Of a stretch of 29,467 bases of DNA, positions 1 to 29,467 are shown piece by piece (position 1 is the first letter of the stretch; each line of letters starts with the position of its first letter). The stretch lies in assembly GCA_034723395.1 (NCBI GenBank), contig JAYEOW010000043.1, forward strand, positions 1 through 29,467, read 5' to 3'. The notes beneath the pieces are model-generated. The model was not told the origin of the DNA. It saw only the letters and a list, made by a program, of their open reading frames with translations, and did not search any database. The translations under genes were made by a program, and so were the position numbers. Source of the DNA: Candidatus Margulisiibacteriota bacterium. Lineage in GTDB: Bacteria; Margulisbacteria; WOR-1; O2-12-FULL-45-9.

Positions 1-1
1 T

Positions 2-1108
2 CCCGCCGGCTACCGTAGGACGGAGAAAAGGGACGCCTTTATCGGAAAACGGAGAGAGTTCGAAGTAAAGATTGAGCAGGCGAGAAAATTGTTAAGCCAG
101 GGGAAAGGGGCGAGGGTAGAAAATTTAGATGTCCGCGAACTGACCGTTTATCACGCTAATCGGGCAAATCCATCCGGAGGGAGTTATGAGGGGAAAGAGA
201 GATATCTGATCATCAATAAGATCGGTTCGGGGGGGATGGCGTCGGTTTACAGCGCGTATAACCTTAGCCGAGACAGGCATGAAGTATTGAAGATCGCCCG
301 ACCGGAGTATGCCGAAAATACGGAATTTAGGGCGCGTTTTTTTAAAGAAGCCGAAAGACTGGAGTTTTTCCATTATCCCAGCAAACACCCCAACGTTGTG
401 CGTGTTTACGGTTCGGGAGAAATTGATGGTACCATTTTTATCGCGATGGAAAAGATCGACGGGATAAGTTTAGCGGACGTATTGGGAATAGCCGGCAGAT
501 TGCCGATCTTGGAAGCGACCAGGTTAATGGGGGTGATCGCTGCCACTTTTAAAGACCTTCACCAGGGCGGAATTGTCCACCGCGATATCAAACCCGAAAA
601 TATCATGCTGCAAATAGGGGAAAAAGGCAAAATAACGGTCAAGATCATCGATTTCGGGATTGCCAAGGATACGAGCGTGGTCAAGACCCTTACCCAGGCA
701 GGGACAATATTAGGAACTCCCGAATATATGCCGCTGGAACAGCTTTTAGGCAGAGAAATCGATCACCGCACCGATCTTTATTCGGAAGGGGCGCTTTTTT
801 TCGAAATGCTTACCGGCTCTTGCCCCATTCCCAGGGGTAAAACAGAATCATCAACAGCTTACCTGATGCGCGCCTTTGAGCGGTTAACAGTAGGGGCTGT
901 TCCCGATGTTGCCACCTATCTATATGATATAGACAAAAAGGGATTGGCCGGGGTGATCGGACAGATGAAAAATATATTTTTTAATACTTTAGGGCTCCAA
1001 AAGGATAGATACAGCGATGAAAATGTCTTTATCGCAGACCTGGGGAGATTAGAGGAAGTTTTTATCAAATACCAGGACCTAAAAAGGTCAGCCAACACGC
1101 GAACTTAA
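2..1108 (+). CDS. Hanks-type Ser/Thr protein kinase (5'-truncated by window edge)
   Basis: Motifs GSGGMASVY, VLK, HPNVV, HRDIKPEN, DFGIAK, GTPEYM, DLYS. The frame is open from position 2, so the TTG at 89 is probably not the true start. Confidence 0.93.
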   Translation, partial: PAGYRRTEKRDAFIGKRREFEVKIEQARKLLSQGKGARVENLDVRELTVYHANRANPSGGSYEGKERYLIINKIGSGGMASVYSAYNLSRDRHEVLKIARPEYAENTEFRARFFKEAERLEFFHYPSKHPNVVRVYGSGEIDGTIFIAMEKIDGISLADVLGIAGRLPILEATRLMGVIAATFKDLHQGGIVHRDIKPENIMLQIGEKGKITVKIIDFGIAKDTSVVKTLTQAGTILGTPEYMPLEQLLGREIDHRTDLYSEGALFFEMLTGSCPIPRGKTESSTAYLMRAFERLTVGAVPDVATYLYDIDKKGLAGVIGQMKNIFFNTLGLQKDRYSDENVFIADLGRLEEVFIKYQDLKRSANTRT

Positions 1109-1135
1109 TTATTTATTAAAAACATGAAAAAAAGT

Positions 1136-1162
1136 GAAATTTATTCCGAAATGTGCCGAAAA
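1136..1162 (+). promoter_or_regulatory. Putative sigma28 (FliA/WhiG)-like promoter GAAA-N15-GCCGAAAA
   Basis: Resembles the TAAA-N15-GCCGATAA consensus with an exact 15-nt spacer. The same architecture recurs at 6428 and 8543. Confidence 0.6.
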
Positions 1163-1172
1163 TATAATTGAG

Positions 1173-1628
1173 ATGAAAATGTCATTAATGAGAAGAATAA
1201 TTCTGCCTGCGGCGCTCGCGTTAGCGACCGTTTCGGTGACCGCGTGCAAGACCCGGGAGCAGGCGGCAAAAAGATATCTTGAAAAATGCGGCACAAAGCC
1301 GACCCCGGCGCTGATCAATAAATATTCAAAATTAGCAAGACCGCGCTGGTTCAATAAGCTCCGCGGATTTTACATTAATGATAAGTGCCTGCCTAATGTT
1401 GTAGTTAGAGAGAGAGTAGTGGAAAAGATAAAGACGGTTAAAGTCCCGAAAGAATGCCCGATGTGCCCGACCGAAGTAATGCCGCAGCCCGATCCGAAGG
1501 CTCCCGATCGGGGAATGCGTCCGTCGAGGCGCAGAAGAAGGCGAAGGAACGGCCGGCCAAAGCCGATGAGGCCGGTAGACAGTGGGATGAAGCCTGCGAT
1601 GAGGCCGGGCGGAATGATCGAGATCTAA
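1173..1628 (+). CDS. Putative lipoprotein with Pro/Arg-rich C-terminal tail
   Basis: MKMSLMRRIILPAALALATVSVTA-C is a signal peptide with a lipobox-like VTAC. Start moved from GTG 1134, which overlaps the promoter motif, to ATG 1173 (1179 or 1188 also possible). Confidence 0.7.
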   Translation: MKMSLMRRIILPAALALATVSVTACKTREQAAKRYLEKCGTKPTPALINKYSKLARPRWFNKLRGFYINDKCLPNVVVRERVVEKIKTVKVPKECPMCPTEVMPQPDPKAPDRGMRPSRRRRRRRNGRPKPMRPVDSGMKPAMRPGGMIEI

Positions 1629-1644
1629 TAGGAGTGATATTAAG

Positions 1645-3303
1645 ATGAGCGATATAATTAGTGTATGTTCAGACCGGGGAGTAAAGGTTGGCTCGAACGC
1701 GCCGATCGACCGGCAGGCGTTCGATCTTTTGCTCGATCTCGAAAACCTTTTTAACGCGCTGGCAATAACCGCCGCGGGATCAAAAAAGATCCTCGGGACG
1801 ATGAATAATGGTGATAGCGCAAACAATCTCAAACCGCTTTCGGCCGAGGGTAAACAGATCGTTTATAATGTTTTTGCTAACTACCGCAATGAGCCGGCTT
1901 CAAAAATATTCGCCCGCGCGATAGACAAGCGTAAAACTGATGGGCCGAAAAGCAGCCGGCTAAGCGACATCGAAACTTTGGCCGCGATCGTTGATGCGGC
2001 TAAAAAAGTTGAAGCTAAAGCGGGTAAGTTTTTAGTGAAACTTTCAGCCCGCGCCAAGCGGTTGCACGGAGCGATGTCTTCGGGAGTTTCGGTGTCAAAA
2101 GGGATCAGATTAACCATTAATCTGTTAAAAAGAAAGGTCCCGGCAAAATTTAAAGTCCGGGTTAACGCGGCAGCCAAAGCGGGGGATATCTCGGTAATTA
2201 TCCTTGGTATCTGCGGTAAGCATAAATATATCCCGCGCCGGGTGGTAAAACCCAGGAACGGGGGGCAAAAACCAAAACCAAAACCAAAACCAACTCCCCC
2301 TCCATGGTATTCGAAGCTTGATTACAGCGCGCGTTTAGGCTCCGGGTTTGCCCACATGATCACACGCCCCGAATCAATGGAAACTCTGGCTGCGGAACCG
2401 CGCGGAGCGCTCGCCCGCGGCGGAATAAGCGCCAGTTACCGCTTTAACCCGAAATACAAATTACAGCTCGATTACAATTCCGAGGTCCCGTTCGGGGTTA
2501 TCGGCGATGACAAAGAGGACCGGGTTGTTTCAAATTTCGATTCGGCTCGGATCTCGGCGATGATGAACCCGATCAACCGATTAAAAATGCTGGCCCAGCT
2601 TGGCTGGCAGTATTACCGCAATGACTACCCGGGCGAAAGGGTCGAAGACCTCAACGTTTTTACCCAAAAGCTCCGCTTGAATTACGAACCGATAGATAAT
2701 CTATCGGTCAACATCGATGAGAACCTGCAGGTGGGTTGGATAAACCAGTCCTTCCCGGCAGATAAGCAGTTTGCCGTAAGGGCATTGTTTAACGCGGGAG
2801 CCTCTTATGCCGTAAAACTAAAGGCTTTAAGCCTGGTCCCGTTTGCCGGAGGCACGATCGGGTATCTTATGGACCGCGAGCTGTTGGCTTACGGAGGATA
2901 TCTGGGGATGGGGATCGAGGCCGACAGCCACGAGGCGAATGTCCTTGCCTCATATAATAATGTAAAAGGGCTCACCACGACCGCCCGCTATTTTTACAAT
3001 ACCAGACGTTGGGGGGTAGGGGTCGAAGTTTTTTATAATCTGTATAAAAAAGGGCTGGTTGATACCGAGCTAAAAGAACAGACGGTTGGAGCGACTATTA
3101 CCGGACGGGCCGATTTGCTGAAAGTTAAGTTGTTGGGCGAAAAACATTTTGGAATAAAGCCGTTTGTAAGATATGCCCACGAGCTTAACTCGGGAGCTAA
3201 TGTAGCGCTCGGCGGACTTGAGTTTGCTTTCGGCGGATTGCTCCCGGCGCGGCCCTCAATGTTAAGGCCGTACAGTTTACAGGCGTTTCCGGAGGAGAAA
3301 TAA
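1645..3303 (+). CDS. Hypothetical protein: basic helical N-domain, PK linker, C-terminal outer-membrane beta-barrel-like region
   Basis: 552-aa ORF with SD-like AGGAG upstream. After the PKPKPKPTPPP linker there are alternating amphipathic strands rich in Y/G/F. No obvious signal peptide. Confidence 0.7.
   Translation: MSDIISVCSDRGVKVGSNAPIDRQAFDLLLDLENLFNALAITAAGSKKILGTMNNGDSANNLKPLSAEGKQIVYNVFANYRNEPASKIFARAIDKRKTDGPKSSRLSDIETLAAIVDAAKKVEAKAGKFLVKLSARAKRLHGAMSSGVSVSKGIRLTINLLKRKVPAKFKVRVNAAAKAGDISVIILGICGKHKYIPRRVVKPRNGGQKPKPKPKPTPPPWYSKLDYSARLGSGFAHMITRPESMETLAAEPRGALARGGISASYRFNPKYKLQLDYNSEVPFGVIGDDKEDRVVSNFDSARISAMMNPINRLKMLAQLGWQYYRNDYPGERVEDLNVFTQKLRLNYEPIDNLSVNIDENLQVGWINQSFPADKQFAVRALFNAGASYAVKLKALSLVPFAGGTIGYLMDRELLAYGGYLGMGIEADSHEANVLASYNNVKGLTTTARYFYNTRRWGVGVEVFYNLYKKGLVDTELKEQTVGATITGRADLLKVKLLGEKHFGIKPFVRYAHELNSGANVALGGLEFAFGGLLPARPSMLRPYSLQAFPEEK
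2269..2292 (+). repeat. (AAACCA)x4 tandem repeat encoding the KP linker
   Basis: Directly visible perfect hexamer repeat. Confidence 0.85.
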
Positions 3304-4653
3304 ATGGTAGTTTCCGGCCCACCACCGAAAATAGGATCGACCCAGATCGTGGATGCGGCAAAACAGAGGATGGGCTTTTTGCAGCGGCATCCGCGTTTTA
3401 GGAACGCCCTGCTCAAATGGGCTCCGGCCGGAGGCGTTTTGGCTTTTGCTGCCGACCGTGCAGCTTCGGGGCTAGCTACTACTCCCGAAAGTTTGCTCTT
3501 TTCGGCCCTTGTCGGCGCGCTTGTCACGCTAGGCCTCGGCTGGATGGTAAATGTTATCGGTGGTGATAAACTGGTTGCCCAAGAGATGCAGTTACTGCAG
3601 GGTGAACTTGAAGCGGAGCGGGTGCGTTGCGGCGAGTGGGAGACTTACGCGGAGGAGCTGAATGAAGAACTTGGCAGGACGGGCGGAGAGTTTAAGCCCG
3701 AAGCCTTGATCTATTTACACGGTGAAGCAAAGGCGAAGTATAAAGTAATTAAAGTGTTGGGGGAAGGGGCGTTTGCAGTGGCGGTATTGGTCCACAATGA
3801 AACGCTGGGCAGGGAAGAGGTGTTGAAATGCTATCATCTTCAACATCTGGATAACGAAAACGCCCTGAAAAGCTTCGATAGGGAATGCATGACTTTAGCC
3901 GGTTTGTCGACAGGTAATCTTCATATACCGGAAATTTATGAGTATTTTTCTTATGATCCGGCGATGGACCCCTCACGGCAGCGGCTGTTAAATGGCCGCC
4001 CGGGTTTTTCCATGCAGTATGTTAAAGGGGAAGAGTTAACAAATTTAATTAGAAAAGGCCGGCTGAGCGTTGAAAAAGCGATAGGAATTACCCTGCAAAT
4101 TATAGAGGGGTTGGAGCCGGTCCACGCGAAAGGGGTTATTCACCGCGACCTGAAACCGGACAATATCAAAATTACAAAAGACGGGAAAGCATATTTGTTG
4201 GATTTTGGGATTGCCAAGGCGGTATCCGGGACGACCGTCAACCGGACCCAGCAGGCGATGGGGACGCCCGAATACATGTCCGTAGAACAATGGGATACTA
4301 CAAAAGGGATCGACGGGAGAACGGACCAATATTCGATAGGTGTAATTTTGTGGGAGATGCTGCACGGCGTTGTCCCTTTTCCAGCCAAAAACATTAATGA
4401 AGCGATGCATAACGCGTTTCACGCGCAAATCCCTGAAATTGGCGATTTTGGGGATGTCACGGCACATTTGAAGCATATATTAACAAAGATGCTGGCCAGA
4501 GACGCGGGGCAGCGTTACCCGTCCCTGAGTTTATTAAAAGAGCATTTAAAGAAAACGCTCGGAAAAGTCCAGGCAGTCAGCTATGAGATCGGAAACGAGG
4601 ATACAAGGTTAGGGCCTAATCCTTTACTGACCAAACAAGGGCGATCTGAATAA
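3304..4653 (+). CDS. Membrane-anchored Hanks-type Ser/Thr protein kinase
   Basis: N-terminal hydrophobic segment(s), an acidic coiled-coil, then GEGAFAVA, VLK, HRDLKPDN, DFGIAK, GTPEYMS. The ATG directly follows the stop of the upstream gene (TAAATG). Confidence 0.93.
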   Translation: MVVSGPPPKIGSTQIVDAAKQRMGFLQRHPRFRNALLKWAPAGGVLAFAADRAASGLATTPESLLFSALVGALVTLGLGWMVNVIGGDKLVAQEMQLLQGELEAERVRCGEWETYAEELNEELGRTGGEFKPEALIYLHGEAKAKYKVIKVLGEGAFAVAVLVHNETLGREEVLKCYHLQHLDNENALKSFDRECMTLAGLSTGNLHIPEIYEYFSYDPAMDPSRQRLLNGRPGFSMQYVKGEELTNLIRKGRLSVEKAIGITLQIIEGLEPVHAKGVIHRDLKPDNIKITKDGKAYLLDFGIAKAVSGTTVNRTQQAMGTPEYMSVEQWDTTKGIDGRTDQYSIGVILWEMLHGVVPFPAKNINEAMHNAFHAQIPEIGDFGDVTAHLKHILTKMLARDAGQRYPSLSLLKEHLKKTLGKVQAVSYEIGNEDTRLGPNPLLTKQGRSE

Positions 4654-4655
4654 GT

Positions 4656-4888
4656 GGGATAAATTATGATGGACATGATAGCGCCGGTACAAAATTTAAT
4701 AATACAATCAGATCCAAAGCCTCACAGCGCGTTATCTGCAGATAAGAAGCAATCTAAGCACTTCTGACGATACAATAGCCGACGCCGATCATTATTATGT
4801 CAGCTACATAAGGCCGGCAATGGGCGGAACGCTTGGAATATCGTGGATCCAGGTTGGCTTGGGAGCTATAACCGAAACATCTTCATAA
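4656..4888 (+). pseudogene. Mosaic relic: 5' end of the 649-aa gene + 3' part of a paralog of it + internal fragment of a porV paralog
   Basis: 4656-4710 is identical to 6485-6539. 4706-4776 matches 8328-8398 (59/71 by hand count). 4779-4885 matches 23390-23496 (97/107). Frameshift at the first junction; TAA at 4886. Confidence 0.9.
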
Positions 4889-4900
4889 CTCGAAAAGCCC

Positions 4901-4929
4901 TTGACAGATTAGCAAAAATAAAGCACACT
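4901..4929 (+). promoter_or_regulatory. Sigma70-type promoter TTGACA-N17-CACACT
   Basis: Perfect -35 and 17-nt spacer; an in-frame ATG begins 7 nt after the -10. Confidence 0.6.
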
Positions 4930-4935
4930 TTAGAT

Positions 4936-6165
4936 ATGCAAGGCAAAAGTGAATATATATTTAGATACCTGGAAAAAGCCCTAAGAAAGCTGATAAAAAA
5001 GAGATATTCGGCTTTGATCTTAGGTCCCCGACAGGTTGGGAAAACGACCACCGTCAGCAAATGCCTTGAAGATGTTGGAAATACTATTGAATATCCGCTG
5101 CAGGATCCATCAGTAAGGATTGAGCTGGAGGCAAACCCCTCCAGGATTATCGGCCAGGTTCAGGCACAAAAAGGTAGGCCGTACCTCTTTATCGATGAAG
5201 CTCAGAAGATACCAAAGATATTCGACGCGGTCCAGTTCCTGATCGACAATAAAAACGCTCAATGTATTTTAACCGGCTCTTCCGCCCGCAAATTGAGAAG
5301 GCATGGGGTAAATCTCCTTCCGGGAAGGGTCAAATATTTTCATATGGACCCGCTGGCATGGGGTGAATTAGGATTAGTAAAAGAGAATAATATCCTTCCC
5401 ATTAAAACGGCGAATATTAATAAAAAGGGCGATTACTCATTTGAGGAAGTCCTGGTTTATGGCTCTTTACCGGGGATCGCCTGCCTGCCCGAAAGGGAAC
5501 GCAAGGATTTCCTTAAATCCTATGCCAATATTTATCTCGAAGAAGAGATACGGGCGGAGGCTTTAAGCCGGAAGATCGGCGCTTTCTCAAGGTTCCTTGA
5601 ACTTGCCGCGGCCGGGTCGGGTTCGAGCCCCAATTTTACAAAATTATCCAATGAAGCCGGCGTCAGCCAGCCGGCGATCAAGGAATTCTACCGCATACTG
5701 GAAGACACCCTGATCGTAGAGAGGGTGGACCCGTATTTAAAAAGTGCGCGTAAGAGGATATTGTCTTCTTCACGCTATTATTTTTTTGATATAGGGGTCA
5801 GGAACGCCCTCGCGCGGGTCCCTCTGACCCGTCGCTCTATCAACGCCCAAAAAGGGGTTGTATTTGAACACGCGGTAATGCTTGAGATTATCCGGAGGAT
5901 CAGGATCCTCAATAAAAATTACAGGGTGTGCTACTGGAGGACCTCCGGCGGGGCCGAGGTGGATTGCGTTATTGATCTCGGGAACGCAATTATTCCGATT
6001 GAGATTAAAAGTTCGGCTTCTGTGGCCCTTTCAGAGATAAAAGGGTTAAAAAGCTTTCTGGATGATTATAAAAAAACGGCAAAGCATGGTTATGTCATTA
6101 CTATGGGAAACAGGAAGGAAAAACTATCTGATAATATCACCGCCTTACCCTGGTCATGCTTATGA
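4936..6165 (+). CDS. AAA+ ATPase, AAA_14 + DUF4143 family
   Basis: Walker A GPRQVGKTT, Walker B LFIDEAQ, LTGSS, YFFDIG, and C-terminal YWRT..EVD..IEIKS (PD-(D/E)xK-like). The ORF-track start at 4843 lies inside the porV relic, so the start was moved to ATG 4936. Confidence 0.92.
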   Translation: MQGKSEYIFRYLEKALRKLIKKRYSALILGPRQVGKTTTVSKCLEDVGNTIEYPLQDPSVRIELEANPSRIIGQVQAQKGRPYLFIDEAQKIPKIFDAVQFLIDNKNAQCILTGSSARKLRRHGVNLLPGRVKYFHMDPLAWGELGLVKENNILPIKTANINKKGDYSFEEVLVYGSLPGIACLPERERKDFLKSYANIYLEEEIRAEALSRKIGAFSRFLELAAAGSGSSPNFTKLSNEAGVSQPAIKEFYRILEDTLIVERVDPYLKSARKRILSSSRYYFFDIGVRNALARVPLTRRSINAQKGVVFEHAVMLEIIRRIRILNKNYRVCYWRTSGGAEVDCVIDLGNAIIPIEIKSSASVALSEIKGLKSFLDDYKKTAKHGYVITMGNRKEKLSDNITALPWSCL

Positions 6166-6427
6166 TCCCCGGAATATCTTGTGTTCCATAAATTCCTGTT
6201 GGACTTCCTCTTTGAGATAAGTTTCCACACAACTTTTTAACAGGCGAATTTTAGCTAACAGGGATGCAGGGGCAGGGTGATTGCCCGGTCTCCCAGCAGA
6301 TTTACGCCGGCGCGCTTTAATTTACAGACAATATTTGCGGGGCGAGATTGTTTGTTTCAGTCGGTTACGAATAATGTTCATCGGATATCGCTTACGGGAA
6401 ATTTTTTAAACAATTTGCTAAAAAAGT

Positions 6428-6454
6428 GAAATCGGCGCCAAAAGATGATGATAA
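6428..6454 (+). promoter_or_regulatory. Putative sigma28-like promoter GAAA-N15-GATGATAA
   Basis: 15-nt spacer. Shares AAAAAAGTGAAAT (6420-6432) with the motif at 1128-1140. Confidence 0.5.
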
Positions 6455-6494
6455 TGATATAGGAAGAATAAATATTGCGGCAGGGGGATAAATT

Positions 6495-8444
6495 ATGATG
6501 GACATGATAGCGCCGGTACAAAATTTAATAATACAATCAATCCAGAGTGAGGATGGCGGGACGGCGGCAGCTGCCGGGACGGTAGAAAGACCTGCCGCTT
6601 ATGTTACGGCGGACGCTTTGGGGCATTTTGTCGCGGTCGAGACCCCATGGTATAAGAGCGCGATAAACTGGGTTTCTGACGTCTGGAGGGCCAAGTCTGA
6701 CGGCGCTCCGGGCTGCGGGATTGGCGCGGAATTAATGTTCGACAAAGCGCGAAGATCGGATGGAGGGGTAGGTCCCGACGCCTCTGATGGCGGGCCGGAC
6801 GCGGCGGACAGCGGCCCTGACGCGGCGGACGCGGATGCCGGAGTTTGTGTGGACAACAATCCTCCGGGCGTTTTTGGCACTACGCAGCCGGAGGATAACG
6901 CCAGCGATGTTTCACTGCGGCCGACCTTTGAATGGGCCAATTCGACCGATCCGGACGGCCACACGGTCACATACGACCTGATGATCGACACCAACGCGGA
7001 TTTTACCAGCGCGGTTACTTATGACGCGAGTACGCTAAGACAGTACACATTGACCGATCCTCTGGCCGCGGACACGACTTATTACTGGAGGGTAGTGGCG
7101 AGGGATGTTTGTGACGCGGAGACAGTAAGCCTGCCGAGCCCGGCTTTTAGTTTCAAGACTTTGGCCGATTGTTCGACCAATCCTGGGACGTTTGATTTGG
7201 TCGATCCGGCGGACCAGGCCGATTGGGTATCGCTTACGCCGACTTTAGACTGGACCGATTCGCTCGATCTTGATCCCGGGGATACGGTTACTTACCGGCT
7301 GGAGATAGCCGATAATGCCCAGTTTAATAATTCGACAGTTTACTCCGGTTTAACTGAGAGCGCTTATACATTAAATGCCGGGGAGGCTTTGGCAAACGGG
7401 CAGACATATCATTGGCGCGTTTTTGCCGAAGATGACTGCCAGAATGAGGTTGCGAGCACAACTACCTATGAATTTACCACCGAACCTGCCTGTATCCCGC
7501 AGACGATCCTGGAAACCGATTTTGTGACCGGGGATGGGACGGATGTGGTGGTGAATGCGGGAAGTGTTTCATTAGGGGAAGACTATAGTGCTTGGACAGC
7601 TCATTATGAAGGAGATGTTGATCCAACTACTGTTGGCTGGTCAGAACAGGCCTCAAGTGGATGGGTTATCAACCAGATTAATTCAGGGTCTTTGCATCTT
7701 TCAACGATTGGATTGAATGACTCTGGGAGATATGAAAGAAATGCTGTTCCGTTTGGAAATACAAACGGATGGATCATTGAAACAAAAATGAGAGTAGTTA
7801 CGTCAGAACCTGAGGTTGGAAGCGATTATGGCTGTGGAATGGTAATTGGTGATAATAACCGGGTTTTAAGGCCGAGATTTTATACGGATCGAGTTGATAC
7901 AAATGATTATACAGGCCAATTCCTTCTTGATGGAACACAAACCCACACATATCGATTTATAGGGCAGGGCGATGACTTTTTTGTTTATGTTGACGGAAAT
8001 CTTGCTATTGATGGAACAGGCCAAATGGTTATTAATGCTTTAAATAATCGTCTGTATTTTGGTGATATCGGCTCTGACCCAGATTGTGATGCGTATTGGA
8101 ATTATATTTATTATTATACATTGGGTACTTCTTTACCATATGCACCGACAGGAGAATACATCTCCTCAACCTACGATCTCGGAGCCAACCCAAACAACAT
8201 CGGCTCCGGCGCGACGCTGGTCTTTAACGGAAGTGTCCTCCCTTCAACAACAATTACGATCGATACCCGCAGTGGAGATACGGCAATTCCTGACGGTACC
8301 TGGTCGTCCTGGCAGGGATTGAGCGGGAATCAGATCCAAAGCCCTGAGGCACGTTATTTGCAGATAAGAAGTAATTTAAGCGCATCTGATGATACAATTA
8401 CGCCGCAGTTGGATGATTATACGGTAGATTATTGCGCGTATTAA
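6495..8444 (+). CDS. Acidic extracellular-type protein: GCG motif, GPDA linker, two FN3/Ig-like domains, lectin/ConA-like beta module
   Basis: 649 aa, SD GGGGGA. Two P..W..S.D.D...VTY.L.I...YYWRV.A.D repeats. C-terminal ARYLQIRSNL...TPQL domain. No classical signal peptide. Confidence 0.85.
   Translation: MMDMIAPVQNLIIQSIQSEDGGTAAAAGTVERPAAYVTADALGHFVAVETPWYKSAINWVSDVWRAKSDGAPGCGIGAELMFDKARRSDGGVGPDASDGGPDAADSGPDAADADAGVCVDNNPPGVFGTTQPEDNASDVSLRPTFEWANSTDPDGHTVTYDLMIDTNADFTSAVTYDASTLRQYTLTDPLAADTTYYWRVVARDVCDAETVSLPSPAFSFKTLADCSTNPGTFDLVDPADQADWVSLTPTLDWTDSLDLDPGDTVTYRLEIADNAQFNNSTVYSGLTESAYTLNAGEALANGQTYHWRVFAEDDCQNEVASTTTYEFTTEPACIPQTILETDFVTGDGTDVVVNAGSVSLGEDYSAWTAHYEGDVDPTTVGWSEQASSGWVINQINSGSLHLSTIGLNDSGRYERNAVPFGNTNGWIIETKMRVVTSEPEVGSDYGCGMVIGDNNRVLRPRFYTDRVDTNDYTGQFLLDGTQTHTYRFIGQGDDFFVYVDGNLAIDGTGQMVINALNNRLYFGDIGSDPDCDAYWNYIYYYTLGTSLPYAPTGEYISSTYDLGANPNNIGSGATLVFNGSVLPSTTITIDTRSGDTAIPDGTWSSWQGLSGNQIQSPEARYLQIRSNLSASDDTITPQLDDYTVDYCAY
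6771..6833 (+). repeat. 3 x 21-bp imperfect tandem repeat (GPDASDG/GPDAADS/GPDAADA linker)
   Basis: Visible in both DNA and protein. Confidence 0.8.
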
Positions 8445-8461
8445 ATTAAGCCTCTTATATT

Positions 8462-8491
8462 TTGCGCCACCCCGTTCCTAAGGTATATAAT
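8462..8491 (+). promoter_or_regulatory. Possible sigma70 promoter TTGCGC-N18-TATAAT
   Basis: Perfect -10; an ATG at 8499 opens only a 24-codon ORF. Confidence 0.4.
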
Positions 8492-8542
8492 ACCCTTGAT
8501 GCCTTGGCACCTGAAAACCTTGAAACCTTTTCCCATTTCAGC

Positions 8543-8569
8543 GAAATTTTCGCTAAAATGTGTCGATAT
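8543..8569 (+). promoter_or_regulatory. Putative sigma28-like promoter GAAA-N15-GTCGATAT for the giant-protein operon
   Basis: 15-nt spacer, followed by SD AAGGAG (8575-8580). Overlapped by the palindrome AGCGAAA-T-TTTCGCT (8540-8554). Confidence 0.6.
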
Positions 8570-8588
8570 ATAGAAAGGAGAGAATGAG

Positions 8589-9215
8589 ATGAAAAAAATA
8601 GTAGTTTTATTGGTTATCGGATTGTTGTTATCTGGTATCGTTTTTGCGATGGGGGAGAAACCTCCAAAAATGGATCGAACTGAAATTCCACAAGAATGGA
8701 AAACTTATGTCAGCAAATATGGATTTTCAATATCATATCCTTCAAATTGGCAATTAACGCCGGCTGTAAATGCAAAGTCAATGGAGGAGAGCGAGAGATG
8801 GGCAAAAGAGGGATATGATTCATTCAGTATTTATTCGCCTTCTAATAATTCTAATGCGGGGTTAGCAATTGAATGCTTTACTGATACGGACACAGTAATA
8901 CAATTGTCTTATAAGGATATATCTATTCCTGATGACCCAGCAGGGCGGATATTGTTTTTAGCGAAAGAATCTCCCTTCACCATAAAGTACAAAAAAAATA
9001 TGATTAATAATATAGAAGAAATAAAAGTAAACGGAGGTCAGATATATCTAGTTCATGATAATACCGAATTTTCAGGGACAACAGTACTATTTTATTTAGA
9101 AAAAAAGAAGTTTTTTTGTGTTTTAGATGCCTATTATCCAAGCTCGACCCCAAATAAAGAAAAAGAATATAAGGAGATATTTATTAAGATTGTTAAAACA
9201 ATGAGTATTTTATGA
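8589..9215 (+). CDS. Exported protein, PsbP/Mog1-like start (WKTY..YGFSISYP.NW); candidate immunity/partner protein
   Basis: Sec signal MKKIVVLLVIGLLLSGIVFA, strong SD, AT-rich, ATGA overlap with the giant gene. Confidence 0.8.
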   Translation: MKKIVVLLVIGLLLSGIVFAMGEKPPKMDRTEIPQEWKTYVSKYGFSISYPSNWQLTPAVNAKSMEESERWAKEGYDSFSIYSPSNNSNAGLAIECFTDTDTVIQLSYKDISIPDDPAGRILFLAKESPFTIKYKKNMINNIEEIKVNGGQIYLVHDNTEFSGTTVLFYLEKKKFFCVLDAYYPSSTPNKEKEYKEIFIKIVKTMSIL

Positions 9216-12200
9216 TTAAATGTTTTAAAGTTATTTTAATATTATTCGTTTTATTTTGTAGTACGTCAATGGCGATTGCTGAATTTTCTGTAACCAGGGT
9301 CAAGCCAATTGACTACAACCCCAAAATAGAAAAGTATGGAAATTATATAAACCATAACTATGGTGAATATCGTGGAGGAGCTTCTTATAAATATCACGAC
9401 GGGTTCGATTATTATGCAAGAGGGGATCAGGTACTCCCCGTTTCCCCTGGCACTGCCCACGTTTACCCTGATCTAACAAAGAAAGTAATAAAGTCAACAA
9501 TTCCGGTTAATGAATTTGTTGCAGTTGAGAATTTATTTATTGATCCGACAAAAACGACCTTGGTGTTTAAGCCCAATATCACAGTTGCAAGCATTGAGAG
9601 CTGCTCTATCGTGGATGGAACAAAACTTATTTTGAAACAAGGCTTGGCAGGGGAAAATGAAGGCTGGGGGCATTGTGTTATAGTTGATCATGGAACATTC
9701 CAAACTCGCTATGCTCATTTAAGCAGGATTGATGTGTCAGAGGGGCAATGGGTGGATACTTCAATTGTGTTGGGGTTATCGGGGAACACGGGAAAATCAA
9801 GCGGAGAACATCTTCATTTTAGCATGGGAAATAATGGAGCGACTAAAAATAATCTTGCTCCAACAAACACGGAGAATCCCATACTCGCGGGGTTGAAACA
9901 GCCAAAATACGGTAAGATTGAAAAAGTTGCCTGCCCTAATGGTTTTGACATAAGATTATTAGCAACAGGAAAAGACGGGACATTTGGCGGATCAAACGGT
10001 GTGATCTTGAGCGATGCGAATGAAACGATCAATATTCCGAAACCTGGGCAACCACTAAAAGCAGTTATTAGTGCTTATCATTATACAGGCAGGGCTTATA
10101 CAACTCCGTACAAGATCGAATTTGAAGTTGAAAAGATTAGAGGGGCAAATGATTTTGTTAAACGGAAACGGGAGATTGTATTTGATTCAATTGCCAATAT
10201 TAACAAGATGACCGTTCCGCCGTATGACTTTTCCCGACCTTATGTTACTCAATCTAAAAGGACAGAAGATTATTATTCGGTTAAATTTACGCCGACAGCT
10301 GGAAGATATAGAATTACTGCAAAAATATATTCCTGCTATAGAGATGGTCCAGGCGATACCGGTTTTCATCTGTCTGATCCCCTGGTGGCTGAAAGGGAAA
10401 TAACCGTTGGTTTGAATGGCGCCAATCTCGATTGGTACGATCCTGCTGTTTCCTATGCCTGGTTACCGGACGATATCGCAAGCCGGGGGATTATGCTGGC
10501 CAGTGTGCCGACGCCGGTTGGGGCGGCGGGAGTGACAGCGAGTGATGCAACTGCTACATCAATACCGGAAGTATTCTATGCTTACGCGAACAATAATATT
10601 ATAACCAGTAACCTTATTGACGTTGATCAAAACCTCCAGCAGAAAGCATTAATCGAAGCGCGATCGACGCCGGAAGCGGACTGGCTAATTGAGATCAGGA
10701 ATAAATCCGGAGGACCTCCGGATCGTATTTCTGTCCCCAAATGCGGCTGGTTAAAACAGGAATGGGGCGCCGGGAAATCTGCTGGAGAATATACCATTAC
10801 AGTTACAGCGAGCAACTCCGCGGGGATAACAACTTATGAATCTTATGACACCATTACGATTGATAATACCAAGCCATCCGCGCTGGTTTATACCGTCACA
10901 AACAGCGTATCGACTGCGGAGCAAACAATTTCAACTCGGATCAGGCCATCTGAAAATTTAAGAAGCATGCTTGTCAATGTGGTCAAAGATGGAGATTATA
11001 ATTCTTTAGTTGAAGAAAGGATCTATTCGACTCCTTTTGCCGAAAAGGATAAAGAAGAAGCGGTTGATTGGGAAGACGCTATTGCTTACCCAGATGGCTT
11101 TTATCGCCTGCAATACGTAATGACCGATGTGGCGGGAAATATTGCAAAGGCCTATTCGCCGATCGTATCAGTTGATAAGAGCGGGGATTATACCGCGCCT
11201 TCTACCACAATCGAAGTGTCTGAACCCGCGCTGCCTGAATTGCCGAAATGGGAAGAGCGGCCGAAAGTGTCGGATGTCGCGTTCGACGATTCAGGCAATG
11301 AATATGTGTTATATGGACGCTATGATAAATTAATTAAATATAATTCAGCAGGCACAATGATTGCCTCAGTTGAAAGCCTGCGCAATCCCCTTGGCCTAGC
11401 CGTTTCCCCCTCCGGCGACCGAGTCTATGTAGCGGATACGTATAATAATCGGATGTTGATTTATGATGGGAAGTTACAGCCAATCAAGGAAATTAAAGGG
11501 AAAGATGTTTATGTTATCTATGGTGATGTGGATTCATATAGTTGGGGATTGGGCGGCATGAATCATTCAGGCGATGCTGGGGGTGGCGAGCATAGTTATT
11601 GGGGAGAGCAATTTGGGTTGCCAGAAGATATTGCGATATTAGGTAATAATGTTTATGTTGCAGACAAAGAAAAACATCGCGTCCTGAAATATGATCAAAA
11701 TGGCAAGTGTGAGGTCTTCTCGAAATTAAAGGCCGATTTAAAGAATGAAGCCCGTAATGCTTATAATCAAAATAATGTAATTTCCGGACGAACTGTTGAT
11801 AGAGCGTTATTTTATTCAAATTCTCTGAACGATCATATTTACTTTGATAAAGGTTCGGTTGATAAAAGCTCTTATGATCGCGGATGGATAAAAGAAATGT
11901 ATGGACATGATAATCCTCCTGGAGCGGGCGATAGTCAATTATTTTTACCAGAGTCGGTTATCGTCGATAATTATAGCTACATCTACATCCTCGACACCGG
12001 CAACCACCGCATCCAGAAATTTTCTCCTGATGGCTCTTTTATTTCCAAATTCGGTTCTGAAGGAAGCGGTCCCGGCCAGTTTAAATCACCTCAGGGGATA
12101 TTTATAGACGAAGACAACCACATCTGGGTGGCTGATACCGGGAACCGGAGGATCCAGGAGTTTAAAAATGATGGGACATTTCTTAAATCCTGGGGTAACG

Positions 12201-15200
12201 CGGAGCTGTTAAGCAAACCGTTAAAATTGGTTGTAAGAAAGGTCGGCAAGAATAAGGCGGTCTATGTGGCGGACGGAGATAAGGACGAAGTCCAAATCTT
12301 CGGGGCTTCGCCGCCTACGGACTTTAGTTTGACGGAAACAGGAGAACAGTTCGTTTCCGGCCGAACATTCACTATCAGCTGGGCAACTTCCGAGGCCGAT
12401 TGGTATGGGCTGAAGAAATATGAAGTTTACGGCAGGACTATCTATGAGGGTATGGACGAAAGCAGTGAAGAATCATGGGTATATCTTAAGAAAAACATTT
12501 CTCCCTCGGAAAATTCCGTGGAAATAACTTTGCCTTACGATGGGATATACGATGTTAAAGTAAAAGCTGTTGATAATAATGGAAATTGGAGGGATTCCGA
12601 TGGGGGGTCATCTTCTGGTGATTCAAGAGACTCATCTCGAATCCTTAGGGCGACAATTGATGCTATCCCGCCCCTTGGCTTTACCCTCGAAGATCCGCCA
12701 GATGGTTATTTAATTGACGGTAAAGACGTAAGGATTGCCTGGAGTGAAGCGCAAGACGAGAATCTTGATTATTACGAGCTTGTGGTCGGTATTGATATTG
12801 ATGATATTCACGAATCAGCAATCTATTCCGCGACATTTGAAGCCGCTGCTACCAGGGAAGTCTGGTTGAAAGATTTGCCCATAGGAAAATATTATATTTT
12901 CATGGCCACTTTTGATAAAGCGGGACATTATTGTCAGGTTAACGGAACAACCGACGTTGCGGGATATAGCTGGCCTGATCTTGCTTCTAATTGGGCTGGC
13001 AAATGGCCGTCCTTTGAAATCGATCCCATTCCTCCCTGGGCTTTTTCCATTTCAAATATCTACGATGGCCAGTATTTTGACGACCGTGATGTAAAAATTG
13101 AGTGGAATGAGGCATATGATACGAATTTAGACCATTATGAAGTATATATCGGAACGGAACAGAATAATATAATGGGAAGCGCGGTATTTACGGCATCTAT
13201 TGAGGCTTCAGCCAGCAGGGAGTGTTGGGCGAATCTTCCCGGAGGGACCTATTGGATTTATATGCGCGCCTGTGACGATCTTGGCAACTATCGCGGCCTG
13301 GATGGAAAAACCAATAGTTCAAAACACGATCTGGATCGAACAGATAATTTAGTGTGGTTTGAAATAGACCATGAACCGCCAGATATTGCTTACGATCCAA
13401 CAGTTGCCCCTCCGGCAACTAATCCCCATTTCTCACCGAATAATGACGGCAAGAAGGATTCGACCATTATCAATTATTATGTTGGCGATGATTCCTATTG
13501 GAAAGTTAACTATCTGCGCATGGATGAGGTTTTGATAGATATTGAAGGAGAGATCATAAAGGATGGAGAGGTTGTAAGGAGCTGGACATCCCGTTCGCCG
13601 CCTGGCTGGAATGAGTTTATCTGGGATGGCGGTTCCCCTCTCCCCCTGGGAGAGGGGGCAGGGGTGAGGGCGCCTGACGGCACTTATACTATTAAAATCA
13701 CAGCTGCCGACAAGGCCCTCAACACCGCCGCTGATGAATCGCTTACCGTAGCAGTCGATACCACTCCGCCGGAGATTAATAACATTGTTAACTCCGGAAT
13801 ATTTTCTCCTAATGGGGATGGGGAGTTTGATATAGATACTTTGAGCTTTGAACTATCGGACAATTTAGCAGAAGAACTGGCCACAACCATTGATGTGTTA
13901 AATCCGGCAAATGTTGTAATAAGGAGCGTTGAGGAACCGCGACGTTTAGTCGCAGGTTCCGATTCCATGTCCGTGGTCTGGGATGGCAAAGTGGGTGAGG
14001 TGGTACCTGACGGTGATTATACCTATCTCATCACCACCACCGACCAGGCTGGCAATCAAACCATCAACGATTCGGCATCAGTAACAGTTGATACTACGCC
14101 ACCTGCTTTTTCAGATGTTTCAACCTCTCCAAAGAGAGAAGTTGCTTTTACAGAAGACTCAGGCGCCCTTGATATCAATTTTACCGTTTCAGAAACAGCC
14201 AATGTCAGGATGGGAATCTATGACAGCAATTATTCTATGATCAGAGATTATCTGATTTCTGCTGAAACTGGAATAGCCAATACAATCTCCTGGGACGGGA
14301 GAGACAGCTTCGGTTCGCTTGCCCCGGATAATACTTATATAACCTACGCTTTCTCTGCCACAGACCGGGTGGCAAACTCTTCAGGCTACGCGTCAACCGA
14401 TATTGTGAGGGTTAAAACTCCGGTTACCGGCATGGCTGGAAATATTATATATAGTCCGGATGGAGCGGTGAAGATCATTATCCCCGCGGGCGCGGTAGCG
14501 GAGGGAACAGAACTATATCTTGATATTTTTGATACCCCCCCTGAAACATATACAGTTAACGAGAAGGATAATATTACGTTAACTTATAAACTATATCCTG
14601 AAGACCTTGAATTAAATAAACAGGCGACCATGGTTATCCATTACGATGAGAGCGTCTTGAATTTTGAGCATCAGCCGGTTGAGCTCTGGCGAAGGGGTTC
14701 GGCCTGGACAAAACTATATGGCAATACTCATAGCGATACCTTTACGGCGTATATTGAGAAGAGCGGAGAGTTCGCGTTGTTTGCTGATCTGACTCCGCCG
14801 GCCCCGCCGGTTATTGGTCAGCCGGCTTCTCCAACCAAGGAAGAGTCGATAATCATTGCTGGAACAGCCGAGCCTTATTCGAAGGTAGATTTATGGATCA
14901 ATGGGCTCAAAAGAAGTCCGCCGGTAAATGCTGGCGTTGACGGTAATTTTTCCGCGGGCATAGTCCTTTCGGAGGGCCAGAATTCTATCTATGGACAGGC
15001 GACCGACCAAACCGGTAATGTAAGCTCCGATTCAGGGATTATCAATGTTGAATTAGACACCACCCCTCCGGATATCACTTTAATCTCGCCGCAAACCATT
15101 TATATCTCGCCCAATGGGGATGGAATAAACGATGAGGTGGCAATTTCCGCGGATACCGACGGTGTTTCGATTGTAATCTCCGTGCGGGATAGTCTTGGAG

Positions 15201-18200
15201 CTGTTCTGGCTTCAAGTAATTCGGATACGCTTACCTGGGAAGACCCGTCGGTTGGCGAAGGAACTTATATATATGTGGTTAAAGCCTTTGACGCGCTGGG
15301 AAATGAAGCTAGAAAGCAGGGAGAGATTATTGTTGATAGGACCCTTCCGGAGGCATACCTGGAAGCATCTCCTATAACTTCTATCATCTCAGGCAATCTT
15401 GCCCTTTCGGGAATTGCGGAAGACAGCAATTTTGAAAGATATATTCTGGAATATGGGGCGGGAGGAACTCCATCAAGCTGGACCGAGATCAAACAGGGTT
15501 TTGTCTCGATTAATTATCAAAAATTTGATGACTTTGATACAACTATCCTGGCGGATGGAATTTATACCTTTAGATTAAGGGTCTATGATAAAGCGGGAAA
15601 TTCAAATTCTTCTTTGCTGAGTAAGCGCGCCATCAATTCAGAACTTTATGGAGAGATATCATCACCTGTATTAAATCAGGTGATTACGGGAACGGCTGAG
15701 GTCCATGGAAACATCACCGGAACATATTTTGCGGAATACAGAGTAGAGTATGGAGTTGGGGCAAGCCCCGCTTCCTGGATTACGATTGTGCGCTCTACCA
15801 CTCTCCCGGCAACATCGCTTCTGGCAGCCTGGGATACAAGCCGGGTTCCTGATGGTAATTATACTCTAAGGTTAAATGTGATAAATATTGGTGGGCGTTC
15901 TACTTATAATACTATTCCGGTTGTAGTAGACAACGGAAATCCAGGAGTTTCTATCACTGTTCCGACTTCAAACGCGATCCTTGGAGGAAATATCGAAGTC
16001 GGCGCGGAGATTTCTGATCCGAATTTCTCTTATTATCAAGTCGAATACGCGAGTTCGGATGACCCGAACAATTGGCAAATCATTCAGGATCAGACTTATA
16101 CGATTTCAACTCCTCTGGCAACCTGGGAAACAACGGGGTTAAATGGTGATTATATTATTAAGGTGACAGTGGTTGATGTAGTGGACAATAGTTCATTCGG
16201 CACGGTTATCATCACGGTTGACAATACGACTCCGGAAGCGGCAATTACACAGCCGACTGCGGGTCAGATTTTGAATAATACTGTCCAGATTTCAGGCGCT
16301 GCCAACGATCGGCATTTTTCAGATTACAAATTAGAATATGGTTTTGGGGCTAATCCTGCAAGCTGGACAGAAATCACAACTTCAACTATTCAAGTGGCTG
16401 CTGGAGAACTCGGCAGTTGGGATACGTCTACCTTAGGAACGGATGGGATTTATACCATAAAGCTTACGGTTACCGATCAAGCCGGGAATAGCTCGACCAG
16501 CCCGGTGTCGTTAACCATTGACAATACCAATCCGACCGCTTCGATTGCTTTTCCAACCAATAATCTGGTTATCGCGGATACGGTAAATATTCTTGGAACA
16601 GCGATTGACGAGGCGCACTTTAAGGAATTTAAGGTTGAGTATGGGGAGGGGGAGAATCCTTCCAGCTGGACGCAAATCGGAAACATACACTCTTCCTCAG
16701 TCTTTGGTTCTACCCTTGAAGCTTGGGATACGACCGCGGTAACAGATGGGACCTATACTCTGAAGTTAACAGTCGCGGACTTGCCCGGTAATTCAAGCTT
16801 GGATCAGGCGCCGGTTATTGTAGACAACACGCCGCCGACGGTCTCTATTTCCAATCCTTCTTCCGGAGATATTCTTGCCGGCGCCATAAACATTGCGGGA
16901 ACAGTTTCTGATGACAATCTTGATTCTATACTTTTAGAATATCGGGAAGCTTCCAGTCCCGAATCCTGGCAGGCGATAGCGGCCATAAACCCTTCAAATA
17001 TTGTGAACGATACTATTTATGATTGGAGCGCGTCCAGTCTAAATGGAGATTATATCGTCAGAGTTACCGCAACCGATAAAACCGGGAAAACCACCAGCGA
17101 CGAAGCGGGAATTCGACTGGATAATATTGATCCGGTTATAAATATCACAGCGCCAACCAACGAGTCGATCAATACAGGCGTTGTGGACTTCACTGGAGAA
17201 ATCTCTGATCTAAACCTGGATCAATATACCATCAAATACGGTTACGGTATTGAGCCGACCAGGTGGTTTAGTTTGGCTTCTGACACTGCGTCAAAGACTG
17301 GAACTATATATTCCTGGGATACGCCGAATGTTAAAGATGGTTACTATACAATAAAGGTTGACGCGGCTGACAAAGCAGGAAATTCGTCCAACCGTGAATT
17401 TGTAATAACTATTGATAATGCACCGGCAGTTGCAAAAATTCATGAGCCGACAGCTAACCAGGTTGTAAAAGGAACTGTCGCGGTATCCGGGATTGCCTGT
17501 GATGCTGATTTTACCACGTACAATTTTAAAAAGTATGAAATTAGTGTAGGGGCAGGGCTTGTCCCTGTCCAATGGACAACTATCGAAAGCCTCGTTGTTC
17601 CTAAGATCAATGAGACCTTAGCTAACTGGAATACTGCTCCACTTGCTGATGGAACTTACACTTTGAGGTTGAGAGCGGAAGATATAAGCGGGATAACCGA
17701 AGATACTAAAACAATTGTTATCGACAACACCCTGCCAACCGCTTCAATTTCTTCTCCATCTCAAGGGCAAACCGTAAACGGAAGCATTGAAATAACCGGC
17801 ACAGCTTCGGATACTAATATTGCTGAATATAAAGTTTATTACAAACAATCTAGTTCCAGCACCTGGACAGAGATCGGCAGTGGAACCTCGCCCCTCGTTG
17901 CTTCGACCCTCGCCGCATGGGATACAACAAATGTTGGTGATGGATCATATTCGATAAAGCTTTTGGTAAAAGACCAGGCCGGAAGTGAAAGTGAAATTAC
18001 AAGAGATGTAACGGTTAATAATGATTTAGCAATTGTTAATGACTCAGCATCTCCTGCAATTATATCTCCTAATGGTGACGGAGTAGATGATGTCGCGGAA
18101 ATCGGCTACACTCTTTCTGAAAATAGTCCGGTAACTGTTAAAATCTATAAGAAGCCGCAGTATGATAAGTTTAAGTGGGAAGCGAAGGGGTTTGGGACTT

Positions 18201-21200
18201 ATTATCCATGGCAGGACTTTTCTTATACCATTAACGCATCTGGGACCAATCATCCAAACCAATATTTTGATTATACTTTGAGCGCTTCAGGAACAGAATA
18301 TCCGCCGCAGGTGTTTGATTGGAAGGTGAATGGGTATGGGGTGGAAACTTATTATACTTATTCGCCAAAGACTAGTCCTACCGCATATGCTTATGCAGAT
18401 GATGACAAAGGAGTAGGAGAAAGCTCCACATTTTATCTAAACCATGACCAAACACCAGGACGATTCTACTTTAAAGCTATAGCTGATGGGAACAGTGGTT
18501 GGGATGATGCAAGGAAATATTGGGTATACAGACAAAATGGAAGTGCGTGGGAGGAGGTTTATTACCACCCAACTTATTGCGCAGGGGAATGGAGTTACAT
18601 CGGAAATGCTTCTATTGCAGATAACGGAAGATCGCCTGAATCCACTTTTTATCTTTCGCAAACGAAGTCATTACCGTTTTATGTTGGGACGGATAATAAT
18701 TGCAAAACTTCTGAGATATGGATATACAGGAAAGAAGGAGCCTCCTGGATCACATTTCATCATGAATTAAACCCCGCCGCAAATAAGTGGTTTTGGAAAT
18801 CGCTGACAGGAGGATACCTGTATAAGATTAAGCTTCGAGTAGAACCAAAAAGCGGCACTTATACCAGCGGTGGATTTTACGTGGATAACTTTACTTGGTC
18901 CGCAGGGACTTATAAATTAAAGGTATGGCTCGATGTAGGAATGTGGGATAGTTGCCATGTATATATGTGGATGGATTATAAGCAGAAAAATACATTATAT
19001 TCAAATGTTTCCGACTCCGATTCAGGAAAAGCTACAGTTGATCGAAATAACAATATTGTTTCAGGAAGTGGTAGTGATGCCTATGGCATAACTCTTTCGC
19101 CTCAACATCCGGGCGGCGCCATCAGCGGACATGAGATTGGTCGGGGATATGGAAATTATTATCATGACTATGCAGCCAACCCCTACGTTTCAACTTCTAT
19201 AAGCAACACCACATTTAGCGGAAACACCTGTTCTGGAACAATCAATGCCAGTTATAATTATCCTGGCCATTTGTGGAGTAGTAGCGTGAATCCAAATAAC
19301 AAGAGCTGTAGATCGGGACCAGGCAGTCCTGTAAATTATTCCGAAAGTATAAACAGTCTTATTGCTGTTGATCCGGATGTTCCTAGTCCCAACTTTGCTC
19401 TTTCTGGTAATACGAACTCAAGGGTTTCTCTACACTTCAGTAACGATGGGGCGTCTGTTGTGGGGAGTACTTCTTATGCTCCATCTTGGAGTGGTTCGGA
19501 CAATGATCCAGATTCCTGTAATGCTTTGCAAGGAACAATTACTGTTTCAGAATCGATGTCTAATAAATTTGGCGCTCCAAACGCCTATCCTGATTACAGA
19601 GAATATTCAAGCTTTTCAGTCTCCGATAATAATCCAAATGTTTCGGTTTGGTTTAACAATAGCGGCACAACTTCGACCTCTGATCCGAGTGATTATTTAA
19701 GAGCGAGCACTACGTATTCCGAATCCTGGGATACCTCTGATGATCCGGCGATAGGGAGTGCTGGCTGGATAAAAAGCGTAGAAATTTCGGCGCCGTTTAA
19801 CTACGACGAATCGTCTCAATCGTTTTCAACTGAATATACGCCTCCTTCAGATGTGGTTCTGAGCAGCTGGACGGTAAACCTTAAGAACCCCGATGGAGGA
19901 GCAAGCGCAGATGTTGCGCTGGATGGCACACCAACCGCAGCCGGAGACTTTAATGTTAAAATCTCCGACAGCTTATTGGTCAAGACCCTACAATACAATG
20001 CTTCAACTTCTCCTGGCAATCAAACAATCGAATGGGACGGCAAAAATAATAGCGGAGCCTATGTTGACGACGGAGAATATATCTATTACATTTACGCTGG
20101 ACCAAACATTGTTAAAAAATCTGGCGTGATTAAGGTCGAAAGGTCTTCAGAAATTAGCTCCACTTCATTATCAGAAGAATATATTTCTCCGAACAGTGAC
20201 GGGATAAAAGATAGTACAGCTATCAGCTACACGCTCTCAGAAAACGCTACAGTTAATATTGAAGTATCAGACAGTGATGGAACAGTTGTTAAATCTTTCT
20301 CTGCTTCTGGGAATCAAGGTGCTAATTCATCTTCCTGGGATGGCAGGGATAATGGTGGAACTGTAGTGGAAGACGGAGAATATTTGGTTAAAATAAACGC
20401 GACTAACGGTAATGGCGCTTTGCGTACCAAAGAACTTGCAGTAACTAAAGATAACAATAGCTTGACAGCAGGGGATGTCCCGGCAGAACAGCTTACATCT
20501 TCAGGCAATGATCCGGTTTACTCCCCGGACAAATCAAAAATCGCTTATGTGAAAGATATATCCGGCAAGAAACAAATACACACAATGAATCTACTTACAA
20601 CTAACAACTTACAACTAACAACTGACGGCAATAACCTGCAGCCAGCATGGTCTCCGGATGGAACAAAGTTAACCTGTACTTCAGACCGTTCGGGTAACAA
20701 TGACATTTGGATTATGGATGCTGATGGAGGCAATCAAAGGCAAATAACTTCCGATAATGATTCGGAGACTTCGCCGGCTTTTTCGCCGGACGGACAAAGG
20801 ATTGCTTATGCTTCAAATCGAACCGGAGAACTTGGTATTAACAAATGGAATATCTGGACGGTGGATCTGGACGGCACAAATCCAGCTCAAATAACCGCGG
20901 ATGAGAATACGGCCAAAGATGACTATCCGAGCTTTTCGCCGGACGGGAAAAAGATCGCTTTTGCTTCGGACCAAAGCGGGAATTTTGATGTTTGGAGTGT
21001 GAATCTCGATGGCAGCTCTAAAGCACAGATAACATCAAGTTCGGAAACAGAAACAATGCCTGCCTGGGCTCCAGATGCCTTAAAAATTGTTTACGCGAGA
21101 GATAACGATATATATCTTAGAGAGCTTTCAGGCGGGAGCGAAGTAAACATCGGAAGCGGAGAAAATCCTGCCTGGTCAAGAGACGGAACGGAGGTTGTCT

Positions 21201-23086
21201 ATAACACGACGGACGGCAAAATCTACGCTAAAAAAGTTTATACAGGAGCGCTGACCGGGGTTATAACTCAGCCTATCCTAAATCAAACCCTAACCGGCCT
21301 GGCTGAGATTCGTGGAACGGCGCTAGACACGAATTTCGAAAGCTATCAGCTTGAGTTCAGTCCAAACAGCATGCCCTATAGCTGGACAGAACTGGCTAAT
21401 TCAAACACCCCAGTCAGCAATGGAATTCTCGGGGTTTGGAATACGGCAGATGTTCAGGATGGAGAATATATCCTGCGGTTAACTGTTAATGATAAAGCGG
21501 GAAATAGTTTGCAGAATTCCGTTGTGGTGAATGCCGATAATGACAACTGGAAACTGACCATAACCGATCTAAAACAGTTAACTTCTGATGAAGCCTGGGA
21601 TATTGAGCCCGCCTGGTCGCCGGATGGAACCAAGCTTGCTTTCTCTTCAATCCGATCCGGTAACTATGAGATCTGGACAATGAATGCGAATGGGACCGGA
21701 TTGCAGAATATTACCAATAATTCAGCTTTAGATGTTAAACCATCCTGGTCGCCGGACGGAACTAAGGTTGCCTTTGTTTCAGACAGGTCAGGAAATAAAG
21801 ATATCTGGGTAGCAAACGCGGATGGCTCCGGAGTTCCGCTGCAATTAACTGTACTTACCATAGTAGATACAAATCCAACCTGGGCCCCTGATGGCTCAAA
21901 GATTGCCTTTGCCTCAGACCGGTCGGGTAACTTTGATATCTGGCTGGTTAATTCCGACGGGACCGGGACTCCGGCCAAACTTACTTCCGGCGAAGCCTTT
22001 GATAAAGAGCCAAGCTGGTCGCAATTTGGAATTGCCTTTACTTCGGACAGATCAGGCGATAAAGAAATCTGGATGATTGAAGATATCAATAACCCCAATC
22101 CATTCAGGTTGACCTATAATTCGGCTGAAGATAAAGAGCCTAGTTGGGCGCCAATTGCTATTCCGCTTTCTGATGGAACCAGCCGCCCGCTAATAACATT
22201 TACTTCCACCCGAAATGATAATCTCGATATCTGGGTGATGGATACAGACGGGATCGATCAGTCAAAGTCACTGACCGATTATACAAATGTTGATTGTAAT
22301 CCCGCCTGGTCGCCGGATGGGTCCAGAGTTGCCTATGCCTCTTATAAAGACGGCCAGTACGATATCTGGGTGATGAATTTTGGTATTAATGCCACGGTGT
22401 TGGGCGTCGCGCCGCAGCAATCCACCACCCTCGAAACCCCAACCCTTGTCTCGCCGGACGACGATTCAGATGTAACCTCCCTCCGCCCGACTTTTGAGTG
22501 GCAGCACAGAAAAGGAGACACCCAGGAATATACGATCGATCTGGCTAAGAACGATAGTTTTGCGATCGATCACCAAACCTTTACCAAGTCTCCCAATACC
22601 GGATCGGTCGATGAAAATGATCCGACCCTTTATCATTACACCTACTCGATTCATGAATTCGATCCGGGATTAGACAGGGATACGTATTACTGGAAAGTTA
22701 CCGCAACCTCAACCAGCGAATCAGCAACGTCCGAGGTCCGGTCATTCACCGTTGCGCCGCAACTGACCCTAACCGGCGTCACCAACTATCCAAACCCGTT
22801 CAACCCGAATAACCAATCGACCAGTATCCGCTATCGGTTGGGCGCGGACGCGGACAGCGTAAAGATCAGGATCTATGATATTACCGGCTCGCTGGTCAAG
22901 CAGATCGATAATTGCCCGACCGACGGCGAAGGATCAAGCGTATGGAGTAAATATCAGGACGTTGATTGGAACGGCCGTAACGGCCGCGGAGATTTGGTGA
23001 GGAACGGGATCTATCCTTTTGAGATTATTGCGCGATTGGGAGATAAGTCGGTCTCCGCGAGAGGCAAGGTAGCGGTGCTGAAATGA
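9212..23086 (+). CDS. Giant (4624 aa) secreted multidomain protein: signal peptide, M23 metallopeptidase, NHL propeller, FN3, FlgD/SPNGDG Ig domains, ~10 Big-like repeats, two PD40/TolB propellers, C-terminal T9SS type A/FlgD-like sorting domain
   Basis: HDGFD...YAHL...GNTGKSSGEHLHF (M23). VYVADTYNNR and DTGNHRIQKF (NHL). Repeated P.WSPDG.K (PD40). Ends NYPNPFNP...IRIYDITGSLVK...WNGRN...NGIY...GKVAVLK. Confidence 0.93.
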   Translation: MIKCFKVILILFVLFCSTSMAIAEFSVTRVKPIDYNPKIEKYGNYINHNYGEYRGGASYKYHDGFDYYARGDQVLPVSPGTAHVYPDLTKKVIKSTIPVNEFVAVENLFIDPTKTTLVFKPNITVASIESCSIVDGTKLILKQGLAGENEGWGHCVIVDHGTFQTRYAHLSRIDVSEGQWVDTSIVLGLSGNTGKSSGEHLHFSMGNNGATKNNLAPTNTENPILAGLKQPKYGKIEKVACPNGFDIRLLATGKDGTFGGSNGVILSDANETINIPKPGQPLKAVISAYHYTGRAYTTPYKIEFEVEKIRGANDFVKRKREIVFDSIANINKMTVPPYDFSRPYVTQSKRTEDYYSVKFTPTAGRYRITAKIYSCYRDGPGDTGFHLSDPLVAEREITVGLNGANLDWYDPAVSYAWLPDDIASRGIMLASVPTPVGAAGVTASDATATSIPEVFYAYANNNIITSNLIDVDQNLQQKALIEARSTPEADWLIEIRNKSGGPPDRISVPKCGWLKQEWGAGKSAGEYTITVTASNSAGITTYESYDTITIDNTKPSALVYTVTNSVSTAEQTISTRIRPSENLRSMLVNVVKDGDYNSLVEERIYSTPFAEKDKEEAVDWEDAIAYPDGFYRLQYVMTDVAGNIAKAYSPIVSVDKSGDYTAPSTTIEVSEPALPELPKWEERPKVSDVAFDDSGNEYVLYGRYDKLIKYNSAGTMIASVESLRNPLGLAVSPSGDRVYVADTYNNRMLIYDGKLQPIKEIKGKDVYVIYGDVDSYSWGLGGMNHSGDAGGGEHSYWGEQFGLPEDIAILGNNVYVADKEKHRVLKYDQNGKCEVFSKLKADLKNEARNAYNQNNVISGRTVDRALFYSNSLNDHIYFDKGSVDKSSYDRGWIKEMYGHDNPPGAGDSQLFLPESVIVDNYSYIYILDTGNHRIQKFSPDGSFISKFGSEGSGPGQFKSPQGIFIDEDNHIWVADTGNRRIQEFKNDGTFLKSWGNAELLSKPLKLVVRKVGKNKAVYVADGDKDEVQIFGASPPTDFSLTETGEQFVSGRTFTISWATSEADWYGLKKYEVYGRTIYEGMDESSEESWVYLKKNISPSENSVEITLPYDGIYDVKVKAVDNNGNWRDSDGGSSSGDSRDSSRILRATIDAIPPLGFTLEDPPDGYLIDGKDVRIAWSEAQDENLDYYELVVGIDIDDIHESAIYSATFEAAATREVWLKDLPIGKYYIFMATFDKAGHYCQVNGTTDVAGYSWPDLASNWAGKWPSFEIDPIPPWAFSISNIYDGQYFDDRDVKIEWNEAYDTNLDHYEVYIGTEQNNIMGSAVFTASIEASASRECWANLPGGTYWIYMRACDDLGNYRGLDGKTNSSKHDLDRTDNLVWFEIDHEPPDIAYDPTVAPPATNPHFSPNNDGKKDSTIINYYVGDDSYWKVNYLRMDEVLIDIEGEIIKDGEVVRSWTSRSPPGWNEFIWDGGSPLPLGEGAGVRAPDGTYTIKITAADKALNTAADESLTVAVDTTPPEINNIVNSGIFSPNGDGEFDIDTLSFELSDNLAEELATTIDVLNPANVVIRSVEEPRRLVAGSDSMSVVWDGKVGEVVPDGDYTYLITTTDQAGNQTINDSASVTVDTTPPAFSDVSTSPKREVAFTEDSGALDINFTVSETANVRMGIYDSNYSMIRDYLISAETGIANTISWDGRDSFGSLAPDNTYITYAFSATDRVANSSGYASTDIVRVKTPVTGMAGNIIYSPDGAVKIIIPAGAVAEGTELYLDIFDTPPETYTVNEKDNITLTYKLYPEDLELNKQATMVIHYDESVLNFEHQPVELWRRGSAWTKLYGNTHSDTFTAYIEKSGEFALFADLTPPAPPVIGQPASPTKEESIIIAGTAEPYSKVDLWINGLKRSPPVNAGVDGNFSAGIVLSEGQNSIYGQATDQTGNVSSDSGIINVELDTTPPDITLISPQTIYISPNGDGINDEVAISADTDGVSIVISVRDSLGAVLASSNSDTLTWEDPSVGEGTYIYVVKAFDALGNEARKQGEIIVDRTLPEAYLEASPITSIISGNLALSGIAEDSNFERYILEYGAGGTPSSWTEIKQGFVSINYQKFDDFDTTILADGIYTFRLRVYDKAGNSNSSLLSKRAINSELYGEISSPVLNQVITGTAEVHGNITGTYFAEYRVEYGVGASPASWITIVRSTTLPATSLLAAWDTSRVPDGNYTLRLNVINIGGRSTYNTIPVVVDNGNPGVSITVPTSNAILGGNIEVGAEISDPNFSYYQVEYASSDDPNNWQIIQDQTYTISTPLATWETTGLNGDYIIKVTVVDVVDNSSFGTVIITVDNTTPEAAITQPTAGQILNNTVQISGAANDRHFSDYKLEYGFGANPASWTEITTSTIQVAAGELGSWDTSTLGTDGIYTIKLTVTDQAGNSSTSPVSLTIDNTNPTASIAFPTNNLVIADTVNILGTAIDEAHFKEFKVEYGEGENPSSWTQIGNIHSSSVFGSTLEAWDTTAVTDGTYTLKLTVADLPGNSSLDQAPVIVDNTPPTVSISNPSSGDILAGAINIAGTVSDDNLDSILLEYREASSPESWQAIAAINPSNIVNDTIYDWSASSLNGDYIVRVTATDKTGKTTSDEAGIRLDNIDPVINITAPTNESINTGVVDFTGEISDLNLDQYTIKYGYGIEPTRWFSLASDTASKTGTIYSWDTPNVKDGYYTIKVDAADKAGNSSNREFVITIDNAPAVAKIHEPTANQVVKGTVAVSGIACDADFTTYNFKKYEISVGAGLVPVQWTTIESLVVPKINETLANWNTAPLADGTYTLRLRAEDISGITEDTKTIVIDNTLPTASISSPSQGQTVNGSIEITGTASDTNIAEYKVYYKQSSSSTWTEIGSGTSPLVASTLAAWDTTNVGDGSYSIKLLVKDQAGSESEITRDVTVNNDLAIVNDSASPAIISPNGDGVDDVAEIGYTLSENSPVTVKIYKKPQYDKFKWEAKGFGTYYPWQDFSYTINASGTNHPNQYFDYTLSASGTEYPPQVFDWKVNGYGVETYYTYSPKTSPTAYAYADDDKGVGESSTFYLNHDQTPGRFYFKAIADGNSGWDDARKYWVYRQNGSAWEEVYYHPTYCAGEWSYIGNASIADNGRSPESTFYLSQTKSLPFYVGTDNNCKTSEIWIYRKEGASWITFHHELNPAANKWFWKSLTGGYLYKIKLRVEPKSGTYTSGGFYVDNFTWSAGTYKLKVWLDVGMWDSCHVYMWMDYKQKNTLYSNVSDSDSGKATVDRNNNIVSGSGSDAYGITLSPQHPGGAISGHEIGRGYGNYYHDYAANPYVSTSISNTTFSGNTCSGTINASYNYPGHLWSSSVNPNNKSCRSGPGSPVNYSESINSLIAVDPDVPSPNFALSGNTNSRVSLHFSNDGASVVGSTSYAPSWSGSDNDPDSCNALQGTITVSESMSNKFGAPNAYPDYREYSSFSVSDNNPNVSVWFNNSGTTSTSDPSDYLRASTTYSESWDTSDDPAIGSAGWIKSVEISAPFNYDESSQSFSTEYTPPSDVVLSSWTVNLKNPDGGASADVALDGTPTAAGDFNVKISDSLLVKTLQYNASTSPGNQTIEWDGKNNSGAYVDDGEYIYYIYAGPNIVKKSGVIKVERSSEISSTSLSEEYISPNSDGIKDSTAISYTLSENATVNIEVSDSDGTVVKSFSASGNQGANSSSWDGRDNGGTVVEDGEYLVKINATNGNGALRTKELAVTKDNNSLTAGDVPAEQLTSSGNDPVYSPDKSKIAYVKDISGKKQIHTMNLLTTNNLQLTTDGNNLQPAWSPDGTKLTCTSDRSGNNDIWIMDADGGNQRQITSDNDSETSPAFSPDGQRIAYASNRTGELGINKWNIWTVDLDGTNPAQITADENTAKDDYPSFSPDGKKIAFASDQSGNFDVWSVNLDGSSKAQITSSSETETMPAWAPDALKIVYARDNDIYLRELSGGSEVNIGSGENPAWSRDGTEVVYNTTDGKIYAKKVYTGALTGVITQPILNQTLTGLAEIRGTALDTNFESYQLEFSPNSMPYSWTELANSNTPVSNGILGVWNTADVQDGEYILRLTVNDKAGNSLQNSVVVNADNDNWKLTITDLKQLTSDEAWDIEPAWSPDGTKLAFSSIRSGNYEIWTMNANGTGLQNITNNSALDVKPSWSPDGTKVAFVSDRSGNKDIWVANADGSGVPLQLTVLTIVDTNPTWAPDGSKIAFASDRSGNFDIWLVNSDGTGTPAKLTSGEAFDKEPSWSQFGIAFTSDRSGDKEIWMIEDINNPNPFRLTYNSAEDKEPSWAPIAIPLSDGTSRPLITFTSTRNDNLDIWVMDTDGIDQSKSLTDYTNVDCNPAWSPDGSRVAYASYKDGQYDIWVMNFGINATVLGVAPQQSTTLETPTLVSPDDDSDVTSLRPTFEWQHRKGDTQEYTIDLAKNDSFAIDHQTFTKSPNTGSVDENDPTLYHYTYSIHEFDPGLDRDTYYWKVTATSTSESATSEVRSFTVAPQLTLTGVTNYPNPFNPNNQSTSIRYRLGADADSVKIRIYDITGSLVKQIDNCPTDGEGSSVWSKYQDVDWNGRNGRGDLVRNGIYPFEIIARLGDKSVSARGKVAVLK
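13635..13671 (+). repeat. REP-like palindrome inserted in frame (SPLPLGEGAGVRA)
   Basis: Hairpin CCCCTCTCCC-CCT-GGGAGAGGGG followed by GGGGTGAGGGC; same family as 29188-29295. Confidence 0.8.
20593..20626 (+). repeat. Heptamer tandem repeat (ACTTACA/ACTAACA) inside the CDS
   Basis: acttaca actaaca acttaca actaaca actgac, within LLTTNNLQLTTD. Confidence 0.75.
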
Positions 23087-24060
23087 GAAATAAAATCCTA
23101 ATGACCAAATCCCAAATCCCAACAATGTATGTCCTGCGGGCATTTATTATAATAATTATTTCATTGTTTGGATTTTTGATTTTTGATTTTGGATTTAATA
23201 TAGCGTACGCTCAAGCTCAGGGAGGACAAGACATCGCCGTCCTTAAGGCCGGCGTAGGCGCCCGTCCCTTAGGAATGGGCGGCGCATTCACCGCCGTAGC
23301 TGACACCGCCGATGCTCCATGCTGGAATCCGGGCGGCCTTGGTTTTGTTGACGATAACGAGATTACGTCAATGCAAACTAAGCTTTCAACCGACGCCGAT
23401 CATTATTACGTTAGTTATGTACGGCCTGCATTTGGCGGAACGCTTGGAATATCGTGGATCCAGGTTGGCTTGGGAACTATAACCGAAACATCTTCAGAAG
23501 TAGATGAACACAATGAAGTAATCGACCTGAGTACTTTTAGCTATTTTTCAAACGCGTATATGCTCTCATACGGTAAAAAGGTAAGTGAAAAACTATCTCT
23601 CGGATTAACCGCGCAATATTTGACTTCGGATATGACAAGTATCGACGGCGGACAGGCTTCTGGTTATAGCATAACACCAGGACTGCTTTTGAGGACAGGA
23701 AAAGGGTGGAACATCGGATTAAAAGTTGAAGGGGTTATCAATTCCTTGCAGTGGGGGACGGGGACGGTTGAGCAGGCGCCTGCCAAATTATGCTTAGGGT
23801 TTGCATACCAGAAGTCGAACCCTGGATTATTCGCGATCGATATTTCGCAAACAATGAAGTCCGGTTATGTTCCTGAAGCTTCGGTTGGCTACGAATGGAA
23901 TAAAGATAGTTTGTCTCTTCGGCTCGGATATGTCGAAAGCGGTTTAACTGCCGGAGCTGGATTTGTTTCAGGGAATGCCAGAGTCGATTACGCTTATATC
24001 ACCCAGAGGAATCTTACGACCTCTAATGTGCATAGGATTTCATTGACTGGGATTTGGTAA
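23083..24060 (+). CDS. porV: PorV/UPF0164-family outer-membrane beta-barrel (T9SS shuttle-like)
   Basis: Signature GVGARPLGMGGAFTAVAD...WNPGGL, plus LRLGY, VDYAY and terminal HRISLTGIW. ATGA overlap with the giant gene. Confidence 0.85.
   Translation: MRNKILMTKSQIPTMYVLRAFIIIIISLFGFLIFDFGFNIAYAQAQGGQDIAVLKAGVGARPLGMGGAFTAVADTADAPCWNPGGLGFVDDNEITSMQTKLSTDADHYYVSYVRPAFGGTLGISWIQVGLGTITETSSEVDEHNEVIDLSTFSYFSNAYMLSYGKKVSEKLSLGLTAQYLTSDMTSIDGGQASGYSITPGLLLRTGKGWNIGLKVEGVINSLQWGTGTVEQAPAKLCLGFAYQKSNPGLFAIDISQTMKSGYVPEASVGYEWNKDSLSLRLGYVESGLTAGAGFVSGNARVDYAYITQRNLTTSNVHRISLTGIW
23093..23196 (+). repeat. Inverted heptamer arrays (AAATCCC-type then TTGGATT/TTTGATT-type) in the porV signal-peptide region
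   Basis: aaatcct aatgacc aaatccc aaatccc ... ttggatt tttgatt tttgatt ttggatt. Confidence 0.65.
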
Positions 24061-24072
24061 GAAAGGGAAACA

Positions 24073-24220
24073 ACCCCTTCTTTCTCTCCCCCTTATAAAG
24101 GGGGAGATATCCGAAAAGTGTAGTGCAGGTCTTTAGACCTGTTATGAGACATCGACAAGTTTACTTTCTTCCCCTTAATAAGGGGAAGATGTCCCGACGA
24201 AAAGTCGGGGCAGAAGGGGT
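24073..24220. repeat. Intergenic cluster of REP-like hairpins bounded by the inverted repeat ACCCCTTCT/AGAAGGGGT; may also terminate transcription
   Basis: Stems at 24085-24107, 24126-24141 (preceded by GTAG), 24167-24189 and 24193-24209. Confidence 0.75.
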
Positions 24221-24233
24221 GGTAATAATAAGC

Positions 24234-24262
24234 TTGCAGACATTTCCCCTTCGATATATAAT
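24234..24262 (+). promoter_or_regulatory. Sigma70 promoter TTGCAG-N17-TATAAT
   Basis: Near-consensus; the GTG start begins 10 nt after the -10 with no SD. Confidence 0.65.
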
Positions 24263-24271
24263 TCCCCCAGA

Positions 24272-25147
24272 GTGAAAAGGTTAGTTGTATTACTTACATT
24301 ATTGCTAGTTTCCTCAGCCGCCTTCGCCGCTTCAGGCGCGAGCTATAAGATAAGCCCCGAAGGGCTGTTGCCAACGGCCGGAACTTCAGAAGGGACAACC
24401 TATTCTGTTCAGCATGCGTCCGGCGATGTGTCAGGAATAACTTCCAGCGCTGCTTACTCGTCTAACGCCGGCTTTATCGCCTCATCCGTAACTTACGCAA
24501 CCTCAGAGGCCGGAGTGCCCAGGATCGAGAACCTGCTCTTCGATGGCCGTGCGATTGTTGCTGACGATTACGTTAACAGGGACGTAACTATCACTGCCAC
24601 CGTTACCGATGATGCCGGTTCCATTGATACCGCCGCCAGCTCGGTCGAAATCGACTCTGCCGTGATCGCATTTGACGCATTGAATGGAAACTCAACCTAC
24701 GATGCAGTAACCGCCCAGCTAACCTATTCACCCGCGACTCCATTTGCTAACGGTACCCATACTTTTACGATCGTTGCCCGTAACGATGCCGGGAATTCTT
24801 CTTCGGGCACAATAACTTTTACCGTTAATAATAACGGCATCGCCCTGGTCGACGGCACCGTATTTAATTTCCCCAATCCTTACGATCCAGGGACCGGCAA
24901 TACCGAGATCGGTTACCGCCTGAATAAAGATGCAAATATAACGGTCTATCTTTTTAACAGTCTCGGCCAGCGGGTCTGGAAGAGAGAATATGCGGCAGGG
25001 AGCGAAGGGGGCCACGCCGGCTATAATTTTATCCTTTGGGACGGTAAATCAGATTTTGGCGATATGGTTGGTAACGGGATCTACTTTATCAGGGTTGTTG
25101 CTGGCGGTTCGATAGTCGGGAAAGGCAAACTGGCGGTAATTAAGTAG
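24272..25147 (+). CDS. Secreted Ig-like protein with C-terminal T9SS type A/FlgD-like sorting domain
   Basis: Signal peptide MKRLVVLLTLLLVSSAAFA; ends NFPNPYDP...IGYRL...WDGK...GNGIYF...GKLAVIK. Confidence 0.9.
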   Translation: MKRLVVLLTLLLVSSAAFAASGASYKISPEGLLPTAGTSEGTTYSVQHASGDVSGITSSAAYSSNAGFIASSVTYATSEAGVPRIENLLFDGRAIVADDYVNRDVTITATVTDDAGSIDTAASSVEIDSAVIAFDALNGNSTYDAVTAQLTYSPATPFANGTHTFTIVARNDAGNSSSGTITFTVNNNGIALVDGTVFNFPNPYDPGTGNTEIGYRLNKDANITVYLFNSLGQRVWKREYAAGSEGGHAGYNFILWDGKSDFGDMVGNGIYFIRVVAGGSIVGKGKLAVIK

Positions 25148-25148
25148 G

Positions 25149-28100
25149 CTAGAAGTTCAATGTCCCGTCAAATGTTACCATCTGCGCGTGCAGGTCATCT
25201 TTATCTCCGCCCGGGAGCCGATTGTCAAAGCTTACCGTCTTATATGCCAGATTAAAAACGATTGCCGAGATGACTGGGTTGTCCTGCGGTACGGTAAATT
25301 CAATATTGATTGTCCGCGTCTTCTTTATATAGTCGATGTCGGGGGCCATCCCACCTGCCAGCACCTCTCCGCCATTATACTCTTCGTCCTGGATTACCGT
25401 TACCTTTCCCCAATCAAGAACCTTATAACCCGCATCTATTCCGAGATTCGCTTTGTGGCGCGGAGATACAGTGGGGATCGAAGTTATTTTAAGGTCGTAG
25501 TTGGCCGATGCGGAAAATGGACTTTCGGGAGTATAGTCAATCCCGATTCCAGTGGTCTGCGCAGTTGCTTGAAGCGGCGAATCGATCGTGCTAGTAAATT
25601 GGTAATTGGTCTTACTAAATACTGGAGTAATCGAAATAACCGGGGCAGGGGACAAAGTTAAACTATAATTTTGGCTAAAACTATCGGTGGTAGTAGTAAC
25701 TGCTTCAATACTCCCTGAAGGAGCAGTTTCAACCCGGTAATATTTGCCAAAACTTGTGTCAAGGCTTGCTTTTTCAAAGGTAAAAACATTCCAGCTTCCT
25801 GAATAATTATCTGAGTTACCGCTGCTCTCTCTTCCCGTATCATGGATGATCATATCTTCGGTGTGTACCCATCCGGTGGAAAGATAATCCAGTGGGGAGA
25901 GTTCGACCTTGGTGGTCCCGGTTTCGCTCATCGGATTTTTGCCTTCTACGATAACTGTCGGTTTTTCCGAGCGGGTAAGGTCGTAGCTTAACGCGAGTAT
26001 ATTTATCGGGACCAGATCGGTGTGGTAGGTAACATTCTTGCTGACTTCGTTCCCTTCGGTAGTTGAGAAATAATTAAATGTTTTATGCTCTAACAATTTT
26101 GCGTAGGCAATCCATTTTTCCAGGGTGCCGTGAGTCAGGTCGAGGGCAAGGTTATATCCAAGGTCTTTAGTCGTGCTTTTGCTGGTTAGCGCTTCCTGGC
26201 TGGTCCGGTATCCGGATATCGTGTAAGGTTCGTTGAACTGCCAGTCGAGCCCGCCCTTTATTCTTTTAGTTAATCCTACTCCCTGGGTAAGATGAAAATA
26301 TTTGTTTCTGGAAAAGGTGTTGGCCAGAAAATCGCGGCCGTCAGTCAAGCTGCCATTGTAAGAATGGACATAGGATATCGGGCCAAAATTTAATCCGGCC
26401 GGATTAAAACTCCCATTGTATTCATTTGTTTCAGAATGCGCGCTGTACGATCCTCCGGTGGTTAAGGGATCCCCCTTATTTTCAACGTTCCGCAATCCCA
26501 TACTAATCCCCGCCCATCCGAAAGGATTGAATCCCATGTTGTAAGAGCGGTCAAAACTCCGGTTAAACGATTCGCGGCTTCCGCTGACCGGCGAATTATT
26601 TTCGATGTAGGCAAAACCCATTGTAAGATCGTGAAGATTGGCGCGTGTATAGTTGGCTGATAAATCGCGGCGGCTGGTCCCGGGGCCGATCGCAGTGCCG
26701 CCGAGCGGGGTAAAGTCAAGCCCGATCGCCCTTTCACTATATTTCATCGTCAAGTCGCCCAAGTTGGTTTCAAGCCCGTATTTATAGGCTATATCGACCG
26801 TTTCTCCGACCCGGGCAATCCCTCCCGGATCGGGATAATCGTATTCCACTACTACCGCGTCCGGAGTTCCCAGCGTTATGTAGAAAAAATTGATCGTTCC
26901 TGTCTCATAATCGATAATATAATCGATATCGCGGTTGCGCAGGTAGTTATTTACATAAACTTTTTCGGTCCCGTCAATAATTGCCGGGGTGTTATGTTTG
27001 ATTACACTGACCGTGTGGGTCGGAGGGATAAAACTTACCGCCTCGATTGTGTGTTCGGACACGGTTACGTTATCGGTCTTACTGGTGGCAAAGTTGCCGG
27101 TAAATTTAAGGATATCGCCGAGCTCATATTCGGCATCAAAGCCGGTGATATCCTGTTTAATATTGTTTCCGATCGGTCCTGCCGGCGGGATGTACTGGAA
27201 GTGGGCCGAATAACTTTTTTCCGGGCCCAGCTCTCTATTAAATGTAATGTATGGGGTATCTTTATAATAATTGATCGAATAACCGAGATCACCCGCGTCC
27301 ATTTCAAAAGAGCTGTTGCGGGTATAGACTGTTGTATCGGCCGATCCGGTATCCCAGACCTCGACATTTTCGCTTCCCGGGACCAGGTTGCGATAACCGC
27401 GGATGTAATACGGACCACGTCCCCCGTTCCCTGTCCCGGTGTGCCGGCTGATAATGCTTCTGCGATAGGTATAATTTACGGAAACTTCCTGGGTCGCCTC
27501 GATCGTAGCCAATAATTTAATAGTTCCGGTATAATACCCGTCAGTAAGGTCATTGCGATCGTTAATATAAGCGAGCCTTGCGTTTGGGGTAACCTTTGTG
27601 TAGCCGGTCACCGGGTCGGCTTCGGTCGAAGGGACGGTGTAATCAACTTCCGGGGTTAGAATTCTCCCGCCAACCGATATATTAATTGATCCTCCTTCTT
27701 CGGTCGGGAGGATCGGGTAGCGGGAGAGATAGATTGTATTATTGTTTGCGATAATATCTGCTGCATTCAAGCTCTCGGAGTTGGTGGCGCTAGCTGCCCC
27801 CAGGCCGCTTTTGGCCGACTCTCTTAAATAGGTCATGCCTACGGTTAGTTCCTGTTTTAATCCGCCAGGAGCTTTTTTGTAGGGAGATATTTTTACTATA
27901 TATACGTAATCAACCTTGATTGCGGCCGTTTTGGGAACTTCATAGTTGAAGATCAATCTCCCGTTTTCATAATCGATATGATAGTCGAGGTCTGGAGTAA
28001 CCGGGTGGTCGTTAATAAATACCTGTTCACTGCAGGGAATAATATCGCTATTATATAGTGTGTAAGGCCCGCGCCCGCTGATGGCGGGTAAAACCTCTTG

Positions 28101-29312
28101 TACGTGTTTGGTCTTTAGGTAGCTGTAACTTACCTGAAGCCGATTTTCTTTGGCAGGAAGGGTGGGGAGTAATAGGGTGATCATGCCGGTATCATATCTG
28201 ATTGTATAATCTTTATCTTTGCTAAGGACCGCGCCCTGAAAGATCAGGATTTCGGAAAAAAGGGCAATCGGGCAGTGCTTTAACCGGTAGTGACCTGACT
28301 CTTCTTCCCCTTTTATATCTTCTTGTCCCGGCTGGGAAATCTCTCCGAAAATTGAGGGGAATACTTCGTACCCTTTTAAGTAGGTCTTTTTAAGCCTGGG
28401 GATGGGTTTTCCCCAGGTGGCGGGATCGGTTTTTATCCTGGCCTGAAAGCCGAAGAAATCTTTTTTGCTAAGGGCGGGGAAGAAAATATCCGATATATTC
28501 GTATATTCGTAACTATAGGAGAATTCATCGGTCTCGTTTAAGATCCGGTCGAAAGTAATTGTTCCTTCGAGGTAATCAATAATGTAATCTTTCCCTTTTT
28601 CAAGGGGTACATTGTTTAATTCTACGATTTCAGATCCCTCAATGATCGAGCCATGGCCCAGGCTGTAAGGGCCCTTTGTGTTGGCCCCGTTCTGGGTGGT
28701 ATAGCCCTGGACCTCACTTTTCAGCTTTGATGACGGGACTATGATTATCTCATGCCCTTCGTCCCGGCTGGTGAACATCATCCCATCTAATACTTTGGTG
28801 GTGTTAGCGAATTCATTTCCGGAGAAAGTGGCGGTAAGGTCGCCGAAAGTCAGCTCGTGTTTATTGTTGTAGTTTAGTTTAACATTATACCGGTCCGGGG
28901 ATGCCGGTTCCTGCTGGATATCATAGGTTACGGTTAGCTTTTCTGAGAGCTGGGTCAATATTTTTAAAGATAACCTTTCTTGCCATGGGGCTCCTGTCGC
29001 AGTAGGAGAGTAACCGCCTAATTGGGTTAGCCCGGAGAAATAATTTGTGCCGGGAGAGACTTTTGCTCCGCGGTATTCCCATTTTTTATAACCGGATATG
29101 TCAAATTTGGGATAGGTCTCAGCTAAGGCGGGGAAGCTAGGGACTAAGATAGAAAAAATTAAACAGAAAAAGATGATCGATCTCAAAGCCCTCACCCAAC
29201 TTTTTATCATGCTTTTGGACATCCATTTTGTCCCTCTCCCTGAGGGAGAGGGAGCTAATAAAAAACCGTCGGCAAGAGAACTCTTGGGTGAGGGCGGTTT
29301 AACGCTCTTCAT
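25149..29312 (-). CDS. Large outer-membrane protein, SprA-like (candidate T9SS translocon)
   Basis: Signal peptide ending PALA. SprA-like N-terminal strands (ISG...QERLSLKI...FGD...F...LDG). Six SE.V..N...L....DY.IDY..G.I.F-type repeats. Long amphipathic beta region ending in Phe. The ORF-track start 29441 runs through the IS end; the likely start is ATG 29312 or a slightly later ATG. Confidence 0.75.
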   Translation of the reverse strand: MKSVKPPSPKSSLADGFLLAPSPSGRGTKWMSKSMIKSWVRALRSIIFFCLIFSILVPSFPALAETYPKFDISGYKKWEYRGAKVSPGTNYFSGLTQLGGYSPTATGAPWQERLSLKILTQLSEKLTVTYDIQQEPASPDRYNVKLNYNNKHELTFGDLTATFSGNEFANTTKVLDGMMFTSRDEGHEIIIVPSSKLKSEVQGYTTQNGANTKGPYSLGHGSIIEGSEIVELNNVPLEKGKDYIIDYLEGTITFDRILNETDEFSYSYEYTNISDIFFPALSKKDFFGFQARIKTDPATWGKPIPRLKKTYLKGYEVFPSIFGEISQPGQEDIKGEEESGHYRLKHCPIALFSEILIFQGAVLSKDKDYTIRYDTGMITLLLPTLPAKENRLQVSYSYLKTKHVQEVLPAISGRGPYTLYNSDIIPCSEQVFINDHPVTPDLDYHIDYENGRLIFNYEVPKTAAIKVDYVYIVKISPYKKAPGGLKQELTVGMTYLRESAKSGLGAASATNSESLNAADIIANNNTIYLSRYPILPTEEGGSINISVGGRILTPEVDYTVPSTEADPVTGYTKVTPNARLAYINDRNDLTDGYYTGTIKLLATIEATQEVSVNYTYRRSIISRHTGTGNGGRGPYYIRGYRNLVPGSENVEVWDTGSADTTVYTRNSSFEMDAGDLGYSINYYKDTPYITFNRELGPEKSYSAHFQYIPPAGPIGNNIKQDITGFDAEYELGDILKFTGNFATSKTDNVTVSEHTIEAVSFIPPTHTVSVIKHNTPAIIDGTEKVYVNNYLRNRDIDYIIDYETGTINFFYITLGTPDAVVVEYDYPDPGGIARVGETVDIAYKYGLETNLGDLTMKYSERAIGLDFTPLGGTAIGPGTSRRDLSANYTRANLHDLTMGFAYIENNSPVSGSRESFNRSFDRSYNMGFNPFGWAGISMGLRNVENKGDPLTTGGSYSAHSETNEYNGSFNPAGLNFGPISYVHSYNGSLTDGRDFLANTFSRNKYFHLTQGVGLTKRIKGGLDWQFNEPYTISGYRTSQEALTSKSTTKDLGYNLALDLTHGTLEKWIAYAKLLEHKTFNYFSTTEGNEVSKNVTYHTDLVPINILALSYDLTRSEKPTVIVEGKNPMSETGTTKVELSPLDYLSTGWVHTEDMIIHDTGRESSGNSDNYSGSWNVFTFEKASLDTSFGKYYRVETAPSGSIEAVTTTTDSFSQNYSLTLSPAPVISITPVFSKTNYQFTSTIDSPLQATAQTTGIGIDYTPESPFSASANYDLKITSIPTVSPRHKANLGIDAGYKVLDWGKVTVIQDEEYNGGEVLAGGMAPDIDYIKKTRTINIEFTVPQDNPVISAIVFNLAYKTVSFDNRLPGGDKDDLHAQMVTFDGTLNF
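29188..29295. repeat. 108-bp palindromic/MITE-like element in frame at the 5' end of the SprA-like gene
   Basis: 12-bp perfect inverted ends GCCCTCACCCAA/TTGGGTGAGGGC; internal hairpin TCCCTCTCCC-TGA-GGGAGAGGGA (29231-29253). Confidence 0.8.
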
Positions 29313-29319
29313 TGCGCAA

Positions 29320-29347
29320 ATAGTAACATAATAAAAAACGCTGTCAA
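29320..29347 (-). promoter_or_regulatory. Sigma70 promoter TTGACA-N16-(TGn)TACTAT, with the -35 supplied by the IS terminus
   Basis: The minus strand reads TTGACA gcgttttttattatgt TACTAT ttgcgca ATG. Confidence 0.6.
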
Positions 29348-29467
29348 GGCAAAGTAAAAATGTCCGGTTCTTAGCAAAATGAAAATGTCCGGTTTTTAAG
29401 CATGAACAAACCTCCTTCTTGATACGCTGAATCTTCTCCAAGGGTGGCTTTTAGGTAGGGGATAATA
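29342..29467 (-). mobile_element. Right end of an ISNCY/IS1202-type insertion sequence (partial)
   Basis: Terminus TGTC. Two 25-bp subterminal direct repeats containing AAAATGTCCGGTT (29349-29373, 29374-29398). Minus-strand ORF tail YYPLPKSHPWRRFSVSRRRFVHA* (29396-29467) carries the P..HPWR motif typical of these transposase C-termini. Confidence 0.72.

Follow-up and report, generated by a model that had tools for sequence, protein, structure and literature searches.

A collapsed remnant beside a PorV/PorQ-family locus in Candidatus Margulisiibacteriota is very probably the relic of a second, diverged surface-protein unit

Redundant paralogues that are eroded by deletion leave pseudogene remnants, which are fragments of formerly selected genes with a frameshift and a microhomology junction, and the locus described here shares these traits. 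Short non-coding copies of part of a surface-linked gene, as found here, are also known as the template repeats of diversity-generating retroelements (DGRs) and as the silent cassettes of antigenic variation. Insertions that leave the target duplicated over a long stretch have been described for restriction-modification units by Furuta et al. 2010 (PMC2853133), and most of the cases are noted there to come from naturally competent species. Linear DNA that carried a single homology arm was recircularised in E. coli, whereby 109-950 bp of the target was duplicated, and the junctions of homology-facilitated illegitimate recombination (HFIR) lie at 3-10 bp microhomology (PMC3240628). Type B CTD substrates pair with cognate PorP/SprF barrels (PMC10202324). 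We found no literature on the present locus or on the porV cassettes of its lineage, subscription papers being mostly outside the search.

The window analysed here, meaning the whole stretch of 29,467 nucleotides, contains a Ser/Thr kinase gene followed by a composite of gene fragments, which we call the ghost, and an intact unit whose genes correspond to these fragments (Table 1). Self-BLASTN of the window gave exactly three strong off-diagonal matches at the ghost (E 4e-23, 2e-14 and 1e-36), which confirms the three pieces in the order of the intact locus (55/55, 59/71 and 97/107) reported in an initial annotation, and the two peptides quoted there are correct. That annotation had described a 233-bp ghost at 4656-4888, of which the location holds and the length does not, since the TAA at 4886-4888 is part of the upstream flank of the ATPase gene and the flank of a homologue aligns from 4886. 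The ghost therefore measures 230 bp and has its right edge at 4885 rather than 4888. A nonsense mutation at 4886 was rejected because this TAA aligns with the flank.

Table 1. Positions of the ghost pieces and of the genes around them in the window
Feature	Position	Strand	Basis and remarks
Ser/Thr kinase gene	3304..4653	+	Pfam Pkinase E 3e-39; stop 12 bp before the ghost ATG
Ghost piece 1	4656..4710	+	RBS and codons 1-15 of the 649-aa gene; 55/55 identical to 6485-6539
Ghost piece 2	4706..4776	+	diverged copy of 649-aa codons 612-635; 59/71 (83%) to 8328-8398
Ghost piece 3	4779..4885	+	porV codons 104-138; 97/107 (91%) to 23390-23496
Intact AAA_14-DUF4143 ATPase-nuclease gene	4886..6165	+	includes its own TTGACA-type promoter flank; ATG 4936; Pfam
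Dead second DUF4143 gene, fragment B	6175..6252	-	residues about 160-185; blastx
Dead second DUF4143 gene, fragment A	6261..6323	-	residues about 107-127; 19/21 residues identical to best homologue
Ghost piece 4, porV C-terminal nine codons	6373..6399	+	tail HMM E 6.6e-5
Intact 649-aa Ig-like-domain gene with RBS	6485..8444	+	ORF; Pfam Ig_Rha78A_N, Big_5; twin of pieces 1 and 2
208-aa PsbP-like gene and 4624-aa M23/NHL/Ig/PD40/FlgD surface protein (giant gene)	8589..23086	+	ORFs, Pfam
Intact PorV/PorQ-family barrel gene (porV)	23083..24060	+	twin of pieces 3 and 4

The 5-bp microhomology AATCA is present at the first junction as annotated, and the similarity extends imperfectly beyond it (12/14 columns), the rough chance probability of at least 5 bp of microhomology at this junction being about 0.005. 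Compared to the intact genes, about 1.8 kb of the 649-aa gene is missing at junction 1 and about 15 kb at junction 2, where the two bases between pieces 2 and 3 (4777-4778) are unassigned. A 33-codon ORF that begins in piece 1 is frameshifted at junction 1 and then stops, and pieces 2 and 3 are joined in frame, have no start codon and end at 4885. There was no trace of the 208-aa gene or the giant gene in the ghost. It is the only such composite in this 1.68-Mb, 55-contig genome, where the 514 short repeat matches include 2 adjacent colinear pairs, both in the ghost. Self-BLASTN of 40 related regions gave no other three-piece composite, and the ghost is not conserved in any relative examined.

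Overlooked in the first reading were the accessory ATPase genes inside the scar and a fourth ghost piece. The 319-bp 'spacer' at 6166-6484 contains piece 4 and the two fragments of a dead ATPase gene, which are colinear and jointly give a blastx E of 3e-12 (0/200 shuffles match), and the scar thus extends to about 4656-6400. The nine-residue motif of piece 4 occurs at 2 of 3.35 million six-frame genome positions, in piece 4 and intact porV only, and 7/9 codons differ between the two, all silently. A longer porV tail in 6260-6330 was dropped, as its two LTAGAGF-like matches sit on the dead ATPase fragment. With the porV tail of piece 4, the recognisable pieces run from the start of the 649-aa gene to the end of porV, and in total pieces 1-4 cover about 258 bp out of the 17,576 bp of the unit. 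Pieces 3 and 4 may have belonged to one porV gene. The intact ATPase gene falls into the candidate defence family PDC-S01 (PADLOC E 7e-72), and its best matches are 73-77% identical in families f13 and f10 versus no more than 45% within the family of the host, which makes a horizontal gain likely. DUF4143 is classed among the PD-(D/E)XK nucleases (PMC3424549).

The ghost shows colinear, above-chance homology to intact genes, a destroyed reading frame and a source under purifying selection, as expected for pseudogene remnants. Unlike usual eroded pseudogenes, it represents three genes' worth of cassette collapsed to four colinear pieces, with the ends homogenised. Mechanistically it is nothing new compared to eroded pseudogenes, and it is an ordinary genome scar.

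Many mismatches in the ghost had been noted to be synonymous, and the conclusion that the pieces come from a formerly functional paralog stands: pieces 2 and 3 together comprise 58 codons with 22 differences, which change 6 residues, and none of the 3000 neutral simulations gave so few residue changes (0/3000). In the middle, consisting of piece 2 and the left part of piece 3 (37 codons), pS was 0.62, pN 0.079 and dS about 1.3, with comparable values for piece 2 alone (pS 0.56, pN 0.07), and both ghost ends are 98-100% identical to their intact twins. The numbers of differences were 0/55 in piece 1 versus 12/71 in piece 2 (p 0.001), and 9/44 in the diverged left part of piece 3 (4779-4822, 35/44 identical) versus 1/63 in the near-identical right part (4823-4885, 62/63 identical; Fisher p 0.0013). 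A middle near silent-site saturation together with near-identical ends implies that the copies were long diverged, and that the ends were re-homogenised or duplicated late. As judged from these base differences, the source of the ghost is a once-working, long-diverged gene copy and not a fresh duplication. Among 119 homologues, the replacements in piece 3 are found as I (for V) in 29, M (for F) in 3 and A in 1. Codon usage gave no separation of a resident from an incoming unit.

The porV product passes the NCBIfam model NF033709 (PorV/PorQ family) with 107.4 bits versus a cut-off of 90, and fails the T9SS PorV equivalog NF033710 (34.6 versus 250 bits). The closest porV protein is 79% identical, and the homologues bear the name of PorV/PorQ family proteins from Ca. 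Margulisiibacteriota or Saganbacteria. The search for relatives covered 65 genomes of the class, none of the same genus. In 24/26 loci with upstream DNA, the gene directly upstream of porV is the giant gene (22 by threshold, and L058 and L061 judged plain), and the giant gene and porV pair is a conserved unit, which in relatives often occurs in 2-4 copies per genome. The intact unit resembles described pairs of cargo and PorV-like barrel in that, at these 24/26 related loci, a giant protein with a FlgD/sorting-type tail is encoded beside a PorV/PorQ-family gene, and differs from those pairs in that it is found outside Bacteroidota and that its 649-aa gene lacks a sorting-type tail (PMC10202324).

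The 649-like gene was present in 3/30 porV regions, twice on the opposite strand and once directly after porV (G010), and it lay upstream of giant gene and porV in 0/30 regions, several of which stop short of the giant-gene start. It was located directly 3' of the kinase gene in 5/6 loci (G017, G016, G055, G056 and G007, not G063; G058 was left out of this count, having a contig edge directly after the kinase), and in G055 and G056 the gap between the two genes is 12-13 bp, as at the ghost. The ghost thus occupies the native slot, since the 649-like gene usually follows the kinase directly with a similar gap. No sorting-tail match was found in the 649-aa product. The 649-aa gene is no conserved component of the porV cassette, and its supposed tie to the secretion locus is weak, considering its presence in 3/30 porV regions, its usual place after the kinase (5/6) and the lack of a sorting-tail match. 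An intact tandem cassette, which the initial annotation suggested looking for in related genomes, was not found among the 65 class genomes, none of the same genus, and neither was the old unit or an empty site. In JGI metagenomes, an exact 42-base pattern gave 0 matches, and 0 of 193 candidates for the porV protein were confirmed.

Intact porV pairs within one genome (14 of 17 pairs computed, three G031 pairs being excluded) are 65-87% identical, and 6/14 contain exact runs of 55-98 bp. They show the same mosaic pattern that is seen in the ghost. Of the 26 loci, the two that deviate are 5'-truncated porV genes beside AbiEii-type genes. In one (G019:C1, L307:13278-17336), a 468-aa gene and then an AbiEi/AbiEii-type pair come after the truncated porV, and two porV-tail remnants (58 bp, 93%, and 83 bp, 88%) are interleaved with accessory genes and copies of the downstream flank; these are the only other orphan porV tails among 33 distinct motif sites. 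In the other (G006:C104, L310:6044-7883), porV is cut to residues 144-325 and adjoins an AbiEii-like match with an internal TGA. In G036, an ATPase gene of the PDC-S01/DUF4143 family directly follows porV. The mosaics, the collapsed porV cassettes and the tail remnants beside defence genes in relatives bear out the earlier suggestion of cassette turnover by recombination.

Several other arrangements were seen near these cassettes. At G017:C1:1-25000 (L121, L063), truncated N-termini of the giant gene (1078, 218 and 447 aa) alternate with five 208-aa-like genes in an array upstream of a full giant gene and porV. The orphan modules of polymorphic toxin loci resemble this array, which lies at the N-terminal end instead. 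In G016 (L061), two 208-aa-like genes stand in tandem. ORFs that we take to be recombinase-like lie beside some giant-gene/porV cassettes (L061:2703-4738, L062:18708-20000 and L065:2904-3773), and at L061 a 169-bp, 99% inverted repeat brackets the ORF.

Direct repeats of 20-135 bp flank 17/55 DUF4143 genes of the class versus 13/548 other ORFs of 300-470 aa (Fisher 9e-12), the DUF4143 loci having been picked by search and related loci not being independent in these counts. The repeats are mostly gene ends, one copy live and one dead. Some of these gene ends are presumably those of gyrB, ksgA and mdh. In the ungapped coding repeats (8/16), 31 silent and 13 replacement codons were counted, of which one repeat supplies 16 and 9. 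In 15/16 cases, the upstream copy ends 35-129 bp before the ATG of the ATPase gene, and piece 3 ends 50 bp before it. Repeats also flank Fic genes (4/23, 7 of 30 left out) and AbiEii operons (5/28, 2 of 30 left out), together 9/51, with p 0.12 versus DUF4143 and 2.5e-5 versus background. Mobility specific to DUF4143 was therefore not supported (17/55 versus 9/51, p 0.12), and the almost equal frequency of such scars at Fic and AbiEii genes argues for a mark of accessory-gene gain in general. In other phyla, 12/57 DUF4143 loci had repeats (23 of 80 skipped, with no control set). A second DUF4143 gene of the same genome (G000:C20:21104-22378) has in its flank the 3' end of an 827-aa gene, copied over 34 bp.

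Pfam detected no integrase or transposase among the 11 ORFs of the window, which contains 0 tRNA/tmRNA genes and does not have the marks of an integrase-driven, att-flanked element. The locus is like the long-target-duplication cases in having an accessory nuclease-type gene flanked by host-sequence repeats of more than 30 bp, with no integrase or transposase among the window ORFs (PMC2853133). The sizes given for those cases, an insert below 20 kb and a repeat above 30 bp, also agree with its periods of 1,829 and 18,611 bp and repeats of 55 and 63 bp. Unlike those units, the ghost locus has no R and M gene pair, the insert being a PDC-S01 AAA_14-DUF4143 gene, and its repeats consist of pieces, nested and in part long diverged, from a 17.6-kb unit later deleted down (PMC2853133). 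It further resembles single-crossover insertion-duplication or HFIR in having one homology arm, a short microhomology junction and a target duplication, with the difference that the published result comes from laboratory conjugation in E. coli and that classical HFIR deletes and does not duplicate (PMC3240628). The genome contains the competence genes comEC and dprA, which says little, as 10-11/14 control genomes have them too.

Support for the assembly was sought in Logan contigs of the public run X1, which showed 0 differences over 4200-4685, 4681-4841 and 4835-6514, with depths of 15.5, 12.4 and 15.5, respectively. This match is not independent support, since X1 may be the source sample. 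The initial annotation had named reads that do not span the junctions as the sign of a chimera. Contigs bridge junctions 2 and 3 exactly, and to the left of junction 1 they extend over only 25-30 letters (<31). Runs X2 and X3 did not contain the stretch. No X1 contig covered 6538-9200, an absence of cover that proves nothing. Another X1 contig over 4786-4852 has 9 differences from the ghost, a depth of 31.6, and matches intact porV. A further contig of 56 bp over 4786-4841 has 6 differences from the ghost and a depth of 10.9; its ends and difference count indicate that it carries the letters of intact porV up to 4811 and those of the ghost at 4816, 4820 and 4822. This chimeric contig would point to recombination between such porV copies. 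Rough X1 depths were 33-38 at the porV 3' part, about 24 at piece 1 and 15.5 at the flanks, depth not being equal to copy number. Read cautiously, this suggests that the sample contains more near-identical porV copies than the assembly, recombining with the ghost or with its source.

Taken together, the ghost is very probably the dead relic of a second, diverged, once-working unit, a core that is common to the explanation we favour and to the two leading alternatives discussed below. In the favoured explanation, which we consider probable to a modest degree, 4656-4885 and the porV tail at 6373-6399 would be what is left, some 1.5%, of an older '649-aa gene ... porV' unit, diverged for a long time, that stood directly after the kinase gene and before the intact unit. 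In a first step, two forms of the unit, diverged under selection, would have become tandem, probably by recombination with DNA of a relative. ATPase genes would then have inserted at the old porV tail, leaving the duplicated tail seen as piece 4, like accessory genes across the class. Recombination or gene conversion with the neighbouring unit may subsequently have equalised the 649-aa start and porV codons 118-138. Finally, the redundant unit would have been erased by at least three deletions, of about 1.8 kb at the microhomology, of about 15 kb if the giant gene was present, and of what remained of porV as far as the ATPase promoter, besides further ones in the dead ATPase gene, and the remnant would now be without function. 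The giant and 208-aa genes are only presumed to have been part of the old unit, since no trace of either survives, and against this explanation, no relative was found with a 649-like gene upstream of giant gene and porV. The earlier proposal that the '649-aa gene ... porV' unit was duplicated and then deleted down is thus upheld for its extent, as piece 4 takes the remnant to the porV end, and revised for a simple duplication, given a middle with pS 0.62 versus ends that are 98-100% identical. As a dead remnant, the ghost would matter little by itself, and it would be a clean record of surface-protein cassette turnover in an uncultured phylum: diverged versions in tandem, accessory genes at gene ends with a duplicated tail, and a spare unit cut to about 1.5%.

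A single event might also have produced most of the scar, which we regard as unlikely, though far from negligible. An 18.6-kb piece from a relative, containing the ATPase gene, the dead ATPase gene, the porV tail, the 649-aa, 208-aa and giant genes and the 5' part of porV, would have integrated by one crossover in porV, duplicating codons 118-138 (63 bp). The resident porV would thereby have been cut at codon 138, the orphaned resident unit would have collapsed, and piece 1 would have been homogenised separately. The identity changes sharply at 4822/4823 from 35/44 to 62/63, 63 bp is within the 20-135 bp range of the repeats around ATPase genes, and the distance of 50 bp between the end of piece 3 and the ATG compares with 35-129 bp in 15/16 cases. 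The extra X1 allele has the same polarity, with the crossover a few bases further left, and the recircularised linear DNA in E. coli likewise duplicated 109-950 bp (PMC3240628). However, such an integration requires that piece 4 is a separate, older, donor-borne remnant and that piece 1 was converted separately. Moreover, other ATPase repeats usually differ silently (31 versus 13 codons, 8 repeats), unlike this near-identical pair, and equally long exact runs also occur between intact porV paralogues.

A broader form of this idea, which we hold to be doubtful, is that Margulisbacteria swap whole giant-adhesin cassettes by the recombinase-free route that spreads single defence genes. The 18.6-kb PDC-S01-headed unit would have integrated with a 63-bp duplication in porV, porV genes would serve as landing pads, and the ghost would still donate to live porV. 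If this were true, the scar would be a footprint of ongoing surface-protein switching without a dedicated recombinase, and insertion that duplicates the target without a recombinase would extend to adhesin units of 18 kb, which is testable in strain-resolved reads.

Alternatively, and improbably in our view, a 1.83-kb circle from another lineage, consisting of piece 2, piece 3, ATPase gene, spacer and piece 1, integrated at the resident 649-aa start, duplicating 55 bp. This would fit the 55/55 identity of piece 1 and its left edge at the kinase stop, and in G039 an ATPase gene has a 5'-end remnant on its upstream side and the intact gene on its downstream side (112 bp, 81%). It leaves the 62/63 identity of the right part of piece 3 unexplained, however, and merely moves the question of where pieces 2-4 came from to a donor. 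In addition, elsewhere the upstream repeat abuts the ATPase promoter, whereas here 175 bp of other ghost pieces intervene.

It is very unlikely that the remnant has been kept for a function, be it as a silent conversion donor for porV, as an antisense RNA against the 649-aa RBS, or as a kinase-coupled 33-residue peptide. The chimeric porV allele in X1 would suit a conversion donor, and a minus-strand promoter-like site (4820-4791) and a terminator-like site (4560-4540) bracket pieces 1-2. Such sites are nevertheless at chance level (5 promoters versus 3.9 +/- 2.3 in shuffled sequences, and 1 terminator versus 2.6 +/- 2.0), and a structured RNA was rejected, as both strands fold worse than shuffles (z +1.07 and +1.30) and Rfam gave 0 matches at E <= 1 in the ghost. 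Furthermore, the ghost is a single copy, not conserved in the relatives examined, and the three changes passed on alter one residue only.

An assembly chimera or collapsed strain mixture is highly improbable. As an exact repeat of 55 bp, piece 1 exceeds the 31-letter words of the contigs, so that contigs cannot pair the kinase with piece 2, and X1 contains more than one porV allele. Pieces 2, 3-left and 4, however, carry letters found nowhere else in the genome, and junctions 2 and 3 are crossed by exact contigs whose depth equals that of both flanks. A tandem duplication that arose recently in place, was deleted down and decayed neutrally can practically be dismissed. It would suit the identical ends, the tandem order and the 1.8-kb spacing, but neutral decay is incompatible with pS 0.62 and pN 0.079 and with 0/55 beside 12/71 differences (p 0.001).

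A DGR was rejected, as the ghost bases at the 22 mismatches are 6 A, 9 C, 4 G and 3 T, showing no adenine bias, and genome G000 (97% complete) gave 0 matches to reverse transcriptase PF00078. The assembly contains one ghost copy, and not the several silent copies of silent-cassette systems.

The 649-aa gene (6495-8444) has a GC3 of 0.59 in codons 1-350, 0.29 in codons 351-560 and 0.51 in codons 561-649, which suggests that it is itself mosaic, with a swapped middle domain. Short palindromic intergenic repeats at 24067-24223 are common to contigs C24, C39, C40 and C46. The contig end (29331-29467) is also found at the starts of C45 and C11 (126-138 bp), and this repeat broke the assembly.

Follow-up and report, generated by a model that had tools for sequence, protein, structure and literature searches.

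A giant secreted protein of a Margulisbacterium with an N-terminal M23 peptidase head and a linked PsbP-fold partner: a candidate cassette of lytic head and periplasmic neutraliser

The window analysed here, a stretch of 29,467 nucleotides from a Candidatus Margulisiibacteriota bacterium with a genome of 1.68 Mb, carries the gene of a giant secreted protein between the gene of a small exported protein, hereafter the partner, and that of an outer-membrane barrel (Table 1). The original prediction had described the first two as coupled open reading frames that are richer in AT than their surroundings, and both points are borne out. An ATGA overlap at 9212-9215 joins the 208-aa gene to the 4624-aa gene, and both proteins begin with a hydrophobic N-terminus that by eye resembles a signal peptide. 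GC content is 0.327 in the small gene and 0.388 in the stretch encoding head residues 1-215, as compared to 0.453 in the rest of the giant gene and in the genome. The same gradient from partner to head to remainder is found in 5/5 orthologous loci. The giant protein consists, in this order, of a signal peptide, the M23 head, a beta domain with neck, an NHL propeller, a stalk of Ig repeats and PD40, and a C-terminal module.

Table 1. Features of the three-gene locus (positions in the window)
Feature	Position	Strand	Basis
Small exported protein gene, 208 aa (P0001)	8589..9215	+	ORF
Giant secreted protein gene, 4624 aa	9212..23086	+	ORF
Signal-peptide-like segment of the giant, residues 1-23, ends AIA|EF	9212..9280	+	by eye from translation
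M23 metallopeptidase head, residues ~24-232	9281..9907	+	Pfam, residue conservation
~55-aa insertion in the M23 domain, between HxxxD strand and core	9473..9646	+	alignments
Family-specific beta domain and neck, residues ~233-680	9908..11251	+	sequence comparison
NHL / six-bladed propeller, bounds approximate	11249..12301	+	Pfam NHL, SGL, DUF5128, TolB_like
Hypervariable stalk: Big_13, FlgD_ig, CHU_C-like, Y_Y_Y, PD40 repeats	12302..22408	+	Pfam
C-terminal module, 225 aa, ends in FlgD_ig / T9SS-CTD-like domain	22409..23083	+	orthologue identity
PorV/PorQ-family outer-membrane barrel, start overlaps the giant's stop	23083..24060	+	NF033709

The M23 motif set comprises HxxxD, a central H and HxH, which supply the zinc ligands and the catalytic histidines. 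As had been predicted, the complete set directly follows the signal peptide of the giant, with HDGFD at residues 62-66 (nt 9395-9409), the catalytic His169 (9716-9718) and HLH at residues 200-202 (nt 9809-9817). The five residues H62, D66, H169, H200 and H202 are invariant in 17/17 aligned relatives and in 9/9 sequences of a second set, and Peptidase_M23 (PF01551) scores 56.2 bits (cut-off 28.7) over residues 146-211 only. Because of the ~55-aa insertion, the match is confined to profile positions 27-93 and the first zinc motif lies ~80 residues upstream of the matched part. Among the compared rows the giant of the window has this insertion in common only with the full-length gene of G118 and the 218-aa orphan of G132. 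Judged by its residues, the head is predicted to be catalytically intact. Its best NCBIfam similarities are the housekeeping endopeptidases Pgp3, MepM and ShyA, all far under cut-off, and four other M23 genes are present in the same genome. A single-sequence AF2 model of residues 1-413 reached a pLDDT of 36.5 and was set aside. Within the phylum, the head profile matches 16/146 genomes; this HMM missed the divergent head of G136, which Pfam M23 detects at 66 bits, and censuses based on it are therefore undercounts. The heads linked to a PsbP-type partner form one clade (support 100/99), and the enzyme family of all of them is M23.

Concerning the partner, inspection by eye shows a signal peptide or a lipobox in P0001 and its relatives. 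Most partners are lipoproteins; unlike most relatives, P0001 lacks the lipobox cysteine. PsbP_2 (PF18933) scores 19.6 bits in P0001, below the cut-off of 27, and in six scanned relatives it lies over the cut-off in three (27.2, 28.2 and 31.3) and under it in the other three (26.6, 24.7 and 17.2), with matches that reach only the first ~70 profile positions. An AF2 model built from 13 sequences has a pLDDT of 72.4. Its top Foldseek match is CyanoP (E 2e-5), VIA-align superimposes it on PsbP (2xb3) with Z 10.6 and an rmsd of 3.6 over 139 residues, and a protein atlas search with the partner leads to PsbP clusters. When the partner alignment was run as a profile against solved structures, all matches were at chance level, the best being a beta-lactamase (E 0.0015). 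The model indicates that the partner has the PsbP/Mog1 alpha/beta sandwich fold. This fold class also includes the periplasmic T6SS immunity proteins TplEi and Tsi3 (Z 9.7 and 8.9 against the partner) and the Eag chaperones, with Z 9.0 for SciW and 8.6 for EagT6. The conserved residues of the partner sit in a structural N-terminal motif and say nothing on any inhibitory surface. The partner profile matches 10/146 genomes, and four weak PsbP_2-like matches (L012-L015) have no M23 neighbour within their 1.5-kb flanks.

Partner and head are tightly linked. Wherever the downstream DNA of a partner-subfamily gene could be read, an M23-head gene or fragment lies directly 3' of it, in 11/11 cases in the genomes G000, G118, G126, G129 and G132 and in 9/9 cases in the metagenome loci L099, L104, L107, L108, L109 and L110. 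Locus L111 was not assessable, and L100-L103, L105 and L106 were excluded as near-duplicates of the five genomes. Chance adjacency is ruled out by the 20/20 linked cases, counts which overstate independence because the genomes are kin; moreover, adjacent genes are expected to be co-inherited regardless of their function. The predicted linkage of the head with an exported gene upstream is found, this gene being fast-evolving, and among the homologs there was no invariant N-terminus devoid of a linked small gene.

Additional partner-head modules, here called orphans, lie upstream of the full-length gene: three in G132 (before a 3379-aa gene), two in G126, one in G129 and one each in the metagenome loci L099, L104 and L107. 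The alignment of an orphan head with the full-length gene ends in a break (residue ~70-466), beyond which the sequence enters the leader of the next cassette. A full-length partner ORF (199-240 aa) is kept in 8/8 modules whose heads are shorter than 240 aa. In L109 the module that G129 keeps as an orphan is placed before a long head, at 86% identity in the partner and likewise in the head fragment; an allele that is an orphan in one strain is thus active in another. The upstream arrays and these active and orphan alleles agree with the expectation that head and upstream gene form a single unit of inheritance and replacement.

Sequence comparison further indicates mosaicism of the heads with respect to the neck. 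The M23 core of the window's head (G000) is closest to G132 and its neck is closest to G126; the corresponding table [[32,2],[12,46]] gives a Fisher p of 1e-12, with bounds that were picked after the data were seen. Within the N-terminal block, conservation is highest in the beta domain and neck, which is also where the mosaic breakpoints fall. Between G129 and G132, which belong to the same genus, identity is 89% in the beta domain, 80% in the neck, 68% in the M23 domain and 38% in the partner, and the dN values given alongside are 0.095 for residues 216-560, 0.265 for the M23 domain and 0.605 for the partner, the fastest-diverging part of the unit. At this resolution no positive selection was detected; dN/dS is below 1 (0.09-0.33 in diverged pairs), and most pairs have reached saturation in dS.

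The stalk shares 5-39% identity with its orthologues and contains many indels, and the C-terminal module retains 58-73% identity per 100-residue window among five orthologues and is matched in 61/146 genomes of the phylum. The C-terminus is of the FlgD_ig type. T9SS sorting models stay below cut-off (PF18962, 18.9 vs 27; TIGR04183, 21.1 vs 23), as does the resemblance of the module to the C-termini of the PorU and PorZ models. The barrel gene directly downstream matches NF033709 (PorV/PorQ family) with 107.4 bits against a cut-off of 90. A PorV-family gene occupies the same position in the orthologous loci of G118, G126, G129 and G132 and also follows a related giant in G131 and the S8 giant of G086 described below. 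The genome of the window contains 17 PorV-family matches, of which 5 are over cut-off, and pairs of a C-terminal sorting domain and an adjacent barrel gene recur in it. Of the T9SS-like system to which the original prediction ascribed delivery, a PorV-family barrel was found and a canonical T9SS was not. In the genome (97% complete) the best match to SprA (TIGR04189) reaches 35 bits vs 200 and that to PorU (NF033707), covering the CTD part only, 54 bits vs 420, with control genomes also below cut-off in both searches; GldK (TIGR03525) has no match, and the controls likewise gave nothing over cut-off, so that these searches do not prove the machinery absent. A search with Pfam SprA_N had no match in any control genome and carries no information. 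A 1430-aa neighbour on the minus strand (25149-29441) is a conceivable candidate for a reduced SprA-like translocon.

Related giants of the phylum carry other N-termini on the same C-terminal module. In G086 an S8 subtilase head is combined with a C-terminal module that is 49.6% identical to that of the window's giant, the NHL regions of the two proteins are 31% identical, a PorV-like gene follows downstream, and an exported protein of the BsuPI proteinase-inhibitor family (88.7 bits) is encoded two genes upstream. Among 13 further giants whose N-termini were examined, three have a PGAP1-like hydrolase head over cut-off, with start-overlapping lipoprotein genes upstream. Six of the 13 have no recognisable enzymatic head, five of them beginning with NHL, Ig or FG-GAP domains and one being unknown; the architecture defined by the C-terminal module is, because of these six, a general surface-protein scaffold and not a dedicated toxin carrier. 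More distant M23 heads are preceded by exported genes of other types. Upstream exported genes accompany each of the other hydrolase heads, and one neighbour belongs to a known protease-inhibitor family. When the PsbP-type partners were compared with two other upstream families by hhalign, only the signal peptides aligned. The idea of a swappable warhead is consistent with the mosaic M23 heads on a conserved neck and with the S8 and PGAP1-like heads on this module, but it is at odds with the single enzyme family in the PsbP-linked clade and with the headless giants.

As an explanation of these observations we tentatively favour, at close to an even chance, the pairing of a surface-displayed lytic head with a head-specific periplasmic neutraliser. 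The exported PsbP-fold protein, the giant and the PorV-family barrel would then act as a three-gene unit. The giant would be exported by Sec and would most likely come to be displayed at the surface by means of its C-terminal module and the dedicated barrel; a long variable stalk would then bear the M23 peptidoglycan endopeptidase at its outermost end. In the periplasm the PsbP-fold protein would bind specifically to its own head, which it would most likely neutralise while the giant passes through the wall compartment of the producing cell. Orphan partners that have been retained may in addition shield against the heads of relatives, if heads are used on the walls of other cells. Head and partner would constitute one AT-rich cassette that is swapped by recombination in the conserved neck, whereby the older cassette would be displaced upstream, its head truncated and its partner left intact.

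Other functions of the partner and the giant have to be weighed against this pairing. The partner might be an export chaperone or adaptor and not an inhibitor, keeping the head transport-competent or passing it to outer-membrane machinery, which we consider quite unlikely. SciW and EagT6 are among its structural neighbours, and its upstream position and translational coupling are those of Eag genes beside T6SS effectors. Eag chaperones, however, are cytoplasmic proteins that bind transmembrane helices, and Eag / DUF1795 chaperones are not known to have an export signal, whereas a signal peptide or lipobox is present in P0001 and its relatives. Zhang et al. 2012 (PMC3482391) record PsbP/MOG1-like genes beside T6SS toxin genes and suggest that the PsbP/MOG1-like proteins act as adaptors. 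A pure cis-chaperone would nevertheless have no need of the intact partners that are kept beside truncated heads, and the S8 giant's neighbour of a known family is an inhibitor. A function of the M23 head on the producer's own wall, opening the peptidoglycan so that the giant can be assembled, or tethering the giant, with the lipoprotein partner as regulator, appears very improbable. It would suit the similarity of the head to housekeeping enzymes, the prevalence of lipoproteins among the partners and the regulation of other LytM-type enzymes, but the four other M23 genes serve housekeeping in this genome, and mosaic heads, AT-rich cassettes, orphan arrays and the patchy distribution of partner and head in the phylum are not predicted by a housekeeping role.

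The giant might also be a surface protein for feeding or adhesion, its stalk bearing an enzyme that degrades wall or protein, and might vary under pressure from phages or grazers, the partner guarding the producer during export only, with neither antagonism nor immunity to relatives. The same C-terminal module bears digestive-type heads (S8, PGAP1-like) and non-enzymatic N-termini, hypervariability covers the whole extracellular stalk and not the head alone, the genome is small, and no translocation domain that could carry the M23 enzyme across the outer membrane of a diderm target was recognised in the giant. Even so, we regard this as unlikely, since conflict systems are typified by displacement of cassettes with retention of the old partners and by alleles whose state, active or orphan, differs between strains, and since the partner outpaces all other parts in divergence.

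The pairing of head and neutraliser resembles known toxin-immunity systems in several respects. CDI (CdiA-CT/CdiI) and Rhs systems (PMC3482391) likewise combine a large exported protein bearing an enzymatic end domain, exchangeable there and putatively so here, with a small, tightly linked and fast-evolving partner gene. They likewise form arrays of displaced, truncated end domains with intact partners, through recombination in the conserved adjoining region as is proposed here. Their polarity is opposite, with a C-terminal toxin and a downstream immunity gene, as compared to the N-terminal head and the upstream partner and orphans found here. Unlike in CDI and Rhs, the variable heads of this clade are all M23, export would proceed via Sec, a C-terminal sorting module and a PorV-family barrel, and the toxin and immunity roles are putative. 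Of the predicted inverted polymorphic toxin, the N-terminal enzyme and the upstream partner were found, together with orphan cassettes; diversity of the heads beyond one family was not found within the PsbP-linked clade. A whole class of inverted-polarity polymorphic effectors outside Bacteroidota, with export by CTD and PorV, N-terminal lytic heads (M23, S8, lipase-like) each provided with upstream periplasmic immunity, 5' orphan arrays, and the PsbP fold as the first immunity or inhibitor family for M23, seems somewhat unlikely at present.

Tsi3 and TplEi, the immunity proteins for Tse3 and TplE, are like the partner exported, share the broad PsbP/Mog1-like fold and are encoded beside a wall- or envelope-degrading enzyme; they have no sequence similarity to the partner, and the enzyme here is an M23 peptidase on a Sec-exported giant. 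No PsbP-fold protein is known to inhibit M23, although the literature was not surveyed here with the aim of ruling one out. Dedicated outer-membrane partners of T9SS cargo are represented by the PorP-like proteins that are paired with type B CTD proteins (PMC9143113), and a PorV shuttle is also described (PMC5562754). As in these cargo systems, a C-terminal sorting domain is followed here directly by a barrel gene; unlike in the type B CTD/PorP pairs, the barrel belongs to the PorV/PorQ family and the phylum lies outside Bacteroidota. Literature on Margulisbacteria and M23 yielded only unrelated papers, and on Margulisbacteria and type IX secretion none. Searches on polymorphic or N-terminal toxins with type IX secretion found no N-terminal variable head, the nearest being the TANFOR paper, and those on T9SS, interbacterial immunity proteins and peptidoglycan hydrolases returned nothing matching.

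If the pairing of head and neutraliser is correct, the toxin-immunity cassette logic of CDI, Rhs and T6/T7SS effectors would extend to an exchangeable N-terminal end, to a C-terminal sorting domain with a PorV-like barrel as export route, and to a little-studied phylum that is the sister group of Cyanobacteria. The partner would represent a candidate family of proteins that inhibit M23 peptidoglycan hydrolases, and homology-guided displacement could build orphan arrays 5' of a gene. West-Roberts et al. (bioRxiv 10.1101/2023.11.21.568195) count Margulisbacteria among the phyla rich in very large genes. The giants treated there are, like the one described here, very large and secreted, and they carry a peptidase of family S8 or C39 at the N-terminus, close to the signal peptide; M23 does not occur in that preprint, and those of its passages that were examined describe neither a partner gene nor cassette arrays. 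Regardless of the question of a weapon, a conserved module of partner, head, neck, C-terminal module and barrel has been identified, which opens the function of giant genes in Margulisbacteria to experiments on small recombinant fragments.

The partner, a 208-aa exported PsbP-type protein (P0001), and the N-terminal M23 domain (head) of the 4624-aa giant are predicted from their sequences to be a functional unit, made up of an active-looking M23 head and a putative head-specific exported binding partner. The original prediction of an intact M23 zinc site behind a signal peptide, of a small exported protein encoded upstream with an ATGA overlap, and of an AT-rich composition of both was borne out. 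The two zinc motifs and both reading frames were located as listed in the table. The Peptidase_M23 match reaches 56.2 bits (Pfam, cut-off 28.7) and is confined to residues 146-211; in the alignment, ~55 inserted residues lie between the HxxxD strand and the rest of the domain core. Since H62, D66, H169, H200 and H202 are invariant in 17/17 and 9/9 aligned relatives, the enzyme looks active. GC content is 0.327 in the partner gene and 0.388 in head residues 1-215, compared to 0.453 in the remainder of the giant gene and in the genome (G000; 1.68 Mb, 97% complete), of which the window is one entire contig (C43) of 29,467 bp. The same gradient is repeated at all five orthologous loci.

Features of the window
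Feature	Position	Strand	Remarks
Ser/Thr protein kinase gene	2-1108	+
Ser/Thr protein kinase gene	3304-4653	+
DUF4143/AAA_14 ATPase	4843-6165
Ig-domain protein	6495-8444		649 aa
Partner ORF	8589-9215	+	208 aa; ATGA overlap with giant ORF
Giant ORF	9212-23086	+	4624 aa; opens with signal-peptide-like segment
HDGFD	9395-9409	+	residues 62-66; zinc motif of head
HLH	9809-9817	+	residues 200-202; zinc motif of head
PorV/PorQ-family barrel	23083-24060	+	107.4 bits vs cut-off 90; overlaps giant's stop
Small cargo protein	24272-25147	+	291 aa
Large convergent protein	25149-29441	-	1430 aa

Of 146 genomes in the phylum, 10 match the partner profile and 16 the head profile (E<=1e-20). Five genomes from the order to which the window belongs have both (G000, G118, G126, G129, G132), and in these the partner gene is directly followed by an M23-head gene or fragment in 11/11 cases. 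Among 13 metagenome loci recovered with the partner motif, adjacency was found for 9/9 partner genes (L099, L104, L107, L108, L109, L110); L111 ends too early to be counted, and L100-L103, L105 and L106 were excluded as near-duplicates of G132, G129 and G118. The pair also occurs at two genome-collection loci labelled as candidate division WOR-1. No M23 neighbour was found beside five weak N-terminal-motif matches (L011-L015), in the 1.8 kb of DNA available for L011 and the 1.5-kb flanks of the others.

The PsbP-type-linked heads form a single clade (support 100/99). Because kin share labels, this clade speaks for co-inheritance of N-terminal domain and upstream gene, not for co-evolution. Upstream of more distant M23-headed relatives (G082, G086, G090, G115, G121, G136 and a 1078-aa gene of G132) are exported proteins of other types, either a ~420 aa family or ~240 aa lipoproteins; apart from the signal peptide, neither shows detectable similarity to the PsbP type. 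A second clade of M23-headed genes has, immediately upstream, exported proteins of ~420-446 aa that belong to no Pfam family and have a conserved 'YTGTNETLSEALY' stretch (L022 226-1488 region, L032, L034, L044).

Among the five full-length orthologues, conservation covers ~1000 residues at the N-terminus and 225 at the C-terminus; residues 1000-4400 show 5-39% identity and numerous indels. Conservation in the N-terminal block is lowest in the head. Between G129 and G132, members of one genus, identity is 89% in the beta domain and 80% in the neck (the conserved stretch behind the head), but falls to 68% for M23 and to 38% for the partner; dN is 0.095 for residues 216-560, 0.265 for M23 and 0.605 for the partner. 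The dN/dS values are below 1. The nearest kin of the G000 giant change along its length, from G132 and G129 (M23 core) to G118 (211-285) and G126 (406-525), a mosaic with Fisher p of 0.03 to 1e-12 at informative sites, the bounds being set after seeing the data.

Additional modules of partner and truncated head lie upstream of several full-length genes: three before the 3379-aa gene of G132 (partner plus 218-aa head, 77-aa fragment or 447-aa head), two in G126 (466 aa, 111 aa), one in G129 (73 aa) and one each in L099, L104 and L107. For each orphan head, the alignment to the full-length gene stops at a break, and a few unrelated residues from the next cassette's leader follow. A full-length partner ORF is kept in 8/8 modules with a head <240 aa. 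The orphan module of G129 and the module before the long head in L109 are 86% identical, in partner and head fragment alike. This pattern is as predicted by sequential displacement by incoming cassettes, for which we infer a recombination mechanism, and is a mirror-image likeness of CDI/Rhs orphan arrays. Head fragments from different sources (G132_f77, G129_f73, L110_f74) have a common end junction (HDGMDYQAG..SVSIKR), suggesting either a single displacement event common to all three or a preferred breakpoint.

Sequence searches among 5.8 billion clusters found only three relatives of P0001, one of them, from a Margulisiibacteriota MAG, carrying the NCBI name PsbP-related protein. With Pfam PsbP_2 (cut-off 27) P0001 scores a sub-threshold 19.6; three of six relatives are over (27.2-31.3) and three under. 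By eye, most relatives have a lipobox, and P0001 and two others a plain signal peptide. The AF2 model of P0001 (pLDDT 72.4, built on a 13-sequence alignment) best matches cyanobacterial PsbP (Foldseek E 2e-5; VIA-align Z 10.6, rmsd 3.6, 139 residues), with LpqN, Mog1 and others next within one to two Z units. VIA-align matches include the T6SS immunity proteins TplEi (Z 9.7) and Tsi3 (Z 8.9), the Eag chaperones SciW (Z 9.0) and EagT6 (Z 8.6), and DcrB (Z 8.0). Since this fold class holds immunity proteins and chaperones, the modelled fold covers both known effector-partner roles and cannot tell them apart.

Related giants carry other heads. The 225-aa C-terminal module is present in 61/146 genomes, often on several giants per genome. 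A 3365-aa giant of G086 (L074/L078, C1, about 923,200-935,000) has this module (49.6% identity), the NHL region and a downstream PorV-like gene, and its head is an S8 subtilase (204.7 bits); two genes upstream lies a gene for an exported 166-aa BsuPI proteinase inhibitor (88.7 bits). An uncharacterised exported 405-aa protein is also encoded upstream. Among 13 further N-termini, PGAP1-like hydrolase heads are over the cut-off in three, just under it in one and recognised by a by-eye motif only in three; NHL, Ig or FG-GAP domains open another five, and one has no assignment. PGAP1-like alpha/beta-hydrolase heads with the same C-terminal module occur in L081, L083, L084, L086 and L091. Directly upstream in L081, L083 and L084 is a lipoprotein gene (285-320 aa; common motif by eye, no Pfam family), whose stop overlaps the giant's start in at least two cases (L081 and L083).

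Neutralisation of the head by its partner in the periplasm would be the most economical role, favoured because of the S8/BsuPI analogy, the immunity members of the fold and the partners kept beside dead heads. A chaperone, the rival role, would equally suit the fold, which includes SciW and EagT6; the partners retained beside dead heads argue rather for neutralisation. As for the head's use, action against other cells is plausible, with the giant as a feeding enzyme and the head as an autolysin as rival explanations for an active-looking M23 domain. No domain that could carry the head across the outer membrane of a target was recognised, and the same scaffold is also carried by non-enzymatic giants.

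Behind the head, the giant consists of a family-specific beta domain and the neck, an NHL propeller, and a long series of Big_13, FlgD_ig, CHU_C-like and PD40 repeats ending in a FlgD_ig-type C-terminus (Pfam). This C-terminus is similar to the C-terminal parts of PorU and PorZ models and falls below the cut-offs of T9SS sorting-domain models. The 1.68 Mb of G000 contain 17 matches to the PorV family, 5 of which exceed the cut-off, together with some ten giant-type C-terminal domains, several paired with an adjoining PorV-family gene. A CTD-bearing (sorting-type) protein followed by such a barrel recurs in contigs C4, C11, C35 and C46 (L054, L056, L062, L065, L067). Because a profile search of the 97% complete genome gave no GldK match, SprA reached 35 bits (cut-off 200; 40.6 bits for the window's 1430-aa protein) and PorU at best 54 bits (cut-off 420, limited to the CTD part), we label the predicted export route 'CTD plus PorV-like barrel' rather than T9SS.

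West-Roberts et al. (bioRxiv 10.1101/2023.11.21.568195) name Margulisbacteria as one of the phyla in which very large genes abound and report N-terminal S8 or C39 domains in Omnitrophota giants; M23 does not occur in their text. C-terminal polymorphic toxins and PsbP/MOG1-like genes adjoining T6SS toxins are covered in Zhang et al. 2012 (PMC3482391), TANFOR toxins in PMC7073777 and PorP and the type-B CTD in PMC9143113. Our literature search of main texts turned up no published account of N-terminal heads that have arrays of partner genes upstream.

The cluster also encodes a second small cargo, the 291-aa protein, whose gene directly follows the PorV-like gene and whose C-terminus is a T9SS-type sorting domain (TIGR04183, 28.7 vs 23). 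In the 1430-aa protein, which is encoded convergently to the operon, a short SprA/Sov-like segment lies at residues 254-315 (TIGR04189, 40.6 bits vs 200), alongside weak phage-tail-like matches; the same SprA segment is matched by two other large G000 proteins (C29, C33). The 1430-aa protein might represent a reduced translocon; alternatively, the SprA match could be due to chance. At the other end of the window, two ORFs that match no family (164 and 552 aa) lie between the two kinase genes.

Follow-up and report, generated by a model that had tools for sequence, protein, structure and literature searches.

A split Ig-like domain in a giant surface protein of a Candidatus Margulisiibacteriota bacterium is consistent with a side branch bearing an exchangeable distal cassette

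In RTX fibrillar adhesins such as AhLap of Aeromonas hydrophila, so-called split domains project ligand-binding domains, and in AhLap the nesting goes further, from a beta-roll to a vWFA domain and from there to an insert, as set out in the excerpted text of the source (PMC12077191). The pilus-tip adhesin RrgA of Streptococcus pneumoniae has domain D3 within D2, and D2/D3 within D1, according to the available excerpt of its description (PMC5333627). Split domains are becoming a useful guide to those parts of giant surface proteins, otherwise featureless, that make contact with ligands. In antigen I/II (SpaP), two distant repeat regions pair as a stalk, built of an alpha-helix wound with a polyproline helix, that presents a variable-domain tip, and in phage tail fibers receptor-binding tips are exchanged on conserved shafts. 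The protein analyzed here has a split-domain design of the type known from other bacterial adhesins, in a version that is unusually long and layered.

The window, the whole 29,467-nucleotide stretch of DNA that was analyzed (Candidatus Margulisiibacteriota bacterium, JAYEOW010000043.1), contains a giant open reading frame (ORF) of 4624 aa at positions 9212 to 23086, in one frame open throughout; it and all features described below lie on the plus strand. The N-terminus is hydrophobic and signal-peptide-like, and it is accompanied by an M23 peptidase domain, NHL and PD40 propellers, many Ig-like domains and a C-terminal tail of the type IX secretion system (T9SS) type. The tail came close to the threshold but stayed below it with both TIGR04183 (21.6 bits; cut-off, 23) and Pfam Por_Secre_tail (18.9 bits; cut-off, 27), so that no T9SS type A sorting-domain profile was matched above its cut-off. 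A linked T9SS shuttle or outer-membrane component is encoded downstream by a PorV/PorQ-family gene (23083 to 24060; NF033709, 107.4 bits; cut-off, 90), which overlaps the giant gene by 4 nucleotides at its stop codon (ATGA). Judged from sequence, this neighbor would provide a context for surface export, and the giant protein would be a secreted cell-surface fiber of a small-genome bacterium. Unlike RTX adhesins, the giant ORF has neither RTX nonapeptides (no GGxGxD motif in 4624 aa and no RTX family among its Pfam matches) nor a type I signal, and has instead the T9SS-type tail and the PorV/PorQ neighbor. Unlike RrgA, it has no LPxTG signal (no LP.TG motif in 4624 aa), and no vWA domain was found in it by Pfam.

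The initial annotation had placed an insertion of about 600 aa at window positions 18155 to 19966 (aa 2982 to 3585 of the giant ORF), inside one FlgD-like domain whose next copy is contiguous, and our analysis bears out both statements. The uninterrupted next FlgD-type Ig domain (positions 20183 to 20431; FlgD_ig, 50.6 bits) provided an internal reference. The N-terminal half of the split domain (18044 to 18154; aa 2945 to 2981) carries ISPNGDGVDD at aa 2951 and VTVKIY at aa 2974, comprises strands A to C and breaks off after VTVKIYKK; the C-terminal half (19976 to 20146; aa 3589 to 3645) takes the domain up again at LVKTLQ. The insert, 607 aa long in the window protein, occupies the hairpin between the strands VTVKIY and LVKTLQ. 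Local alignment with the contiguous next copy (aa 3650 to 3745) gave z scores, relative to shuffled sequences, of 15.2 for the N-half and 8.8 for the C-half. When 12 contiguous next copies were made into a profile, the N-half matched it at nodes 2 to 41 (37.5 bits) and the C-half at nodes 50 to 84 (31.0 bits); the two halves thus correspond by homology to different, complementary stretches of a single uninterrupted domain. The Pfam family FlgD_ig (PF13860), searched over aa 2940 to 3653, scored 28.8 bits, above its cut-off of 27, with the match on aa 3561 to 3625, and the N-half matched positions 4 to 36 of the related CHU_C profile below its cut-off (23.0 bits; cut-off, 27). These data support a true insertion into one Ig domain.

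It could be argued instead that there is no nesting, that aa 3546 to 3645 are complete by themselves and that the N-half is an orphan remnant which starts a different domain. The FlgD_ig match covers profile positions 7 to 71 contiguously, as this alternative would predict, and the last strand of the returning arm, FNVKISDS, which lies immediately before LVKTLQ, is a look-alike of strand C that adds 3.9 bits with the next-copy profile. It is therefore possible that some of the returning arm replaces the N-half or supplements it. However, aa 3546 to 3588, just before the C-half, scored -0.4 bits by themselves where the N-half scored 37.5; the FlgD_ig match begins only at profile position 21 to 23 in two orthologs; and the N-half is kept in all 10 sequences that we compared. 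Together with the ortholog model described below, these observations make the absence of nesting improbable.

AlphaFold modeling of the segment with its flanks had been proposed as a check with the initial annotation, and the outcome was mixed. For the 715-aa segment of the window protein itself, AlphaFold2 gave a poor model (mean pLDDT, 42.7; pTM, 0.26; both FlgD halves, 25 to 45), which was discarded for the FlgD halves and the tip. This model did not show the FlgD fold, which is a point for the alternative without nesting, and with VIA-align its best match had a Z of 3.4, so that no fold was assigned; jelly-roll-like matches to model residues 139 to 336 (Z of ≤3.0) were given no weight. The one-fold result therefore rests on the ortholog P0004, which has the shortest segment (507 aa) and is 41% identical to the window protein over the segment. 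In its AlphaFold2 model, the best of five (the remaining four had a mean pLDDT of 32 to 40), the pLDDT was 57 to 77 in the N-half and 74 to 81 in the C-half. Residue contacts were read from alignment ranges: all 50 VIA-align matches listed run from model residue 1 to 7 through to residue 490 to 507, with just 74 to 102 residues aligned, and their targets are single Ig/Fn3-type domains. These include 8jmw_A (Z, 11.2; rmsd, 1.9; 90 residues aligned) and PorU (6za2_B; Z, 10.4). When the low-confidence stretches were trimmed, both halves were still joined in one sandwich, which matched FlgD (3osv_A) over the range 7 to 490 with a Z of 8.7, an rmsd of 2.2, 80 residues aligned and 26% identity. Foldseek of the P0004 model against the PDB returned no match at an E value of ≤0.001, as expected because the split domain is discontinuous. 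We conclude with moderate confidence that in P0004 the two flanking halves are predicted to form a single FlgD-like sandwich.

The split is conserved across relatives. It was kept in each of nine further relatives from other assemblies that cover the site, none of which is uninterrupted; the insert is 399 to 626 aa long in these, against 607 aa in the window protein. The initial annotation had raised the question of whether homologs lack or swap the insert: it is missing from none of the nine, and its distal part is swapped among them. The same layout, with conserved outgoing and returning repeat arms and an exchanged distal part, was found in 10/10 sequences. A homolog search set to longer proteins gave no match and was given no weight, since P0005 (2930 aa) falls in its length range. 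That the feature is an artefact (a chimeric assembly) or a mobile insertion (an intein or the target of a diversity-generating retroelement) is hardly credible given that nine sequences of other assemblies share the layout, that the frame is open throughout, and that the GC content across the insert (0.39 to 0.45) is like that of the flanks. The tip DNA has no repeat elsewhere in the window, intein families gave no match, and the insert is joined to its flanks at KK/PQ and SDS/LL. Origins by a retroelement, an intein or foreign DNA were dropped on these grounds. The protein of one relative carries the NCBI organism name Candidatus Saganbacteria; a literature search found no publication joining Saganbacteria with T9SS, and among the matches listed for Saganbacteria and giant proteins, as far as their available text goes, none concerns the giant protein.

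The outgoing arm (18155 to 18355; aa 2982 to 3048) consists of four 16-aa units in phase, starting at aa 2982, 2998, 3014 and 3030, in agreement with the annotated series of about four repeats of about 16 aa. The units follow the consensus [YH]P.Q.F.[YW]..[LIV].[AG].G.. and in both models each is one long predicted beta-strand, with turns of 3 to 4 residues between consecutive units in a hairpin-like arrangement. This arm is kept in 10/10 sequences, four of which (P0003, P0004, P0005 and P0013) have one unit fewer, namely that at aa 3014 to 3029 (18251 to 18298), although gap placement among repeats is ambiguous. The returning arm (19007 to 19975; aa 3266 to 3588) has four units of about 70 to 100 aa and is composed of Ser, Thr, Asn and Gly to 44.9%. 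Returning repeats ending in [AG]S..Y...W had been described; the motif occurs exactly twice in this arm (aa 3418 and 3498), with a one-residue-longer variant after aa 3345. The two units of about 75 aa (B and C) align with a modest z of 4.2 and the other pairs with a z of ≤2.0.

The two arms vary together in length. The outgoing arm measures 65 or 49 aa and the returning arm 317 to 336 or 244 to 270 aa; the short forms of both coincide in the same 4 of the 10 sequences, where a returning unit of about 73 aa (aa ~3355 to 3427; 19274 to 19492) is missing, and the numbers of outgoing and returning units match in all 10. These matched indels provide just 2 independent contrasts (sign test, p = 0.5). 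In P0003 the first returning unit is of the other flavor, so one cassette replacement could account for its short form. Among the 50 VIA-align matches listed for the poor window model, 40 bridge the arms (residues 70 to 96 to residues 411 to 494), with 38 to 88 residues aligned and a Z of ≤3.4. Taken together, these observations weakly suggest arm-to-arm pairing. Of the hairpin-like branch proposed in the initial annotation, the insertion in one Ig domain is supported, and the completion of domains by strands from both arms weakly so.

An alternative account of the arms accepts the split domain but takes the branch to be a loop of ordinary sequential domains that do not complete each other, the 16-aa repeats forming their own beta-meander and the returning units being self-contained small Ig-like domains. 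The returning units, at 70 to 100 aa, match the size of complete small Ig domains, the hairpin-like outgoing units with their short turns in both models would suit a meander, and the co-varying indels comprise the 2 contrasts noted above, one perhaps a single cassette replacement. Against this, 49 to 65 aa with three or four strands are unlikely to be stable alone, most of the matches listed for the window model bridge the arms, and unit numbers are matched in every sequence. We therefore regard sequential domains as unlikely, while leaving them a real share of the probability.

Our preferred reading is of a split-domain side branch with a two-arm stalk and a swappable, ligand-contacting cassette, and on balance we hold it to be probable. 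The chain would exit one FlgD/T9SS-CTD-type Ig domain of the fiber after strand C and come back about 600 aa later to add the remaining strands. Because it leaves and returns at one hairpin, the insert would jut sideways from the fiber. In this branch, three or four strands of 16 aa would lead out to a distal cassette of 105 to 233 aa, and three or four beta-rich units, each of 70 to 100 aa, would make up the returning arm. Most likely, the outgoing strands, too short for folding alone, pack into sandwiches made mainly of the returning units; the packed arms would form the stalk, and the cassette at the far end would probably meet a ligand. As in SpaP, distant repeats would thus form a stalk that presents an end domain, whereas the arms here are predicted beta-strands.

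A stronger form of this reading, which we advance only tentatively, places three or four split beta-sandwiches, nested in series, within the split FlgD domain. Every one of them would receive a single 16-aa strand from the outgoing arm and the rest of its strands from the returning arm, giving five or six nesting levels, and rungs would be gained or lost solely as matched out-and-back pairs. The innermost element would be a freely swapping specificity cassette, of at least six unrelated kinds within a small lineage, that could retarget a giant M23-peptidase-bearing fiber to different partner or prey cells. Such an order recalls RrgA, in which, according to the excerpted description (PMC5333627), beta-sandwiches are serially nested from N- and C-terminal pieces and the adhesive domain is innermost in sequence and outermost in space. 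The P0004 model supports the outermost level of such an order, and the evidence on the inner levels, from the matched unit numbers and the arm-bridging matches, is indirect; if the rung model is right, the levels would be more numerous than in RrgA and built of repeats. Rung-by-rung nesting, if true, would be an unusual construction of a rigid projection and a hard test case for structure prediction.

The giant protein would work like the RTX split-domain design without being a member of the RTX adhesin family. As in the RTX split domains described in the excerpt of PMC12077191, an Ig-like extender of a giant fiber is interrupted by a passenger with both ends at one loop; the passenger would bud sideways with its N and C termini adjacent, and the chain would return and complete the domain. 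In contrast, the RTX split domains of that excerpt are broken after the first strand, whereas the FlgD-type host domain is broken after the third. The passenger also differs, being a proposed two-armed repeat stalk of 400 to 630 aa with an exchangeable end rather than one recognizable domain. The design would thereby occur outside the RTX and the sortase-anchored adhesins too, in a T9SS-type protein from a small-genome lineage that is uncultured, and a passenger could be a long stalk of paired repeats instead of a single domain.

The distal variable cassette, or tip (18356 to 19006; aa 3049 to 3265), contains 20.5% Trp, Tyr and Phe and matches no known family. Two homologous Trp/Tyr-rich modules had been annotated in it, the second of which seemed to lie within the first. 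The STFYL modules (18425 to 18595, aa 3072 to 3128; 18641 to 18802, aa 3144 to 3197) are indeed homologous (z, 6.5), but they follow each other in tandem with about 15 aa between them, and the proposed nesting of one in the other was not supported. Pfam returned nothing on the insert except DUF7538 at an E value of 0.33, and with four further tips and three complete ortholog segments it gave no tip family and one chance-level match (E, 0.3). The ESM Atlas, which has no structure for the tip, gave a best score of 0.82, in the chance range, and a PDB sequence search with the insert gave two matches, both with an E value of >1. None of the tips yielded a ligand-binding family in these searches.

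From its position, the exchange of cassettes and its aromatic richness, we infer that the tip is most likely the site of ligand contact, the ligand probably being a glycan or a protein on the surface of another cell. A nested branch with a variable end that is not receptor-binding, but a shield or decoy under phage or grazer pressure, an oligomerization knob or an unrecognized enzyme, seems to us distinctly less plausible. Such an end would be in keeping with the absence of a known binding domain from every tip searched and with the age of the tip classes. However, the cassette lies at the far end of a conserved stalk; Trp, Tyr and Phe make up 13.0 to 20.5% of the tips against 7.9 to 9.8% of the rest of each protein in 10/10 sequences, most of whose tips are mutually unalignable; and split-domain projection marks ligand-binding domains in RTX adhesins, in the excerpted account (PMC12077191).

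At least six mutually unalignable tip types occur among the 10 sequences. Class I tips (window, P0002 and P0013) align pairwise with a z of 53 to 70 and class II tips (P0003, P0010 and P0005) with a z of 38 to 43, while all pairs outside these within-class comparisons have a z of ≤3.0. In each of the three clades of the flank tree, class I and class II are represented once each, alongside one unique tip, and the flank data reject both class I (p-AU, 7e-61) and class II (p-AU, 5e-9) as a clade, in tests for which the tip classes and groups were set after inspection of the tree. The cassette has thus been swapped between lineages as a unit, and the stalk and the rest of the fiber have been conserved. 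As in phage tail fibers, unrelated distal cassettes on a conserved shaft are distributed in conflict with the phylogeny of the remaining protein; unlike phage tail fibers, this is a cellular surface protein with a monomeric side branch, and no prophage signs were seen around the giant gene. Across clades, same-class tips are 38 to 52% identical and flanks 56 to 71%; recent tip transfer was ruled out on this basis, and since same-class tips are no more alike than flanks, the classes are old. The 10 sequences, with at least six unrelated end cassettes on one conserved scaffold, constitute a natural experiment from which residues for a binding study could be chosen. A metagenome scan with generic N-half motif patterns found the insert in 1 of 80 retained loci, L008, whose flanks are 74 to 96% identical to those of the window protein in 50-aa bins, with identity falling to 8 to 22% over aa 3043 to 3292.

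The 4624-aa giant protein is encoded at 9212-23086 on the + strand by the single ORF of such size in the window, and Pfam analysis showed NHL and PD40 propellers in addition to an M23 peptidase near the N-terminus; Ig domains are numerous, many of them of the Big_13 type and several of the FlgD_ig/CHU_C type. The initial annotation had proposed that one FlgD-like domain is interrupted by an insert, first described as window 18155-19966 (aa 2982-3585), while the next copy is contiguous, and our analysis bears this out. Directly upstream of the insert, the N-half (ISPNGDGVDD...VTVKIYKK, aa 2951-2981) resembles FlgD-type strands 1-3; directly downstream, the C-half (LVKTLQ...WDGKNNSGAYVDDGEYIYYIYAG, from aa 3589) resembles the remainder of the domain. 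Relative to shuffles, both halves aligned with the next copy (N-half, z 15.2; C-half, z 8.8), which spans aa 3658-3740 without a break and scores 50.6 bits with FlgD_ig. A profile was made from the contiguous next copies in 12 members of the family; its nodes 2-41 were matched by the N-half at 37.5 bits and its nodes 50-84 by the C-half at 31.0 bits, so that the two were complementary in coverage. These results demonstrate that the domain is split in the giant protein.

The main structural alternative sees no split and takes the C-terminal piece for an entire domain. This reading rests on a contiguous Pfam alignment of FlgD_ig positions 7-71 to aa 3561-3625, which can be explained by the resemblance of the motif FNVKISDS to strand C. 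The residues directly preceding the C-half (aa 3546-3588) scored -0.4 bits alone against the next-copy profile and added 3.9 bits when fused to the C-half, a gain due to the same resemblance. In two orthologs, however, the FlgD_ig alignment begins only at profile position 21-23, and the N-half is covered by CHU_C positions 4/6-36. A split fits this ortholog pattern better than a complete C-terminal domain.

With the insert as query, a search of 1.84 billion cluster representatives yielded 7 proteins at E <= 0.001; a word-indexed search of 90% clusters gave four further long relatives, and metagenome contigs gave one additional locus, L008. One relative, P0011, carries the NCBI name 'Candidatus Saganbacteria'. 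Of 146 species genomes of the window's phylum, 3 had a match at E <= 1e-10, the window's own included, and that genome (1.68 Mb, 97% complete) holds this copy only. The insert is kept in all nine non-window sequences spanning both landmarks (landmark distance, 407-634 aa; insert length, 399-626 aa, versus 607 aa in the window), and no uninterrupted version of the split domain was seen among these nine. Thus, when homologs were checked for loss or exchange of the insert, as had been suggested, none of the nine lacked it, while its distal cassette was found to be swapped among the 10 sequences.

AlphaFold2 modeled the window segment (715 aa, from an alignment of 12 rows) poorly, with a mean pLDDT of 42.7 and values of 25-45 for both FlgD halves, and did not yield the single sandwich proposed for the flanking halves. 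That sandwich was obtained with the shortest ortholog, P0004 (507 aa, read from its source locus L004). Mean pLDDT was again low, at 49.7 in the best model and 32-40 in the remaining four, but the best model reached moderate values in the N-half (57-77), outgoing units (72), returning arm (60-83), and C-half (74-81). Structural comparison of this model with all of the PDB gave 41 chains at Z >= 8, including 8jmw_A (Z 11.2, rmsd 1.9 Å, 90 aligned), PorU 6za2_B (Z 10.4), and FlgD 3osv_A (Z 8.7, rmsd 2.2 Å, 80 aligned, 26% identity, after trimming of low-confidence stretches). All of the 50 matches listed aligned 74-102 residues of one Ig/Fn3-type domain, and the same 50 spanned from model residues 1-7 to 490-507. 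This combination of single-domain aligned length and whole-chain range shows that, in the model, the halves come together in one sandwich. Since the predictor's alignment contained only orthologous split domains in the half columns, their pairing was not imposed. We have moderate confidence that the two halves would form one FlgD-like sandwich, as read from alignment ranges in the single best model of an ortholog.

The insert comprises an outgoing arm, a distal cassette (tip), and a returning arm. It matched no Pfam family, no PDB sequence, and nothing exceeding chance in the ESM Atlas. The ~16-aa outgoing repeats noted earlier were found as four in-phase units, starting at aa 2982, 2998, 3014, and 3030. 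In the center, the STFYL modules at aa 3072-3128 and aa 3144-3197 are homologs of each other (z 6.5), as had been noted; the further suggestion that the second is nested in the first did not hold, as the modules are arranged in tandem and nothing was seen showing nesting. The returning arm (aa 3266-3588) is rich in Ser/Thr/Asn/Gly (44.9%, versus 32.5% in the rest of the giant protein), contains, at aa 3418 and 3498, exact occurrences of the motif previously described for it, and includes two ~75-aa units that align with each other at a modest z of 4.2.

The evidence bearing on the proposal that domains of the branch are completed by strands from both arms is indirect. In the weak window model, confidence was reached only in outgoing units 3 and 4 (model residues 81-100) and in the returning arm at residues 410-480, and 40 of the 50 structure matches listed began at residues 70-96 and ended at 411-494 while aligning no more than 38-88 residues, indicating that outgoing and returning pieces are packed together in this model; all of these matches had Z <= 3.4 and describe model geometry rather than a fold match. 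Across the 10 sequences, outgoing arms are 65 or 49 aa and returning arms 317-336 or 244-270 aa. Unit numbers are matched in all 10, the short forms of both arms coinciding in P0003, P0004, P0005, and P0013 and no sequence having a mixed form. On the flank tree, the arm-length states require 2 changes, giving 2 independent contrasts, both concordant (sign test, p 0.5), a number with which concordance cannot reach significance. P0003 also has the other flavor of the first returning unit, and so one cassette replacement could account for its short state. Three or four strands, 49-65 aa in all, would hardly fold alone, and the chain has to come back to its starting hairpin. Together, these observations weakly indicate pairing of the arms, and we regard a stalk built by strands of both arms as likely. 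We hypothesize that each rung, a stalk level pairing one 16-aa outgoing unit with one returning unit, would take one outgoing strand, setting the register of arm pairing.

To examine exchange of the distal cassette, a tree was built from 523 residues of the flanks, with 533 of the 554 columns of the alignment retained. The flanks formed the groups {window, L008, P0003} (support 99/97), {P0002, P0010, P0012} (81/92), and {P0004, P0005, P0013} (100/100), the last adjoined by P0011. Tip-against-tip alignments instead defined class I (window, P0002, and P0013; z 53-70) and class II (P0003, P0010, and P0005; z 38-43), while the tips of L008, P0012, P0011, and P0004 match no other tip (z <= 3.0). 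Every flank group therefore combines a class I tip, a class II tip, and a unique tip, and 7 changes are needed on the tree. Monophyly was rejected by the flank data for class I (p-AU 7e-61) and for class II (p-AU 5e-9), the groups in both tests having been named after the tree was seen. Compared in 50-aa bins with L008, its nearest relative, the window is 74-96% identical over aa 2393-3042 and 60-92% over aa 3343-4392 but 8-22% over aa 3043-3292. These data firmly establish that the distal cassette has been exchanged between lineages. Across groups, same-class tips show 38-52% identity, which does not exceed the 56-71% of the flanks, and so the tip classes are old; recent import of same-class tips is ruled out by the same comparison. 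No shift in GC or composition was seen across the tip relative to its window surroundings, and no DNA repeat of the tip occurs elsewhere in the window. Tips are rich in W+Y+F in all 10 sequences (13.0-20.5%, versus 7.9-9.8% elsewhere). From its position, its exchange, and this aromatic richness, we infer a putative receptor-binding role for the cassette.

Two other regions also differ from L008. A second sharply variable stretch, aa 4393-4492 (window 22388-22687), lies just before the C-terminal tail, with 16/48 and 18/39 aligned residues identical in its two 50-aa bins versus 44-46/50 in preceding bins. The Ig-repeat region at aa 1943-2342 (window ~15036-16237) is 22-56% identical per 50-aa bin, versus 74-96% further downstream; this low identity upstream of aa ~2340 suggests that the fiber is mosaic beyond the insert too.

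The genes around the giant gene are a T9SS-like set. A PorV/PorQ-family gene (23083-24060, +; 107.4 bits versus a cutoff of 90) has a 4-nt overlap with the giant gene's stop codon and is followed by a gene for a 291-aa protein with a type A sorting tail (24272-25147, +; 28.7 bits versus 23) and one for a 1430-aa protein (25149-29441, -) with a short SprA/Sov-like stretch (40.6 bits, far below the cutoff of 200) and weak phage-tail-like rows. No paper linking Saganbacteria with T9SS was found in the literature collection searched. The giant protein's N-terminus is signal peptide-like, and its final 128 aa are similar to T9SS C-terminal domains (TIGR04183, 21.6 bits, just below the cutoff of 23). 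Together with the PorV/PorQ neighbor and the nearby sorting tail, these features make display at the cell surface the most likely fate of the protein. The M23 peptidoglycan-peptidase domain (aa 146-211, window 9647-9844; Pfam, 56.2 bits versus 28.7) was accompanied by NCBIfam MepM/ShyA-type endopeptidase rows below their cutoffs; its coexistence with a putative targeting branch hints at a putative action on the walls of other cells.

The initial interpretation of the branch is thus partly supported, and it has parallels. In RTX adhesins, Ig-like extender domains are interrupted, which lets ligand-binding domains project off the fiber axis, and 'split domain' nesting can reach three levels (PMC12077191); this is the nearest described design. 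In RrgA, sandwich domains are serially nested, with D3 in D2 and D2/D3 in D1 (PMC5333627). The giant protein works like both but is a member of neither family: it has neither the RTX repeats and type I secretion of the former nor an LPxTG motif, and it differs further in its FlgD-type host domain and T9SS-type context. What distinguishes it is that its repeat stalk is long and two-armed and that a single scaffold bears a set of end cassettes unrelated to one another.

Two Ser/Thr protein kinase genes (2-1108 and 3304-4653, both +; Pkinase, 131.5 and 135.3 bits) lie upstream of the surface-protein cluster, on either side of a 552-aa ORF with no family match. Window 4653-4893, within which an AAA_14/DUF4143 gene (4843-6165) starts, is a mosaic of short copies from distant parts of the same locus: 4653-4710 copies the ribosome site and start region of the gene at 6495 (98% over 58 nt), 4706-4776 the end of that gene (8328-8398; 83% over 71 nt), and 4779-4893 an interior stretch of the PorV-like gene (23390-23504; 89% over 115 nt). 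To judge from these matches, the mosaic appears to be the remnant of a second copy of the cluster, most of which was deleted.
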